A program made the position numbers and the translations under genes. From an uncultured Candidatus Saccharibacteria bacterium (GTDB taxonomy: Bacteria; Patescibacteriota; Minisyncoccia; 2-02-FULL-40-12; GWA2-44-9), in assembly GCA_964491455.1 (NCBI GenBank), contig CAZBFM010000002.1, forward strand, positions 28,947 through 92,946: 64,000 nt of DNA, in the 5' to 3' direction. Of this stretch, positions 1-64,000 are shown one piece after another (the first letter of the stretch is position 1; every line of letters begins with the position of its first letter). The notes beneath the pieces are model-generated. The model ran no database searches. It was given only the letters and a program-made list of their open reading frames with translations, and had not been told where the DNA came from.

Positions 1-44
1 TCCAGAAAATATTGTACAGCACATATTTCATGATGTCAACGCAC

Positions 45-85
45 AAAAAAGCCCGGCCATCCACGGTGTATGTGAATGCCGGGCC
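45..85 (-). terminator. Rho-independent terminator downstream of the vWA gene: stem gcccggc/gccgggc with a large loop, then a T-run on the minus strand.
   Basis: Inverted repeat at about 51-57 and 78-84, followed on the minus strand by TTTTTT (the plus-strand A-run 45-50). Confidence 0.5.
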
Positions 86-107
86 ACGACCTAGCTACTC
101 CGCCCTA

Positions 108-1151
108 TCAGCGACGCGCGCGACCATGTGCGCCCGTACTGGACGTCGTGATCTCGCCAGACGCCTGCGCGACCAGCGCAGCACCGACAGCCGGAACGAG
201 CGCCGCCGTTGCCTTGGAGGCAGCGTGCACACCTTTTGCTCCCTTGGCACGCAGCACGTCGACAAGATCGTCATGCTCCACACCAGAGAATCGGCCGATC
301 GCCATCGCCATCGTGCTCACGAGGGCGTCGGTCTCGGCCACCTCGAGCACATGCTCCGGATTCTCACCCGCATCCTGCAACAACTTCTGCCACATCTTGG
401 TGATGCGGACATCGGTGCCGTGATGCGTGTGCTTCGGCCGGAGCACGAAGACGTTGAACTTCTTACACGTCTCACGGACCGATTCCAACATCGTGACTTC
501 CGCTTCGATGCGATCACCGAACACAGAGTGCGCGATAGCAGGTGAGGTGCCGTGCTTGCTGGGATCGCCAGCATCGTAGTAGGGCTGCTCGTCGCAGATG
601 ACGAAGGCAAACCCCTTGGTGCCATCACGCTCAAACGATTCGAGCTTCGTATGACGTGCCAGCGCATAGAAGGTGAGGTGATACGCCTCTCCGTCGTTGC
701 CGCCACCCCTCATCGGGATGACCATCTCATTGAGTGCCTCCACCAACTTCGGAGCGCCGATCTCGAACTGGGACATCTGGAACGCCGCGTTAGGAACGAC
801 CGTCTCGTCGTCATGTCCAATGAACATGACGTTGGGGTGATCAGTGATCCCCTGTTCGACGAGGAGCCCGATAAGCGCGGGAAGCGCCTTCTGAATCTTC
901 TCCGGGACATCCTCCATACTTGCCGTACAATCGATCGACACCACAATCGGGGTGACCTGATCGAAGCCGGGTGCGAAACACGACTCTCGTACGCCGTTTT
1001 TTAGACCCTTGGGATCAAGAATCTTTGCGATGGAACCGGCAAAGTCACCGGTTGCCGCCGCTCGTGTGGAACGCGCGAACGCCTTGCCTGAATCGTCCAA
1101 CGCCTTAACGGCGCTGGCGTGATCCACGGGATCATGAGATCCACTGCCCAT
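108..1151 (-). CDS. von Willebrand factor A (vWA) domain protein, TerY-like.
   Basis: MIDAS-like DxTxS motif (VVSIDCTASM) in a roughly 200-aa vWA-fold region. It lies 50 bp downstream of the kinase homolog and is co-oriented with it. Confidence 0.6.
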   Translation of the reverse strand: MGSGSHDPVDHASAVKALDDSGKAFARSTRAAATGDFAGSIAKILDPKGLKNGVRESCFAPGFDQVTPIVVSIDCTASMEDVPEKIQKALPALIGLLVEQGITDHPNVMFIGHDDETVVPNAAFQMSQFEIGAPKLVEALNEMVIPMRGGGNDGEAYHLTFYALARHTKLESFERDGTKGFAFVICDEQPYYDAGDPSKHGTSPAIAHSVFGDRIEAEVTMLESVRETCKKFNVFVLRPKHTHHGTDVRITKMWQKLLQDAGENPEHVLEVAETDALVSTMAMAIGRFSGVEHDDLVDVLRAKGAKGVHAASKATAALVPAVGAALVAQASGEITTSSTGAHGRARR

Positions 1152-1204
1152 AGTGTTAGCCTTTCGTGGTACGACAGTTATACGACGTTATTGAACGAAC
1201 GACA

Positions 1205-2407
1205 CTAGTGCACCGAAGACGGCATGTCTAGTGGTGCAAATTGACGAACCGGGAAGACGCGCTTTGCGACCTCGGTAAATTCTCCCCATGCGGTGCTGCC
1301 ATCACGAGGACGCCGCGACGCAGTGGGTTGCAAACACCGATTGATGAACTCACGAAATGGAGCCTCGACCGTATCGGGGAGATGCTGCGTAGCAGGATCG
1401 CCTCCCAGAAGATACACCATACACCACGCCGACATGAAAATATCAGACGCCGGTGTTGGTGGGGCAGCGGTGCATGCCACCTCCAGAGGATAGTACGCTT
1501 GGTAGCGACTCTCCATATACGGGACAACATCAGCTTGACCCAACCGACACGACGCAGTCCAATCAATGATGTTTGCTTGGTGATCTCTCGCATGCACCAG
1601 CACGTGATTGGGCGTGAGGCCACCATGGATCACTTTCGCGCTGTGCGCCAGCGTGAGACCTTCGAGGATTCGATTCCAAATAAAGGTCATGATGCGCGTC
1701 GACACGCCGTTGGGATACGCAGATCGAATCGCTTCGAGCGTATACCAGCCGTCGGTTCGTACCGGATCCTGCAGTAGCACGTTCACCACGCGGCGATGTG
1801 TACTGCCAGGCTCTGCGAGTCTGATCGACTCGAGAAAATGCGGAAGACGACCTGCGAGACTGACAGCAACACGCTTACGATCAGGTACGTTCGAAAGCTC
1901 TTTGACCTTACTAGCGATCAAGCCATAGGAGCGAGCTTCTCGCTCCATAAGATCATTGTCAGCGCTCGAGTGAGGAATGCGCATCACCACGCTCGTGGCA
2001 ACGCCTTGCTTATCAATCGCAACACCGGTAAAGATGCCGCAGGTGCCGCCCTCGGAGATTCGAGTTAAGACCTGATACGAGTATCGCGCTGTGCGAAAAA
2101 CGAGTGGCCCACGCGTCGGCGCTTTCTTCGGCGTTGCGGACGTGCCATACGAGCCAGCTTTCAGTGCAGCCTGCGCTCGTCCCCAGAGCTCAGTGAGCCC
2201 CTGGAACGCCTTGCGCGCCTGCGCTTTTTCGCCGACGTCGAGGTACTTGTCCTCATGAACAACGCGCGCGAGGCGCCAGTAGATTTTCCGTGCTGCATCC
2301 AGTTGTGCATCGGGGGCGCCCGACAGGACACCAAAGATGTGCTCCGGAGTCAATGCTCGTGCAATCTGCTCAGCAACGATGGATAGCTCGTTACTAGACA
2401 CTTCCAA
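1205..2407 (-). CDS. Ser/Thr protein kinase-like protein, predicted pseudokinase or atypical kinase.
   Basis: Kinase-fold signatures are present: a Gly-rich loop (EGGTCGIFTGV) and a C-lobe. The catalytic loop reads HGGLTPNH where HRDLKPxN is expected, so the HRD Asp and the Lys are missing. DFG is replaced by DWT, and the beta3 position reads VVMRI rather than VAIK. Confidence 0.55.
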   Translation of the reverse strand: MEVSSNELSIVAEQIARALTPEHIFGVLSGAPDAQLDAARKIYWRLARVVHEDKYLDVGEKAQARKAFQGLTELWGRAQAALKAGSYGTSATPKKAPTRGPLVFRTARYSYQVLTRISEGGTCGIFTGVAIDKQGVATSVVMRIPHSSADNDLMEREARSYGLIASKVKELSNVPDRKRVAVSLAGRLPHFLESIRLAEPGSTHRRVVNVLLQDPVRTDGWYTLEAIRSAYPNGVSTRIMTFIWNRILEGLTLAHSAKVIHGGLTPNHVLVHARDHQANIIDWTASCRLGQADVVPYMESRYQAYYPLEVACTAAPPTPASDIFMSAWCMVYLLGGDPATQHLPDTVEAPFREFINRCLQPTASRRPRDGSTAWGEFTEVAKRVFPVRQFAPLDMPSSVH

Positions 2408-2551
2408 CCTCCTTTCTTATCAATGTTCGAAGGCACTATAGTAATACAAAGGTGGTGCAATGTCAACTACGCGATGCTTGACTTTTGAGCATTTTAGCTG
2501 TAGAGTACTGCGTCGTTCTCTGACAATCTAGTTACAACCAAGGAGGGCTCT

Positions 2552-5101
2552 ATGCCCGAGAAACTACCCTGTCTTCTTCCTGACGATGTGAAGTTCATTC
2601 ACTACGATCTGGAGCTGGAGCCCGATTTCGAAAAGTTCGAATTTCGTGGCGCCGTCCGCATCACCTGCCAGGTTATTCGTCCGACCAAGAGTATCACCCT
2701 GCACGCTGCCGGGCTGACATTCTCGGCAGGCGCTCGCGTTGGCTACGAAAACCACTGCGGCAATGATGTTATTTCGTTTGCATCGCAGATCCAATTCGAC
2801 GACGCACAGGAACGCGTGACGATTCAGTTCGAAAAAGAGCTCCCCACCAAACTCGTGTACCTGACGATTGCCTACTCGGGTGAACTCAATGATTCGATGA
2901 AGGGCTTCTATCGCAGCTCGTATGTCGCCGCCGATGGGACTACCAAGTACCTGGCCGTGACGCAGTGCGAATCGACCGACGCCCGTCGCGTCTTGCCCTG
3001 CGGCGACGAGCCGGCGCTGAAGGCGACGTTTGCCGTGACTCTCATCCGACCCGTTGGCATGCACGCGCTATCGAACATGCCCATCCATTGGGATGTTCCT
3101 CATGGCGATAACAAGCGTAAGGTTCAATTCGGGGTTACCCCGAAGATGTCCACCTATCTGCTTGCCATCGTGATCGGCGACCTTGATTTCATCGAGACTG
3201 AGATGAAATCAGGCACCCGTGTGCGTGTCTACACGACACCCGGGAAATCTGAGCAGGGACGCTTCGCACTCGAGACAGCTTGCCGTGCTCTCGAGTTCTA
3301 CAACGCGTACTTCTGGATCAAATACCCGCTGCCGAAGCTGGACATGGTGGCCATTCCCGACTTCGCTGCCGGCGCCATGGAAAACTGGGGACTGGTGACG
3401 TATCGCGAAAACGCGCTCCTCATCGATCCCGTGCATTCGTCCGCAGCTGCCTACAAGCGCGTCGCTGAAGTGGTCTGCCACGAGCTCGCACACATGTGGT
3501 TCGGAAACCTGGTCACCATGACCTGGTGGACGCACCTCTGGCTCAACGAAGGCTTTGCAACCTGGGTTGCCAGCCATGCGATGCACCATCTGTTCCCTGA
3601 CTGGAACGTGTGGAATCACTTCGTTGCCGATGAGTACGAAGCTGGCCTCCAGCTGGATGCTCTGCGTTCTACCCATCCCATCGAGGTTGCCGTGTCGCAT
3701 CCCGATGAGATTTCGCAGATCTTCGATGACATCGCCTACGCAAAAGGTGCGAGCGTCATTCGCATGATCCACGAAGAACTCGGCGCGGAAGCATTTCGCG
3801 AGGGCCTGCATCGCTACCTGCATCGCTTTGCCTACGGCAACGCGTCGACGGATGATCTGTGGGCGTCACTGAGCCAAGCATCCGGACAGGATGTGGCGGC
3901 ACTTATGAGTAGCTGGACGAAGCAGCCTGGATTCCCGATCGTGCGATTCTTCGATGACATCGACGATGACCATACGACTACGCACATCGAGCAAGAACGG
4001 TTTGTTGCCGATGGGTCTGCACTCCTTCCATCAGAACGGGAGCAGCGATGGAAACTTCCTCGCCAAATCTATCAGCAGGAAGGAAATTCGTGGAAGATCA
4101 ACGTCGGCCAGTCATCGTTTGTTCGAGTACATTACACGAGCGAACACTTGCGTGGCCTCGGATATTCCATTGAACACGGGACTCTGCCGCCGCTGGACCG
4201 CTACGGCATCATCAGCGACACTCACGCGCTGACCCGTGCAGGCAAAGTCGACGTCGTCGACCTCCTGACGCTCATCGCCATGTATCGCCGAGAGACGGAC
4301 TACACTGTCTGGACTGCGGTCACTGCAGCGCTCGCCGATCTTCGCTCGCTCGTTGAAGATGACGCGGTGCTCGTGCGACGATTCAAAGAATTCGAATGTC
4401 GCATACTGACTCGCATTCATGGCGTCCTCGGCGTCGTTGAAGGCACTAATGATTCTCATGACACGAAGCTCCTTCGAGGGCTCATCATGGGAGCCATCGG
4501 ATCGGCGGGCAATCGCCCGACGATTCACCAGGCGAGAGCACTCTTCATGGACCATTTCAGTGGCACGGAGATTCTCAACCCCAATCTTCGTGCGCCAACG
4601 TACAAGCTCATTGCACGCGAAGCGAATTGGGACTACTACACCAAGCTCATCGCACTGCTCGAGCAAGCCACACTGCAAGAGGAGCGCGTGCGAATCCTGC
4701 ACGCCATGGGGCTCGTTGAAGAGCCGGCGATCATCCAGGATCTGCTAGCGCTCATCTTTGAACGGAAGCTCATTCGTACGAGTGACATCGTCTATGTCAT
4801 GCCAGCGATGGGATCGCATCCCGGCGGGCGACTCGCTCTGTGGGATTACGTCCGCACCAACTGGGGCGTCATCAACGAGTCCTACGGTAAAGGCACGAGG
4901 ATGATATCGCGCATCCTGGAAGGCATGATCTCCGGTCACGCAACGACGAATGCTGCTGACATGTTTGAAGTGTTCTTCCATCTCAATCCCGTACCAAGTG
5001 CGACGTCAAAAATCGCTCAGTCCATTGAAACGGTCAGGACGCGCGCCGCATGGCGTCAGCGCGACTCAGCAAAAATCGCTGAGTTCCTTTCCGGATTCTG
5101 A
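2552..5101 (+). CDS. pepN: Aminopeptidase N (M1 family zinc metallopeptidase).
   Basis: GAMENWG exopeptidase motif, HELAHMWFGN...LWLNEGFATW (HExxH-x18-E), length about 850 aa, and an AAGGAGGG RBS 6 nt upstream. Confidence 0.9.
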   Translation: MPEKLPCLLPDDVKFIHYDLELEPDFEKFEFRGAVRITCQVIRPTKSITLHAAGLTFSAGARVGYENHCGNDVISFASQIQFDDAQERVTIQFEKELPTKLVYLTIAYSGELNDSMKGFYRSSYVAADGTTKYLAVTQCESTDARRVLPCGDEPALKATFAVTLIRPVGMHALSNMPIHWDVPHGDNKRKVQFGVTPKMSTYLLAIVIGDLDFIETEMKSGTRVRVYTTPGKSEQGRFALETACRALEFYNAYFWIKYPLPKLDMVAIPDFAAGAMENWGLVTYRENALLIDPVHSSAAAYKRVAEVVCHELAHMWFGNLVTMTWWTHLWLNEGFATWVASHAMHHLFPDWNVWNHFVADEYEAGLQLDALRSTHPIEVAVSHPDEISQIFDDIAYAKGASVIRMIHEELGAEAFREGLHRYLHRFAYGNASTDDLWASLSQASGQDVAALMSSWTKQPGFPIVRFFDDIDDDHTTTHIEQERFVADGSALLPSEREQRWKLPRQIYQQEGNSWKINVGQSSFVRVHYTSEHLRGLGYSIEHGTLPPLDRYGIISDTHALTRAGKVDVVDLLTLIAMYRRETDYTVWTAVTAALADLRSLVEDDAVLVRRFKEFECRILTRIHGVLGVVEGTNDSHDTKLLRGLIMGAIGSAGNRPTIHQARALFMDHFSGTEILNPNLRAPTYKLIAREANWDYYTKLIALLEQATLQEERVRILHAMGLVEEPAIIQDLLALIFERKLIRTSDIVYVMPAMGSHPGGRLALWDYVRTNWGVINESYGKGTRMISRILEGMISGHATTNAADMFEVFFHLNPVPSATSKIAQSIETVRTRAAWRQRDSAKIAEFLSGF

Positions 5102-5109
5102 TACGTACT

Positions 5110-5137
5110 CCCCGCCAGCAATGGCGGGGATTTTTTG
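5110..5137 (+). terminator. Rho-independent terminator after pepN.
   Basis: ccccgccagcaatggcgggg hairpin followed by TTTTTTG. Confidence 0.7.
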
Positions 5138-5140
5138 TGA

Positions 5141-5170
5141 TTGCAGACCTACCAACATTCTTCTATACTC
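5141..5170 (+). promoter_or_regulatory. Sigma70-like promoter for pth (TTGCAG-N18-TATACT). The ATG lies 5 nt past the -10 box, which suggests a leaderless transcript.
   Basis: The -35 TTGCAG sits at 5141-5146 and the -10 TATACT at 5165-5170, with the pth ATG at 5176. There is no Shine-Dalgarno sequence between them. Confidence 0.4.
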
Positions 5171-5175
5171 ATCCC

Positions 5176-5745
5176 ATGAAACTTATCGTTGGTATCGGCA
5201 ACCCAGATGCGGAATATCTCCTCACTCGCCACAACGTTGGCTGGCAGTTTTTAGACTGGCTTCAAAAGAAGTATAAGGGCGGTGCATTTGAAGAAAACAA
5301 GAAAGTGCTCGGCATGGCAGCTACTATAGATATAGAAGGCGAGAAAGGATGGCTCCTCAAACCAACCACCTACGTCAATAAGTCCGGTGATAGTGTTCGA
5401 AAGGCAAAACCGTGGGCGAAGGCAAAAAACACCGACATTATTGTCGTGCACGACGATCTCGACATTCCGTTTGGCATGTGCAAATTTTCGTTTGAGAAAA
5501 ATTCTGGCGGTCATCGCGGCGTGCAAAGCGTTATCGACTCGCTGAAGACAACGAAATTCTATCGCATCCGCATCGGTACAGGTGTACGAGCGCTCGATAA
5601 AGCGCGTGATGAGTCGGATAAAAAACGTGATGAATTTGTGAAAGATTTCGTACTTAAGAAATTCACCCCTGCACAGCATGAGGAGCTCAAGGCAATCTTC
5701 AAAGAATGCGAAGTTCGCCTCTTCCAAGCGCTCAAGCACGGCTAA
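5176..5745 (+). CDS. pth: Peptidyl-tRNA hydrolase.
   Basis: N-terminus MKLIVGIGNPDAEYLLTRHNVGW (Pth signature), with the conserved His and an HDDLD region. The annotated GTG start at 5137 falls inside the terminator T-tract, so the ATG at 5176 is preferred. Confidence 0.85.
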   Translation: MKLIVGIGNPDAEYLLTRHNVGWQFLDWLQKKYKGGAFEENKKVLGMAATIDIEGEKGWLLKPTTYVNKSGDSVRKAKPWAKAKNTDIIVVHDDLDIPFGMCKFSFEKNSGGHRGVQSVIDSLKTTKFYRIRIGTGVRALDKARDESDKKRDEFVKDFVLKKFTPAQHEELKAIFKECEVRLFQALKHG

Positions 5746-5752
5746 CGCACGC

Positions 5753-7084
5753 ATGGCAACCGACTACCCCATCGCAGGCATGCACTGTCACTCCTGCGAG
5801 ATACTCGTCGAACAACACATCCAAAAAGTCCCCGGCGTGCAATCAGTGGACGTACATCACCACACAGGAATTGCTCGCGTGACACCGCAATCGGGACAGA
5901 CGCCAAATGAAGACGCCATCAAGCAAGCGATTCGTGACGCAGGATACACCCCCTCACAAGAACAACCACGACCGTGGATTGTCCGCGACAGCAACCAATG
6001 GATTGAAGCGATGGTCGCGGCGTGCTTGGTATTTGTGCTGTACATTGCCGCACGCCTTCTGGGAATCACATCGCTGTCAGCATCGATCGGCTCATCGGTG
6101 GGCATCGGGGTTGCACTTGTTGTCGGCCTTACTGCGGGCGTTTCCACCTGTGCCGCACTCGTCGGTGGCCTTGTGCTAGGATTTTCCGCACGCCACGCGG
6201 ATACACATCCACACGACACACTCTTGCAACGCCTTCGTCCTCACGCGTTTTTTCACCTTGGTCGCATCGTGGGATTTGCGCTCTTAGGTGGTGTGATTGG
6301 TTTTGCTGGATCAGCACTGCAGCCATCTGCGCTTCTCTTGGGAGTCCTTACGATGATTGTGGGTGTGGTGATGATTTCCTTAGGTATCAAACTCACCGAG
6401 CTAGTACCACGTGTTGATACACTTCTTACACTTCCACCGAGCATCGCGCGAACATTGGGCATCACCGCCGAGCATGCCTACAGTCACTGGCGAGCAATGC
6501 TCACCGGCGCGCTCACCTTTTTTGTGCCGTGCGGATTTACACAAGCGATTCAATTAGCTGCAGTCTCATCTGCGAGTGCTGCGCAAGGAGCGCTCATGAT
6601 GGGCGCATTTGCAGTGGGAACTACTCCGGGGCTTCTTGGTATCGCTGCCCTGTCATCACTGGTTCGAGGACCCTTTGCACGTTTTCTCTTTAAAGTGATT
6701 GGCGTTCTGGTTATCGGGCTAGGCGTCTGGAATATGAGTAATGGACTAACCTTGAGTGGCATTGCACTCCCTTCGCTGTCCGAAAAAGTCCAGGGCCCCC
6801 TGGCGGAGCTTCGCGGAGGCACGCAATACATAACCATGAAGCAAGGAGAGATTGGATACTCACCGAATACATTCACTATTCGAAAAGGCGTTCCCTTCGT
6901 ATGGACAATCACCTCCACGAGCTCATACACCTGCGCATCAACGTTGAGTGTGCCATCGCTGGGCATTCAAAAAAATCTTTCACTCGGAGATAATGTGATC
7001 ACCTTTACGCCATCGCGCAGTGGCACGATTCGATTTAGTTGCTCCATGGGTATGTTTGGGGGCGAAATAACCGTCATCGATTAG
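5753..7084 (+). CDS. Heavy-metal-associated (HMA) domain fused to a multi-pass permease and a C-terminal small beta-rich (cupredoxin-like?) domain.
   Basis: N-terminal GMHCHSCE (MxCxxC HMA motif), then at least 6 predicted TM helices including a conserved FFVPCGF segment, then a roughly 100-aa soluble C-terminal domain. It is immediately upstream of, and adjacent to, copA. The start at 5753 (ATG) was chosen because the longer ORF overlaps pth. Confidence 0.6.
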
Positions 7085-7085
7085 C

Positions 7086-9356
7086 ATGGCTAAAAAAACA
7101 ATCTCCATCCGCGGTATGCACTGCGCGTCATGCGTCCTGCTCATCGAACAAACACTCAAGAGCGTACCCGGCATCACGGAAGCAAATGCGAATCTTGCAA
7201 CGAACACCGCAACAATCACCTTCGACCCCCAGAACGTCACCGATCACGATATAGCGGAAGCCGTCAATAAAACGGGCTATGAAGTAGCCACCGAACAGCA
7301 CGAGGGCATGTCCGCTAGCGAACATTCTGCTCACCTCAAGCGCGAGAGCGCGCAAGAACTCATATCACTTCGACGAAAGGTCATTATATCGCTTGTATTC
7401 GGCGTACTCATCATATGGGGAAGCGTTCCTTGGCTTACCGCAACGGCTCCCTCGCTCCTTACGCAACCGTGGCTACAACTCCTCCTGGCGACTCCCGTCC
7501 AGCTTTGGATTGGCTTGGTCTTCTATCGACCCGCATTACGCGCTGCTCGTCATGGCACCTCAAACATGGACACGCTCGTTGCCATTGGAACAAGTGTCGC
7601 GTTTGCATACTCCACAGTCATCACAGTCGCCCCAACACTTGTGACGCGCATGGGCATCATTGCGATGCCATACTTTGATGTCAGCGTGATCGTCATTGGC
7701 CTCGTACTTCTGGGTCGCTATCTGGAAGCACGCGCAAAATCAGGAACCTCAGAAGCCATCGAAAAACTCATGGGACTGCAGGCAAAAACGGCGCGGGTCA
7801 TTCGCGACGGACAAGAGATTGATATTGCCATCGAACAGGTGATTGTTGGCGACACGATTCGCGTGCGACCGGGAGAGAAGATTCCCGTGGATGGTGTGAT
7901 TACCGAGGGCAGCTCTGCGCTCGATGAATCAATGGTGACGGGTGAAAGCATTCCCGCGAATAAGAGCGTCGGCGATACCGTTATCGGTGCAACGCTGAAC
8001 GTGCAGGGGTCCTTCCTCTTTACCGCTACAAAGATAGGCTCCGAAACGATGCTTGCGAGTATTATCAAACTCGTCCAAGACGCACAGGGGAGCAAAGCGC
8101 CCATTCAACGCTTGGCTGATCGCGTCTCATCGTACTTCGTTCCCGTGGTATTGGTACTCGCCGTTCTGACATTTGTAGTCTGGTATTTCGTCGGCCCATC
8201 CCCCACGCTCCCCTACGCGCTCCTAAACATGGTTGCCGTGCTCGTCATCGCCTGCCCCTGTGCTATGGGACTGGCAACACCCACAGCTATCATGGTCGGA
8301 ACCGGTGCTGGTGCGCAACGTGGAATCTTGATAAAAAATGCAGCAGCACTCGAAGTCGCTCACTCAATCACCGCAGTGCTGTTTGATAAAACAGGAACAC
8401 TCACCGAAGGCAAGCCGCGGGTCACTGGTGTTATCACCGTAGATGGATACACCGAATCAGACATCCTTCGTTTGGACGGAGCACTCGAGCAATCCTCAAG
8501 CCACCCGGTCGCGAAGGCCATCACCGATGAGGCGCGTCACCGAGGAGTCTCCCTCCAGGGATCACCGCAACAGTTTGAGGCCGTCGCCGGATTTGGCATT
8601 CAGGGACTCGTTGAGGGTCAGCAGCTCGTGTCGGGCACTGAACGTTTCATGCAGATGAAAAAGATTGATGTAACTCTTCTGCGCGCACAGATTGATACGC
8701 TCATGGACGGTGGCAACACGCTCACCATCGTTGCTGCCGATGGCATTGTCATCGGAGCCATTGCGATTGCCGATACCATCAAGCCAACTGCGCGACAGAC
8801 GATAGACACGCTCAAAAAAATGGGAGTATCAGTTGCCATGATAACGGGTGATCACGAACGCGTAGCATCATCGGTCGCACACGCACTCGGCATTGATCGC
8901 TACTTTGCGTCTGTGCTCCCCAGCGACAAAGCAAGCTACGTCACTAAACTCCAACGCGAAGGCAACAAGGTTGCCATGGTTGGCGATGGCATCAACGATG
9001 CGCCAGCGCTTGCTGCCTCAGACGTGGGCATCGCCATCGCAACGGGCACTGATGTCGCCATCGAAGCGGCGGGTATCACCCTCGTCAACAAAAACCTCAT
9101 CGCAATTGCAACGACGCTCGCTCTTTCGCGAGCCACCATGCGCACCATCAAACAGAACCTCTTTTGGGCATTTGGGTACAACATCATCCTTATTCCGATT
9201 GCCATGGGAGCTCTCTATCCGTTCACCGGCACGCTCATGAATCCAATGCTTGCATCAGCGGCGATGGCGCTTAGTTCAATTTCCGTGGTGCTCAATTCTC
9301 TAATCCTAAAGAGAAAGGATATACAGCCAAGCGGCACGCCGCGGCTCCGTATGTAA
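7086..9356 (+). CDS. copA: Copper-translocating P1B-type ATPase.
   Basis: N-terminal HMA GMHCASC; the CPC transmembrane metal site ([12 protein letters not shown]); DKTGTLT phosphorylation motif; GDGINDAP hinge; 756 aa. Confidence 0.92.
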
Positions 9357-9506
9357 TCCCACGTCGCCAAGCGGCACGCCGCGGCTCCGTATGTAATCCC
9401 ACGTCGCCAAGCGGCACGCCGCGGCTCCGTATGTAATCCCACGTCGCCAAGCGGCACGCCGCGGCTCCGTATGTAATCCCACGTCGCCAAGCGGCACGCC
9501 GCGGCT
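9326..9506. repeat. Perfect 40-bp tandem repeat of about 4.5 copies (unit ccaagcggcacgccgcggctccgtatgtaatcccacgtcg). The first copy encodes the last residues and TAA stop of copA.
   Basis: Direct reading: four identical units at 9326-9485 and a 21-bp partial fifth. The unit contains the palindrome gccgcggc. There are no spacers, so it is not a CRISPR. Confidence 0.95.
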
Positions 9507-9600
9507 CCTCTGGATATTTCCATGTTGCCTTATGCAACATGGAAATAAAAACGACCCCTCACAGAGAGGGGTCGTGGCTACCACGATGGTAGCGGCTAAC
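9507..9600. terminator. Cluster of three stem-loops between the convergent copA and MYG1-like genes, likely bidirectional terminators.
   Basis: tttccatgttgc-cttat-gcaacatggaaa (12-bp stem) followed by A-run; gacccctc-acag-agaggggtc; gctaccacgatggtagc. Confidence 0.6.
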
Positions 9601-10870
9601 GCTGCGCGCGGTGATGTCCGCGAGGACGCGTGGTCTGTGCAAGACCCTCGCGGATGCAACGCTCGATCTGCTCGATCGAAAGACTCGTTCGCTTCACCGT
9701 TCTGGTTTTGACCGTTGAGTTGAAGATGGCAATTATCTTGCCATATTTCTCGAACAGAAACCATTCCGGCACCTCAGGCAACGTACCCGGCTCGTACAGA
9801 CGCCAGGGCGGCAGACGACGCCCACCGAGATTCGCGCTCTCAGCATCACGCAAACGAGCGCCGATCGGGCGCAGGTCTCGACGATGATCGCTGAAGATCT
9901 GCACGTGCCCGCTGGAGCGCACCTGCACGATCAGCGCGAGCTGCGGATCCGACGCACGTGCAGCCCGGTTCATCTGCTCATTGTCGGAGCGGATGACTGC
10001 CACCTTCACGGGGCAGTCGGCCAGCATGTGCGACTTGGATGCGAAGTCGTCGATGGCAGCCATGAACTGCTGCTGGACGAAGACCTTTGCGTTGAGAACG
10101 ACGCGAGCATTTTCGACGATCGCCTCCATCATGAAGCCAGCCATTTGCATGGCGTAGACGACGCCAGCAAACGAGAACGGATCCTCCGCGTCCATCTGCA
10201 CATCCAAGTACTTCTGGATGTGTGCGAGCTCTCCCGTCATCTCTTCGGTCAGCTGCGCCTTCACTGTCGGCGCGTCCATGAAGTCCTGGAACGAGAAAGA
10301 CGGATCGGTGTCGATCGCCTCCATGCTGAATCGCTCAAGGAACCAGCATATCGCGATCTGCTTGACCGACATCAGCTCACTGGTCTTCTCGTAGCGATTC
10401 ATGAAGACGTCGTAGAGCGAATTGAGCCACCGATCGACGATGCGCCTGACCTGCTCCAAAGGGACGCCCGCGGAGTGCATGTCCTTGATCAGCCGCGCCA
10501 TCGCGAAGGGACCATCGGTGGCCTTGTCGTCTGCCTTTACGGCGTACGCCAAAATAGGCTTCAGGCCGGCGTTGTCCGTGAGACCAAGGAACTCGGCAGT
10601 CAACGATGCGGCAGACTTGCCGTCTCCCTTGCCGTGCTCGTCGAATCGGCCACCCAGAGCGCCGATAACGACGAAGCCCTTCTTGAGCCAATCATCACCG
10701 GTCTCGCCAGGCTTGAGCGAGAGACCAGCATCGATGGTCTGAATCGGCGACCGAGAGAGACCTGGATAGACCTGCTTGCCGAAGCGGCTCAATAGCCACA
10801 ACGCAAACAACTCGTCCAGGTCCGGCCTGTGATGCGTCACAGCACGATACGACGTAACCTTCTTTTCCAT
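9596..10870 (-). CDS. MYG1/UPF0160-like metal-dependent hydrolase (tentative).
   Basis: N-terminal THHRPDLDELFALWLL resembles the MYG1 THxGxFHxDEAL motif. GALGGRFDEHG resembles the GGxYDxxxxRxDHH motif. A C-terminal LPPWR segment resembles MYG1 LPEPWRG. Confidence 0.35.
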   Translation of the reverse strand: MEKKVTSYRAVTHHRPDLDELFALWLLSRFGKQVYPGLSRSPIQTIDAGLSLKPGETGDDWLKKGFVVIGALGGRFDEHGKGDGKSAASLTAEFLGLTDNAGLKPILAYAVKADDKATDGPFAMARLIKDMHSAGVPLEQVRRIVDRWLNSLYDVFMNRYEKTSELMSVKQIAICWFLERFSMEAIDTDPSFSFQDFMDAPTVKAQLTEEMTGELAHIQKYLDVQMDAEDPFSFAGVVYAMQMAGFMMEAIVENARVVLNAKVFVQQQFMAAIDDFASKSHMLADCPVKVAVIRSDNEQMNRAARASDPQLALIVQVRSSGHVQIFSDHRRDLRPIGARLRDAESANLGGRRLPPWRLYEPGTLPEVPEWFLFEKYGKIIAIFNSTVKTRTVKRTSLSIEQIERCIREGLAQTTRPRGHHRAQR

Positions 10871-10977
10871 ACTGTCTCCTTGCTCCTCGCATGTGGGGAG
10901 CGTTGTGAAAGAACGTGGATCCTATACCCACGCTGAGTATCTATTATAGCAGAAAATAGCTATAAAGTCAATAGACC

Positions 10978-11688
10978 TTACTTCGTCGCGAACTTGATGA
11001 TGAACGCCGTCGCCACAAATAATCCGGCCGCAAACATCGCGAGCGCGACATATTGCCAAATGATCGGTCGATCGCGTTGCACGAGGAGAAATTCACGCTG
11101 CACATCCGCGAATGCCTTTTCGACATCGGACTCTGATTTGGTGGGGTACTGCGCATATGCGTGATCGCTGGCGTTCATTTTGTTGGCGACCGCACGCTTG
11201 AGATAGGCTTGATTGAAAAACCGTATGACATCCGCATGCGAAATGATTCCCACGAGCTTTTTTTGCTCATCGACCACGCAGATGGTGCTAGTGCGTGGAT
11301 AATCGGCAAAGACGTTGCTTGCCTCTTCGAGCGATGCGGTGTGCGGCAAGCTGATAGGATTGAGATCCATGATGCTCGTTGCTTTGATGTTCCGTAATTT
11401 TCCAAAGTGCGCATCGAGAGCGCGCTGGTCACCCTTCCCTTTGGTAATTTGTTCGATGAGACGAAGCATTGTTGGCAGGTGCACCTCTGACGACTGCAGT
11501 ACCATGTCATGCTTAGTGATGATGCCCTTGAGTGCGTGCTGACTATCAATGACGGGCATGCCCTCGTAGTCGTACTTCTCAAAGAGTCCAGCGATCACAT
11601 CGAGCGTATCATTGACGTCAATAGCGATGACGTCGCGCGTCATCACATCACGAAGGGTCATTACGGGGGCAGAACGCTCTTCATTCAT
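10978..11688 (-). CDS. Tandem CBS-domain protein with a C-terminal transmembrane anchor.
   Basis: Two CBS repeats (MTRDVIAIDVNDTL...GMPVID and TSIMDLNPISL...ICVVDEQKKLVGIIS) and a hydrophobic C-terminal helix. Confidence 0.7.
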   Translation of the reverse strand: MNEERSAPVMTLRDVMTRDVIAIDVNDTLDVIAGLFEKYDYEGMPVIDSQHALKGIITKHDMVLQSSEVHLPTMLRLIEQITKGKGDQRALDAHFGKLRNIKATSIMDLNPISLPHTASLEEASNVFADYPRTSTICVVDEQKKLVGIISHADVIRFFNQAYLKRAVANKMNASDHAYAQYPTKSESDVEKAFADVQREFLLVQRDRPIIWQYVALAMFAAGLFVATAFIIKFATK

Positions 11689-11756
11689 ACGCCCAGTATA
11701 GCACAGGACCCCTCATGAAGAGGGGTCCTGTGTGGACGCATACAGTGTAGTATCGT

Positions 11757-13787
11757 CTAGAGAAATGGGGCGATCAAGAGCGCTACGATGTTGGCGACTT
11801 TGATCATCGGATTGATCGCGGGACCAGCGGTATCCTTGTACGGATCGCCCACCGTATCACCGGTGACTGCCGCCTTGTGCGCGTCACTCCCCTTGCCTCC
11901 ATGCGCACCTTCTTCGATGTATTTCTTTGCATTGTCCCACGCGCCACCACCGGACGTCATAGAGATTGCAACAAACAGTCCTGACACGATCGTTCCCATG
12001 AGAAGCCCTCCGAGTGCCTCTGGCCCAAGTGCGAATCCAACGATAATCGGAACAAACACTGGGATCAATGCAGGGACCACCATCTCACCGAGCGCAACAC
12101 GCGTCACAATATCAACTGCTGCTCCGTAGTCGGGCTTCGCGGTATGCTCCATGATTCCTTTGATTTCACGGAACTGTCGACGAACCTCATCAACAACGGC
12201 AGATCCCGCGTGACTGACCGCCTGCAACGCCATCGAACCAAACAGGTATGGCATCATGCCACCAATAAGCAACCCTACAATGACGCGAACATCGGATAGA
12301 TCAAATCGCGCATGATTGCCAGCAGCGAGAAGCTCTTGCGTGTATGCGGCAAATAAGACGAGTGCCGCCAAGCCAGCCGATGCGATCGCATATCCTTTGG
12401 TAACCGCCTTGGTGGTGTTACCCACCGCATCGAGCGCATCGGTGATCGTGCGCACATCCTCAGGGAGATGCGCCATCTGTGCGATACCTCCTGCGTTATC
12501 GGTGATCGGACCGAATGCATCAATAGCCAAAACGATACCTGCCAATGAAAGCATACTCAATGTCGCAAGCGCGATTCCGTAAAGTCCTGCGATCGTGTAC
12601 GCACCGAGCATCGCCGCTCCAATAACCACCAACGGGAGCGCAGTCGCCTGCATGCCCATAGCGATCCCCATGATGACATTCGTACCGTGACCGGTTGTGG
12701 ATGCCTGTGCGATTAAACGAACCGGGGAAAAACTCTTCGACGTGTAATACTCCGTGATCACCACCATCAATATGGTGACGGCAAGACCAATCATCAGTGT
12801 CCACACGAGACTCATCGAGCTGACACCCATCCACATCAAATCGCCCAATGACGTCGCCGACCACATGTAGGTCACCGCGCCGTACATGCCCGCCCCAGCA
12901 AGAACCGTGGTGACGCCAAGTCCCTGGTAGAGTGATCCCATGATACTACCTCGCAGTCGTACGATGAGTGAACCGATCATTGACGCCCACACACCGACTG
13001 AACCGATGACCAACGCGAGCTCAGCAGCTCCAACATTGCCCTCAAAAAGAAGTCCCGCAAGAAGCATCACCGAGACCACTGCGACGATATACGTTTCAAA
13101 TACATCAGCCGCGGTACCCGCCTGATCGCTGACGTTATCACCTACCAAGTCTGCTATGACTGCAGGATTGCGAGGATCATCCTCCGGAATGCCGGCTTCT
13201 ACCTTACCAACAAGATCAGCACCGACATCGGCACCCTTGGTGAAGATTCCACCACCGAGACGAGCGAATACAGAGATAAGTGAGCCACCAAAACTCAAGC
13301 CAATGAGCGACTTAATGTCTCCGGTGAGCACATACAAGAGCGTCAGCGAGAGCAGAGCGAGTCCTAGAACGAGAAAACCCGTCACTGCGCCACCCTTGTA
13401 TCCCATACTGAATGCTTCCGCCATTCCTACTCGAGCACTCTCGGCTACGCGCACATTTGCACGAACAGCTACCATCATACCGGCGTAGCCAGCGACAGCA
13501 GAACCGATGGCACCAATGACAAATCCGAGGGCAGCGTGCCAACCGACGATGACGTACAGAATAACTCCAACCACCACACCAACGACGAACACTGTGCGAT
13601 TCTGTCGACGCAAAAATGCCGATGCTCCCTCCAGAATTGCGGCGGCAATTTCTTGCATCTCCGCATTTCCCGACGAGCTCCGCAGAACTTGCCAGGCAAG
13701 GAAACCACTAAACGCCAACGCCACGACAGCTGACACGAGTGAAAATAGAACAATCTCCATAGCAGTGCGATAAATTAATACCTGCAA
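11757..13787 (-). CDS. hppA: Membrane-bound proton-translocating pyrophosphatase, K+-independent type.
   Basis: [29 protein letters not shown]-like and [14 protein letters not shown] motifs. The GNTTKA segment (Lys rather than Ala) is the signature of K+-independent H+-PPases. 676 aa and multi-TM. Confidence 0.9.
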
Positions 13788-13892
13788 AATGTACCAGCAT
13801 ACTATAAGGTATTTTCACGACAAGACAAGCTGTGCACCCGCAGATTGACACTACAATATTTTCATAGTATTGTTTTCGCGGAGGAGATCCCT

Positions 13893-14276
13893 ATGAGCAC
13901 AGTGCTGTGGGCCGGCATCAGCGTCGACCCGATGAGAAGCGGAACAGTGGAAGCACACCTCATGAATCATCGTATCGATTGCGCGCTCACGCGAGTGGCA
14001 AGCCGAACACTCTCGTCAGTACTGGGAGATGATGGCTCGGAAATCTATCGATACATGATTGATGATGTCATCATCACCGACTTTCACGATCGTCGCGGCG
14101 AACGCGTCGGCATCGGCATTGAAGCTGGTGATATCGAGGATGCCTACAGCCTCCTCGACGACGCCTACGAGCTGCTCGCAGATGTCCTCGGCATCATCGA
14201 CAAGTTCGATGAAGTTGAAGTATGGATGTGGGATCGCTGCGCAGTTCCCCGCGTGCCACCAAGCATCTGCCCCTAG
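13893..14276 (+). CDS. Hypothetical acidic protein.
   Basis: ORF with a GGAGGAG RBS 7 nt upstream of the ATG at 13893, followed by a clean terminator. No recognisable domain. Confidence 0.4.
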   Translation: MSTVLWAGISVDPMRSGTVEAHLMNHRIDCALTRVASRTLSSVLGDDGSEIYRYMIDDVIITDFHDRRGERVGIGIEAGDIEDAYSLLDDAYELLADVLGIIDKFDEVEVWMWDRCAVPRVPPSICP

Positions 14277-14282
14277 ACCTCA

Positions 14283-14345
14283 ACCGAGAGCTTCAACTCT
14301 CGGTTTTTTTATACAAAAAAACCCGCCACGTGATGTGGCGGGTGG
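14283..14345. terminator. Back-to-back rho-independent terminators serving convergent genes.
   Basis: ccgagag-cttcaa-ctctcgg + TTTTTTT (plus strand). cccgccac-gtga-tgtggcggg, preceded by AAAAAAA, acts on the minus strand. Confidence 0.75.
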
Positions 14346-14349
14346 GCGG

Positions 14350-15018
14350 CTAGCGGCGGAAGAGATACCACTGACGATGAATATCATGCTGATGAACAAA
14401 CTCAGCACCGGTAAGAATTCTCTTTCCTGCAGCACCGATGGTTGCCCAGTGAAAGCATCCCGCAATCGCAAGTGTCTCTGTCGCAATGAGCGTGTCCGTC
14501 AAGCCAAAACCCCGATCTACGAAACCACTCGTACGCTTGATGATAGACTCTTCGACGATCAGCAGATCATGAGGATTCGTCAAACGCAGATCATTGTCGC
14601 GCGCCCAGGGCTCTGCTTCCGCTAGTGGCGTCGTAAGTTTATGATGCGCGACAATGCCTGGCGACCGCTGCACAAAAACGTATATTTGAGGCCTCGGAAG
14701 CTGGAGCGGGATGCACGCCTCCAAAGCACGCGTTGCGCCACGATCGACCCAGAGTCCATCATCGAACGCAGAAAGCTCATCCAGCGAAAAGAGTCGCCGA
14801 GGCGTCACGCTAATTTCCACAATTCGCTCAGCCCACGACGGCTGACTCAATCGCGGCAGCACATTGATCTCGGCGCCCGTCTGAATCGCACGCAGAGCTG
14901 TTTCGAGCTTGTCGCGACCACGCAGGATCTGCTGGCGGGTCAGGCCCATTGCAAGCGCCGTACGCAGCAAACCCAAGAACTGTTGCTCAGTCACTTGATC
15001 GACTTTCTTACTTGGCAC
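14350..15018 (-). CDS. Hypothetical protein.
   Basis: 222-aa ORF with coding-like composition, bounded by a terminator and the rmuC stop. No confident motif. Confidence 0.4.
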   Translation of the reverse strand: MPSKKVDQVTEQQFLGLLRTALAMGLTRQQILRGRDKLETALRAIQTGAEINVLPRLSQPSWAERIVEISVTPRRLFSLDELSAFDDGLWVDRGATRALEACIPLQLPRPQIYVFVQRSPGIVAHHKLTTPLAEAEPWARDNDLRLTNPHDLLIVEESIIKRTSGFVDRGFGLTDTLIATETLAIAGCFHWATIGAAGKRILTGAEFVHQHDIHRQWYLFRR

Positions 15019-15048
15019 AACTGCCTCCTAAAAAGAGAAGAACGAAAA

Positions 15049-16050
15049 TTACTCTAACATCGAATCAGCTTCTTGTCCAGACTCTGCGGCAGTGCTGATC
15101 ACTTTCTGCGTTCGTGAGACAAGATGGCCAAGTTTCTTTTCACTTCGTTCGAATGCGGATTGTGCATCGCCGAGATGATCACCTAATTTGCGAAAATCAG
15201 TCGCAAGAGTATTAGCATCTTTCATGACCACTTCAAGGCGCTTCATGATAGCTCCCGTTTGCTTCTGCAGCTGCACATCCTTGAACCAGTGAATCACCGC
15301 GGTGAGCGTGATGTAGAGTGTATTGGGAGACGTGAGATACACCTTGCGCTTACGGGCGTATTCAGACACATCATCGTCTTTGAGATTTTGGATGACTTCG
15401 TAGTAGATACTTTCTGCTGGCATATACATCAATGCCATATCGACAGTCCCCTCCGATGGGAGCACATATTTTGTTGCAATCTCATCGATGCGCTTTTTGA
15501 TATCGCTCAAAAATTGCTTACGGTACGCAACGCGAGCAGGCTCATCTTGCGCCTCTGACATTTTTTGAAAATTCTCCCAGCTAAACTTTGAATCAATGGG
15601 GAGAAGTAGCTCATTGGGAAGTTTAAGGACTGCATCGACGATTTCACCCGATGCAAATGGATGTTGCTCATCGAATCCACCGTGCGGGAAATACTCGTGC
15701 AATATTGCTCCCAGCGTGAGCTCGCCCCACGTACCACGATGCTTGGGCGAACGAAACATCTCCTGAAACGATGAGACCCCTTTCACCGATTCTTGCACCT
15801 GATGCACCGTCTCGCGAAGTTCCGTCATCCCCCGCGTAAATGACTGCACCTGCGACGCCACCGATGTTGCAGATCGTTCACTTGCTTGTCGACTATGCTC
15901 GAGCTGCTGTGCCATCTGTGATGCCAATGCATCGATTCTCGCGCTCACCAACGCCAAGGGATCCGCCCCTTGAGGAGACGAGCTTCGCCTCGCAATCACG
16001 AGTGCTGCAATCACAATGGACACGGCGAGAATAATGAGGGCGCTATTCAT
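15049..16050 (-). CDS. rmuC: DNA recombination protein RmuC.
   Basis: N-terminal TM helix, long coiled-coil, and the conserved HRGTWGE...PNTLY region typical of the RmuC family. Confidence 0.8.
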   Translation of the reverse strand: MNSALIILAVSIVIAALVIARRSSSPQGADPLALVSARIDALASQMAQQLEHSRQASERSATSVASQVQSFTRGMTELRETVHQVQESVKGVSSFQEMFRSPKHRGTWGELTLGAILHEYFPHGGFDEQHPFASGEIVDAVLKLPNELLLPIDSKFSWENFQKMSEAQDEPARVAYRKQFLSDIKKRIDEIATKYVLPSEGTVDMALMYMPAESIYYEVIQNLKDDDVSEYARKRKVYLTSPNTLYITLTAVIHWFKDVQLQKQTGAIMKRLEVVMKDANTLATDFRKLGDHLGDAQSAFERSEKKLGHLVSRTQKVISTAAESGQEADSMLE

Positions 16051-16137
16051 GTCCTCTAGTGTACTATACGGCGGTCGAGATACAATCGTTCATGCAATAT
16101 TGTACAAACGAAAAGAAATAGCTACTATCGCCTTGCT

Positions 16138-17718
16138 ATGGCAACACCAACAATCCTCAAACTCACGGGACAGACACTCACCACACACGACGTACAGGCG
16201 GTCGTTACCCACCCTCGCCTGCAGGTGCGCGTTGCACCCGCCGCTCTCATTGGAATGCGCAAATCCAAAAAACTTCTCGATGCCACTCTCACCGAGCGCA
16301 TTATCTATGGCGTCAATACAGGTTTTGGTCCAATGGCCTCTCATATTATTGGTCGCGATGACCTCCTACAACTCCAGCTCAATCTTGTGCGCAGCCACTC
16401 CAGTGGCATCGGAGCTCCGATTGATTCCAACCTCGTACTTGCGGCAATGGTCATTCGCCTCAACACACTCTCAAAGGGATTTTCGGGCGCGTCCGATGCC
16501 GTCGCCCATCAACTCGAAAAGTTTATCAACGCCCGCATCACTCCTATCATCCCAGAGCACGGCGCTGTTGGAACAAGTGGCGACCTCGTGCAACTCGCAC
16601 ACATTGCACTTGCCCTCATTGGAGAAGGTGAGGTGCACTACCGCGGCGAACGCATGCCGACCGCAACTGCGCTCGCAAAAGAGAAAATTGCACCACTTAC
16701 GCTCGGACCAAAAGAGGGGCTAGCACTGATCAATGGCACCGCTGGAATGACGGCTGTTGCTGCAATCCTCTGTGAAGCGGCGGCACGCATTGTTGCGCTC
16801 AGCCTCCGCACCGGTGCGTGGTCGCTTGATATCGTGGGTGGATTCGACGACAGTATTAGCGAGCGCATTCATGCGGTACGCCCACACGCCGGCCAACGAG
16901 TCGCCGCTGCTGCCCTTCGAGGTCTCGTCGCCAAAAGTGGCCGCATGAAAAATCGCGAAGCATTCAACAAGAAGCACGCTATTTCCGATGAGGTCCACAA
17001 AATCGCCGAAGATGTTCAGGAGATGTACTCCCTTCGATGCATACCGCAGATTGTTGGGCCCGTGCTTGATGCGTTCTGGAGAGTCCGTAGCGACGTCACC
17101 ACGGAAATGAATTCTGCCACTGACAATCCGATTGTGGACTGGGAGCGTGGCGTCTTTCTCCATGGAGGCAACTTTCATGGTGAATACATCGCCGCTGCAG
17201 TCGACTACCTCAAGACTGGCATGATCAAGCTCACTATGCTCAGCGAGCGGCGCATCAATTACTTCATGAATCCTGCAATCAATCATCGATTGCCTCCATT
17301 TGTGAATCTGCACACTCCTGGACTTACCCTCGCGCTCCAAGGCATGCAATTTGTCGCCACCTCCACAGCAGCACATAGTCAATCGTTGGCATTCCCCCAT
17401 CATATTCACTCCATTCCAACAAATGGGGATAACCAAGATGTTGTGAGCATGGGATTTGATGCAGCCCTCATCGCCACCAAGGCAATTGAAAATGCATATG
17501 CCGTCCTTGCTATTGAGATGGTGACACTCGCTCAAGCCACCGATGCTCTGAAGTGCTCTCGCGAACTATCGCCCGAAAATCAGCAACTCTATCGGGCAAT
17601 TCGCAAGCTCACTCCCCCCGTGATCGAAGATCGCCCACTTGCACCTGATCTTGAGCGCATCGTCGCGTTTCTCAAGTCATCACCAACACTGCCCATCGAC
17701 TCACTCAGGAAGCAATGA
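16138..17718 (+). CDS. Aromatic amino-acid ammonia-lyase/aminomutase family (HAL/PAL/TAL, MIO-dependent) homolog.
   Basis: Family-typical GTSGDLVQLAHIAL with Thr-Ser-Gly at the MIO-forming triad (canonical Ala-Ser-Gly), plus NTGFG and the conserved C-terminal fold. 526 aa. Confidence 0.8.
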   Translation: MATPTILKLTGQTLTTHDVQAVVTHPRLQVRVAPAALIGMRKSKKLLDATLTERIIYGVNTGFGPMASHIIGRDDLLQLQLNLVRSHSSGIGAPIDSNLVLAAMVIRLNTLSKGFSGASDAVAHQLEKFINARITPIIPEHGAVGTSGDLVQLAHIALALIGEGEVHYRGERMPTATALAKEKIAPLTLGPKEGLALINGTAGMTAVAAILCEAAARIVALSLRTGAWSLDIVGGFDDSISERIHAVRPHAGQRVAAAALRGLVAKSGRMKNREAFNKKHAISDEVHKIAEDVQEMYSLRCIPQIVGPVLDAFWRVRSDVTTEMNSATDNPIVDWERGVFLHGGNFHGEYIAAAVDYLKTGMIKLTMLSERRINYFMNPAINHRLPPFVNLHTPGLTLALQGMQFVATSTAAHSQSLAFPHHIHSIPTNGDNQDVVSMGFDAALIATKAIENAYAVLAIEMVTLAQATDALKCSRELSPENQQLYRAIRKLTPPVIEDRPLAPDLERIVAFLKSSPTLPIDSLRKQ

Positions 17719-19199
17719 CACCGCGCGACTTGCAAACGTTTTTTGATGCTCACGCACAACGCAATTGGGTGAAGCATTACTTCTCGTTTGACGTTGCGAC
17801 ATTCGAGCGCCTCCTCCACCACCGCGACGAAACCTTTTGGAATACTCTTGGCGCTCGTAGGGCTCTCAAGTTATTTCACGACGCAGCTGTGCGCGTACCC
17901 GCATATAAGGACTTCCTTCGCACCAATCGCATTCGCCATGCAACAGTAAAAACAATCGCAGACTTTGCGCGCGTGCCCCGCACCACCAAGGAGAATTACA
18001 TCAACCGCTATGCACTCAGCGATCGTTGCTGGGATGGCATACTCTCCGCTACCAGCATCATCGCGATGAGCTCCGGGACGAGTGGCGAGCCAAAATTCTG
18101 GCCCCGAGGTGGCTTCTCTGAATTCGAAGCGGCGATCATTCACGAGCTCACGTATCGTTCACTTTTTTCAATTCACAAAAAGAGAACGCTTCTCGTTATT
18201 GGGTTCCCCATGGGTGTGTATGTATCGGGCATCGCCACACTTCTGCCGAGCTGGATGGTAGCGCAGCGAGACTACGACTTGACGATTGTGGCCGCCGGCA
18301 ACAATAAAGTCGACATGCAACGCATCACGCAACACCTCCGAACTGCATTCGATCAAGTCGTTCTTATTGGCCACCCATTCTTCATTAAAGATGTACTCGA
18401 AACGGGCGCAGCGGAAGGTGTTGATTGGAGCACAATCACCACGTCACTTCTGTTCTGTAGTGAAGGATTTAATGAACAGTGGAGGGATCACGTTGCATCT
18501 GTCGCTGGTAGTACGCCCGACTCGGTTCGCATATTCAACACGTATGGCTCGTCGGAGACACTACTCATTGGTCACGAAACACCAGTAAGTATTGCCCTCC
18601 GTAAAACCATGAACGACACATTAACGCCGAACATATTCCAGTACAATCCATTCTTGCGATACCTCGATGTCACCGATGGCATTCTCAACTTTACTCTCAA
18701 CAGCGGAGTGCCCCTCATTAAGTACGACCTCGCCGATGGCGGGACCATCCTTCCTTTTTCAGAGGCAACACAACATCTTTCACCATCGCTTCGTCGGTCT
18801 GCGTGGAAGCTTCCGTTTGTTACGCTCGATGGTCGGCGTGACAATACAATTATCTTCTATGCGGCCAATATCTATCCAGAACACATTCATGCCGCACTCA
18901 ATGACAAGAAATTTTTGCGCTCCATAACGGGCAAATTTGCGATGCGAAAAGAGTACCTGAAAAATAAGGATGAATTCCTAGAAATACACGTAGAGCTTCG
19001 CCCTCGCCAAAAAGTCACCGCAGCACTCGCCACTGCAATTGCCAAGCACGCCACCTCGCGACTATTAGATATCAATATGGAGTACAAATTTCTTTGGTCG
19101 AACCTCGACAAAGACATCCGCCCGCGCGTCATTTTGCACCCCTACCAATGCGAGCCCTATTTCCGCGCCGGACTAAAACCTCGCTATATCATCAAATGA
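17715..19199 (+). CDS. PaaK-like adenylate-forming enzyme (phenylacetate-CoA ligase / F390 synthetase family).
   Basis: SSGTSGEPKFWPR P-loop-like AMP-binding motif, about 490 aa. Its ATGA start overlaps the lyase stop, indicating translational coupling. Confidence 0.65.
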   Translation: MTPRDLQTFFDAHAQRNWVKHYFSFDVATFERLLHHRDETFWNTLGARRALKLFHDAAVRVPAYKDFLRTNRIRHATVKTIADFARVPRTTKENYINRYALSDRCWDGILSATSIIAMSSGTSGEPKFWPRGGFSEFEAAIIHELTYRSLFSIHKKRTLLVIGFPMGVYVSGIATLLPSWMVAQRDYDLTIVAAGNNKVDMQRITQHLRTAFDQVVLIGHPFFIKDVLETGAAEGVDWSTITTSLLFCSEGFNEQWRDHVASVAGSTPDSVRIFNTYGSSETLLIGHETPVSIALRKTMNDTLTPNIFQYNPFLRYLDVTDGILNFTLNSGVPLIKYDLADGGTILPFSEATQHLSPSLRRSAWKLPFVTLDGRRDNTIIFYAANIYPEHIHAALNDKKFLRSITGKFAMRKEYLKNKDEFLEIHVELRPRQKVTAALATAIAKHATSRLLDINMEYKFLWSNLDKDIRPRVILHPYQCEPYFRAGLKPRYIIK

Positions 19200-20341
19200 C
19201 CCCCGTCGACCACCCAACGCTCTTTACGCCACGCATGCCAGCGCATCAATCTGCACTGAGGAAACTGCGCTCCGATGTATCGGTGCGCGTCATTGATACC
19301 TACGAGCACCAACTCGCTGAACTGTACGTGATCCAAAACCCTGCTGTCATTGGGCTGCCACCAGCAGAGCTTGCAACTCGTATAGCGACATACGTAGCTC
19401 GTACTGCGCGACGAGCCACGCTTGAGCAGCAAGGAACCTGGGCCTGGCTTCCCTGGCAGCGAACACTCGTGCATATTCTTCCTGAACGAGAATTCTTTCT
19501 CGTTCGAACCAATCGCAATGGAAATCTCATCACACCACAAGAACAACAACGGTTCTATCGGTGCGTCGTCGGCGTAGCGGGACTATCCGTTGGCGGTAGC
19601 ATTGCCCTCACCCTCGCACTCCAGGGTGGCGCTCGAACTATTCGAATTGCGGACTTCGATTCACTTGAGCTCTCCAACACCAACCGCATACTAGCGGGAG
19701 TACATGAACTCGCCACGCCAAAAACAACCATTGTAGCTCGTCGCATTTGGGAGATGAATCCGTATGCACGCATCACCATCTTTCAAGATGGCCTCACTGA
19801 AAAGAACATACCGTCATTCATGCGAGGCCTTGATGTTATCGTCGACGAGATGGACCAAATGGCAATCAAACAGCTCATTCGCGAACAAGCACGTGCCAAT
19901 AAAGTCGCGCTCGTATCGACTGCCGATAATGGAGATACGAGCGTCGTGGACGTGGAACGCCACGACCTCAAGCAGACTCCGTACTTCCTGGGTCGACTTG
20001 GAGCGACGTCCGTTAAGCAATTCCACTCGATGAATAAACTTCAAATCATCCGCGAAATCACACGTCTCATGGGCCCTGAAAATGTTCCTCCTCGCATGCA
20101 ATCGTCTCTTTCAGAAATCGGCAACACCCTCGTGTCAGTCCCTCAGCTCGGTGGCACCGCACTCATGGGCGCAGCGGCAACCGCATACTGCGTACATCGC
20201 ATCGCCGCTGGCCTTCCGCTCCCATCTGGTCGCTCCATTATTTCTCTCGATGAGAAGCTCGAGCCCGGGCACCAAGCAAGCGCTGCAAAAAATCGTCGCG
20301 CAAAAAATACTCGCATCTTTGCAAAGAACCTCGGCCTGTAG
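19196..20341 (+). CDS. E1-like (ThiF/MoeB family) adenylyltransferase with an N-terminal extension of about 120 aa.
   Basis: Rossmann motif VVGVAGLSVGGSIALTLALQGG...IRIADFDSLELSNTNRI, which is the E1 signature. ATGA overlap with the upstream ligase. Confidence 0.7.
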   Translation: MTPVDHPTLFTPRMPAHQSALRKLRSDVSVRVIDTYEHQLAELYVIQNPAVIGLPPAELATRIATYVARTARRATLEQQGTWAWLPWQRTLVHILPEREFFLVRTNRNGNLITPQEQQRFYRCVVGVAGLSVGGSIALTLALQGGARTIRIADFDSLELSNTNRILAGVHELATPKTTIVARRIWEMNPYARITIFQDGLTEKNIPSFMRGLDVIVDEMDQMAIKQLIREQARANKVALVSTADNGDTSVVDVERHDLKQTPYFLGRLGATSVKQFHSMNKLQIIREITRLMGPENVPPRMQSSLSEIGNTLVSVPQLGGTALMGAAATAYCVHRIAAGLPLPSGRSIISLDEKLEPGHQASAAKNRRAKNTRIFAKNLGL

Positions 20342-20409
20342 CACGTATCCGCAGATGCCATACTACCGTTTTTTTTGGCACGATTTCGCGGTATACTAAA
20401 AATCATCAC

Positions 20410-21444
20410 ATGCGTACCGCCATCGAACACATTCTCGCAGCGGCCGTACTCGCTCCCTCCGGAGACAATTGCCAACCGTGGCGTTTTGAAGTTGCACGCG
20501 ACACCATTGATGTGCACCTCGTGAGTGAGCGAGACACATCGCTCTATGGCGTCGGTCACTTTGCATCCTACATCGCACACGGAGCGCTCTTAGAGAATAT
20601 CGCCATAGCGGCGCGCGCGCAGGGAGTTCAGGCAACTATTTCGGAATTCCCTACGCCACACAATCAGCTCCACACCGCACGAATAACACTCTCGTCGATA
20701 CCCACGCGCCATGATCCTCTAGCCAGTGCGATTGCCGAGCGTTGCTCGAATCGAAAACCATACCTCTCCACACCCTTAACACCGCACCAACGAGATGTGC
20801 TTCGTGAAGCGGGAGGAAACGACACGATCTTCATCGAAGACGAATTAACTCGAAAACTTCTTGCATCCTCGCTGGCGGCAAATGAGAAGGTGCTCTTCGA
20901 AAATAGAGCGATGCATACGTTCTTCTTCGATCACATGCTCTGGACTGCACATGCGGCAGCAGCGAATCCCATTGGATTTCATCCAGCGTCACTCGAGCTC
21001 CCCGCACCAATTTATGGCATATGGCCAGCGTTTCGACATTGGCCAATCATGGCCACCTTAACGTCTCTTGGATTTGCGAATGCAATCGCTTTCGGGAACG
21101 CCCCGATCTATGCTTCAGGAGCAGCTCTCGCCTGTATTACAATCGTCGAGCGATCTGCGCGCGACTATCTTCACAGTGGCCGCACACTCCAACGCCTCTG
21201 GCTAACCGCCACTAACCTTGGGTTGAGTGCACAAATCCTCACAGGCATCCCGCTCCTTATGAATGCAGTTCATGCACGCACACCATGCCTTTCACCAAAG
21301 CATGCGCGCTTCATCGAACGGCACTACGCTCATCTACAACACCTTGTTGGAGCTCCACATGCAGAGATCGCTTTTTTTCTTCGAGTTGGTGTCAGCCCTA
21401 AGCCAAGCGCTCGCACGCCCCGTGCAGCACCCACCATCACATGA
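20410..21444 (+). CDS. Extended nitroreductase-family (FMN-dependent) protein.
   Basis: N-terminal PSGDNCQPWRF nitroreductase motif. Its 344-aa length suggests two nitroreductase-like lobes. The stop overlaps the histidine kinase start (ATGA). Confidence 0.6.
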   Translation: MRTAIEHILAAAVLAPSGDNCQPWRFEVARDTIDVHLVSERDTSLYGVGHFASYIAHGALLENIAIAARAQGVQATISEFPTPHNQLHTARITLSSIPTRHDPLASAIAERCSNRKPYLSTPLTPHQRDVLREAGGNDTIFIEDELTRKLLASSLAANEKVLFENRAMHTFFFDHMLWTAHAAAANPIGFHPASLELPAPIYGIWPAFRHWPIMATLTSLGFANAIAFGNAPIYASGAALACITIVERSARDYLHSGRTLQRLWLTATNLGLSAQILTGIPLLMNAVHARTPCLSPKHARFIERHYAHLQHLVGAPHAEIAFFLRVGVSPKPSARTPRAAPTIT

Positions 21445-23099
21445 CCACACCGATGTCACTCGGACTTATTGGAAGCTCGCTTACTAGTGGATTAGGCAAT
21501 CTCGATCTTGTCGCGATTCTCATCGCCGTCGCGGCGCTCCTCACGCTTGGATTTATCGTGTACTTCAATAATCCGAAGAGTGCAACGAATCGAGCATTCC
21601 TCATGTTCTCGCTCATGACCGTTGCATATGGTTCCGCCAATTTTGCAAGCTACCAAATAACGGACCCCTGGCAGGTACTATGGCTGTTGCGGATCACGAT
21701 GTTTTCGGCCGTCTGGCATGCTGCATCTTTTTTCTATTTATTTTTTGTATTTCCTCGTCAACAAGCCGCACTGCCACGCTGGATCACACTCGGTGCGTTT
21801 CCCGTTGCGATGGTGACGAGCGCACTCACACTTACGCCATATGTGTTTCGCTCTATCCAAGTCGTCTCCCAGGTGGGCTCGGTAACCAATCCAGTGCGCG
21901 GTCCTGCTATCCCGTTTTTCGGAGCCGTAGCGGGCGCATTTGTGCTCGCTGGTCTCGCAGAACTTCTCAAAAAAACGTTCGCGGGTGAAGAGATTCAACG
22001 AAAGCAGGCGCGCGTCATTCTCGCGGGTGCTTCTATGACATTTTTACTCATTCTTGTCTGTAATGTGCTCCTGCCGCTGGCATTCAACATACTGAGATTC
22101 ATACCGCTTGTTCCTATCTTCTTTCTTCCCTTCGTCCTCTTGACCGCACATGCGATTCGCAAATATCGATTCCTGGAAACAAAGGTACTTGCAACCGAAA
22201 TGATCGCGCTCGTCTTGGTCATTCTCAATATGATCGAACTAGTCATCGCAAAGGATCTTGGAACTCTTATATTGCGCGTGGGCGTGTTCTCGGCTGTGCT
22301 GGCATTTAGCATCATGCTCATCAAGTCCATTGTCCGCGAGGTCAACCAGCGCGAACGACTTCGAGCGCTGTCTGACGACCTCCAGAAAGCGAATGCGAAG
22401 CTTACGCAACTGGACACGCTTAAATCTCAATTCTTGTCATTTGCCTCGCATCAACTTCGGACGCCACTAACAGCAATCAAGTGGCAGGCTCAGCTCTTAC
22501 GTGACGGCACCGTGGGGCAACTCCCAGAGAAAGCACTGGAAATTGCGCATGGGATTGAAGAATCGTCACAGCGCATGCTCGAGCTCGTTTCGGAATTCCT
22601 CAACCTCCGAAAACTCGAAGAGGGAAAAATGGAATACTCATTTGAGCCCACCGATATCGCCGAGCTCACATCGCGCATCGTAGAAGACATTCGACCGCTC
22701 GCCTCCCATAAGGGCCTCGAGCTCACATTCGTGAATCATGCTTCGCAATCACTCTGCTCAGTTGACCGACAAAAATTCTCGCAAGTCGTTCAAAATCTCG
22801 TCGATAATGCCATCAAATACACCGACCATGGCAGCGTTCAGATCTTCATAAACAACACCGCGGAAAAAAGGATTCGCATCGTGGTGACAGATACTGGCCA
22901 TGGGATAGACCCAACCGTTATTAGCTCGCTCTTTGAGCAGTTTGTTCGCGATAAGAAAGAAGCAAAAACAATTGAAGGCACAGGGCTTGGCCTTTACATC
23001 GCCAAGCAGATGATGGACGCCCACCAGGGAAGCATCCTTGCCTCGTCTCCGGGAAAAGGAAAGGGCAGCACATTCACGATTGAACTGCCAACGCTCTAG
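21441..23099 (+). CDS. Sensor histidine kinase with a multi-pass membrane sensor domain.
   Basis: At least 6 TM helices, then an H-box SHQLRTPLTAI, an N-box, DTGHGIDP (G1) and GTGLGLYIAKQ (G2). Confidence 0.85.
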   Translation: MTTPMSLGLIGSSLTSGLGNLDLVAILIAVAALLTLGFIVYFNNPKSATNRAFLMFSLMTVAYGSANFASYQITDPWQVLWLLRITMFSAVWHAASFFYLFFVFPRQQAALPRWITLGAFPVAMVTSALTLTPYVFRSIQVVSQVGSVTNPVRGPAIPFFGAVAGAFVLAGLAELLKKTFAGEEIQRKQARVILAGASMTFLLILVCNVLLPLAFNILRFIPLVPIFFLPFVLLTAHAIRKYRFLETKVLATEMIALVLVILNMIELVIAKDLGTLILRVGVFSAVLAFSIMLIKSIVREVNQRERLRALSDDLQKANAKLTQLDTLKSQFLSFASHQLRTPLTAIKWQAQLLRDGTVGQLPEKALEIAHGIEESSQRMLELVSEFLNLRKLEEGKMEYSFEPTDIAELTSRIVEDIRPLASHKGLELTFVNHASQSLCSVDRQKFSQVVQNLVDNAIKYTDHGSVQIFINNTAEKRIRIVVTDTGHGIDPTVISSLFEQFVRDKKEAKTIEGTGLGLYIAKQMMDAHQGSILASSPGKGKGSTFTIELPTL

Positions 23100-23137
23100 C
23101 TGGAATTCGTCATTATTACTGTGGTATACTTGGGGGT

Positions 23138-23533
23138 ATGGACAACGCAAAACCCCTCATTCTCGTTACCGATGATGACGCGAGCATTCGGAATATTCTC
23201 CACATAAAACTGGAAGCCGCTGGCTTTCGAGTATCCGAAGCAACGAATGGACAGGAAGCGATCGATTTTTGCAAAAAGGAAAAGCCGGCACTTATCGTTA
23301 TGGACGTGGGGATGCCGGTCATGTCAGGCACAGAGACAGTAACTGCAATAAAGAAAGACGATGCGATAAAGGATATTCAAATTATATTCTTAAGCAATTT
23401 CGGAGAGGAAAACGAGCTCAATGCGTGGCTTGATCAGAAGTTCGCAAAAGAACTCGGCGCTGTAGATTACATGAAAAAGTCGGAGGATATATCCAGGATC
23501 ATCGAGAAGATAACGTCTCTCGTTCATGTCTAG
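23138..23533 (+). CDS. Stand-alone response-regulator receiver (CheY-like).
   Basis: ILVTDDDASIRN...LIVMDVGMPVMSG...KK carries the receiver Asp/Lys signature. 131 aa. Confidence 0.8.
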   Translation: MDNAKPLILVTDDDASIRNILHIKLEAAGFRVSEATNGQEAIDFCKKEKPALIVMDVGMPVMSGTETVTAIKKDDAIKDIQIIFLSNFGEENELNAWLDQKFAKELGAVDYMKKSEDISRIIEKITSLVHV

Positions 23534-25256
23534 CGATGGCGCAAAAACTGTTCTTATCATCGAAGATAACTTCTTTATGGCGCAACTATTGCGCGAGAAG
23601 CTGGAACACCAAGGCTTTGCGGCAATCCATGCTCAAAATGGGAACATCGGCGTCGATGAAGCGCTCAAGAAAACCCCAGCGCTAATACTCGTCGATATCC
23701 CCCTCTCCGGCGACATGGACGGCTTTGCAACACTTACTGCACTCCGAGGCATCCAGTCCCTCGAACACGTACCCGTCCTCACGCTATTCACCACAAAGGA
23801 TCAAGGCGATATCGAAAAGCTGGAAAAAATAGGCTTTGCGGAGTACCTCGTAAAAGCAGATGCAAACGCCGATGCCATCGTTCTGAAAGTCGTCGAGCTC
23901 ATCACCGGAGTTTTACAAAAATCGACCAAGATCATCGCGCCGGGCGAAAAAGAACTGAAGACGGTGCCACCGAAGGTACGCGCAGTGATAGCAGAATCAG
24001 GCAACGAAGGATCACAGTATGTCGCGCGCGCCGCAACTATCAAGGCGGAAGTAGCAACCATGTTGAAACTTCCCGAAGCGGAAATATCCATCATCACACT
24101 TGTCGATGACATGATGATATTTGCATTTCTAGCCAGAGCGTCAGACGTTCACCTTGAGCCGTTTGAAGAGACTCTCGTTGCTCGTATGCGTATCGATGGG
24201 ATCCTGAGCGACGAATTCACATTCCCTAAGGCGCTCCACGCCGGCATCATTTCGCGCATCAAAGTATTAGGCGGCATGCGCACCGATGAACACCAAGCCG
24301 CTCAAGATGGACGCTTCCAGATGACAATCCCAGATATTCAAAAGCAATTCGATGTTCGCGTCAGTATTATCCCGACATATTACGGTGAAAATGGAGTCTT
24401 GCGTTTACTCGCAGAACAAACATCTATCAGCTCACTTGATAATTTAGCCTTTACTGATTTCGATCGTGCTCGCATCCGCAAGGCCGTCAAAACACCCTAC
24501 GGCATGATCCTCGCTACAGGACCTACGGGATCCGGAAAAACCACCACGCTCTACACCATTCTACGAGAGCTCAACACGCGAGCAGTCTCCGTCATCACCA
24601 TCGAAGATCCGATTGAGTACTCACTCGAGGGCGTCGATCAAATACAGGTCAACACCCGTACGGGCCTCACCTTTGCCACCGGTCTTCGATCTATCCTTCG
24701 ACAAGACCCCAACATCATTATGGTTGGAGAGATTCGCGATGAAGAAACCGCATCGATCGCAATCAATGCCGCGCTCACGGGACACAAGCTCTTAAGCACC
24801 ATCCACACGAACGACGCGGCAACAACACTTCCCCGCTTGCTTGATATGGGCATCGAGCCATTTCTTGTGGCGTCAACGGTCAATGTTGCCGTCGGACAGC
24901 GTTTAGTTCGCATGATATGCAATGAGTGCAAGGTACCCCGACGGATCACAGAGGGCGAGTTTAATGCTCTCAAAGAAAACATTCCGGAATCGATTCTCGG
25001 AGATCATCACGATTACTTTCAGGGCAAGGGCTGCGATGCGTGTGGGCAAACGGGCTATCGCGGACGTATGGGTATCTATGAGATACTAGAGATGAGCGAC
25101 TTCATTCGTGAGGCGCTGATGAGGCGCGCGGACGCTGGAGAAATTAAAAAGATTGCAGTCAAAAATGGCATGACCACGCTCCTAGAAGATGGATTCAAAA
25201 AAGCAGTGGAAGGTCGCACCACCATCGAAGAACTACTTCGCGTTATTCATGAATAA
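23526..25256 (+). CDS. pilB: Type IV pilus/T2SS assembly ATPase (PilB/GspE family) with an N-terminal receiver domain.
   Basis: An N-terminal REC fold (KTVLIIEDNFF...LILVDIPLSGDMDG) precedes a GspE core. The core carries Walker A GPTGSGKTTT, the Asp box and His box (GEIRDEETA...TIHTNDA), and a tetracysteine motif CNEC...CDACG. Confidence 0.85.
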   Translation: MSSDGAKTVLIIEDNFFMAQLLREKLEHQGFAAIHAQNGNIGVDEALKKTPALILVDIPLSGDMDGFATLTALRGIQSLEHVPVLTLFTTKDQGDIEKLEKIGFAEYLVKADANADAIVLKVVELITGVLQKSTKIIAPGEKELKTVPPKVRAVIAESGNEGSQYVARAATIKAEVATMLKLPEAEISIITLVDDMMIFAFLARASDVHLEPFEETLVARMRIDGILSDEFTFPKALHAGIISRIKVLGGMRTDEHQAAQDGRFQMTIPDIQKQFDVRVSIIPTYYGENGVLRLLAEQTSISSLDNLAFTDFDRARIRKAVKTPYGMILATGPTGSGKTTTLYTILRELNTRAVSVITIEDPIEYSLEGVDQIQVNTRTGLTFATGLRSILRQDPNIIMVGEIRDEETASIAINAALTGHKLLSTIHTNDAATTLPRLLDMGIEPFLVASTVNVAVGQRLVRMICNECKVPRRITEGEFNALKENIPESILGDHHDYFQGKGCDACGQTGYRGRMGIYEILEMSDFIREALMRRADAGEIKKIAVKNGMTTLLEDGFKKAVEGRTTIEELLRVIHE

Positions 25257-25279
25257 ACCATAACTACAAGCGGAGGGAT

Positions 25280-26356
25280 ATGAAATGGTTTGACTCACTC
25301 AGCTCATTGGGATTTCGCTTGTCACTCAAAGACAAGATGCTGTTTGCGCGTCACATGGAAATGATGACCCGCTCGGGCATGCAAATACTCGACGCCCTCG
25401 AGATTCTCAAGAAGCAAACCAAATCCAAACCATTTATCTCAATGGTCGACCATCTCATCGAAGATGTTCGCAATGGCCAGAACTTATCTGTTGGGATGCA
25501 GCGCTATAAGAATGTGTTCGGTGAATTCTTCATCAATCTTATTCGCGTTGGAGAATCATCAGGAACACTTTCGGAAAATTTTGCCTACCTCGCCACCGAG
25601 CTGGGCAAGAAATCTGAGCTTCAGAAAAAAATTCGTGGGGCAATGGCGTATCCTCTCGTCATTCTCTTTGCCACGTTTGGCATATCGGGAATTCTTTCGT
25701 TCGTCATATTCCCAAAAATTCTTCCCGTTCTTCGAAGCCTCAACACAACACTCCCTCTCTCTACTCGTATTTTCATTTCCATATCGGAATTTATGATTTC
25801 CAATGGACTCCTTCTCTTCGGAGTTGTTATTGGCGGCATCGTGCTTGGGACCCTCCTGTTACGCATCGGTGCGATCCGGCTCTTCTGGCATCGTATTATC
25901 CTCGCAACACCTTTTGTGAATCGCATGTCAATCGACATTAATATTATCAGCATATCTCGCACACTCAATCTCCTCCTCCGCGGAGGCGTCAAAATAGTCC
26001 AGGCACTAGAAATCACCTCCGACACACTAACGAATCTCGTATATCAGACTGAACTACGGATCATTGCGCAAGCAGTGCAACGAGGAGAACCCATGAGTAA
26101 ATCGATGATCCTCAATGAGCGACTCTTCCCTCCTACGTTTAGTCAGATGGCCGCAGTTGGTGAAAACACGGGAAAGCTCGATGAGACGCTCGTGTTCTTA
26201 GCGGACTTCTATGAAAGCGAAATGGATAATTCGACAAAGAGCATGAGCAACGTATTAGAGCCGGCGATGTTGCTGGCAATGGGAGGCATTGTCATGTTCG
26301 TCGCCATCTCGATCATCACACCCATTTATTCGGTCACGCAAACACTTGGTCGCTAA
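25280..26356 (+). CDS. pilC: Type IV pilus inner-membrane platform protein (PilC/GspF family).
   Basis: Two GspF-type repeats, 3 TM segments, and a position immediately after pilB. Confidence 0.8.
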   Translation: MKWFDSLSSLGFRLSLKDKMLFARHMEMMTRSGMQILDALEILKKQTKSKPFISMVDHLIEDVRNGQNLSVGMQRYKNVFGEFFINLIRVGESSGTLSENFAYLATELGKKSELQKKIRGAMAYPLVILFATFGISGILSFVIFPKILPVLRSLNTTLPLSTRIFISISEFMISNGLLLFGVVIGGIVLGTLLLRIGAIRLFWHRIILATPFVNRMSIDINIISISRTLNLLLRGGVKIVQALEITSDTLTNLVYQTELRIIAQAVQRGEPMSKSMILNERLFPPTFSQMAAVGENTGKLDETLVFLADFYESEMDNSTKSMSNVLEPAMLLAMGGIVMFVAISIITPIYSVTQTLGR

Positions 26357-26357
26357 T

Positions 26358-28115
26358 ATGAAACAACGAACGGGACAACGGGGGTTCACCGTCCTTGAGA
26401 CGTTAATCGGAATCGCGATTCTTTCTATCGTGAGCACCGCTGTGTATTTTTCGTATTCCAATATCCTCGATATCGTTCAGGCGGCGCAGTACAACAACGC
26501 GGCGCTAAGCATCATGGAATCAAACGTCGAATCAGTTCGAAATATGCGCTACGAAGATATCGGCGTCATTGGCGGAGCTCCCGCGGGTCTCATCCCCCAG
26601 GTAACATCCGTGACGCTCGGTACAACGACCTACACGCTCCACACGTATGTTCGCAATATTGACGATTCCTTCGACGGAACTCTGGGTGGAACGCCCAACG
26701 ATACCGCCCCAGCTGATTATAAGCTCGTTGAATTCCAAGTTACCTGCGATAGTTGCACTCGCTATCGCGAGCTCACCATGGCAACCTATGTAGCCCCAAA
26801 GAATCTCGAGAGTGCCAGCAAAAATGGCAACCTCTTTGTTCGCGTGCTCGATGCGTCGGGTATTCCCCTGAGTGGCGTGACTGTCCGGGTTACGAATAAC
26901 AAGGTGACACCCGCTATCGATCTCACGGATACGACGAATACGAATGGCATCCTGCAACTCGTCGGGATAGCTACGAGCTCTTCAGGGTATCACCTAGTTG
27001 CGTCAAAAACCGGCTACAGCACCGATCAGACTTATCCCATAGGCGCACCTGCGAATCCGGTAAAGCCGGACGCCACGGTCGCGAATCAACAGCTTACCAT
27101 CTCAACTCTTGCCATCGATGCACTTGGGTCACTACGCATTCAAGCCCGCACAGCATATTGTCAAAACGTGCCCTCTTTTGATTTTCTTATTACCGGAGCA
27201 CAGCTCATTGGCACGAAACCGGACGTGCCTAAATATTCCGTACCGCTCACCACAGACACCAATGGGTCGTACGTGAACCAAAGCCTCGAATGGGATTTCT
27301 ATTCGATTCGCGCAACCGATGCTTCCTATGATCTCGCTGCCACCGTCTCATCGCTCTCGTTCTCACTAGCACCGAGTGAGTCAAAAACTCTCTCGTGGAT
27401 GCTCGCTGATAAATCAAGCAATAGCACAACGCTATCAGTCGTCGATCAATCAGGGACTCCAATCTCGGGTGCAACGGTGCGAGTCACAGGCACCTCCTAT
27501 GATCAATCACGCACCACGAGCTACTATCCGTTCACACAAACAACCTGGGCAAGCAATGAGTTCACCAGCAAAAGCACACTCATGAGCACGGCAACGCCCG
27601 GATTGCTCACGCTGGGTATGATTGCTGGATCGTACGCGAGCGCTAGCAATGAGTGGCTCATTTCGAACACGATAGATCTTGGCACCTCCAGCACATCACT
27701 CGGGGTTCTACGCTGGTCTCCCATAGTTCAACCTCCGACCGTAGGCACAGGTGCGTTGCAGATACAAATCGCAGGCAACTCTGATAACGCGACATGGAAT
27801 TGGGTCGGCCCTGATGGAACACCTGGAACATTTTTCTCGACACCTGGGCAACTCATTCCTGAAAGTCTTCGTGGGTCCCGCTACCTCCGCTACCGCGTCG
27901 TCATGGACACTGCTGACGTCAATCAATCACCTCAACTCGATGATATATCGCTGGAATTTTCTTCTGACTGCGTTCCCCTTGGGCAAGTCTACTTTAATGG
28001 CCTCGCCCTTGGCAGCTACACCGTGACCATTTCTCATCCGAATTATCAGGCGTTTACCGGGACCCTCGTCATCTCAAGCGACTGGAGCCGGTCTACATTC
28101 ACACTCTTACCATGA
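26358..28115 (+). CDS. Large prepilin-like protein (about 585 aa; pseudopilin or putative tip adhesin).
   Basis: Class III signal peptide KQRTGQRGFTVLETLIGIAIL (G/FTxxE cleavage-methylation motif), followed by Ig-like/carboxypeptidase-regulatory-like beta domains. The start was moved to the ATG at 26358, just after the pilC stop. Confidence 0.7.
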   Translation: MKQRTGQRGFTVLETLIGIAILSIVSTAVYFSYSNILDIVQAAQYNNAALSIMESNVESVRNMRYEDIGVIGGAPAGLIPQVTSVTLGTTTYTLHTYVRNIDDSFDGTLGGTPNDTAPADYKLVEFQVTCDSCTRYRELTMATYVAPKNLESASKNGNLFVRVLDASGIPLSGVTVRVTNNKVTPAIDLTDTTNTNGILQLVGIATSSSGYHLVASKTGYSTDQTYPIGAPANPVKPDATVANQQLTISTLAIDALGSLRIQARTAYCQNVPSFDFLITGAQLIGTKPDVPKYSVPLTTDTNGSYVNQSLEWDFYSIRATDASYDLAATVSSLSFSLAPSESKTLSWMLADKSSNSTTLSVVDQSGTPISGATVRVTGTSYDQSRTTSYYPFTQTTWASNEFTSKSTLMSTATPGLLTLGMIAGSYASASNEWLISNTIDLGTSSTSLGVLRWSPIVQPPTVGTGALQIQIAGNSDNATWNWVGPDGTPGTFFSTPGQLIPESLRGSRYLRYRVVMDTADVNQSPQLDDISLEFSSDCVPLGQVYFNGLALGSYTVTISHPNYQAFTGTLVISSDWSRSTFTLLP

Positions 28116-28708
28116 GGCTTTACGGATTCACCCTTATAGAAATACTCGTGGCAATGACGATCACGTCTATGACCCTTGTTTTTGTAACGTATTTCTCACT
28201 CAATATTTCGAGCTTTGGAACTGACCTAAATTCTCGACTAGAATCAGAATACGAGCTTCAGCTGGCCCTTCGCACCATGTCATCGGAAATTAGATCTATG
28301 GGACCGGGTAGTAATGGCGCTTACCCCATAGCCACAGCAACGGCAACGACGTTTATGTTTTATAGCGACATCGATGGAGATGGTTCATTCGAGCAAGTGC
28401 GCTACTTCCTCGAGGGAACGGTTCTTAAAAAAGGAGTGACTCGAGCAACAGCAACGGAGCCGATCCTGTATCCGTCAGCAAACGAAACAGTCATTGAAAT
28501 CGCGCACTACCTTACCTCGACATCTCTCTTTTCCTTCTTCGCTGAAGGCCATCCTGACATTATTGCCCCGCTCGCAACGCCCGTGACACTCTCTCAAATT
28601 CGCCTCGTGCGTATTACCGGCACTGTTGATCGCGACACCATGCAGCCGCCACTCCCAAGCACGCTCTCAACGTCTATCACCATTCGAAATTTAAGAGGCG
28701 AAATATGA
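28112..28708 (+). CDS. Minor pilin (prepilin-type N-terminal domain).
   Basis: MRLYGFTLIEILVAMTITS prepilin motif. Confidence 0.7.
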   Translation: MRLYGFTLIEILVAMTITSMTLVFVTYFSLNISSFGTDLNSRLESEYELQLALRTMSSEIRSMGPGSNGAYPIATATATTFMFYSDIDGDGSFEQVRYFLEGTVLKKGVTRATATEPILYPSANETVIEIAHYLTSTSLFSFFAEGHPDIIAPLATPVTLSQIRLVRITGTVDRDTMQPPLPSTLSTSITIRNLRGEI

Positions 28709-30147
28709 CAACAAGCACGCTCGCACCTCAAAAGGGTCAGATGACGCTCTATGTCCTGATATTTAGCGCAGTCGCTCTTGTCGTGCTCTCAGGTTTCGTA
28801 CTATGGGCAGATAGTAATATACGAATTGTATTTCGTGACGTCGATAAATCGCAAGCCTTCATGGCGTCCGAGGCGGGCATTGAATATTATCGCTGGCATC
28901 TTGCGCATGCGCCAAGCGATTATAAAGACGGAACCCAGTCCAGTGGTCCCTACACACACGACCTGAAGGACAAGGATGGAAACGTGATTGCCGCATTCTC
29001 GCTTGGCATAACCGCACCACCAACCGGATCAACTGTCGTCACCCTGAATTCAACGGGAACGGTAGCCGCGAATTCCACGGTGAGCAAAATCATTGAGGCC
29101 AAGATGGCAATCCCATCATTTGCGAAGTATGCCGCTGTCATCGGTTCAGAAGTACGATTCGGTGAAGGAACCGATCTCTATGGCCCCATTCACAGCAATG
29201 GAGGCGTACGCATGGATGGTATCGCCCATAACATGGTTACCAGCGCGGTGGCAACGTACGACGACCCCGACCATAACGGTGGCAATGAATTTGGCGTTCA
29301 CACGCATATATCACCAGTCGATCCGCTGCCACCAGCAGCCACACCGAAACGAAGTGACATTTTTATGACAGGACGATCGTTTCCAGTCGCACCCGTTGAT
29401 TTTCTTGGCATAGCACAAGACCTCTCTTCAATGAAAACCATTGCGAATGCTAACCAATCATACTGGAAGCCATCGGGTGCGAAAGGATATGAAATTATAC
29501 TGAAAACAAATGACACCTATGACCTCTATAAGGTCACTTCGCTCGTCGCGGCGCCATCAGGATGTACAAACTCCCAAAATCAAACCGGTTGGGGCACCTG
29601 GAGCATCTCGGCCAAAACACTCATCGGCAATAAGCCGATTCCATCCAGCGGTGTTATCTTTGTCGAAGACGACGTATGGGTAAGCGGTCAAATCTCTACA
29701 GCACGCGTTACGATCGCTTCCGCCAGATTCCCCGACAATGCTAGTACTCGCTCGAGTATCACCATTAACAACGACCTGAAGTACTCGTCGTATTCCGGCT
29801 CAGATGTCATCGCGTTGATCGCTCAAGACAACATAAATATTGGCATGGTATCAGCAACAACGCTCCGCATTGATGCCGCCCTCATGGCAGAAAACGGGAG
29901 AGTGGGACGTTACTATTACAATCCCCCCACCAACAAGAACAATTGTGGACCTTATCATTCACGCAGTTCCATCACAAGCTTTGGCATGCTCGCTTCAAAT
30001 CAACGCTATGGCTTTGCGTATACGGACGGAACCGGCTACATCACTCGCACCATCATTTACGATGCTAATCTCTTATATGGACCACCTCCGAGCTTCCCAC
30101 TCACGGCTGACTTCTACACGCCGATTTTCTGGAACGAAAAAAAGTAG
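28705..30147 (+). CDS. PilX-like or pilus-associated protein with an N-terminal hydrophobic anchor.
   Basis: QKGQMTLYVLIFSAVALVVL pilin-like N-terminus lacking Glu5, followed by a roughly 440-aa extracellular region. Confidence 0.5.
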   Translation: MTTSTLAPQKGQMTLYVLIFSAVALVVLSGFVLWADSNIRIVFRDVDKSQAFMASEAGIEYYRWHLAHAPSDYKDGTQSSGPYTHDLKDKDGNVIAAFSLGITAPPTGSTVVTLNSTGTVAANSTVSKIIEAKMAIPSFAKYAAVIGSEVRFGEGTDLYGPIHSNGGVRMDGIAHNMVTSAVATYDDPDHNGGNEFGVHTHISPVDPLPPAATPKRSDIFMTGRSFPVAPVDFLGIAQDLSSMKTIANANQSYWKPSGAKGYEIILKTNDTYDLYKVTSLVAAPSGCTNSQNQTGWGTWSISAKTLIGNKPIPSSGVIFVEDDVWVSGQISTARVTIASARFPDNASTRSSITINNDLKYSSYSGSDVIALIAQDNINIGMVSATTLRIDAALMAENGRVGRYYYNPPTNKNNCGPYHSRSSITSFGMLASNQRYGFAYTDGTGYITRTIIYDANLLYGPPPSFPLTADFYTPIFWNEKK

Positions 30148-30268
30148 AATATGTGGACATCTCGAAGAGCGTTTGCTGATATACTGTACGCATAAGGTCG
30201 ATAGCTGGGACGCTCCATGCATGGCGCCTCAGTGATATGTATTCAAGTGTAATAAATTATTTTTATCT

Positions 30269-30718
30269 ATGTTCGCAAAGAAACAACAAAAAGGTTTCAC
30301 GCTTATCGAAATCTTGGTAGTCATCGGTATCATCGCAATCTTGGCAGCAGTTGTTATTGTCGCCTTGAACCCGGCTCGTCAGTTCGCACAGGCTCGCAAC
30401 ACGCAGCGCTGGAGCAACGTCAACACGATCCTCAATGCAGTTGGCCAGCGCATGGCTGACAATCGTGGCATCTGGAAGACAACCTGCGGATCCGCAACAG
30501 TTACACTTCCCGCAACCGCAACGCATATCGGAAGCGGAGCATCTTTGACTGATTTGGAGTCCTGCATCGTAGACACCTACGTCTCAACGATGGTTATGGA
30601 TCCGTCAGACGGTACAAATGCTGATACCGGCTACACAATCGTTAAGTCAACGAACGGCCGTATCACCGTCGCAGCTCCTGCAGCAGAGCTCGAGGAAGTC
30701 ATTTCCGTCACTCGCTAA
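30269..30718 (+). CDS. Type IV major pilin candidate.
   Basis: KGFTLIEILVVIGIIAILAAVV canonical prepilin leader with Glu5, 149 aa, and a strong terminator immediately downstream. Confidence 0.8.
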   Translation: MFAKKQQKGFTLIEILVVIGIIAILAAVVIVALNPARQFAQARNTQRWSNVNTILNAVGQRMADNRGIWKTTCGSATVTLPATATHIGSGASLTDLESCIVDTYVSTMVMDPSDGTNADTGYTIVKSTNGRITVAAPAAELEEVISVTR

Positions 30719-30744
30719 CACTCGTTCGAGTAGGAGGAATACAT

Positions 30745-30775
30745 CACAACGCCCGAAAGGGCGTTGTGTGTTTGT
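30745..30775 (+). terminator. Rho-independent terminator after the major pilin gene.
   Basis: acaacgccc-gaaa-gggcgttgt stem-loop followed by GTGTTTGTG. Confidence 0.65.
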
Positions 30776-30789
30776 GATATACTTGGCAT

Positions 30790-32418
30790 ATGCAAATCAT
30801 GCGAGCATTCTTCGTAACGCTATGCATACTGGTGATCGCTCCAACGGCATTCGCACAAGAATATTTTAGTTTTAATCCTGATTATTCTCGAAGCATTCTT
30901 GTTGCAACGTCTGACGCTCTTTCTGAAGTATTTCTTCCGCTCAATGATTATCTCGGCGGATATGATTTTTGGCTAAGCAATCAGTCAACTCCTGGCGATG
31001 CCACGTTCACCATAGGAACGCTCAGTGGCGAGACCATTGATTCGCAACTCATCTCACTCCCCGCGATCGCAGACAATGAGACGGGATCACGCATACACAT
31101 ATCGCTCCCCGCACAAATCCGCGTCAGTCCTCAGACTCCCTACCGGATCACCATTCAAAGCGCCGCTCCGACACTTCGCATATACTTCTCCGATGCGACG
31201 CAACTCCTAGCCCACAACGGTTCGCCAACTGCGATGTACGCGGGTGGACGTGCCCGCATAGGTGATGAAGATATGGGATTTAGTTTTAAATTTTCTCTGC
31301 ATGAATCAACCGAACGCACCCCACCCATTCTATCAGGTGTATCCGTAGAGCAGCTCTCCCCATCAGAAGCACGACTATCCTGGTATGCCAACGAACCCGT
31401 TGATCACAACCTCATATATAATGACAAAGCGCTCACGTGGTCGTCTGAATATTCGTCGTGCGTAAGCCCCGGTCAACCATGTTCTGTATATTTTGACATT
31501 CAAACCGCCACTACCTATTCCTACACTCTGACCATACGCGACGTCTGGGGTAACACAAGCTCATTCTCGGGAGTATTCATTTCGGCAGGAGAAGCGTCAT
31601 CATCAATTGCACCATCCCCGTCGCCAACAGCGACTAGCACACCAGTAGCCACCTCGACACCAGCTCCAGATGTACAACCACCAATCATCTCCAAGGCACG
31701 ACTTGTCACCGCAACAGCCAGCTCCGCTACATTCGCATGGACAACGAACGAGGCGGCGACAAGCTCTGTGGTAACGCACATTCTTCCTTTTATAATTACC
31801 GCCGGCTGGAATACTGACACAACACTAGAGCTTGAACACTTCGTTACCGTTTCAGGTCTACCCGCTGACACTTTTTTCCGCGCAACGATATCATCGCGCG
31901 ATGCAGCAAATAACGACACGACTCACTACCTACAGTTCACAACACCTTCTGGCGTATCCGTCGCATCGTCGACTCCTACACCAAACGCGACACACACGCC
32001 CTCACCTCTGATCGTCGAACCGGTAATCACAGGCGCTCCGAATGCCCCCCAACTTCGCTGGGCGCCTCCGCTCAATGGAGAGCCTTCCGATGGCTATCGA
32101 ATTGATATATTTGACGCAAACAACAATCTCGTGCGAACGATATCGGTTGCTTCCGGGAGTCATACCGCTGCCCTTGGAATTTCCCCGAGTAGCACTCAGC
32201 GCATCGTTGTATATGAAAATAACAATGGCGTCTATCAAAAGACAGGAGCACCGACCATACTCAAGGGAGCTGCAACTTCAAAGCGCACCTCCTTGTCGTA
32301 CGTTGGGCCAGCGCTCATACTCTTAGGGATCTTCGTGGGCGCGTGGTTGCGAGTGCGCAGGAGAGCAGCTCATGCGCCAACACCCCTTCCACCCACTACA
32401 AAGGTCGAATCACGATAA
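30790..32418 (+). CDS. Secreted, C-terminally membrane-anchored surface protein with FN3-like repeats and Ser/Thr/Pro linkers.
   Basis: Signal peptide MQIMRAFFVTLCILVIAPTAFAQ, a PSPSPTATSTPVATSTPAPD linker, and a C-terminal TM helix plus basic tail (LILLGIFVGAWLRVRRR). Confidence 0.6.
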   Translation: MQIMRAFFVTLCILVIAPTAFAQEYFSFNPDYSRSILVATSDALSEVFLPLNDYLGGYDFWLSNQSTPGDATFTIGTLSGETIDSQLISLPAIADNETGSRIHISLPAQIRVSPQTPYRITIQSAAPTLRIYFSDATQLLAHNGSPTAMYAGGRARIGDEDMGFSFKFSLHESTERTPPILSGVSVEQLSPSEARLSWYANEPVDHNLIYNDKALTWSSEYSSCVSPGQPCSVYFDIQTATTYSYTLTIRDVWGNTSSFSGVFISAGEASSSIAPSPSPTATSTPVATSTPAPDVQPPIISKARLVTATASSATFAWTTNEAATSSVVTHILPFIITAGWNTDTTLELEHFVTVSGLPADTFFRATISSRDAANNDTTHYLQFTTPSGVSVASSTPTPNATHTPSPLIVEPVITGAPNAPQLRWAPPLNGEPSDGYRIDIFDANNNLVRTISVASGSHTAALGISPSSTQRIVVYENNNGVYQKTGAPTILKGAATSKRTSLSYVGPALILLGIFVGAWLRVRRRAAHAPTPLPPTTKVESR

Positions 32419-32935
32419 ATCGCCGCTTAAAGGCCGGAAGGAACGAGGCAAGGGAGCATGAGCGAATGCCACGCTCTTCGGTCTCCTCTTCGGGATCGTT
32501 GTAGTAGACATACCCATCTTCATATCCAGTGATCACAACGATATGCCCACCGCCTCGTTCTGGATCAAATCCTGAAAAAACGCTCGCCAGAACCGGTCCA
32601 CTGAGAAGATTTTCAAGAAGCTTCTCCCATGCAAGCTCCGCGCTTAGCGGTGTTTTCCCCTGCAACGCGAAGTCCTCATTGAAACCCGTGTACCCAAATT
32701 GCTCGGCAAGCCGAGCCAGTCCGGAATGTATCCATCCGATGCCCTCGCGATAGGCTCCGATGGCTAACCCATCTTCGAGTAATACGCGCAAAGTCGGCAG
32801 TGTATTTTTCACGTCCACAGAATTCCAATACGCCAGCACCATCAAAAGAGCCGTTACGCCGCAACCACGCGAGCGCCACTCGTGACGCTCGATGTCCGCA
32901 TGCTGTGAATAGAATGGAACAAGAAAGCGCGGCAT
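32396..32935 (-). CDS. Peptidase C39-like (papain-fold Cys/His) domain protein.
   Basis: RGCGVTALLMVLAYW (catalytic Cys context) and GGGHIVVITGY (His). About 180 aa, matching the stand-alone C39_2-type architecture. Confidence 0.55.
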   Translation of the reverse strand: MPRFLVPFYSQHADIERHEWRSRGCGVTALLMVLAYWNSVDVKNTLPTLRVLLEDGLAIGAYREGIGWIHSGLARLAEQFGYTGFNEDFALQGKTPLSAELAWEKLLENLLSGPVLASVFSGFDPERGGGHIVVITGYEDGYVYYNDPEEETEERGIRSCSLASFLPAFKRRFIVIRPL

Positions 32936-32957
32936 GGCGTGTACAAACTATCTGCTG

Positions 32958-33030
32958 TGGACCCTAGCAGGTTCGAACTGCTGACCTCCTCATTGCAAAT
33001 GAGGCGCTCTACCAGCTGAGCTAAGGGCCC
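32958..33030 (-). tRNA. tRNA-Ala (anticodon UGC).
   Basis: Reverse complement GGGCCCTTAGCTCAGCTGGTAGAGCGCCTCATTTGCAATGAGGAGGTCAGCAGTTCGAACCTGCTAGGGTCCA. It has the G3:U70 Ala identity pair, anticodon loop TT-TGC-AA, a T-loop GTTCGAA, and no encoded CCA. Confidence 0.9.
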
Positions 33031-33041
33031 GTATACCGCGG

Positions 33042-33113
33042 TGGGCGATCTAGGAATCGGACCTAGGACCTCTGTCTTATCAGGACAGCGTTCTACCACT
33101 GAACTAATCGCCC
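33042..33113 (-). tRNA. tRNA-Ile (anticodon GAU).
   Basis: Reverse complement GGGCGATTAGTTCAGTGGTAGAACGCTGTCCTGATAAGACAGAGGTCCTAGGTTCGATTCCTAGATCGCCCA, with anticodon loop CT-GAT-AA. Confidence 0.9.
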
Positions 33114-33230
33114 AATACACCCCACAAGGAACGGCTCATAGTACCAGCTTTTGAGCCTACTGACAATACACTCAAAACCCGCACAGAACATTGCCAAAAT
33201 TGATGCTCTATGCTATTATACATCAACTCT

Positions 33231-33785
33231 ATGACCGACACGAAGACACTCACTTCGGTCAACAATGCCCTCAAGGAGAAATTCAAGGGTAAAAAGCTTG
33301 TTTTTGGACAGGGCGTTGTTGGCGCGAAAGTCGTCGTTGTCAGTGAAATGCTCGGTGCTCACGGCGAAAAAGATGGCTCACCCGTTGGCGGCCCTCATCT
33401 CAAGCTCATCAATAAGCTCCTTCGCGATGCTGGCATTGATCGGAAGAAGGTGTACTTTACGAACGTCGTTAAGTATCGACCTGATGCCGACAAGGCACCG
33501 TCGCCCAAAGAGATAAAGAGTCACGCTACGTTCTTGAAGGAAGAAATCCGCACGGTTAATCCTGAGATCGTGGTTACTCTTGGCAATCTTGCACTCAACG
33601 GCGTTGGCCTTCGAATTCCCGTAGAAAATGTCCACGGTAAAACATTTCCCCTTGGTGGCTACCGACTCTTGCCTACCTTCCATCCTGAGCGCGCGCTACG
33701 AGACCCCGGAGCAAAGACGCTCCTGGAAGCGGACTTCGCAAAACTCAAAGAGCTCTTCAAACTCCCGAAGCTCGAAGCCAACTAA
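33231..33785 (+). CDS. Uracil-DNA glycosylase superfamily protein (family 4/5-like, atypical motifs).
   Basis: The PVGGPHLKLINKLLRDAGIDRKKVYFTNVVKYRP region matches the UDG family-4 core (F/PVG...L...GL.R..VY.TN.VK.RP). Motif A reads GQGVVG rather than GEGPG. The KCRP cysteine is Tyr, and no Fe-S cysteine set is present. Confidence 0.6.
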   Translation: MTDTKTLTSVNNALKEKFKGKKLVFGQGVVGAKVVVVSEMLGAHGEKDGSPVGGPHLKLINKLLRDAGIDRKKVYFTNVVKYRPDADKAPSPKEIKSHATFLKEEIRTVNPEIVVTLGNLALNGVGLRIPVENVHGKTFPLGGYRLLPTFHPERALRDPGAKTLLEADFAKLKELFKLPKLEAN

Positions 33786-33813
33786 AAAATCACCTCCCGA
33801 GAGGTGATTTTTT
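33784..33813. terminator. Bidirectional rho-independent terminator.
   Basis: aaaaaatcacctc-ccga-gaggtgatttttt, a perfect hairpin flanked by A- and T-runs. Confidence 0.8.
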
Positions 33814-33815
33814 AG

Positions 33816-34808
33816 TTATGATTTTCGAGCAACGACCCTTCGTGCGGCTTGAACGATAGCGTGAGCATCCAACCCAAATGCTGCCATGAGCTCAGACGGC
33901 GTACCCGACTCTCCGAAACGATCGCGTATCCCGACATACTCCATCGCGATAGGGTAATGCTGCGCAAGAAGCTCAGCGACTGCCGACCCCATACCCCCGG
34001 CAACCTGATGCTCCTCTGCTGTAACCATTGCGTTGCACTTCTTTGCAGCGTGGAGAATGACCTCATCATCAAGCGGTTTTATAGTGTGATTATTGATAAC
34101 CATTGCTTGGATGCCATGCTTCTCCAGCATCTCCGCAGCGACAAGCGCTTCATACACCATGGTTCCACATGCCACAATCGCCACATCGTCACCATCTCGA
34201 AGGATAAGTGCTTGGCCGATCGCAAATGGCGTTTCAGGGAGCGTGATTATCGGTGTCTTCTCGCGAGCGAGACGCAAGTAGCTGGGCGCGCTCGTCGCAG
34301 CAATTGCGCGGGTTGCCTTGCCAGCCTCAATCGAATCACACGGCACAATCACCTGCATACGCGGCAACATCCTCATCAAACCAATATCTTCGAGCGCCTG
34401 GTGCGTGGCGCCATCGGGACCAACACTCACACCCGCATGCGCTCCGACAATCTTTACGGGCATATTATTTAAGCAAATGTTCGTTCGAATTTGTTCGTTG
34501 TTGCGTCCCGGACTAAAAGCTGCGTAACTTGCAATAAAGGGGATCTTACCCGCAGCGGCCATACCCGATGCAATCACCGCAAGATTCTGCTCAGCAATGC
34601 CCACTTGAAAGAATCGATGAGGGTATCGCTCGGCGAACCAATGATTGCGAGTGCTCTCGGTAAGATCGGCGCTAAGGACTACAACTCGCTCGTCGTATTC
34701 AGCAGCCTGCACAACGCCATGCCCATAGCCATCGCGAATCGGCTCAGATTGCATCGTCTCGCGTTGAAGCGAGTCGACAATCGGGACCAGCTCTGACAAT
34801 CGTTTCAT
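33816..34808 (-). CDS. tktB: Transketolase C-terminal subunit (pyrimidine-binding and C-terminal domains).
   Basis: Conserved transketolase Pyr/C-terminal fold motifs (GPDGATHQALEDIGLMR, FIASYAAF). It pairs with the N-terminal TPP-binding subunit gene 0.8 kb upstream. Confidence 0.85.
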   Translation of the reverse strand: MKRLSELVPIVDSLQRETMQSEPIRDGYGHGVVQAAEYDERVVVLSADLTESTRNHWFAERYPHRFFQVGIAEQNLAVIASGMAAAGKIPFIASYAAFSPGRNNEQIRTNICLNNMPVKIVGAHAGVSVGPDGATHQALEDIGLMRMLPRMQVIVPCDSIEAGKATRAIAATSAPSYLRLAREKTPIITLPETPFAIGQALILRDGDDVAIVACGTMVYEALVAAEMLEKHGIQAMVINNHTIKPLDDEVILHAAKKCNAMVTAEEHQVAGGMGSAVAELLAQHYPIAMEYVGIRDRFGESGTPSELMAAFGLDAHAIVQAARRVVARKS

Positions 34809-34810
34809 AT

Positions 34811-35212
34811 CTATTTTGGATTACAAACGCCACAAATGCCCTCTCGAACCTGCGTGGATACACGCTCCGAGATAAGCGCTGCGCACATCGTACGCTGGCC
34901 CTCATTTGAACAGTGATCGCTTACTGCGGTGCTAGCAAACGAACCACTTACATCAATGCGAAATAGCCCTGGAGCAGCAGGCAGGCCATCAGCTATAGTG
35001 GCATACAACGAGATCTTATCCGGCCGCGCTATAGTGCTGCGCTCTATAGTCGAAAGTATAAAGGCCATACGCTTTTGAGAGGCTGACTGCAGCGCACTTG
35101 CCTGCATATACTCCAAGCCCGCTACAACGAAAGAAATACCTGCTAGCACAAACATCACGGTTGGAAATAACTGTCGTCGATCAATGGTCATTTGGTGAAA
35201 CAAGTTATGCAA
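34811..35212 (-). CDS. Small membrane-anchored Cys-containing hypothetical protein.
   Basis: N-terminal TM helix (VMFVLAGISFVVAGLEY, TadE/pseudopilin-like) and about 100 aa of soluble region with 3 Cys. Inserted between the two transketolase subunit genes. Confidence 0.4.
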   Translation of the reverse strand: MHNLFHQMTIDRRQLFPTVMFVLAGISFVVAGLEYMQASALQSASQKRMAFILSTIERSTIARPDKISLYATIADGLPAAPGLFRIDVSGSFASTAVSDHCSNEGQRTMCAALISERVSTQVREGICGVCNPK

Positions 35213-35634
35213 TTACGTTGAGAGATTTCATGGATGAGCGTTGCTGCGGACTGACAGATGACCGAATCAGGATCACTGCGGGCGCACCGAGTGTTTACCG
35301 TCGAGAGCGCTTGCGCACGTGCGACACAGACCTCGCGCACGACGCGTGAGCAGGTAGCGCTCGCATTTGGATCCTGAGCATTCGATTGTGAAAAGTCCAC
35401 AACAGGCGTGGGGGCTCCCAATGACATCAGCGCTGCATTCACGATAGACGCTTTCGCCGCAGCGCTTACCGCAATGTCGGAGATTTGCCCAAGGACGCGA
35501 TAGGTTTGCTCATAGGCGAAATTGCGCGCGTTGCCCGCCTCTGCATTCTTATACACACCAAACGTAATCGAGACAATCGACACTAGAACAGAAAAGATAA
35601 GGGCAAGATCGCGTGTCATATTATTGATGCTCAC
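35188..35634 (-). CDS. Small membrane-anchored Cys-containing hypothetical protein, a possible paralog-in-function of the neighbouring small gene.
   Basis: N-terminal TM helix (LALIFSVLVSIVSITFGVY) and a soluble region with 6 Cys. It overlaps both flanking genes by a few codons. Confidence 0.4.
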   Translation of the reverse strand: MSINNMTRDLALIFSVLVSIVSITFGVYKNAEAGNARNFAYEQTYRVLGQISDIAVSAAAKASIVNAALMSLGAPTPVVDFSQSNAQDPNASATCSRVVREVCVARAQALSTVNTRCARSDPDSVICQSAATLIHEISQRNCITCFTK

Positions 35635-36484
35635 TTTCTATTTTACCATGAAGCGTTCGCAACTCCGAAAGAAAAACCTTCGCTTCAGCAGGCTTCGGGG
35701 GGATGCCGTGCCATTTGTAGTCAAATTCAATTTCATGAATTCCCTTACCCGGAATGGTATGCGCGATGATAACGGTCGGCTTCTCGTATATTGCTTTGGC
35801 CTCCTGCACGGCATCCACAAACGCTTCGATGTTGTGCCCATCAACCTCAATGACATGCCAATTGAATGCTTGCCACTTGGCGCGAAGAGATTCCAGTGGC
35901 ATCACATCTTCAGTCATGCCATCGATCTGAATGTTATTGCGATCAACGATTGCCGTCAGATTCGAAAGTCTATATTTCCCTGCTAGCATCGCGGATTCCC
36001 ACACAATGCCTTCATCGAGCTCGCCGTCGCCCATCGAACAATAGGTGTGCCATTTGGCTCCGTCCATACGCGCCGCCAACGCCATGCCGATTGCTTGTCC
36101 CAACCCGGAACCGAGTGGTCCTGACGTGGTCTCGAGTCCCGGGAGTCGCTCTCGTTCTGGATGTCCCTGCAGGCGAGATCCAATCTTGCGCAACGTGAGG
36201 AGCTCGGAGATGGGGAAGTAGCCCGCATGTGCCATGGTTGCGTAGCGTACGGGCGCTATGTGACCATTGGAGAGTATGAATCTATCACGGTCGGGCATGT
36301 CGGGGTTCTTGGGGTCATGTTTGAGCACATGGTAATACATCGCCGTAAAAATATCCGCCATGCCCAGTGGTCCGGCCGTATGTCCAGAACCAGCGGCAAC
36401 AAGCATCTCGATAATGCTCTGACGAATCTCATTCGCCTTCAACTCTAGCTCCTTCACCTTGGTTTCAGAAATATACTCGGACAT
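35621..36484 (-). CDS. tktA: Transketolase N-terminal subunit (TPP-binding).
   Basis: GHTAGPLGMADI, a GDGELDEG-type TPP-binding motif (SMGDGELDEGIVWE) and the HIAPVRYA region. 287 aa. Confidence 0.85.
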   Translation of the reverse strand: MSEYISETKVKELELKANEIRQSIIEMLVAAGSGHTAGPLGMADIFTAMYYHVLKHDPKNPDMPDRDRFILSNGHIAPVRYATMAHAGYFPISELLTLRKIGSRLQGHPERERLPGLETTSGPLGSGLGQAIGMALAARMDGAKWHTYCSMGDGELDEGIVWESAMLAGKYRLSNLTAIVDRNNIQIDGMTEDVMPLESLRAKWQAFNWHVIEVDGHNIEAFVDAVQEAKAIYEKPTVIIAHTIPGKGIHEIEFDYKWHGIPPKPAEAKVFLSELRTLHGKIESEHQ

Positions 36485-37512
36485 TAGAGCGACTTCGCCG
36501 CTGTCAAAACATGCATGACGAGCGAGTTCGTATACCCAAACTCATTGTCGTACCACGCATACACACAACAGAGATCACCATCCACGACTTTCGTTAAAGA
36601 GAGGTCGGCAATCGAAGCATGAGCGTCCCCGATAATATCCGATGAAACGAGTTGCTCTCGCGTCACAGCAAAGATGCCAGCCCAGCGAGGCTCGCCAGCT
36701 GCCTTCTCGAGCATCTCATTGATTTCTTCGGCAGTCGTTTTCTTCTTGGCCAAAAAGACAATCGCTGAAATTGAACCCGTCACGACCGGTACACGCAATG
36801 CAGAGCCATCAAACTTCCCTTCCATGCCATCAACAACACGACCGACAGCAATGGCGGCACCCGTGGAAGAGGGGGTAATATTCACGGCAGCAGAACGACC
36901 ACGACGATAGTCATTGCCCTTGGTTGGTCCATCGATAAGGCTCTGGGTCGCGGTGTAGCCATGCACGGTGTTCAGAAATGCCTTCTTAATTCCGAGCTCT
37001 TCCTGCAAGATTTGAATCACCGGAGAAACAGAATTGGTTGTGCAGGAACCATTCGACGACAACACGCACGTCGCCAGAGCATCCGCATTCACACCCATCA
37101 GCGCCGTCACTGCGTCGCCAGCATCTTCGTCTTTTGCAGGAGCGGTCAGGACAACGCGCTTCGCGCCTGCATCGACATGAATGCGTGCCTTCTCAAAACT
37201 CTCAAACACTCCCGTTGCCTCAACGACAATATCAATACCAAGATCACCCCATGGCAATTTGCTAGCATCTTTTTCCTGGAGAAACTGGATGCGCCGCTCA
37301 CCAACAACAAGATACCCACGATCATCTGACGACTCGATACGTACCTCGTGGTGATAGCGACCATAGGCCGAATCAAACTTCAAAAGATACGCCAGATTCT
37401 CTGGGTCTCCAAGGTCATTGATCGCTACGACGTTGAGCTCGTCATGGGTCAACGCTAACTTTAAGAAAGCCCTACCGATTCTTCCGAATCCGTTGATTGC
37501 AATAGTTGCCAT
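36484..37512 (-). CDS. gap: Glyceraldehyde-3-phosphate dehydrogenase (type I).
   Basis: NAD-binding IAINGFGRIGR and the catalytic Cys region SNGSCTTNSVSPV. The start was set to the ATG at 37512 (MATIAING), because the longer ORF adds 35 non-conserved residues. Confidence 0.85.
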   Translation of the reverse strand: MATIAINGFGRIGRAFLKLALTHDELNVVAINDLGDPENLAYLLKFDSAYGRYHHEVRIESSDDRGYLVVGERRIQFLQEKDASKLPWGDLGIDIVVEATGVFESFEKARIHVDAGAKRVVLTAPAKDEDAGDAVTALMGVNADALATCVLSSNGSCTTNSVSPVIQILQEELGIKKAFLNTVHGYTATQSLIDGPTKGNDYRRGRSAAVNITPSSTGAAIAVGRVVDGMEGKFDGSALRVPVVTGSISAIVFLAKKKTTAEEINEMLEKAAGEPRWAGIFAVTREQLVSSDIIGDAHASIADLSLTKVVDGDLCCVYAWYDNEFGYTNSLVMHVLTAAKSL

Positions 37513-37556
37513 ATATACTCCATGGTACCATGCCACCATCAAAAAAGACCCCCGCC

Positions 37557-38249
37557 TTATGAACAGGTAGGGGGTGCAGACGTGGTATGCGTCAGGGAAT
37601 GGGGCGGGAAAAAGCAAAGCTCAATGACCGCGGGCGTGAAGACTAGCAGATCGAGCATGAAATGTGCGAAGCTCGCATAGATGAGCGGATCGCTGGTAGC
37701 GCTTGTGAGATATAAATAGCTAAACCAAAATCCCATTGCCGTCTGGAGGATACCGCCGCGCACATTCCACGACATGATTGCATGAAAGAACCCGAACAAG
37801 AGTGAGCTCACCATAATATCTCGCCATGAGCGCACTGGATGTGGCCCAAGCCCTCCATGACGAAATATGAACTCCTCGAGCATCGCGAGAATCGGCAAAT
37901 TGTAGAGAAGAAGCGCCGCGAATGGATACTTCAGCCACGGATGCAAAAGAGGTCGAAAATTGAGATTGCTCGACACGAGTCGCACGGGTCGAAACTTTCC
38001 ATCAACTTGTTCGATGAGCTTTCCGAGAATTGCCATTACCACGAGCATTCCCGCTGAATACCAGAACAGACGCACGATCGGGATGTCGATGATTGCCGCC
38101 TCTGCCGGATGCAGCACCGCATACCAGAACTCATTTGTAAGAACATGCGCTGAAACGGCAAGGTACACGAGCACCGCCGCAAATGCGCATCCGTACAACG
38201 AAGGGAACCACCGTCGAACACACTCTGTAAGCGTAGGCATATGCGCCAC
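37557..38249 (-). CDS. CPBP (CAAX) family intramembrane metalloprotease.
   Basis: Motif 1 LEEFIFRHGG (EExxxR), motif 2 FGFFHAIMSW (FxxxH), and multiple TM helices. Confidence 0.7.
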   Translation of the reverse strand: MAHMPTLTECVRRWFPSLYGCAFAAVLVYLAVSAHVLTNEFWYAVLHPAEAAIIDIPIVRLFWYSAGMLVVMAILGKLIEQVDGKFRPVRLVSSNLNFRPLLHPWLKYPFAALLLYNLPILAMLEEFIFRHGGLGPHPVRSWRDIMVSSLLFGFFHAIMSWNVRGGILQTAMGFWFSYLYLTSATSDPLIYASFAHFMLDLLVFTPAVIELCFFPPHSLTHTTSAPPTCS

Positions 38250-38295
38250 ACCTCCAACGCAGTTAAAGACCGTTGAGCAGGAGCGTATGCCTCTT

Positions 38296-38937
38296 TTATC
38301 TCGGAGTCAATCGGAATGATGTGCGATGTAACGGCGATGGTCCGTGGAGTGCGAGACGCTCATAGTGCAGCTTCGTCCCATAGCCTTTGTGTTTCTCAAA
38401 ACCATACTCGGGATATTTTTTGGCTGCACGAGTCATGAATGCATCACGATGCACCTTCGCAAGAATCGAAGCGCACGCAATCGTAAAGACAATCCGGTCT
38501 CCACCAACGATGGTGCGCTGCTCCAATGCAATATCAGAAATACGACGATTGCCATCCACGAGTACCAGTGGGCGACGTACCGTTGATGCTGCCACGCATG
38601 CATGCACGGCCTTCGCCATTCCATCATGCGTGGCACGCAGAATATTTCGTGCATCGATACTACGCGAGGAGACCACAGAAAGGCGATACGTGAGAAGGCG
38701 CTCCGCTGAAAGCGCGCGAGCAAGCGCCTCACGAGTAGATGCTGTCAAAAGCTTCGAATCCCGGACAGCGCTCAACGCGGGATGTCGAGTACGGAAAAAC
38801 TCGGGGGAGAAGTATGCCGCGCATACAACCACGGGTCCCGCGAGACATCCGACACCCACCTCATCAACGCCAATACAATATCCAAAGCCAGCCCGCAGCG
38901 AGTTGCGCTCGTACCTTGTATGCGGTAGCTTGCTCAT
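38296..38937 (-). CDS. rnhB: Ribonuclease HII.
   Basis: GVDEVGVGCLAGPVVVCAAY (DExGRG active site) and DSKLLT. The start is probably the internal ATG at 38937; the maximal ORF extends to 38994. Confidence 0.8.
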   Translation of the reverse strand: MSKLPHTRYERNSLRAGFGYCIGVDEVGVGCLAGPVVVCAAYFSPEFFRTRHPALSAVRDSKLLTASTREALARALSAERLLTYRLSVVSSRSIDARNILRATHDGMAKAVHACVAASTVRRPLVLVDGNRRISDIALEQRTIVGGDRIVFTIACASILAKVHRDAFMTRAAKKYPEYGFEKHKGYGTKLHYERLALHGPSPLHRTSFRLTPR

Positions 38938-38955
38938 GCTCCCTGACAATACATC

Positions 38956-39300
38956 ATGTCGCACAATCATGAAAGGTCCCCGCGTATGGCTCATCCAATG
39001 CGTCGACTACACCTCTCACTACCACAGTACGAATATCCAGTCGTAAGCTGCGACACGTGCCTCTCAACACGTGACATCAAAGTCAAAATGATACTGGTTG
39101 CTGACGGCGAAGGGTCCTTGCTTCGCGTCATCCCACCCATGCTGTATATCTGCAGCACCTGTAACCGGCAAGGCACCCGCAGCGCATCCAACGTTGCAAT
39201 CGATGGCACGAAGGTGTACCTCCATTGGAGCAAAACTCCTGAGCATGTCGTTCGTGGTTTCGTATTCGCACCGCTGATGTTTCGCGATTCGCTCATGTAA
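38956..39300 (+). CDS. Possible small zinc-ribbon protein, antisense to the local gene flow.
   Basis: CDTC...x28...CSTC (two CxxC pairs) in a 114-aa ORF filling a 340-bp gap. A minus-strand ORF of similar size overlaps it, so the call is uncertain. Confidence 0.2.
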   Translation: MSHNHERSPRMAHPMRRLHLSLPQYEYPVVSCDTCLSTRDIKVKMILVADGEGSLLRVIPPMLYICSTCNRQGTRSASNVAIDGTKVYLHWSKTPEHVVRGFVFAPLMFRDSLM

Positions 39301-39335
39301 ACTCGTTTTCGCTCCATGCGATCACGAGTTTTTTC

Positions 39336-39818
39336 TTACTTCCAACGACGTGTAAATTCGTACAACGCGACCCCTAACGCAACGGACACGTTGAGTGATT
39401 CCTTATGTCCTCGCATCGGAATTTTCACCATATGGTCTACATTATGCGACATACTTACACGAACCCCCTTCACTTCATTACCAACCACCACGGCCATCGG
39501 CCATACAGGCACATGCGCTCGATAGTCGCCCGACGCATCCCCCGTCTCAAGCGCAATAACCGAAACTCCTCGCTTTCGTAAAGCGCGCACCACATCCACT
39601 GCCCGCTTCACTCGTCGCCATGAGACAAACGACTGTGCCCCAAGCGCCGTCTTATTGATGCGCTCCGGATGCGTATCAGGGCCTGGGGTAAACCCAGCAA
39701 GTAGTATCTCCCCCACCCCAACGGCGTCCGCAGTACGGAATGCGGAGCCAACATTGTGGACACTCCTGACATCGTCAAGAATAAGCGTAAGTTTTGGCGT
39801 GGTCGTTTGCGGTGGCAT
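39336..39818 (-). CDS. SpoU/TrmH-family (SPOUT) RNA 2'-O-methyltransferase.
   Basis: LILDDVRSVHNVGSAFRTADAVGV (motif 1), VVVGNEVKGV (motif 2), and a C-terminal knot region. 160 aa. Confidence 0.7.
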   Translation of the reverse strand: MPPQTTTPKLTLILDDVRSVHNVGSAFRTADAVGVGEILLAGFTPGPDTHPERINKTALGAQSFVSWRRVKRAVDVVRALRKRGVSVIALETGDASGDYRAHVPVWPMAVVVGNEVKGVRVSMSHNVDHMVKIPMRGHKESLNVSVALGVALYEFTRRWK

Positions 39819-39858
39819 AGTATATGATAGAGAGACGTACCAATTAAGGTCCTATACT

Positions 39859-40608
39859 ATGCTAGAAAAATTTCAGAAGCAACTGCAGGTTGGCGGATGG
39901 GTGCTCGTCGTTGTCATTGCACTTACGGGAGTTTTGCTATGGCAGAATATCGATCGCGTTGGTCGCTCCGGCAATGTAAGCGACACATTCTACGTCAACG
40001 GCACGGGAACGGTCAGCGCAGCACCGGATATCGCAGTAGCGGATATCGCCATCAGCGTTGATGGCCACTCTTCCAAGCTCGCGCAAGATGAAGCCAATAA
40101 GAAGTCCAAAACCGTGGTGGAGTATCTCAAGAATACTGGCATCGCATCGTCAGACATCAAGACCAGTGCGTACAACATCTACCCGATCTACGACTACTCC
40201 AATGGAGCAAATCGTATTCGTGCCTATCAGGTGACACAATCACTCACCATTAAGATTCGAGATCTCGACAAGACAAATACGATCATCGATGGTGTCGTCG
40301 ATGCTGGCGCGAACAACGTCAACGGCGTTCGTTTCGAAATCGATGAGCCAGAAAAACTACAAGCGGAGGCACGCGCAAAAGCTATTGCAAACGCAAAAGA
40401 AAAAGCGGAACAACTCGCCAAACAGCTTGGCGTTCGACTCGGCGATATCGTCAGCTTTAATGAATCAGGCAACACATATCCACCTATGATGTATGGCATG
40501 GGTGGAAGCTCGGTCATGATGAAAGACTCTGCAATGACTGCACCCGAGCTACCCGCCGGCCAGAATGAAATTAAGGTTGATGTGACTATCACCTATCAGA
40601 TTCATTAG
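39859..40608 (+). CDS. SIMPL domain (DUF541) secreted/periplasmic protein.
   Basis: N-terminal TM/signal, then FYVNGTGTVSAAPD...YQVTQSLTIKIRD...GVRFEIDEPEKLQAEARAKAIANAKEKAEQLAK, which is typical of the SIMPL family. The start was set to the ATG at 39859. Confidence 0.7.
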   Translation: MLEKFQKQLQVGGWVLVVVIALTGVLLWQNIDRVGRSGNVSDTFYVNGTGTVSAAPDIAVADIAISVDGHSSKLAQDEANKKSKTVVEYLKNTGIASSDIKTSAYNIYPIYDYSNGANRIRAYQVTQSLTIKIRDLDKTNTIIDGVVDAGANNVNGVRFEIDEPEKLQAEARAKAIANAKEKAEQLAKQLGVRLGDIVSFNESGNTYPPMMYGMGGSSVMMKDSAMTAPELPAGQNEIKVDVTITYQIH

Positions 40609-40671
40609 AGGGTGGCGAGAGTACCAGCGTATGAAAAAGAGCACCCACGGGGGTGCTCTTGCAGTCTCTGC

Positions 40672-41067
40672 CTACAGCTTCAGAGCTTCAAGCTCCTTGC
40701 TCATGACTGCATCAAGCATACTCGCTCGCCTCCGGATTCGATCGACTGCGATCGCCAATGTCTTCATCTGGCCCTGATTTACGTTTGTTAGTTTCAGATT
40801 GCGACGCGCCTGCTCAACAAAGGCGAATGGGACCGTTCCCGATTCCACCAGATGATACCGTGTCTTTTGGTCAGGTGGTGGAAAGACCTTGCACATCGTC
40901 ACTTGTGGGGCCTTTCCGAGTGGCACCCACTGAATCACAATCTGTGCATCGGGGATCCAAAGCGCTCGACGCTCCAACCTCCCCTTCTTGCTCATTACAC
41001 TGTGGACGTACTTTTCTGCCCACATACTCGACTCCTTTCGTTGGACACAACAGTGCCCTCCTTTCAA
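40672..41067 (-). CDS. Hypothetical protein.
   Basis: A 131-aa ORF; the true start is probably internal (MWAEKY or MSKKGR). It contains RLERR...ESGT, which is faintly PilZ-like (RxxxR...D/NxSxxG), but the match is weak. Confidence 0.35.
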   Translation of the reverse strand: MKGGHCCVQRKESSMWAEKYVHSVMSKKGRLERRALWIPDAQIVIQWVPLGKAPQVTMCKVFPPPDQKTRYHLVESGTVPFAFVEQARRNLKLTNVNQGQMKTLAIAVDRIRRRASMLDAVMSKELEALKL

Positions 41068-41109
41068 ATACTATAATACCACACTGCGAGATTCTAGGCA
41101 AGTGCCCGC

Positions 41110-41622
41110 CTATGATCGAGCCACGACGCCCGCATACTTACTAATCACGTCGCGAAGCGCTTCGGGATTGGCAATTTGATCAATAACAAATTTCTTATCG
41201 GTACCCGCCGATTGCACAATCACACTCCCAAATCGCAGGACTGTACCGATGACGCCCTGAATATGCGTAGCTACATCCTGCACTCGCTCGAGTCGAATAA
41301 TGGAAATATTGCGGTCAAAGAGACGCTGGTAATCAATATCGATGATGCGCTTGTTGGTGACGATCCAGATATCCATGTAGTAGGTAGTCCAGAACTGCCA
41401 GAACACCGCCCACAAGACGAGCCCCCACAGCGCCCACACCACTACTAGCGACGACAGCGAAGCAGCTATCGGAGCGATGATACCCATCCACACCAAGACG
41501 CCGCTCACTGCCAAGGGAAGAAACGACATCGCTACTAGCGCCACAATACGGACAGCAATGAAGAGCCAGTGCCGATGCACCTTCAGTATAATCTCCTCCC
41601 CCTCTTCCATGGGTATATACAT
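41110..41622 (-). CDS. Membrane-flanked bacterial PH domain protein (YdbT/bPH_2-like).
   Basis: EEIILKVHRHWLF, two TM helices, then a roughly 80-aa PH-like domain (IVTNKRIIDIDYQRLFDRNISIIRLERVQDV). Confidence 0.55.
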   Translation of the reverse strand: MYIPMEEGEEIILKVHRHWLFIAVRIVALVAMSFLPLAVSGVLVWMGIIAPIAASLSSLVVVWALWGLVLWAVFWQFWTTYYMDIWIVTNKRIIDIDYQRLFDRNISIIRLERVQDVATHIQGVIGTVLRFGSVIVQSAGTDKKFVIDQIANPEALRDVISKYAGVVARS

Positions 41623-41628
41623 TGTGCG

Positions 41629-41910
41629 TTATGAAAGTAAGATACCAAGACTGACAATCGCACCGAGCGCAATCACGCCACCGATGTAGACTCGCTCGGC
41701 CGTTTTGAATGTATCATGCTCAAACGGAAACCGTCGCCAGTGATACAGCAAGATAACAGTGACAGCGGCAATAAACACGCCCGCAAGTGACGCCAAGCTG
41801 ACGAGCACAAGGGGCGAGAGCTCGACGGTCACCGGCAATGACGTCCATACCGATTGCAGATCGGGAAGGGGTACGCCGGTAATTCGCGGGAGCTGAGGTG
41901 ATACCAACAT
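41629..41910 (-). CDS. Small two-TM membrane protein.
   Basis: A 93-aa hydrophobic ORF upstream of, and co-oriented with, the PH-domain protein. Confidence 0.4.
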   Translation of the reverse strand: MLVSPQLPRITGVPLPDLQSVWTSLPVTVELSPLVLVSLASLAGVFIAAVTVILLYHWRRFPFEHDTFKTAERVYIGGVIALGAIVSLGILLS

Positions 41911-41932
41911 CGTGCACTAAGTATACCACACC

Positions 41933-41961
41933 ACAAAAAAGCTCGGAGATATTTTCCGAGC
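41933..41961 (-). terminator. Rho-independent terminator on the minus strand.
   Basis: gctcgga-aaatatc-tccgagc hairpin followed by TTTTTT on the minus strand. Confidence 0.65.
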
Positions 41962-41987
41962 AGTGAGACCTGCAACATCTCATACCG

Positions 41988-42122
41988 TTAAACGAGATCA
42001 CATTGTGGACAGGCCGAGCAACTACTATGCCGCGCCCAATCAATGAGTCCCCTCCCGCACCTCCAACAAACGCCATTGTACGCGCACACAATCCGGTGAA
42101 GCATCGCTCTTAGAAAGGACAT
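41988..42122 (-). CDS. Small cysteine-rich zinc-ribbon protein (44 aa), not in the ORF track.
   Basis: Manual translation of the minus strand gives MSFLRAMLHRIVCAYNGVCWRCGRGLIDWARHSSCSACPQCDLV. A GGAGGA RBS sits 4 nt before the ATG. It has six Cys, with spacing CxRCGR-x10-CxxC (as in the zinc-binding core of type-Z ribosomal protein S14). It lies between two terminators. Confidence 0.4.
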   Translation of the reverse strand: MSFLRAMLHRIVCAYNGVCWRCGRGLIDWARHSSCSACPQCDLV

Positions 42123-42153
42123 ACTTCCTCCAATCGGCACTAGCATAGCACAC

Positions 42154-42182
42154 AAAACCCCATCTGAAGATGGGTTTTTGGT
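42154..42182. terminator. Bidirectional terminator ending the 16S rRNA transcript.
   Basis: aaaacccc-atctgaag-atgggtttttgg. Confidence 0.7.
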
Positions 42183-42375
42183 TTCTAATCTTACACAGTC
42201 AATTAGTTTCAGAGTGCGCTTTTGTTCCTAGCACCATGAACGGAACTCCGATTTCGCTGTCGGACCCAGCATAGTACGTACGCCGTGAGGCCCTTGCGGG
42301 TCGCGCGACGTACACCCTATATCGACTTCTTTTACCTTTCCCAAACTTCTCTCTACACGAAGTAGAAAGAATAGA

Positions 42376-43874
<1,499 letters not shown>

Positions 43875-44104
43875 CTTAAAAAGGAAACTTTCATTTCCCG
43901 GCTGAGAACTAATTGACTGTGTAAAATTGGAAATGTCCTGTTGGGCTGGACGAAGGTAGATATGCCTTCTTCAACAACACAACCCCGTATGCCTCCGTTG
44001 CAGAAGCATGCGGGGTTGGACTGTCTTTGTGCATTGTTTGGTGCCTTTCCCTCCTGGGTGTCGCTTTGGACTCCCTATCTACGGGGCAAGGGTCATTATA
44101 CACG

Positions 44105-44132
44105 AGCACGAAAGCCCGTCAATACCTACAAA
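44105..44132 (-). promoter_or_regulatory. Near-consensus sigma70 promoter for the 16S rRNA (TTGACG-N16-TATAAT on the minus strand), about 230 nt upstream of the mature 5' end.
   Basis: Minus-strand reading: ttgacgggctttcgtgctcgtgtataatgaccc. Confidence 0.6.
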
Positions 44133-44265
44133 ACCACAGAGAATACGCGACTCGCTCTAGTTCATCTTGAGCACCTTTCGAGATCGACGGATCGAGAACG
44201 GAGATGATTTCTTAGCAAAGAAATCATCGTGGCAAAAAATGACCGAGGACCCGATAAAAGTATCT

Positions 44266-44922
44266 CTATTGCTTTCGATTCCTTGCCCGCCAATCTGCGA
44301 TTTTCGCATGGTCGCCTGAGAGAAGCACGGGTGGGACTTTGAGTTTCTTTTTGCCCAGCGAAAATACCTCCGGACGGGTGTATTGCGGGTACTCTAAGAC
44401 GCCCTCAACGGTGTGGCTTTCATCTTCGACGCTAGCGGCTTTCTGCACGACGCCAGGGATCAGACGCGAGACCGCCTCCATGATAATCATGGAGGGCACC
44501 TCACCCCCAAAGAGCACATAAGGGCCCACTGAAAACTCCTCATCAGCAATGGTGTCGGCGACACGCTCATCGACGCCTTCATAGCGCCCGCAGATGAATA
44601 TGAGCTGGTCGTACTTGGTGAGACGCCGAGCATCTCTCTGGGTAAATTGCTTACCTGATGCAGACAGCAAGATCACGCGAGATTTCTTCGGCTTTCGAAT
44701 CTTCTTGATGGCTTTCGAAATGGGCTCAATCATCATCACCATACCCGCGCCACCACCATATGGACGGCCATCAACGGTCTTGTGATTGTCGGTAGTCCAG
44801 TCGCGAAGCTGATGTGCCTTGATGGATATAAACTTCTTTTTGATAGCACGCGCAATCAAAGACTGCCCGGCAAAATCGCCGAACAGCTCTGGAAAAATCG
44901 TGATGATATCGAATCGTTTCAT
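44266..44922 (-). CDS. trmD: tRNA (guanine37-N1)-methyltransferase.
   Basis: MKRFDIITIFPELF N-terminus, RDWT, GRPYGGGAGMVMMIEP SAM-binding/knot motifs. The start was set to the ATG at 44922. Confidence 0.9.
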   Translation of the reverse strand: MKRFDIITIFPELFGDFAGQSLIARAIKKKFISIKAHQLRDWTTDNHKTVDGRPYGGGAGMVMMIEPISKAIKKIRKPKKSRVILLSASGKQFTQRDARRLTKYDQLIFICGRYEGVDERVADTIADEEFSVGPYVLFGGEVPSMIIMEAVSRLIPGVVQKAASVEDESHTVEGVLEYPQYTRPEVFSLGKKKLKVPPVLLSGDHAKIADWRARNRKQ

Positions 44923-45220
44923 GATGATAAAAAATGTGCCCGTGTCCGTTGCGCTGGACACGGGCTGACCTCACACGAAGTGAAGCCTGTACGGCCCCTC
45001 CGCAGGCAGCTCAGCGTGAGCCTGCTTCCATCCCACAGCTTGGAGCGCGTGCACAAGGGTGTGCAGGCAGTTGATGCTCACGTTGGCCGGGATTTCCAGC
45101 GGCTGCCGCTGGCGGGTGAATGTCCCCGACAAGTACTGACGAATCTTTTTGAAGAACACTCGGTGACCCTCCTTAAGGTCTAATTAATTATACGCTAAAA
45201 ATATGCAAAAGTCAACCATC

Positions 45221-45247
45221 AAAAAAAGCCCCTTGCGGGGCTTTTCT
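45221..45247. terminator. Bidirectional rho-independent terminator downstream of the KH-domain gene.
   Basis: aaaaaaagcccc-ttgc-ggggcttttct. Confidence 0.75.
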
Positions 45248-45265
45248 GATTACTTTTCTAACTGC

Positions 45266-45598
45266 TTACTGGAGGTCTCCGAGGATGTCTTCGACATCGC
45301 GAGATGCACCTTCCTTTGAGCCCAAGAGGCCCGATGCCATGCGACCACCTTCTGGTTCTTCGATGCGAAGGTTGACGCGAGCATTATTGCGCATACCCAC
45401 GATGCGGGCCAAGATACGAATTGCCTTTGCGGTCGTGCCTGAACGACCAATCAAGAGCCCCATATCCTTGGGATCTACCTTGACTGTGATGAGCACGCCG
45501 AGCTCATCGACGCTGCGGGTAACCACCACCGCTTCTGGGTTATTGACGATACTTTTTATAACGTACTCTACAAACGCTCTGTCGTGGTCTTCGTTCAT
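45266..45598 (-). CDS. KH-domain RNA-binding protein (KhpA/YlqC-like, UPF0109).
   Basis: GLLIGRSGTTAKAIR (GxxG KH loop) in a small protein located in the rpsP-trmD neighbourhood. Confidence 0.65.
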   Translation of the reverse strand: MNEDHDRAFVEYVIKSIVNNPEAVVVTRSVDELGVLITVKVDPKDMGLLIGRSGTTAKAIRILARIVGMRNNARVNLRIEEPEGGRMASGLLGSKEGASRDVEDILGDLQ

Positions 45599-45641
45599 GC
45601 GGGAATAGTATAAATCGCTACCCCCCTACTCTAGCATGGCA

Positions 45642-48074
45642 TTACGATACGACAAGATTGAGCAGCCGCCCGGGAATATAGATAATCTTTCGAATCGTGA
45701 CACCTTCGCAGTGCTTTGCAATCATCGGATCAGCCATCGCACGACGCTGTGCCTCATCCTGCCCAGCCTTGGCAGGAATGGTGATGACGCCGCGGAGCTT
45801 TCCGTTGACCTGTACCGGCATCTGAATCTCATCGAGCACGAGGAGCGCAGGCGTATATGATGGCCACGGCTGAAGATGCACTGACGTTCTCTTTTTGAGC
45901 ACTCCTTGCCAGAGCTCATCGGTAAGATGTGGGACGAGAGGAGCAAGTATGCACAAGAAACGTTCGCGCTGTGGTTTGGTGAGCGTGGTGTTGGCCTCCT
46001 CAATCACATTGATGAGTTTCATGAGCTCGCTCACACAGGTATTCAACGACATCGCATTCAGATCGTCGCCGATCTTTTTGGTCGCCGCGTGCAGTGCACG
46101 CTCGACAATGGTGACAGGATTCTTATCTGCCGGTTTCTGGTAGAGGTTGAAGACGCGATTCAAGAATCGATAGACACCGTTGATGCCCTTCGGGTCCCAC
46201 GGACCGCCCTGCTCGTAGGGCGACATGAACGCCAAGTACATGCGAATCGTATCTGCGCCGAACTGGGCGACTTCCTTGTCAGGGTCGACAACGTTCCCTC
46301 TCGATTTTGACATCTTCTGTCCATCGGGCCCGAGAATGATGCCGTGGTTGCGTCGCGAGGTGAATGGCTCGATGAATTTCACGTAGCCCATATCGTGGAG
46401 CGCATGCGCGAAGAATCGCGAGTACAACAAGTGCATCGTGTTATGTTCGGCGCCACCGATATACATCGAAACAGGCGTCCACGCGACAAGCTTCTTGGGG
46501 TCGGCAAATTTCTTCTTGTTGGTGGGATCAGTATAGCGAAGATAGTACCAGCTCGAGTCGACAAAGGTATCCATCGTGTCCGTCTCTCGCTCGGCAGCAC
46601 CGCCACACTTCGGACACTTCACCTTGAGCCACTTGGTTGCCTTGGCGAGCGGACTGCGACCATCATCGGCGGGCTTGAAATCTTTGAGCGGTGGAAGCTT
46701 CACGGGCAAATCTTTCTCGGGCACAGGAACATGGCCACAGGCGGTACAGTTGATAACAGGAATGGGGACGCCCCAGTACCGCTGACGAGACAACACCCAA
46801 TCGCGAAGCTTGTAGGTGCGCTTTGGGCCACCCACACCGAGGTCGTGGAGCTTCTTGCCAATCATCGCCGACGCCTCGCTGCTGGTGCGCCCATTGTACG
46901 GACCTGAATTCACGAGAATACCCGCATCACTAAACACTGACGAGAGATCGTGATGCCCACCACCCACAGGCACAATCACCTGCTTCATTGCGAGATGGAA
47001 TGTCGACGCAAACTCAAAATCACGACTGTCGTGCGCAGGGACTGCCATAATCGCGCCGGTGCCGTAGGAGCCAAGCACATAATCGCCGACCCACACGGGC
47101 AAAAGCTCCGAGGTGAGCGGATGAATAGCATGCGCGCCAGTAGCAACGCCCGTCTTTTCTTTGCCGGCCTCCATACGATCAAGCTCGCGACGACCCAGCG
47201 CGCGAGAGACATAGTTCTTCACCTCTGCGGATGGTGACCATCCCACATCCATCCACTTCTTTGCCAGCTCCGGCGAGATAACCAAAAACGTCACGCCAAA
47301 GAGCGTATCTGGGCGCGTCGTAAACGTTTCCACGGTGTGTGCGTCATCGGTCTGTCCGGGAATACGCAAACGCCAGCGAATTGTGGCGCCGTCAGAACGA
47401 CCAATCCAATTCTGCTGCGCGACACGCGTAGCGTGTGGCCAGTCTAAATCCGTAAGCTGGTCGATGAGCTGATCGGCGTAGGCGGTCGTGCGCATCATCC
47501 ACTGCTCCAGCAGCTTCTGTTGCACCACTGCACCACAGCGCTCGCAGGAACCATCAACAACCTGCTCGTTGGCAAGCACCGTTTTGTCCTTGGGGCACCA
47601 GTTAACCATAGTCTTGGCGCGATACGCCAAGTCGCGTGCATGGAGCTTCAAAAACATCCACTGCGTCCACGCGTAGTACGCAGGATCGATAGTGGAAACG
47701 ACGCGCGAAAAATCAAACATCGTACCCATGCTCACCAACTGTTTGGTCATGTAGGCAATGTTCTGTTTGGTCCATGTTTCAGGATGGATATTACGCTGGA
47801 TGGCGGCGTTTTCCGCAGGAAGCCCGAACGCGTCAAACCCGATTGGATACATGACATTGTAGCCACGCATACGCCAGTAGCGAGCATACATATCCGGAAG
47901 CGCGAATGAATACCAGTGGCCCATGTGAAGATTCCCCGATGGATACGGGAACTCAACAAGAATCATCTTATTCTCCTTGCCTTTTACGCGATCGCGCGTC
48001 ACCGAGAGCTTTTTGGTAGCCCATACCTTTTGCCACTTTTTCTCGATTTTGGAGGGTTGATAGGTAGCCATCAC
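45642..48074 (-). CDS. leuS: Leucyl-tRNA synthetase.
   Basis: PYPSGNLHMGH (HIGH motif), QKMSKSRGN (KMSKS), CP1 editing-domain insertion, 810 aa. Confidence 0.95.
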   Translation of the reverse strand: MMATYQPSKIEKKWQKVWATKKLSVTRDRVKGKENKMILVEFPYPSGNLHMGHWYSFALPDMYARYWRMRGYNVMYPIGFDAFGLPAENAAIQRNIHPETWTKQNIAYMTKQLVSMGTMFDFSRVVSTIDPAYYAWTQWMFLKLHARDLAYRAKTMVNWCPKDKTVLANEQVVDGSCERCGAVVQQKLLEQWMMRTTAYADQLIDQLTDLDWPHATRVAQQNWIGRSDGATIRWRLRIPGQTDDAHTVETFTTRPDTLFGVTFLVISPELAKKWMDVGWSPSAEVKNYVSRALGRRELDRMEAGKEKTGVATGAHAIHPLTSELLPVWVGDYVLGSYGTGAIMAVPAHDSRDFEFASTFHLAMKQVIVPVGGGHHDLSSVFSDAGILVNSGPYNGRTSSEASAMIGKKLHDLGVGGPKRTYKLRDWVLSRQRYWGVPIPVINCTACGHVPVPEKDLPVKLPPLKDFKPADDGRSPLAKATKWLKVKCPKCGGAAERETDTMDTFVDSSWYYLRYTDPTNKKKFADPKKLVAWTPVSMYIGGAEHNTMHLLYSRFFAHALHDMGYVKFIEPFTSRRNHGIILGPDGQKMSKSRGNVVDPDKEVAQFGADTIRMYLAFMSPYEQGGPWDPKGINGVYRFLNRVFNLYQKPADKNPVTIVERALHAATKKIGDDLNAMSLNTCVSELMKLINVIEEANTTLTKPQRERFLCILAPLVPHLTDELWQGVLKKRTSVHLQPWPSYTPALLVLDEIQMPVQVNGKLRGVITIPAKAGQDEAQRRAMADPMIAKHCEGVTIRKIIYIPGRLLNLVVS

Positions 48075-48337
48075 TGGTACAGAGCGTAGCGCGAATTGCG
48101 CGATGTTTCAACTGGTGCCACGGACTTGCTTTAGATGCTCCAAGCGAGGATATCCTCGTGAAGAATATTTCGAGCTCGACGGAGCGAGAACGAAGAAATT
48201 CTACGAGCACGTAGAATTTCGTGTCTGAACAGGGATATCCGCGCTTAGGACTGAAACGAATGTAAAGAGAATCACAGCGCGAAAAGAGCCGGCTTTGAGG
48301 CGGCTCTTTTCGTTCACCAGACCCTTCTATGCTAGCA

Positions 48338-49063
48338 CTACTTCCCGACTATGACCAGAATGTTTGCGGTGGTTTTCGCCTCTCCCGTTGGAAGTGTCGA
48401 GACTGCTTTCACGCCAAAGATCTTCTCGAGTGCGGCAATTGCACCTGGATTCTTACCGCCTGACATATCAACAATAACAGTAGCAGTATAGATGCCCTTG
48501 GAGTCATTTGCGGTCGCACTCGTCACCCACGCATTCTTTTTAAGGTCGCTTGCTGTCTTACCTGCAAATCCCACCGTGGTGGTGCCGTTGCGAACTTCAA
48601 TGGTTACTTTTTCGGGAGCAACCGGTGTTGCGCTCGGTGTCGGTGTCAGTTGTGCGCTGCCTGACGCAATAGCATCTGGCGTCGGCGATGGTGTTGCAGT
48701 GTTTTGTGTAACCAGACCTACACCCACGAGCTTGTTGGTGATAGCGTCATAGATAATCATGCGCGTTGGATACACGATAAGAATATTGCCGTCGACGGCA
48801 TCCTGAAAGATGGCCTGCTGCTGTGCAAGTGCCGCGGCATCCTTGAGCACCACCACTGAAGGCCGCTCGTCATTGGGGACGACCATGAATTTGCTGATGC
48901 GCGCCACAACTGCATCCACCTGCGCCTCGGTAAGCTTGGTGCCAGGATTGGATGCGAGCTTTACAAGCTCATCTCCTGAACCAGAGCTAAACGTGTACCA
49001 CCCTCCAACTGCTACGACGACGACCACGACGACTCCAAGAATAATTTTGTAGGTTGTTTGCAT
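48338..49063 (-). CDS. Membrane-anchored protein with a conserved juxtamembrane domain (shared with 56037-56435 and 59982-60422) and a C-terminal LytR_C-like domain.
   Basis: N-terminal TM helix. The VVPNDERPSVVVLKDAAAL...ILIVYPTRMIIYDAITNKLVGV domain is homologous to the two paralogs. The C-terminal EVRNGTTTVGFAGKTASDLKKNAW...VIVDMSGG resembles the LytR cell-envelope-related C-terminal domain. Confidence 0.5.
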   Translation of the reverse strand: MQTTYKIILGVVVVVVVAVGGWYTFSSGSGDELVKLASNPGTKLTEAQVDAVVARISKFMVVPNDERPSVVVLKDAAALAQQQAIFQDAVDGNILIVYPTRMIIYDAITNKLVGVGLVTQNTATPSPTPDAIASGSAQLTPTPSATPVAPEKVTIEVRNGTTTVGFAGKTASDLKKNAWVTSATANDSKGIYTATVIVDMSGGKNPGAIAALEKIFGVKAVSTLPTGEAKTTANILVIVGK

Positions 49064-49153
49064 GAGATGAGCGACCTCCCTCCAGAGAGCGCATCGTTAT
49101 GAACGGGGCAATCATAGCACGCTGTTTTCGTACGGCCAGAGCACTTCTCCACA

Positions 49154-51229
49154 TTAGCGTCCTAACTTATAAAGCTGAGTGACTTCCGACGACGGCAGTG
49201 CACGGTTGTAGATGCGAACATCGTCAATCAAGCCAGGAAAGTAACGGACCCCTGTCTGCGAACCAATATGTAATTCAGAGGGAGTGGCGGGAGTAACCGC
49301 AGACGTATTTGCGGTCCGAACACCATCAACATACATGTATGTCGTGCCAGCATCACGAATCATGACAACATGATACCAGCGATTTGCGCTCGGAAAAGTA
49401 TACCCTGAATCAAAACGGGCCAGGCCAGAAAATAAGCCCTCTAGCTTTGAACCGCCACCACCAGATGCATTACCGATGCCAAACGAATATCCGTCCCCCG
49501 TTATCCCGTTATCTCTACCATTGGAAACAGCAATTACCTCGCCTGACGTAGGGAGCACAGAAGGATTTATCCACGCCGACATAGTCCAATTGTTAGTTGC
49601 GGTAGCCGATGTTGTCGAAAACGATATAGTATCATCTACCCCATCAAACTTCAGCGCCTGACCGAGCTGACCCATAATCGGACGGGGCAAGCCATTGGCG
49701 CCAGTAAGTGTGCCGTGGTTGAGGTTGGTTGTGGAGTCTTTTGCTTTCGTTGAGGTTAGATACTTGCCATCAAACGTCCAGTGACCAACGAGACCGGAAG
49801 CGAGACTCGTCCCTGTCTGAAGTTTTGCAGTCGAGGTATTTATTTTTACGACACCGGCATTATAGATGGCCGCTACTTCACCTGCCGACAATGCCCGGTT
49901 ATAAATACGTACCTCATCAATTGAGCCCGAGAAAACCTCTTGTAAAGCGCTCGAGCCAAGCGGCGTACTTGCGCCAATATAGAGAGGATCATCCGTATTT
50001 GCATTACCATTCGCAGTTCCGGTTATTGTCTGAGCACTGGCACCGTTCACGTAATACGTAACATTGAAACCAGACATAACCGCCACTACATGCGTCCAAG
50101 TATTCGTTGATAGCGTAATGGTGGTTGAGGTGTAATCTTTTACCGAAAACGTCGTAAACAACAGACCGGCACCGCTTGTTCCAAACGTAAATCCATTTGA
50201 TGTCACAGTTCGTGATGCGCCCACTATTCTGTGGATGCCTGAAAGATTCGTGCTATTTATCCATGCACTTACCGTTACGTTGGTTGTAAGAGATCCGATT
50301 GCAGTCGAAGTTCCTGCACTTACATAATCATTATTCCCATCAAAATTCAGCGCGCAAGAGCCACGCTTGCCGGCGACCCAGTTGGATGTGACGCCGGTGA
50401 GGGCGAAGTTGGTGAGCGTGCCTGTGTTGCCGCGACCAGAGTTGTCGGTGGCTTTGGTGAGTTTACAGTCTTCCATGCTCCAGTAGCCGACGAGGCCACG
50501 CGTGGTGGGCGCCACCGTTCGCGATGCTCCCCCGCTATAGAGTCGTGCAATCTCATTGCCTGTCAGCGCGCGATTGTACACGCGAACGTCATCAATGGAA
50601 CCAACAAAGAACCTTGACCCCGCTCCCGCCAAATAATTTGCCCTCCCTAGTTCTAGCGCACTACCGGAATCAACGCCTGGGCTACTTCCACGATTCCAAA
50701 CTCGTACTCCGTTTACAAACAACATGATGTCGGTACTTGTATACGTTGCTACAACATGCTGCCATACGTTCACAACCGCAGGCACACTCGTGTTTACGAG
50801 AACATTCCCGGCATGCACCTGAAATGTACCGGCGGTTATCTCAACACCCTTATCCCACTGACCATTATCCGTACACCAAAAACAGTGCGCCACGTCGATA
50901 GAGGTTGGCTTGATCCACAGAGCAACCGATACGGGCTCCGCGTCAAGGTTGAGGCCGGTATTAAGATAATCGTTTATCCCATCAAAATTGAGAGCGCATG
51001 CCCCCAGCTTGCCAGCGACCCAGTTGGATGTTGCACCGGTGAGGGCGAAGTTGGTGAGAGTACCGGTGTTGCCGCGACCAGAGTTGTCGGTGGCTTTGGT
51101 GAGTTTGCAGTCTTCCATACTCCAGTAGCCGACGAGGCCACGGGTGGTGGGAGGCTGCGTAATCCCAGCATGCGCAGAGGATGCGGAGAGGAGAAAGAAG
51201 AGCGATGTGATGAGGAAAAATCGTTTCAT
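49154..51229 (-). CDS. Secreted LamG/concanavalin A-like lectin (Laminin_G_3-type) repeat protein, copy 1.
   Basis: Signal peptide MKRFFLITSLFFLLSASSAHA. Three repeats of the LVGYWS.ED...D.SG.GN.GTL...GK.G.A..FDG..DY core typical of Laminin_G_3 domains. 691 aa. Confidence 0.75.
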   Translation of the reverse strand: MKRFFLITSLFFLLSASSAHAGITQPPTTRGLVGYWSMEDCKLTKATDNSGRGNTGTLTNFALTGATSNWVAGKLGACALNFDGINDYLNTGLNLDAEPVSVALWIKPTSIDVAHCFWCTDNGQWDKGVEITAGTFQVHAGNVLVNTSVPAVVNVWQHVVATYTSTDIMLFVNGVRVWNRGSSPGVDSGSALELGRANYLAGAGSRFFVGSIDDVRVYNRALTGNEIARLYSGGASRTVAPTTRGLVGYWSMEDCKLTKATDNSGRGNTGTLTNFALTGVTSNWVAGKRGSCALNFDGNNDYVSAGTSTAIGSLTTNVTVSAWINSTNLSGIHRIVGASRTVTSNGFTFGTSGAGLLFTTFSVKDYTSTTITLSTNTWTHVVAVMSGFNVTYYVNGASAQTITGTANGNANTDDPLYIGASTPLGSSALQEVFSGSIDEVRIYNRALSAGEVAAIYNAGVVKINTSTAKLQTGTSLASGLVGHWTFDGKYLTSTKAKDSTTNLNHGTLTGANGLPRPIMGQLGQALKFDGVDDTISFSTTSATATNNWTMSAWINPSVLPTSGEVIAVSNGRDNGITGDGYSFGIGNASGGGGSKLEGLFSGLARFDSGYTFPSANRWYHVVMIRDAGTTYMYVDGVRTANTSAVTPATPSELHIGSQTGVRYFPGLIDDVRIYNRALPSSEVTQLYKLGR

Positions 51230-51304
51230 GCGTTAACGCCCGAGATTATAGAGTTGGGTGATTTCTGCCGCGGAGAGTGCGCGGTTGTACACGCGGACGT
51301 CGTC
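51001..51304. repeat. Perfect direct repeat of about 304 bp (copy A). It spans the 5' 228 nt of LamG copy 1, the 3-bp junction and the 3' 72 nt of LamG copy 2.
   Basis: Identical base-for-base to 53080-53383 (offset 2079 bp, which equals the gene period). Confidence 0.9.
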
Positions 51305-53308
51305 AATCGTAGCGGCCATGTAGCCACCAGAGATTGATACCAGATTTGAAGTGCCTTCAATGAGTATGTTGGGCACCGTATACCCCGTATATGTCGCTCC
51401 AGCAACCACACTGCCGACTTCTACTCCATCTACATACGTCTTCGCAGTGGAGCCATTCGCCACGCCCATCACGTGTACCCATGTATTGAGCGGTATAGGT
51501 GATGCAGGTGCACTCGTAGTCTTCTGCGCACCATCGTACACATAGAAATATAGTCGCCCATCCGTATTTATGTAGAGATCCTTATCGTAGGTAGCAGCAC
51601 CAATACCATTCACAAATCCCGCGACCAACCCCTTTGCGGCGGGATAACTCGTCAGCTTCACCCACGCGGAGACCGTTACGGGTGAGGTGTTGACCACGTT
51701 CGATGAAATCACATAATCGTCGACGCCATCAAAACTAAGTGCCTGACCGAGCTGACCCATAATCGGACGGGGCAAGCCATTGGCGCCAGTAAGTGTGCCG
51801 TGGTTGAGGTTGGCGGTAGAGTCTTTTGCTTTCGTTGAGGTTAGATTGGCGCCGTCGAATGTCCAATGACCAACAAGACCCGACGCGAGGCTCGTGCCAG
51901 CCTGCAACGCCGCCGTCGACGCGTTGTATCGCGTTGCTGATGAATTATAGAGGTCGGAAATTTCATTGCCCGTCAGTGCGCGGTTATATACACGGATGTC
52001 ATCCAGGGAGCCAGCAAAATAGTAAGCACTTCGCCCGCCCATACTTAGTTGATTCACCGAGACGAAATTCGTGCTATCAGCAACGGTAGCTCCTTGCTGT
52101 ACGCCATCAAATAACATTCTATTTGATGACCCACTCCTCATCACCACCACATGATGCCACTTATTATCAAGGATTGCAGTGGCGGGTCTGCTATACACAT
52201 TGGTCGTTCCAAAGTGAGATTGTAAATATAGATCCGACAAATACATAACTATCCCCCAGTTTCCTGCTCCTGACCCGAACTGCGCAATAATTTCAGCGCC
52301 GACCGAGTCAAGACTTTTCATCCAAAATGCAATCGTGAAATCACCAGTGCCAAAAGTAAAATCTGTGGTTGAAGAAGTAAGAATCTGATCGTTTATCCCA
52401 TCAAAATTCAGCGCACACGCCCCCAGCTTGCCGGCGACCCAGTTGGAAGTGGCTCCGGTGAGGGCGAAGTTGGTGAGGGTGCCTGTGTTGCCGCGGCCAG
52501 AATCATCGGACGCCTTATTGAGCTTGCAGTCCTCAAAACTCCAATGACCCACCAGTCCACGGGTCGTTGCGGGCTTTGCACGTGACGACCCACCACCATA
52601 TAATCTCGCAATCTCATTGCCTGTCAGCGCGCGATTGTAGACCCGTACGTCATCCATGGAGCCCTGAAAAAAACGGAACGACTCTGCTGCGTTATACCAA
52701 TATCCCAGCTTAAGTGAATTAGCACTAAGAGCAACAGTTCCGGATCCCTGACCGACTATGACACCGTCAACATAGAAGGCGTAGGAGGAGCCACTTACTG
52801 TCACCGCCACGTGTTGCCACCTATTCAAGGTTATCACATTCGAGTTGGAGAGATAGCTTGTAGTTCCGGATCTCAACAAAAGACCCGAATTATTTGCATA
52901 AACGGCTAAAGCCATACCACCATCGCCGACGCCGGTTCCCTGATAAATAATGCCATTTGCCTGATTAGAGGCCCCGTATCGAGCAGGGTTAATCCAAGCG
53001 CTCATGGTAAATACACCGGAAGTGAGCACTTGAGAGCTCGACACGTAATCAGTGGTCCCATCAAAATTCAGCGCACACGCCCCCAGCTTGCCAGCGACCC
53101 AGTTGGATGTTGCACCGGTGAGGGCGAAGTTGGTGAGAGTACCGGTGTTGCCGCGACCAGAGTTGTCGGTGGCTTTGGTGAGTTTGCAGTCTTCCATACT
53201 CCAGTAGCCGACGAGGCCACGGGTGGTGGGAGGCTGCGTAATCCCAGCATGCGCAGAGGATGCGGAGAGGAGAAAGAAGAGCGATGTGATGAGGAAAAAT
53301 CGTTTCAT
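51233..53308 (-). CDS. Secreted LamG/concanavalin A-like lectin repeat protein, copy 2.
   Basis: The same architecture as copy 1. The first 76 codons are nucleotide-identical to copy 1. 691 aa. Confidence 0.75.
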   Translation of the reverse strand: MKRFFLITSLFFLLSASSAHAGITQPPTTRGLVGYWSMEDCKLTKATDNSGRGNTGTLTNFALTGATSNWVAGKLGACALNFDGTTDYVSSSQVLTSGVFTMSAWINPARYGASNQANGIIYQGTGVGDGGMALAVYANNSGLLLRSGTTSYLSNSNVITLNRWQHVAVTVSGSSYAFYVDGVIVGQGSGTVALSANSLKLGYWYNAAESFRFFQGSMDDVRVYNRALTGNEIARLYGGGSSRAKPATTRGLVGHWSFEDCKLNKASDDSGRGNTGTLTNFALTGATSNWVAGKLGACALNFDGINDQILTSSTTDFTFGTGDFTIAFWMKSLDSVGAEIIAQFGSGAGNWGIVMYLSDLYLQSHFGTTNVYSRPATAILDNKWHHVVVMRSGSSNRMLFDGVQQGATVADSTNFVSVNQLSMGGRSAYYFAGSLDDIRVYNRALTGNEISDLYNSSATRYNASTAALQAGTSLASGLVGHWTFDGANLTSTKAKDSTANLNHGTLTGANGLPRPIMGQLGQALSFDGVDDYVISSNVVNTSPVTVSAWVKLTSYPAAKGLVAGFVNGIGAATYDKDLYINTDGRLYFYVYDGAQKTTSAPASPIPLNTWVHVMGVANGSTAKTYVDGVEVGSVVAGATYTGYTVPNILIEGTSNLVSISGGYMAATIDDVRVYNRALSAAEITQLYNLGR

Positions 53309-53383
53309 GCGTTAACGCCCGAGATTATAGAGTTGGGTGATTTCTGCCGCGGAGAGTGCGCGGTTGTACACGCGGACGTCGTC
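53080..53383. repeat. Perfect direct repeat of about 304 bp (copy B), at the LamG copy 2/copy 3 junction.
   Basis: Identical to 51001-51304. Confidence 0.9.
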
Positions 53384-55489
53384 GAGAGAGCCGTTAAAAA
53401 TGTAGCGCTGATTTGCATTCGCAACATCGGCATCGCTGCCGATTCGAATAGGCCCCGAAGGCGCGTACGACGATAAGCCCGATCCCGTATTATTCAGCAC
53501 ACCGTTTATGTATAAACTCAGCGTTGTACCATCATTTACTCCAACAACGTGCGTCCATGTATCTGCAACGGGTGTGTCCGTTTGCGTCACCGTCGAGTTA
53601 CCAGCTGCATTTGAAGATCGAACCGTAAAACTAATTTTGCCACTCGAACCACCACCATCACACACGCCAAATTTAAGTATATAGGCAGACCAGGAGGTGT
53701 TTCTATTACCGTTATTGACGATAACTTGACTGCCAGTAACTACGCGCGGATTAACCCAGGCCGAAACGGTTTCAATCGTTGGTTTTAATAACGCATTATC
53801 TGCAATAGTTACAAGGTCATCCACTGCATCAAACTGTATTCCCTGACCAAGTCGCCCTGCCACAGGTTTTGGGAGGCCGTTGGTGCCAGTAAGTGTGCCA
53901 GTATTGGCATTACCACTTGAATCAAGTGCGGTAGTCGCAGTGAGAGTTGGCCCATCAAACGTCCAGTGACCGACAAGGCCGGATACAAGATTAGTGTTGT
54001 TATCGAGCGTCGCAGTGGAGACGCCAAGCTTCGTGGCCCCTGCGGTGTAGAGCGCGGCCACCTCTGGGGCAGAGAGTGCGCGATTGTACACGCGAACGTC
54101 GTCGAGAGATCCGAACATACGATACGCCGTTGATCCATTGCCATGCGTGCCGATAAAAGTATTCGACCCAAGACCGGTCCATCCAATCGATGTCGCATTA
54201 CTACCTGACTGAGCCAACACACCGTCGATGTATAGCCGCTGGGCATTTGCTACGTCATCATAGGTATACACATAATGATGCCAATCAGCAGTAGAAACTG
54301 CTCCCGAAGTAATTATCGCCCATGTAACCCCAGTGTAAAAAGCACCAATCGCGTTTGCGTTTTGAAGACGCAACGTCACATGATCACCCAAAGAAATAAT
54401 CTCGTCCTCTGAAGCATCCGCAGTTTTTCGTGCCCAACCAGCTACGGTAACATCAGTTGGGGTACCAAGAAGTCCAGTGATCTGAACATAATCATCCGTG
54501 CCATCAAACTTTAATGCGCATGAGCCTCGCTTTGCGGAGCCCCCGCTCACCCAATTGGAGGTGTTGCCCGTCAGAGTAAAATTGGTGAGCGTGCCAGTAT
54601 TGCCACGCCCAGAGGAGTCGGTGGCTATTGAACCCCTGCAATCCTCCATACTCCAGTAGCCAACCAGACCTCGCGTGGTCGAGCCAGTGACTCTCGAGGC
54701 GCCGGAGTTGTAGAGACTAGCAACTTCAGCTGTTGTGAGCGCACGGTTATAGATTCGAACGTCATCAAGTGCACCATTTAGAGGAGCAGAAGTGCCATCG
54801 GCGTCTAAGCCAATCCTTAAATTCACATCGTTTAAAATAGTATTCCCCGCGAGAGCATCAGCGGTGGTTGTTGTGGAAATCGCAGATCCATCCATGTAAA
54901 GCGTCATTCCGCTCGCAGCGCCAGAGCCTGTATACACCCCCATAACATGCACCCACGCATTCGCACGCCAAGCAGCAGTTGCCCTTTTCCTTATGTGAAT
55001 TGCAGATTGCGCATTATTCGAGATGCTCATCTGAAGCAGCCCGGACGAACCAATGAGAGAAAACCCCCTTGCAGCGGTATCTGTAGTAGTCTTATTCACA
55101 ATTGTCATCGAGGACGCCGCATTAGCAGGTTTCACCCATGCAGAAATTGTAAATGGTTGCGTAGAATCAAAATCAAAATTTGTTTCGATGGCAGTAGAAA
55201 TATAATCATCCGTACCACCGAAATTCAACGCACACGAGCCTCGCTTTGCGGAACCTCCAGACACCCAATTAGACGTTGCGCCCGTCAAGGCAAAATTTGT
55301 AATAGTGCCCGTGTTGCCCCGCCCAGAGGAGTCGGTTGCTTTACTACCTCGACAATCTTCCATGCTCCAGTAAGCAACAAGACCGCGATTATCCATTGGT
55401 CTCGTGATGCCTGCGAGAGCAGTGGGAACTTTAGCCACGAAAAAACCAACCAGCAGTGCAATAAAGAAAAAACGCCTTAAAATTTCCAT
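53312..55489 (-). CDS. Secreted LamG/concanavalin A-like lectin repeat protein, copy 3.
   Basis: Signal peptide and three LamG-like repeats. The C-terminal 23 codons are identical to those of copy 2. 725 aa. Confidence 0.75.
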   Translation of the reverse strand: MEILRRFFFIALLVGFFVAKVPTALAGITRPMDNRGLVAYWSMEDCRGSKATDSSGRGNTGTITNFALTGATSNWVSGGSAKRGSCALNFGGTDDYISTAIETNFDFDSTQPFTISAWVKPANAASSMTIVNKTTTDTAARGFSLIGSSGLLQMSISNNAQSAIHIRKRATAAWRANAWVHVMGVYTGSGAASGMTLYMDGSAISTTTTADALAGNTILNDVNLRIGLDADGTSAPLNGALDDVRIYNRALTTAEVASLYNSGASRVTGSTTRGLVGYWSMEDCRGSIATDSSGRGNTGTLTNFTLTGNTSNWVSGGSAKRGSCALKFDGTDDYVQITGLLGTPTDVTVAGWARKTADASEDEIISLGDHVTLRLQNANAIGAFYTGVTWAIITSGAVSTADWHHYVYTYDDVANAQRLYIDGVLAQSGSNATSIGWTGLGSNTFIGTHGNGSTAYRMFGSLDDVRVYNRALSAPEVAALYTAGATKLGVSTATLDNNTNLVSGLVGHWTFDGPTLTATTALDSSGNANTGTLTGTNGLPKPVAGRLGQGIQFDAVDDLVTIADNALLKPTIETVSAWVNPRVVTGSQVIVNNGNRNTSWSAYILKFGVCDGGGSSGKISFTVRSSNAAGNSTVTQTDTPVADTWTHVVGVNDGTTLSLYINGVLNNTGSGLSSYAPSGPIRIGSDADVANANQRYIFNGSLDDVRVYNRALSAAEITQLYNLGR

Positions 55490-56040
55490 GAACCTACGAC
55501 GGCGCTCATCTCTAGCTCAGCGTCGGGTGAGCCAGTGATTTGATACAAATACCCTTCATGCGTAAACCAAACCTCACGAGTACTACTCCCCGATGCATCT
55601 TTGCTCTTAAATACCAGTGCCTTAGCCCCTTGTACGACAACGGATTTTGCCCCCTCCACAATCACGTCCGGTGCGTCTTGCTGAATGCGAGCCTTGGTGA
55701 CCTCGAACTGCTCATCTTGAGGCGTGATGTAGATCTGAAAATTCTTGAGCAAGATTGTCTCACTCACATCATCCCGAATATCACCGGGTGTGCATCCCGC
55801 ACAATCAAACGAAAAAGAAGGCTTTTCGTGGACGTATCGCTTTCCACGGATTTCCCCTTTTCCGAGCGCCACCAGAGGCTCTGCTGGATTCTCCAAATCT
55901 CCATCTTCGCTAGGAGAAATTGCCACCAACGGATTGTCGGGAAGCTTAAAACCATCATTTTTCTTGGCAATCGCCCAATACCCCACCCCTGCCAGAACTA
56001 CGAGCGTGCTTATAATATAGAAGGCCTTGTTGATTTTCAT
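55477..56040 (-). CDS. Membrane-anchored hypothetical protein, first gene of the LamG operon.
   Basis: N-terminal TM (FYIISTLVVLAGVGYWAI) and a roughly 150-aa extracytoplasmic domain with a CAGC pair. It overlaps the LamG copy 3 start. Confidence 0.45.
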   Translation of the reverse strand: MKINKAFYIISTLVVLAGVGYWAIAKKNDGFKLPDNPLVAISPSEDGDLENPAEPLVALGKGEIRGKRYVHEKPSFSFDCAGCTPGDIRDDVSETILLKNFQIYITPQDEQFEVTKARIQQDAPDVIVEGAKSVVVQGAKALVFKSKDASGSSTREVWFTHEGYLYQITGSPDAELEMSAVVGSWKF

Positions 56041-56435
56041 GGTTTATTTGGCGTGGGAGATGGCGTTCCGATGGTAAGCGGAGCAATATCAATGATGCGT
56101 TTCAATGTGGGGCTATACAAAATCGCCTTCCGGGCGGTGTTATAGATAATCACCTTATCCCCTAGATGCGCATTGGCAAACAATGGCTGCCCACTCAATG
56201 CCTTCAAATCCGTCACGGTTGCAATAACCGGCTCCTCTCCCGTGGGGAGCACCACAAGCTTACTCACCTCTGCGAGGAGATCAGCGGTAGTATAGGTAGA
56301 CTTGGTATCGCGACCTAACAGAACGCGAAGCTGCGCGCGATACAACCACGCCCCGCCGATAAGCGCCACAAGAAGAAGCAACACTACCCAAGGATATATT
56401 CGGGGTTTTCCTGAAATGATTTGTTGGCCGTTCAT
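56037..56435 (-). CDS. Small membrane-anchored protein, a paralog of 59982-60422 and of the N-terminal domain of 48338-49063.
   Basis: TM helix plus LPTGEEPVIATVTDLKALSGQPLFANAHLGDKVIIYNTARKAILYSPTLKRIIDIAPL. The same block appears in the other two copies. Confidence 0.55.
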   Translation of the reverse strand: MNGQQIISGKPRIYPWVVLLLLVALIGGAWLYRAQLRVLLGRDTKSTYTTADLLAEVSKLVVLPTGEEPVIATVTDLKALSGQPLFANAHLGDKVIIYNTARKAILYSPTLKRIIDIAPLTIGTPSPTPNKP

Positions 56436-56614
56436 ATCATGACATGGTTGGAATACTCAATAATTATAAGCTTTCGATTAGCGTTGGCAACGCTTCATCG
56501 GTTGCCAATCGTAGTATGTAGAAATCGCAGCGCAAAAAAAATACGTGCAGCGCATTTCTTATTTTGAAATATATATTCTTCTCTTTATTTTCATGTTTAT
56601 GTGAGGATATTTCC

Positions 56615-58198
56615 TCAGATAAGAGCGCTACCCGTCATCTCCTTGGGTATTTTGATGTTCAGGAGCTTGAGAATCGTCGGGGCTACATCGATGAGGGATC
56701 CTGTTGATTCCCTCCGTGCCAATGATTCAATACTTTCGCCTTCTTGACCCTGCTGCACCTCGGGAAGCACAAATACGATTGGCACAGAGCGCGTCGAATG
56801 CTGCGTGTCTTCCCCGCCCGTGAATGGATCAAGTAATTCTTCAGCATTTCCATGGTCTGCCGTGATAATAAGCGCTGTATCACCTCGCTCCAACGCCGCA
56901 TTGGCTATTTGCCCGATGCAATCATCGACAACACGCACCGCTCGCTCGGTTGCTGCTAGATTTCCTGTATGCCCTATCATGTCGAGATTGGCGAGGTTAA
57001 CCGCGTACAAAACCGCATCATCATTGAGTCGCTCGATCAGCGTGCTTGTTATCTCTCGCGCCGACATCTCAGGATGTACCACGTATTGGTCCCCCCTCAT
57101 GAATCGAGAAGCGACGATGCAACGCCGCTCTCCATCGCTGGGCGTCATCCGTCCCCCGTTCAAAAAGCTAGTCACATGAGCTTCTTTCTCTTTTTCCGCA
57201 ATTCTCCACTGTCGTATGCCCGCATTACTTATCACCTCTCCCAATGTATTGGGTGGTGGAGCAGATTCATAGGCAACGGGGCATGAAAAATCACTTCCAT
57301 ATCGCGTCATGGTAACAATCATAAGGTTCGCTGGTCGAATTCTGAGCGGAAATGCTTGAAATGTGGCCGATTCAATGAATGGCGTGGCGAGTTGTTGGGC
57401 TCGATCGCTGCGAAAATCGTAGAAAATTACTGCATCATTATCTTGAACGGGCCCAATTGGCTTACCTTGAGAAACCACCGTTGCCGGGTCAATTGCATAG
57501 TCCCCCACGCCCTTCTCGTAGTTTGATTGCACATATTCCTGAGGATTTTCGATAGGCGGAGCATTTCCGTCGACAATCGCACGCCACACTTGCTCGGTAA
57601 GCTTCCAATTGAGCACTCTATCCATCGCAAAAGACCGCCCTTGCACGGATGCGATGCTGGCTCCGGACCGCCTCAGGTGAGGCTCTAGCATAGTGAGGAC
57701 CTGTATTGCATCCTGCGCTGGCATGTCTTGCCCGTCCGCTATGACATGAACAAAGACCTTCTTGAGGTTATGTCGTTTTGCTAATTCCAGAAGCGCAATT
57801 AGGTGATCCGTGTGCGAGTGAATCCCCCCTGGACTGGTACAACCGATAAGATGGAGTGCGGAATTGTGTTTTTTGGCGTGTGTAATTGCTTTTAAGAGCG
57901 CCTCATTGGTATAAAAATCGCCAGAACGTATCTGCGTGTGAATATGCGCCAAATCTTGCACCACCACCCTCCCACAACCAAGCGCAGTATGACCGACTTC
58001 GCTGTTTCCCGGCTCGCCCCAAGGAAGCCCCACAACAAGCCCTGATGCCGTAAGGGGCATAGAGACGTGCTTGGTCAGTAAGTCTTCAAGGTGAGGCATT
58101 CCAGCCCGCAGGATGGCATTTCCGGGGCCATCTGGAGCGAGCCCGAACCCGTCGATGACAAGTAGGATTACTTTCTTGAAGTTCGTTGATGATTTCAT
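56615..58198 (-). CDS. gpmI: 2,3-bisphosphoglycerate-independent phosphoglycerate mutase.
   Basis: VILLVIDGFGLAP N-terminus, catalytic Ser region (LIGCTSPGGIHSH), metal-binding DHGNAE and ITADHGN motifs. 527 aa. Confidence 0.9.
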   Translation of the reverse strand: MKSSTNFKKVILLVIDGFGLAPDGPGNAILRAGMPHLEDLLTKHVSMPLTASGLVVGLPWGEPGNSEVGHTALGCGRVVVQDLAHIHTQIRSGDFYTNEALLKAITHAKKHNSALHLIGCTSPGGIHSHTDHLIALLELAKRHNLKKVFVHVIADGQDMPAQDAIQVLTMLEPHLRRSGASIASVQGRSFAMDRVLNWKLTEQVWRAIVDGNAPPIENPQEYVQSNYEKGVGDYAIDPATVVSQGKPIGPVQDNDAVIFYDFRSDRAQQLATPFIESATFQAFPLRIRPANLMIVTMTRYGSDFSCPVAYESAPPPNTLGEVISNAGIRQWRIAEKEKEAHVTSFLNGGRMTPSDGERRCIVASRFMRGDQYVVHPEMSAREITSTLIERLNDDAVLYAVNLANLDMIGHTGNLAATERAVRVVDDCIGQIANAALERGDTALIITADHGNAEELLDPFTGGEDTQHSTRSVPIVFVLPEVQQGQEGESIESLARRESTGSLIDVAPTILKLLNIKIPKEMTGSALI

Positions 58199-58200
58199 GG

Positions 58201-59136
58201 CTATAGTGCTACTTTTTCAGTAATCCACCCCTTCGATGATTGTATATTTACCGCCACCTGTCGCTGAGGAAGCACATCAGAAGGCGTAGATACGCGGATT
58301 TCGAATCTTCCCTTTTGGCACATGAGGATATACCTGCCCTGTTCATCGCTCACCGCATACCCCACACGAGTCCCCTGCGTAGTATGTAGCGTAATGAGAG
58401 CATAGGGCAGGCCGAGTCCCGTGTGAACATCCACAATGAGACCAAATGGCGCGCCTATGAATCCCCAAATACGCAAGCTGACTAGCCCAGCAAAAACAAA
58501 AACCAATCCAGCAGTAAAAAATCCAGGCATAATGACAAAGCTCAGTGGTATAGAGAGTAATCCAAGCAAAAGACTACCATCCGCAACGAGCGCAACCAGA
58601 GCACCCTTTTGAATAGCCGGTATTGCGCTGCGAGTACGCGCGATCTCGCTGCCCTTAGAATCGAGGGGTATATCGTAATTAATAGCCTCCCCACTGGCTA
58701 AAACGAATTGCTCGCCTCGATAAGGCGCACCGAAGATCGCACTCCGCATCACAGAATCATGAGCGGACGGAAAGACAAAGCCAGGAGCAGCAACAAATAA
58801 CTTCGCAAAACACGACAAATCAGGAGATGTTGCTACTCTACCCAAAAACTCATAGCGCCCAAAACGATCGGTAATTTGCGACTCAAGTGGTCTCTGACTT
58901 TCATCACGAAGCTCAACGCGAGCAAAAGGCAATGGCATCAACGTTCGCGAATCGTAGACAACGCCCCAGGCCGTCTTCCTTCCGGGCAAGAGCTGCACCA
59001 CACGGACAACCCTTTTGATCACAAATAAAGCAAAGTTGCGAATACGAAATAGCGTCACTTTCATGCGATAAGTATACCACCAAAAGCAAAACTGAATGCA
59101 CACGGTAGCACAGAACAACAGGGACAAAATTCCCAA
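58201..59136 (-). CDS. Membrane protein with carboxypeptidase-regulatory-like beta-sandwich domains.
   Basis: ARVELRDESQRPLESQITDRFGRYEF and GYAVSDEQGRYIL (CarbopepD_reg-like GxYxF pattern), plus at least 3 TM helices. Confidence 0.4.
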   Translation of the reverse strand: MGILSLLFCATVCIQFCFWWYTYRMKVTLFRIRNFALFVIKRVVRVVQLLPGRKTAWGVVYDSRTLMPLPFARVELRDESQRPLESQITDRFGRYEFLGRVATSPDLSCFAKLFVAAPGFVFPSAHDSVMRSAIFGAPYRGEQFVLASGEAINYDIPLDSKGSEIARTRSAIPAIQKGALVALVADGSLLLGLLSIPLSFVIMPGFFTAGLVFVFAGLVSLRIWGFIGAPFGLIVDVHTGLGLPYALITLHTTQGTRVGYAVSDEQGRYILMCQKGRFEIRVSTPSDVLPQRQVAVNIQSSKGWITEKVAL

Positions 59137-59278
59137 AATAGCTGTAATTTACCTATTTACACCTACATAGTTATCGTTACTACTTGTTACTATAGTTACC
59201 TATAGCAATCGCGCGATTTTGCATGATCGAATCTGCATATTCGCGCACGCGCAACGCTGGAGATGAGAGATCGCGGCG

Positions 59279-59896
59279 CTAGCCCAACTTGAAAAGCCGA
59301 CGGAGGTCCTCATCGTAATCGATGTCATATGTCGTGATGCTTCGTGCGTACTTTCGCATCAGAGGATCAGCGAGCAACTTAACGAGGTAACCGGGAAGCT
59401 TGTGCGGCCAGACCCACATACTTCTCTGGAACTCGATGAATCCTTGTCGCTTTAATACACCGCGAAGATAATCGCGGATCGGCCTCTTCGATTCGGGAAC
59501 GTCGAATAACACAATGCGCCACCTTCCATCCCAATGCGTCGCAGCAGTCGAAGATCCCTTTGGCTTTTTCTCTGCCACGGTGTGCTCCATTCGGATGTAT
59601 GCCTTCAAGGCAATGTACTCTCCGGCAGACGTGAGCTCATAGGCATGGTCCGCGTCGCGAACTACCGAGCGCCGGCGCTTCAGTCGGGCTAGTGCAGTAT
59701 AAAAACTATTCTCACTTCGTTGCGCACCCAATAGTCGTACGTGTGGGTGCGCCCGAATCTGATCAAATGTTGCCCTCCCCTTTTGCGAGAGAATAAGGAG
59801 GATTATTTGAGCAACGGAAATATCCGGTCGTAGGACAGAGCCACCCGTCCTGCCAGATGCACGTGACTCTGCGCCGCTCGTTGCCGTATTATCCAT
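59279..59896 (-). CDS. PaaX-family-like transcriptional regulator (wHTH plus Cas2-like C-terminal domain).
   Basis: An N-terminal winged-helix segment (ILLILSQKGRATFDQI), then WDGRWRIVLFDVPESKRPIRDYLRGVLKRQGFIEFQRSMWVWP, typical of the PaaX C-terminal domain. Confidence 0.55.
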   Translation of the reverse strand: MDNTATSGAESRASGRTGGSVLRPDISVAQIILLILSQKGRATFDQIRAHPHVRLLGAQRSENSFYTALARLKRRRSVVRDADHAYELTSAGEYIALKAYIRMEHTVAEKKPKGSSTAATHWDGRWRIVLFDVPESKRPIRDYLRGVLKRQGFIEFQRSMWVWPHKLPGYLVKLLADPLMRKYARSITTYDIDYDEDLRRLFKLG

Positions 59897-59981
59897 CTAT
59901 GGAGCATACACCAACGGCATTGTTAGGCCATCGAATACTGTTGATAAACTGTCAATTATTCACGTTCCGCTGATTACAAAA

Positions 59982-60422
59982 CTAGCGCTTCGTACTCGGT
60001 TCCGGGGTTGGTTGCTGAGGAGGATTGATATTGAGTGCAGTAACATCGATAATGCGCTGCTCACTGGGACGATAGAGGATCGCCTTTTTTGCGGTGTTAT
60101 AGATAAGCACCCTGTCCCCCTTCGTCGCGTAGACGAAAAACGGCTGATCCCTGAGCTTCTCTGGGTCAGTAATTGTTGCCATCACCGGCTCCTCTCCTTC
60201 CGGTAGACGGAAGATTTTGCTCACCGCAGCAACGACATCCTGTACCGTCTGCTCCTTCTTTGCCTGCTGATCCCCTGGTACGCCACGAGTTCCTTGAGTT
60301 AATAGGTAGGTCCCTCCCGCAACCACAATCAGAATCGCACTGACAATGGCCAGGTACTTCTGGGTCCTGGAGAAACCCCGCACACGATCGGCTTGCGCTG
60401 CAATGAATACGTTGAATTTCAT
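59982..60422 (-). CDS. Small membrane-anchored protein, paralog of 56037-56435.
   Basis: TM helix plus LPEGEEPVMATITDPEKLRDQPFFVYATKGDRVLIYNTAKKAILYRPSEQRIIDVTAL. Confidence 0.55.
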   Translation of the reverse strand: MKFNVFIAAQADRVRGFSRTQKYLAIVSAILIVVAGGTYLLTQGTRGVPGDQQAKKEQTVQDVVAAVSKIFRLPEGEEPVMATITDPEKLRDQPFFVYATKGDRVLIYNTAKKAILYRPSEQRIIDVTALNINPPQQPTPEPSTKR

Positions 60423-60459
60423 AGTGTTACTTTACTTAATAAATACAGTGGGAACAAGG

Positions 60460-63400
60460 CTATATCTCAGGGGTTGGCGTTGGTGTAGGCGTCACGTCTG
60501 GGGTTGCTTCAGGGGTTGGCGTTGGTGTAGGCGTCACGTCTGGGGTTGCTTCAGGGGTTGGCGCAATAATGATCCGAGCATTGGTGATCGCCAACGAAAT
60601 CCAGCTCAATGGGATATCGATAGTTGATGGTTTGTTGAGCACAATAGTGAAGCCTCGCGTGCTCTTCTTGGAAATCACGTACCGAATATCGTCAGTGAAC
60701 ACGGCCTGCTCAAGATCCGCCGAGTCGCTTGCTTCATCGAATGCAATCGCAGCGTTCACAACAGGCTGCTGTAGATATTCCTGCTCAAAGCTAATACTGA
60801 CACTCGTAGCACCCGCAGGGATAATAGCGAATCCGCCGGAATCTGCGTTGAAGTATGGTCGTCCAAAGAAATACGTACTTCCCATAAAGGTCGTGGCCTC
60901 TCCGACAGATGATATCGAATCTACTCGGAGTCCTCCAATAATCGTGATTGGCCCACTAAACTCAAGTGATTCAGACTGAGCAATCAGCGCAGCAATATCT
61001 ATCGTAGCGGCGCTCTGACTCGCCACGGACGCCTCAAGTGTTTCGAATCGATACGTGAGCAAATCAATCTCAGCGCTCTGACTGGCGAGCTGCTGAGCCA
61101 TGAGGCCGTCGAGATTTGTCACCATAGCGCGAAGATCACCAAATACCTGCTCAAACTGCGTCGACATCGATGCAATTTGCCCGCTGGCATTCTCAAGCCC
61201 GACAATACTTGATGCTTGAATCGATCGCGCGACGAGATCTCCGGCAAAGTAGGCATTTCCTTCGTTATCGATGCTCACCACAACCTCCGATGCTGAAACA
61301 GATGCTGCGGTACTAAACGACGTCGAGAGCGCGTTTGCACCGTTGCTCGTAATGATAAATCGTCCATCTTCTGCAAGCTTCACTTCAAGCTCCTTGTCTG
61401 TCGGCTCAAATGCGCGGGCGACAACGGTATCTGCCACGACGCGTGGAGTAATGACTTCCAAGCCGGCAACCACGCGATCCGTGAAGAGCTCAGAAAGCTC
61501 TGTTTCCTTGGTGATGCTCTCCTTATCCTGAATCATTTGCGCCAAAATCACACGTCCCATATCTGCATTCTCTGGGATTTCGGAAAGCACGACACCTTGA
61601 TGCGCCATAACGGACTTAAGGTTTGCTCCTGTTGAATACGTGGTATGAATGGAAACCAAGACCTCGCCGATGACTCCGGGTTCAGCATCGTAGTCCTCCA
61701 TGGCAGAGCCGATGATTGAACCTGCTTTATCCGTTCGCACCGCAACACCTGGGATGCTCGATGCCGTGAGACTATCGCCGGCCTTAATCGCGCCATTCGC
61801 CGTCGAAACGCGCACCGGAACACGTCCACTCAACGCTACTGGTCGTGGATTGATGGCGTTATCGGTGATGTCGTTACCAATGATGTACTCTGGATTTGTC
61901 GCAATAACACCAAATATCTTATCTCCGGCAACGGCTGGTTTGAGTTTTGCTGCTGTGTGCTCAACGCCACGCTTGTCGGTGTAGGTGAACATCTCATCGC
62001 TATACGCTACGATATCGGCAAAACTCGCCGATCCATCCGTCTCATACCACTCGGCATAGTCAGCGCCAGACTTCTTGCCACCAACGCCACCGGTGTATGC
62101 CCAGACGATGACTGCACCGTTTGCTCCAGCACCGAATACACCCGTTGGCTCCGATCCACCGCCGCCACCACCACCCGGAACCGTACCGGCGACACCATTC
62201 TTTGCCTGACCTGTAGCAGCACAGCCACTACTTCCAGCGCCACCAGCACCACCAAACGGACTGCTACCTCCTGCACCACCACCCGAACAATCCAGCGCAA
62301 AAGAGTGGCCACCGCTGCTGCCTGCGATATTGATTGTTCCGACAGATCCCGCTGTTCCACCAGCACCACCAGTGACCGTGACGTGTGCAGCTGCTCCATT
62401 TGCCTGAATCTTCAAATCGCCCTTAAAGTTACTATTCGTTCCTGCAGTTCCCGACGTTGCACCTCCCGTACCAACAGCAACATCGATAGTCGAAGCTGAA
62501 ACACCAACAATACTCGATGCATACGCTCCACCACCCCCACCAGCGCCAGACGTATTCGAGCCAGCAGTTATACCAGCAGCTCCAGCACCCCAGACCTCAA
62601 CGGATACCGACGCAACGTCATTGGGGCGCGTCCAACTGTTACTGCCAGGAGTTGTGAATACCTGCACCGAGCGAATACTAAATCCACGCGTACAGGAGAA
62701 CTTGCCACCGTTACTACCGGATGCCGTGTACTGCACCACCTGACTGGCATCGTCACAATCGGTAAGTCCTGCGCCAAAGAGCTTGGAGACGGATGCCGTA
62801 CCCGTGACTTCGAGGTTCGTTGAAAGCGATGCGCCCGTGGGAAGCAATGTCATCAAGATATTCGAAGCCTGGAAGCCACCCGCAGCGAACTTCAGGCCAA
62901 CGGTGCTAGATGAGCTCGCCGTGCCAAGGACCAAGTCGCCTGTCTGCGTGTACAAGTATCCATCATGCGCACCAGCCGCTCCGTATTGACCCCAGCGGAA
63001 TGCCGAATTATTAATACCCAAATCAAGATAGTTCGTGGAATCAGTGCCGTCATTTGCCGTAATCACCAAATCCATCGACGCACTCGCGCCGGCGCTCAAG
63101 TTCTGGAGGTTTACCTGCGCATACGAGTTCACATTCGCACCGATCGACATTGGATTATTCGGTAGACTAACGATGTCAACGCCCACATCCATGCGAGTAA
63201 TGGAGGCCATCGGCGCAATCAGCCCCGCGCTAAATGTGTTGACCGCAGACCATGTGTTCGCCATCGCACGAGAAGCGGGACCGTTGGTGTAGTCGAGATT
63301 GAGATCGAGGTAGCCATTAGAAATATCGAGATTGAATGCTGTTCCGTGGAACGAAACGGATGAAACCCGATTTCCATCTGGAGTATCAGTGCCGACATCG

Positions 63401-64000
63401 ATTTGCGTGCCACCACCGGAAAATCCTGTCGTCTGATCTATACCACACGAGAATTGCCCCGTTGCTGAATTCCAAAGCAGTTTCGATGTAGTGGTGTTCG
63501 AGCATGAGGTGAGACCGGAGCCGAAGATCGACGTGAATGTCCACGCACCAGTAATGGTCTGATCTGCGGCACGTGATGCGGGGCCATTTGCCCAATCAAG
63601 ACGGACAATCGCAGAGGATGCGGTGGTGGAGAGGTCGAACTGGTTTGCATCAAACGAGATCGATGAAATCTTAACCTGTGATCCCTCGATGGTGCCAAAA
63701 TCGAGACCTGAGAAGGAACTCGATCCACCTGCGCCGCACGAGAATTTGCCGGTGGTCGCGTCCCAGTTGAGCTTATCGTTGACACCGTCACAGTCCCCAA
63801 GAATTCCTCCTGCAACGGATGGTAAACGGAATGAAGAGATGGAAGCATATCCATCAACTTCGAGATTTGCCGAAATAGAAGCACTATTCCAGAAATACGT
63901 TTGGCCAGAGATGCTTGCTGTACCCGCGACCGACAACGTATTCGTTGGTGTAACCGTATTGATACCAACCGAGCGACTCGCTGTACCGCCGGCGCCATCG
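60460..64000 (-). CDS. Giant Gly/Ser/Thr-rich surface protein (more than 1180 aa; the N-terminus lies beyond the window edge) with a C-terminal Thr-Pro repeat tail.
   Basis: The reading frame stays open through position 64000. The annotated start at 63936 is a TTG. The protein has GxGGxGG-rich beta-helix-like segments. The C-terminus APTPEATPDVTPTPTPTPEATPDVTPTPTPTPEI is encoded by a 42-bp tandem repeat at 60469-60566. Confidence 0.7.
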   Translation of the reverse strand, partial: DGAGGTASRSVGINTVTPTNTLSVAGTASISGQTYFWNSASISANLEVDGYASISSFRLPSVAGGILGDCDGVNDKLNWDATTGKFSCGAGGSSSFSGLDFGTIEGSQVKISSISFDANQFDLSTTASSAIVRLDWANGPASRAADQTITGAWTFTSIFGSGLTSCSNTTTSKLLWNSATGQFSCGIDQTTGFSGGGTQIDVGTDTPDGNRVSSVSFHGTAFNLDISNGYLDLNLDYTNGPASRAMANTWSAVNTFSAGLIAPMASITRMDVGVDIVSLPNNPMSIGANVNSYAQVNLQNLSAGASASMDLVITANDGTDSTNYLDLGINNSAFRWGQYGAAGAHDGYLYTQTGDLVLGTASSSSTVGLKFAAGGFQASNILMTLLPTGASLSTNLEVTGTASVSKLFGAGLTDCDDASQVVQYTASGSNGGKFSCTRGFSIRSVQVFTTPGSNSWTRPNDVASVSVEVWGAGAAGITAGSNTSGAGGGGGAYASSIVGVSASTIDVAVGTGGATSGTAGTNSNFKGDLKIQANGAAAHVTVTGGAGGTAGSVGTINIAGSSGGHSFALDCSGGGAGGSSPFGGAGGAGSSGCAATGQAKNGVAGTVPGGGGGGGSEPTGVFGAGANGAVIVWAYTGGVGGKKSGADYAEWYETDGSASFADIVAYSDEMFTYTDKRGVEHTAAKLKPAVAGDKIFGVIATNPEYIIGNDITDNAINPRPVALSGRVPVRVSTANGAIKAGDSLTASSIPGVAVRTDKAGSIIGSAMEDYDAEPGVIGEVLVSIHTTYSTGANLKSVMAHQGVVLSEIPENADMGRVILAQMIQDKESITKETELSELFTDRVVAGLEVITPRVVADTVVARAFEPTDKELEVKLAEDGRFIITSNGANALSTSFSTAASVSASEVVVSIDNEGNAYFAGDLVARSIQASSIVGLENASGQIASMSTQFEQVFGDLRAMVTNLDGLMAQQLASQSAEIDLLTYRFETLEASVASQSAATIDIAALIAQSESLEFSGPITIIGGLRVDSISSVGEATTFMGSTYFFGRPYFNADSGGFAIIPAGATSVSISFEQEYLQQPVVNAAIAFDEASDSADLEQAVFTDDIRYVISKKSTRGFTIVLNKPSTIDIPLSWISLAITNARIIIAPTPEATPDVTPTPTPTPEATPDVTPTPTPTPEI
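60469..60566. repeat. 42-bp coding tandem repeat (2.3 copies) encoding the TP-rich C-terminal tail of the giant protein.
   Basis: aggggttggcgttggtgtaggcgtcacgtctggggttgcttc repeated twice, then a partial copy. Confidence 0.9.

Follow-up and report, generated by a model that had tools for sequence, protein, structure and literature searches.

The perfect 305-nt repeat shared by the two internal gene junctions of a bacterial LamG-domain gene array is, as the best overall explanation, probably the fresh mark of ordinary homologous recombination within a mosaic gene family, a reading to which we give a probability of about three in four. Its two parts differ in kind: gene conversion (concerted evolution) of the junctions is well supported by the pattern of sequence identity, and comparison with the closest relative shows variable domain cores that are old and divergent and that have evidently been shuffled between slots over evolutionary time. 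We interpret the locus as an operon-like array on the chromosome of a Patescibacteria (CPR)-type bacterium.

A tandem array of three LamG genes

The ORF list for the window (the whole 64,000-nt stretch of DNA that was analysed) contains three minus-strand ORFs, in tandem and back to back, just where an earlier note on this DNA had reported three LamG surface-protein genes; each encodes three Laminin_G_3 domains, and the word "surface" is a prediction. All three genes have the same orientation and are complete (ATG, signal peptide and stop), the gap from stop to next ATG is 3 nt at each internal junction, and the ATG of gene A overlaps the end of an upstream 187-aa ORF by 13 nt. The array and its surroundings comprise:

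53312-55489, minus strand: gene A, the array's first gene (725 aa; signal peptide and three Laminin_G_3 domains)
51233-53308, minus strand: gene B, the middle gene (691 aa; signal peptide and three Laminin_G_3 domains)
49154-51229, minus strand: gene C, the last gene (691 aa; signal peptide and three Laminin_G_3 domains)
48338-49063, minus strand: downstream flanking gene with a LytR_C domain (Pfam PF13399; 241 aa, N-terminal membrane anchor)
55477-56435, minus strand: two short ORFs upstream of gene A (187 and 132 aa), both with a hydrophobic stretch at the N-terminus
56463-56490, minus strand: best match to a sigma-70-like promoter (TTGCCA-16-TATAAT, 11/12 positions), upstream of the 132-aa ORF
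48195-48220, minus strand: terminator-like hairpin (11-bp stem) after the LytR_C gene

The two small upstream ORFs, for which a Pfam scan returned no match, overlap one another and gene A and hence probably belong to one operon with it. Genes A, B and C appear to be co-transcribed and, judging from consensus matches, the operon possibly starts at 56463-56490 and possibly ends at the hairpin at 48195-48220. The 132-aa ORF has a paralog at 59982-60422 (46% identical), and about 17 kb separate the array from a type IV pilus cluster.

Predicted fold and secretion of the array proteins

In a profile scan, Pfam Laminin_G_3 (PF13385) matched three times per protein (E = 2e-80, 2e-73 and 5e-79; for gene A, E = 4.7e-79 over three stretches), and the scores of 268.5, 246.3 and 264.2 bits, set against a gathering cut-off of 27.6, place all three proteins in the family. 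An AlphaFold2 model of B (mean pLDDT 78) consists of three all-beta, beta-sandwich domains, each ending in a helix, and its top PDB matches in Foldseek are neurexin LNS, laminin LG, a trans-sialidase lectin domain and AbnA domain 4 (probability 1.00 to all four; target-normalised TM-score 0.76 for AbnA domain 4); as modelled, the gene B product has the LamG beta-sandwich (jelly-roll) fold. Head (GLVGYW...NFDG) and tail (DDVRVYNRAL plus the helix) are conserved in each domain, and the core, about 130-140 aa long, is very divergent.

By sequence reading, the proteins have a Sec-type signal peptide (MKRFFLITSLFFLLSASSAHA/G), and the C-termini stop straight after the last LamG helix (LYNLGR, LYKLGR); sequence reading and Pfam detected neither a lipobox cysteine nor a hydrophobic segment at the C-terminus, and no further Pfam domain that might serve as an anchor. 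Any attachment to the cell surface may be non-covalent. Fold and signal peptide together suggest a surface or adhesin role, and family membership points to glycan or partner binding in attachment.

An identical block spans both internal junctions

The earlier note had described an identical block of about 304 bp (51001-51304 = 53080-53383) running across the 3' end of one gene, the junction and the 5' end of the next. The block is exact over these coordinates, and extending it to the maximal exact match adds one base (51000-51304 = 53079-53383; 305 nt). Its parts follow the same pattern: the shared gene end is indeed 72 nt, including the stop, and is followed by an identical 3-nt spacer, and the gene starts, which had been put at 228 identical nt, are identical over 230 nt.

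53079-53383, minus strand: junction block copy 1, between A and B (72 nt of the A 3' end, the spacer CGC and 230 nt of the B 5' end)
51000-51304, minus strand: junction block copy 2, between B and C (72 nt of the B 3' end, a 3-nt spacer and 230 nt of the C 5' end)

Copy 1 encodes the DDVRVYNRAL strand and C-terminal helix of A, followed by the signal peptide and the first strands of domain 1 of B. Identity within the block includes synonymous sites and the non-coding spacer. A slightly extended match (50977-51304 against 53056-53383) is 98.8% identical over 328 nt, with all four mismatches at third codon positions, and beyond the block borders in-register identity is at chance level (5-13 matches per 30 nt). 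The next-best paralogous head segments are about 89% identical; by our own arithmetic, 305 straight matches at this background have a probability of about 0.89^305 = 4e-16, and the junction identity is far beyond chance. Tracts of high identity that include synonymous and non-coding sites and end at sharp borders are the pattern by which gene conversion is recognised. Additionally, because the block runs from a gene end into the next gene start, crossing-over within it would remove or duplicate gene B while keeping the reading frame, and copy-number change by this route is mechanistically plausible.

A syntenic relative carries its own homogenised junctions

The only close relative found in all collections searched is a 5.2-kb metagenome contig (GCA_020049755.1, JAHZTO010054774.1; herein referred to as L083). 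The two loci are syntenic: the LytR_C/LeuRS flank is 94.3% identical over 1499 nt, the single-copy LytR_C gene that served as the synteny anchor is 94.2% identical at the nucleotide level, and the last 67 aa of gene A have their counterpart in the partial L083 gene X0. In L083, too, a gene end, a 3-nt spacer and a gene start follow one another at each of the two junctions of a 2.1-kb gene, and the two junction blocks have the same extent as those in the window.

This layout bears on whether the block could be an assembly artefact, in which the tandem order or the perfect identity came from repeat collapse or strain joining and B and C were alleles stitched together through the block. The source of the window is indeed an assembly of metagenome type (its proteins map to a single NCBI contig of 96,394 bp), short-read k=31 contigs from SRR12404947, the only sample holding the window sequence, cannot cross the repeats, and polishing or short-read assembly may have erased a few true differences, such that the perfect identity is perhaps slightly overstated. 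However, the body of B carries the block at both ends, and any genome with B must therefore either contain two copies of the block or be a chimera on both sides of B. The independent k=31 contigs are 100% identical to the flanks and end exactly 30 nt inside the repeat borders (53354 and 49685), indicating that the reads contain the repeats in two different contexts. L083 was assembled independently, and unambiguously so, since 16 of 335 positions distinguish its two copies; two further relatives (L091 and L004) have the same abutting tandem layout, and GC content is even across the array and its flanks. We consider an artefact very improbable.

The junctions resemble each other within each genome more than they resemble their positional orthologs: identity is 100% in the window and 95.2% over 335 nt in L083, and only about 85% between the two. 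Informative sites number 41; 40 of them unite the two copies of the same genome, and grouping by position has the support of none. This homogenised pair in L083, together with the sharp borders of the block, agrees with the earlier note's reading of a footprint of recent unequal crossing-over or gene conversion. Independent duplications in each lineage would also give rise to the same within-genome site pattern, but would need the replacement of all cores. Nor does functional constraint alone yield near-identity, since L091, a control with the same three-gene architecture, has junction blocks that are only 65% identical.

Identity at four-fold sites points to tracts of very different ages. In the window junction it is 100% over the 305-nt block and 94% when the first 84 codons of B are compared with those of C; it is 86% for the L083 junction pair, 80-85% for the flanks of the window against L083, 70% for the junction blocks between the genomes and 13-44% for paralogous cores. 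Between the window and L083, the array is more divergent than its own flanks.

Ancient cores occupy different slots in the two lineages

49885-50321, minus strand: variable core of C domain 2 (L083 counterpart: slot 1 of the middle gene X1)
51308-51724, minus strand: variable core of B domain 3 (L083 counterpart: the last domain, slot 2, of the final gene X2)

The core of C domain 2 matches its counterpart in X1 at 96% aa identity and 91% at four-fold sites; the core of B domain 3 matches the last domain of X2 at 86% aa identity, but at only 52% of four-fold sites. X1 has a B-like scaffold (linkers 93% identical at the amino acid level), although it shares none of its three cores with B, and X2 has two domains rather than three. 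The earlier note had proposed comparing strain genomes for cassette number and order; between the window and L083, core order and domain number differ. The best outside match of each core (35-69%) is to proteins of other organisms, often in another slot. Cores in different slots in two lineages, together with the domain count of X2, indicate shuffling over evolutionary time; with L083 as the sole close relative, this is read from a single two-genome comparison.

Within the window, the contrast between constant ends and variable middles described by the earlier note is clear: paralogous cores are 15-34% identical in amino acid sequence, and the heads of the first two domain slots 70-100%. Codon identity is mosaic. 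B and C have codons in common at every domain head (100% in domain 1, about 60-90% in domains 2 and 3), whereas conserved residues in their cores share a codon at background level only, and B and A have codons in common over the last 24 codons only. Older shared tracts include:

49631-49819, minus strand: start of C domain 3, matching 51716-51904 in B at 86.8% identity (exact over 73 nt at 49656-49728; 19 of 25 mismatches at third codon positions)
50322-50509, minus strand: C domain 2 head, matched at 89% identity by those of B domain 1 (53043-53230) and C domain 1 (50966-51151)

No further copies of the head or tail DNA were found elsewhere in the 64-kb window.

Is the array a dedicated variation system?

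The earlier note went further and saw a cassette-style diversification system and a plausible site of ongoing copy-number and antigenic variation; such a system would swap lectin cores often within a clonal population and so vary the adhesin. The architecture of constant ends and variable middles would suit it, the 305-nt perfect direct repeat would lend itself well to losing or duplicating gene B in frame, cores sit in other slots in L083 despite flanks that are 94% identical, and an array that diverges more than its flanks is what diversifying selection would predict. However, there is no arrangement of expression site and silent cassettes, all three genes being complete with a signal peptide of their own, and no silent, truncated or promoterless donor cassettes of the pilE/pilS or vlsE type were found. 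Inverted repeats are absent from 46000-59000, and none of the 33 window ORFs scanned against Pfam encodes a recombinase, integrase or reverse transcriptase. The shared tracts other than the block are 77-89% identical with many third-position changes and are thus old, indicating occasional rather than frequent exchange. Nothing, then, marks a dedicated system of cassette diversification or antigenic variation, and we consider one unlikely.

Diversity-generating retroelements (DGRs) are reportedly common in CPR genomes, and repeat pairs of 100-300 nt at 77-89% identity, which a DGR or a shufflon or inverton might act upon, are present in the locus. Yet in every pair the mismatches fall mostly at third codon positions and lack an adenine-specific pattern, and every repeat is an in-frame coding paralog. 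With no adenine bias and no reverse transcriptase among the scanned window ORFs, a DGR is effectively refuted; a shufflon or inverton is likewise at odds with the lack of inverted repeats in 46000-59000 and of recombinases among the ORFs scanned near the array. The chance that either kind of element is at work is negligible.

A model of junction homogenisation and core exchange

In our preferred reading of ordinary homologous recombination, the heads, the tails and the junction of stop, spacer, ATG and signal peptide would supply tracts of DNA homology, between which general (presumably RecA-dependent) recombination would act and make the constant parts uniform within a genome by gene conversion, or concerted evolution. 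The 305-nt perfect block, spanning both internal gene junctions, would be the youngest homogenised tract; the ancient cores would have been moved, replaced, added or removed between slots and genes over evolutionary time, and gene B might be lost or gained in frame via crossover within the block.

We tentatively raise the further idea, which we think more doubtful than not, that heads, tails and junctions, beyond their structural part in the fold, are kept as recombination joints through which a host-dependent Patescibacteria lineage exchanges ancient cores between slots, genes and, by DNA uptake, strains; the type IV pilus cluster about 17 kb away is noted in this context. It would fit both an array more divergent than its flanks and a core re-slotted at 96% identity. 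If true, shuffling at the population level would adjust the binding targets of the cell, as a counterpart to host-range variation that works by recombination.

Implications for CPR attachment

Life attached to other microbes is the presumed habit of Patescibacteria/CPR, and the abundant lectin-like proteins that they secrete are leading candidates for mediating it; lectins of this kind have been speculated to mediate the attachment of Patescibacteria to other cells (PMC12911398), and likewise of DPANN archaea (PMC9563170). The literature searched holds no account of gene conversion or core shuffling in CPR lectin-like proteins, and the diversification of these proteins appears largely undescribed. 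The mechanism proposed here is textbook, and the value of the locus lies in a documented case rather than a new principle: it is a clean, datable example with uniform joints, re-slotted ancient cores and a repeat placed for in-frame gene gain or loss. As a hypervariable locus, it is also one where strain-resolved or long-read metagenomics could follow variation in host interaction, with the practical warning that loci of this type break short-read assemblies exactly at the repeat borders.

Comparison with known systems

The best structural and sequence matches to the array domains are eukaryotic multi-LG/LNS proteins (neurexin LNS1-6, laminin LG1-5) and bacterial LamG-like modules (AbnA domain 4, PDB 5hon; an S-layer domain protein, PDB 4qvs), which are non-catalytic binding modules in series, as is predicted here, at a sequence identity of only 9-20%. 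Closer relatives are plentiful in CPR bacteria: 2977 homologs were found at E<=1e-20 among the candidates scored, including proteins named "LamG domain-containing protein" in Moranbacteria, Paceibacterota, Uhrbacteria, Giovannonibacteria, Parcubacteria and Taylorbacteria, and tandem abutting arrays also occur in four further relatives (L003, L004, L091 and L092). Patescibacteria/CPR LamG proteins likewise combine a signal peptide with three LamG domains in about 700 aa (relatives with about five domains reach about 1150 aa), and full-length identity to them is at most about 41%, L083 and the window's own paralogs excepted. Compared with these other CPR proteins, the perfect junction block and the documented re-slotting of cores relative to a near relative are this lineage's own.

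In Neisseria pilE/pilS, Borrelia vlsE/vls and Anaplasma msp2, conserved repeats bound variable segments and guide homologous recombination. The array resembles them in having variable segments between conserved repeats; unlike them, it has no single expression site, no promoterless partial cassettes and no adaptive-immune context.

A nearer likeness is to babA/babB/babC of Helicobacter pylori, where RecA-type gene conversion homogenises the ends of paralogous outer-membrane adhesin genes and makes chimeras: there, too, the copies are full-length with near-identical ends and divergent middles, and there are no silent cassettes. The bab proteins have an unrelated fold and the cell envelope differs, the array genes are adjacent, and the array is known from its sequence. 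With three repeated domains in each array gene, exchange would also be possible between slots within one gene, unlike in the bab genes.

Array Layout and Genomic Setting

Nine LamG domains with a period of ~690 nt, which was also picked up by the repeat finder (family D2), make up three tandem genes, A, B and C, in which a 3-nt spacer, CGC, lies between each stop codon and the following ATG; the ATG of gene A overlaps an upstream 187-aa ORF.

53312-55489, minus strand: gene A, ORF of 725 aa, first transcribed
51233-53308, minus strand: gene B, ORF of 691 aa, second transcribed
49154-51229, minus strand: gene C, ORF of 691 aa, third transcribed
56490-56463, minus strand: promoter-like site, consensus match only
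48220-48195, minus strand: terminator-like hairpin, consensus match only

The overlapping and abutting ORFs, together with the promoter-like site and the hairpin, suggest that the array may be co-transcribed. The window is ordinary chromosome, with a housekeeping content that includes a 16S rRNA gene, LeuRS, TrmD, GAPDH, a split transketolase and phosphoglycerate mutase, and it also carries a type IV pilus cluster. No 23S or 5S rRNA gene was detected across the 64-kb window, and the rRNA genes therefore appear unlinked. Horizontal acquisition marked by composition was rejected, as GC content is flat (0.48-0.54) throughout the array and its flanks.

42375-43881, minus strand: complete, solitary bacterial 16S rRNA gene, between trmD/LeuRS and other housekeeping genes
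23526-32418, plus strand: type IV pilus-like cluster
21441-23099: 7TM histidine kinase, immediately upstream of the pilus-like cluster
56037-56435, minus strand: 132-aa ORF with a copy of a recurring small domain
59982-60422, minus strand: 146-aa ORF with a second copy, 46% identical
48338-49063, minus strand: LytR_C protein, third copy in its N-terminal half, 30% identical (E=1e-7)
60460-63936, minus strand: 1158-aa ORF near the array, sole Pfam match the glycine-rich domain Gly_rich_2

The pilus-like cluster encodes a PilB-type ATPase with a response-regulator receiver domain fused to its N-terminus, a PilC-type platform protein, a 608-aa pilin-like protein with an N_methyl motif and CarboxypepD_reg/Big_1 domains, and three large ORFs lacking a Pfam match. 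The small domain that recurs three times around the array, each time behind an N-terminal hydrophobic (membrane-anchor-like) segment, likewise has no Pfam match.

The Encoded Proteins

Each protein consists solely of a Sec-type signal peptide (e.g., MKRFFLITSLFFLLSASSAHA|G) and three LamG domains: Pfam Laminin_G_3 is matched three times per protein (A, E=5e-79; B, E=2e-73; C, E=2e-80), with no further Pfam domain and no anchor motif readable in the three sequences. B was modelled with AlphaFold2 from an alignment of 45 homologs (mean pLDDT 78); the model predicts three all-beta domains with a short helix at the end of each. Foldseek searches of the PDB with this model matched neurexin LNS, laminin LG and the trans-sialidase lectin-like domain, as well as botulinum toxin binding domains and domain 4 of AbnA, which binds arabinan, and a PDB sequence search returned 4qvs (an S-layer domain protein) and 5hon; all of these matches are non-catalytic binding modules. 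We infer that the A, B and C proteins may act as surface adhesins. The family is very large and, where sources give it a name, is called "LamG domain-containing protein" in Moranbacteria, Paceibacterota, Uhrbacteria, Giovannonibacteria and related groups; attachment to other cells by concanavalin-like lectins has been raised purely as speculation for Patescibacteria (PMC12911398) and for DPANN archaea (PMC9563170).

A Near-Identical Block Spans Both Gene Junctions

The exact repeat described in the earlier note (51001-51304 = 53080-53383) is present, with maximal identity over 305 nt (51000-51304 = 53079-53383), and it extends to 328 nt at 98.8% identity with four differences, all at third positions. 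Within the block, the terminal 72 nt of one gene are followed by the spacer and by 230 nt from the start of the next gene; the 72-nt gene end thus stands as first reported, and the gene start is 230 nt, not 228 nt. Past both borders, in-register identity falls to chance level. B and C share a length of exactly 691 aa, giving a block offset of exactly 2079 nt despite unequal core lengths (133/130/139 vs. 127/138/137 aa); the equal length is probably coincidence.

Two k=31 contigs, assembled independently from run SRR12404947, match the window at 100% identity.

43831-49685: matched by the first k=31 contig (L001)
53354-60496: matched by the second k=31 contig (L002)

L002 reaches exactly 30 nt past the A-side border into the block (53384 minus 30), and L001 ends exactly 30 nt after entering a 73-nt exact run (49656-49728) common to C and B. 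Stops of this kind arise in a de Bruijn graph when one sequence occurs in two contexts in the reads; these breaks do not prove the order A-B-C. It is nonetheless very unlikely that the repeat was created by the assembly, given that both ends of the body of B carry the block and that an independently assembled relative (L083, below) has the same layout with non-identical copies, even if polishing may have removed a few genuine differences between the two copies here.

The Array Is a Mosaic of Tracts of Differing Age

Every domain comprises a conserved head (GLVGYW...NFDG), a divergent core of ~130-140 aa and a conserved tail (DDVRVYNRAL plus a helix), with the head of domain 3 forming a separate type. 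Amino acid identity is 70-100% among heads of domain slots 1 and 2 and just 15-34% among paralogous cores. Between B and C, head codons are shared in all domains (100% in domain 1, ~60-90% in domains 2 and 3), and within the cores conserved residues have the same codon at background level only; codon sharing between B and A is confined to the last 24 codons. In all shared tracts the mismatches lie mostly at third codon positions, with no bias towards adenine. From this codon-level profile and these mismatch positions it follows that the array is a mosaic of tracts differing in age, of which the 305-nt block is the youngest. The best outside match of each core (35-69%) lies in a protein of another organism, often in another slot, which marks the cores as old modules, re-slotted repeatedly.

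Comparison with a Close Relative

Only one close relative was found in any collection searched, the syntenic 5192-bp contig JAHZTO010054774.1 (GCA_020049755.1; L083), whose LytR_C and LeuRS flank is 94.3% identical to that of the window over 1499 nt. Its array runs from the end of a gene X0 through X1 (708 aa) and X2 (475 aa) to LytR_C, again with 3-nt spacers. A comparison of the kind proposed in the earlier note shows differences in the cassettes: L083 has cores in other slots, and X2 contains two LamG domains only.

The two junction blocks of L083 match each other at 95.2% over 335 nt, an extent equal to that in the window, and junction blocks compared between the two genomes are just ~85% identical. 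When the four blocks are aligned, 40 of 41 informative sites group copies within a genome and none groups them by position; this within-genome grouping is the signature of concerted evolution. Tract ages were ordered by identity at four-fold sites.

Identity at four-fold sites
Single-copy flanks: 80-85%
Junction blocks between genomes: 70%
Window junction: 100% over the block, 94% over the first 84 codons of B and C
L083 junction pair: 86%
Core C2 vs. first core of X1: 91%
Core B3 vs. last core of X2: 52%
End of A3 vs. X0: 47%
Paralogous cores: 13-44%

X1 resembles B in its constant scaffold (linkers 93% identical at the amino acid level), but none of its three cores is one of B's. Its first core is instead of the type of the second core of C (96% amino acid identity), and the type of the third core of B occurs in the last slot of X2 (86%). 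Three of the five complete L083 cores lack a window counterpart, as do four of the six B and C cores an L083 counterpart. Core divergence of this order is too great for point mutation at 6% flank divergence, and the cores must therefore have been moved or replaced by recombination.

The array as a whole is more divergent between the two genomes than its flanks (47-70% vs. 80-85% at four-fold sites). Core C2 is the exception, being at least as similar as the flanks, a pattern consistent with that single core having been transferred or moved recently.

Other LamG Loci

Beyond L083, three protein-database searches returned no close relative, exact-protein look-ups of A, B and C matched no record, a cluster look-up yielded neither names nor accessions, and the best relatives in a scan of species-representative genomes were Patescibacteria MAGs at 31% identity, which places the source genome outside that set. 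A phage origin or vehicle was rejected, IMG/VR holding only distant (29%) LamG relatives. A JGI metagenome scan anchored on LytR_C recovered two loci at 64% identity, both with a different secreted protein at the array position.

L084, 161-2197: Hainich groundwater contig, non-LamG gene upstream of LytR_C (64% identical)
L085, 26-1396: Hainich groundwater contig, likewise
L091, 3790-10184: array of triple-LamG genes used as a control (GCA_029288695.1, JARIGU010000543.1)

The protein at the two groundwater loci is large and secreted, with short N/T/G-rich repeats, a Pro/Thr-rich C-terminus and no Pfam match, which fits the position upstream of LytR_C being a variable slot for secreted or envelope proteins.

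The control, on a Patescibacteria-type contig, contains three abutting triple-LamG genes (696, 705 and 727 aa) with TAGCATG junctions. An ORF called at 11,440 aa lies immediately upstream of them, and GAPDH, transketolase/pentose-phosphate genes and a 7TM histidine kinase lie downstream. This architecture and protein-level conservation of heads and tails are family traits, as confirmed by a 45-sequence consensus. The junction blocks of the control are just 65% identical; near-identity of DNA is therefore not a family trait and requires recent recombination. The same figure counts against functional constraint at the nucleotide level as the cause of the identity, which was rejected on the ~15% difference between L083 and the window in the same block.

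Perfect junction repeats were sought in four other Patescibacteria arrays (L003, L004, L091 and L092), and partial ones only were found. In L003, the last 75 nt are 91% identical and a 218-nt tract at 91% crosses a gene end. Very recent internal repeats occur in other multi-LamG ORFs: in L005 (5483-6467; 298 nt at 97.7%, offset 687), in a 1470-aa ORF of Patescibacteria (L006, 1385-2748; 701 nt at 99.6%, offset 663) and in a 4527-aa ORF of Cytophagales (L045, 9572-12006; 323 nt at 99.4%, offset 2112). These four loci have undergone similar recent partial homogenisation or domain duplication.

Probable Homologous Recombination and Known Systems

We consider the best-supported reading to be general homologous recombination for which the head, tail and junction tracts supply the homology (probability about 0.75). 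Within a genome, gene conversion would keep the junctions uniform, and cores would be re-slotted, replaced, added or removed by occasional exchange. The gene conversion initially proposed for this array agrees with the within-genome grouping and with the sharp borders of the 305-nt block. A crossover between the block copies would remove exactly one gene-length unit (2079 nt) and leave A and C intact and in frame, and on sister chromosomes it would duplicate B in frame; we infer this loss or gain from the geometry of the block and from how direct repeats a few hundred base pairs long generally behave. Older shared tracts stand at 77-89% identity, indicating that exchange is occasional, not frequent.

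No feature of a dedicated or rapid variation system, such as the cassette-style diversification originally proposed, was found in the window: neither the ORF list nor a repeat search of the window contains silent or truncated cassettes, no inverted repeats were found in the array region, and the 33 window ORFs scanned against Pfam include no recombinase or reverse transcriptase. A diversity-generating retroelement (DGR) was rejected on the mismatch spectrum and the lack of a reverse transcriptase among the scanned ORFs, and an inverton or shufflon on the lack of inverted repeats in the array region. A less likely possibility is that the joints serve, and are kept for, population-level shuffling of cores by which partner binding is tuned.

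Literature searches yielded no description of such gene conversion or core shuffling in Patescibacteria LamG arrays. Taken singly, the two elements are familiar: LamG proteins from CPR bacteria, and gene conversion from paralogous genes for envelope or adhesin proteins. Paralogous genes of the latter kind, with constant ends and variable middles, undergo gene conversion in, for example, the bab genes of H. pylori, which are the closest working analogy to the array.
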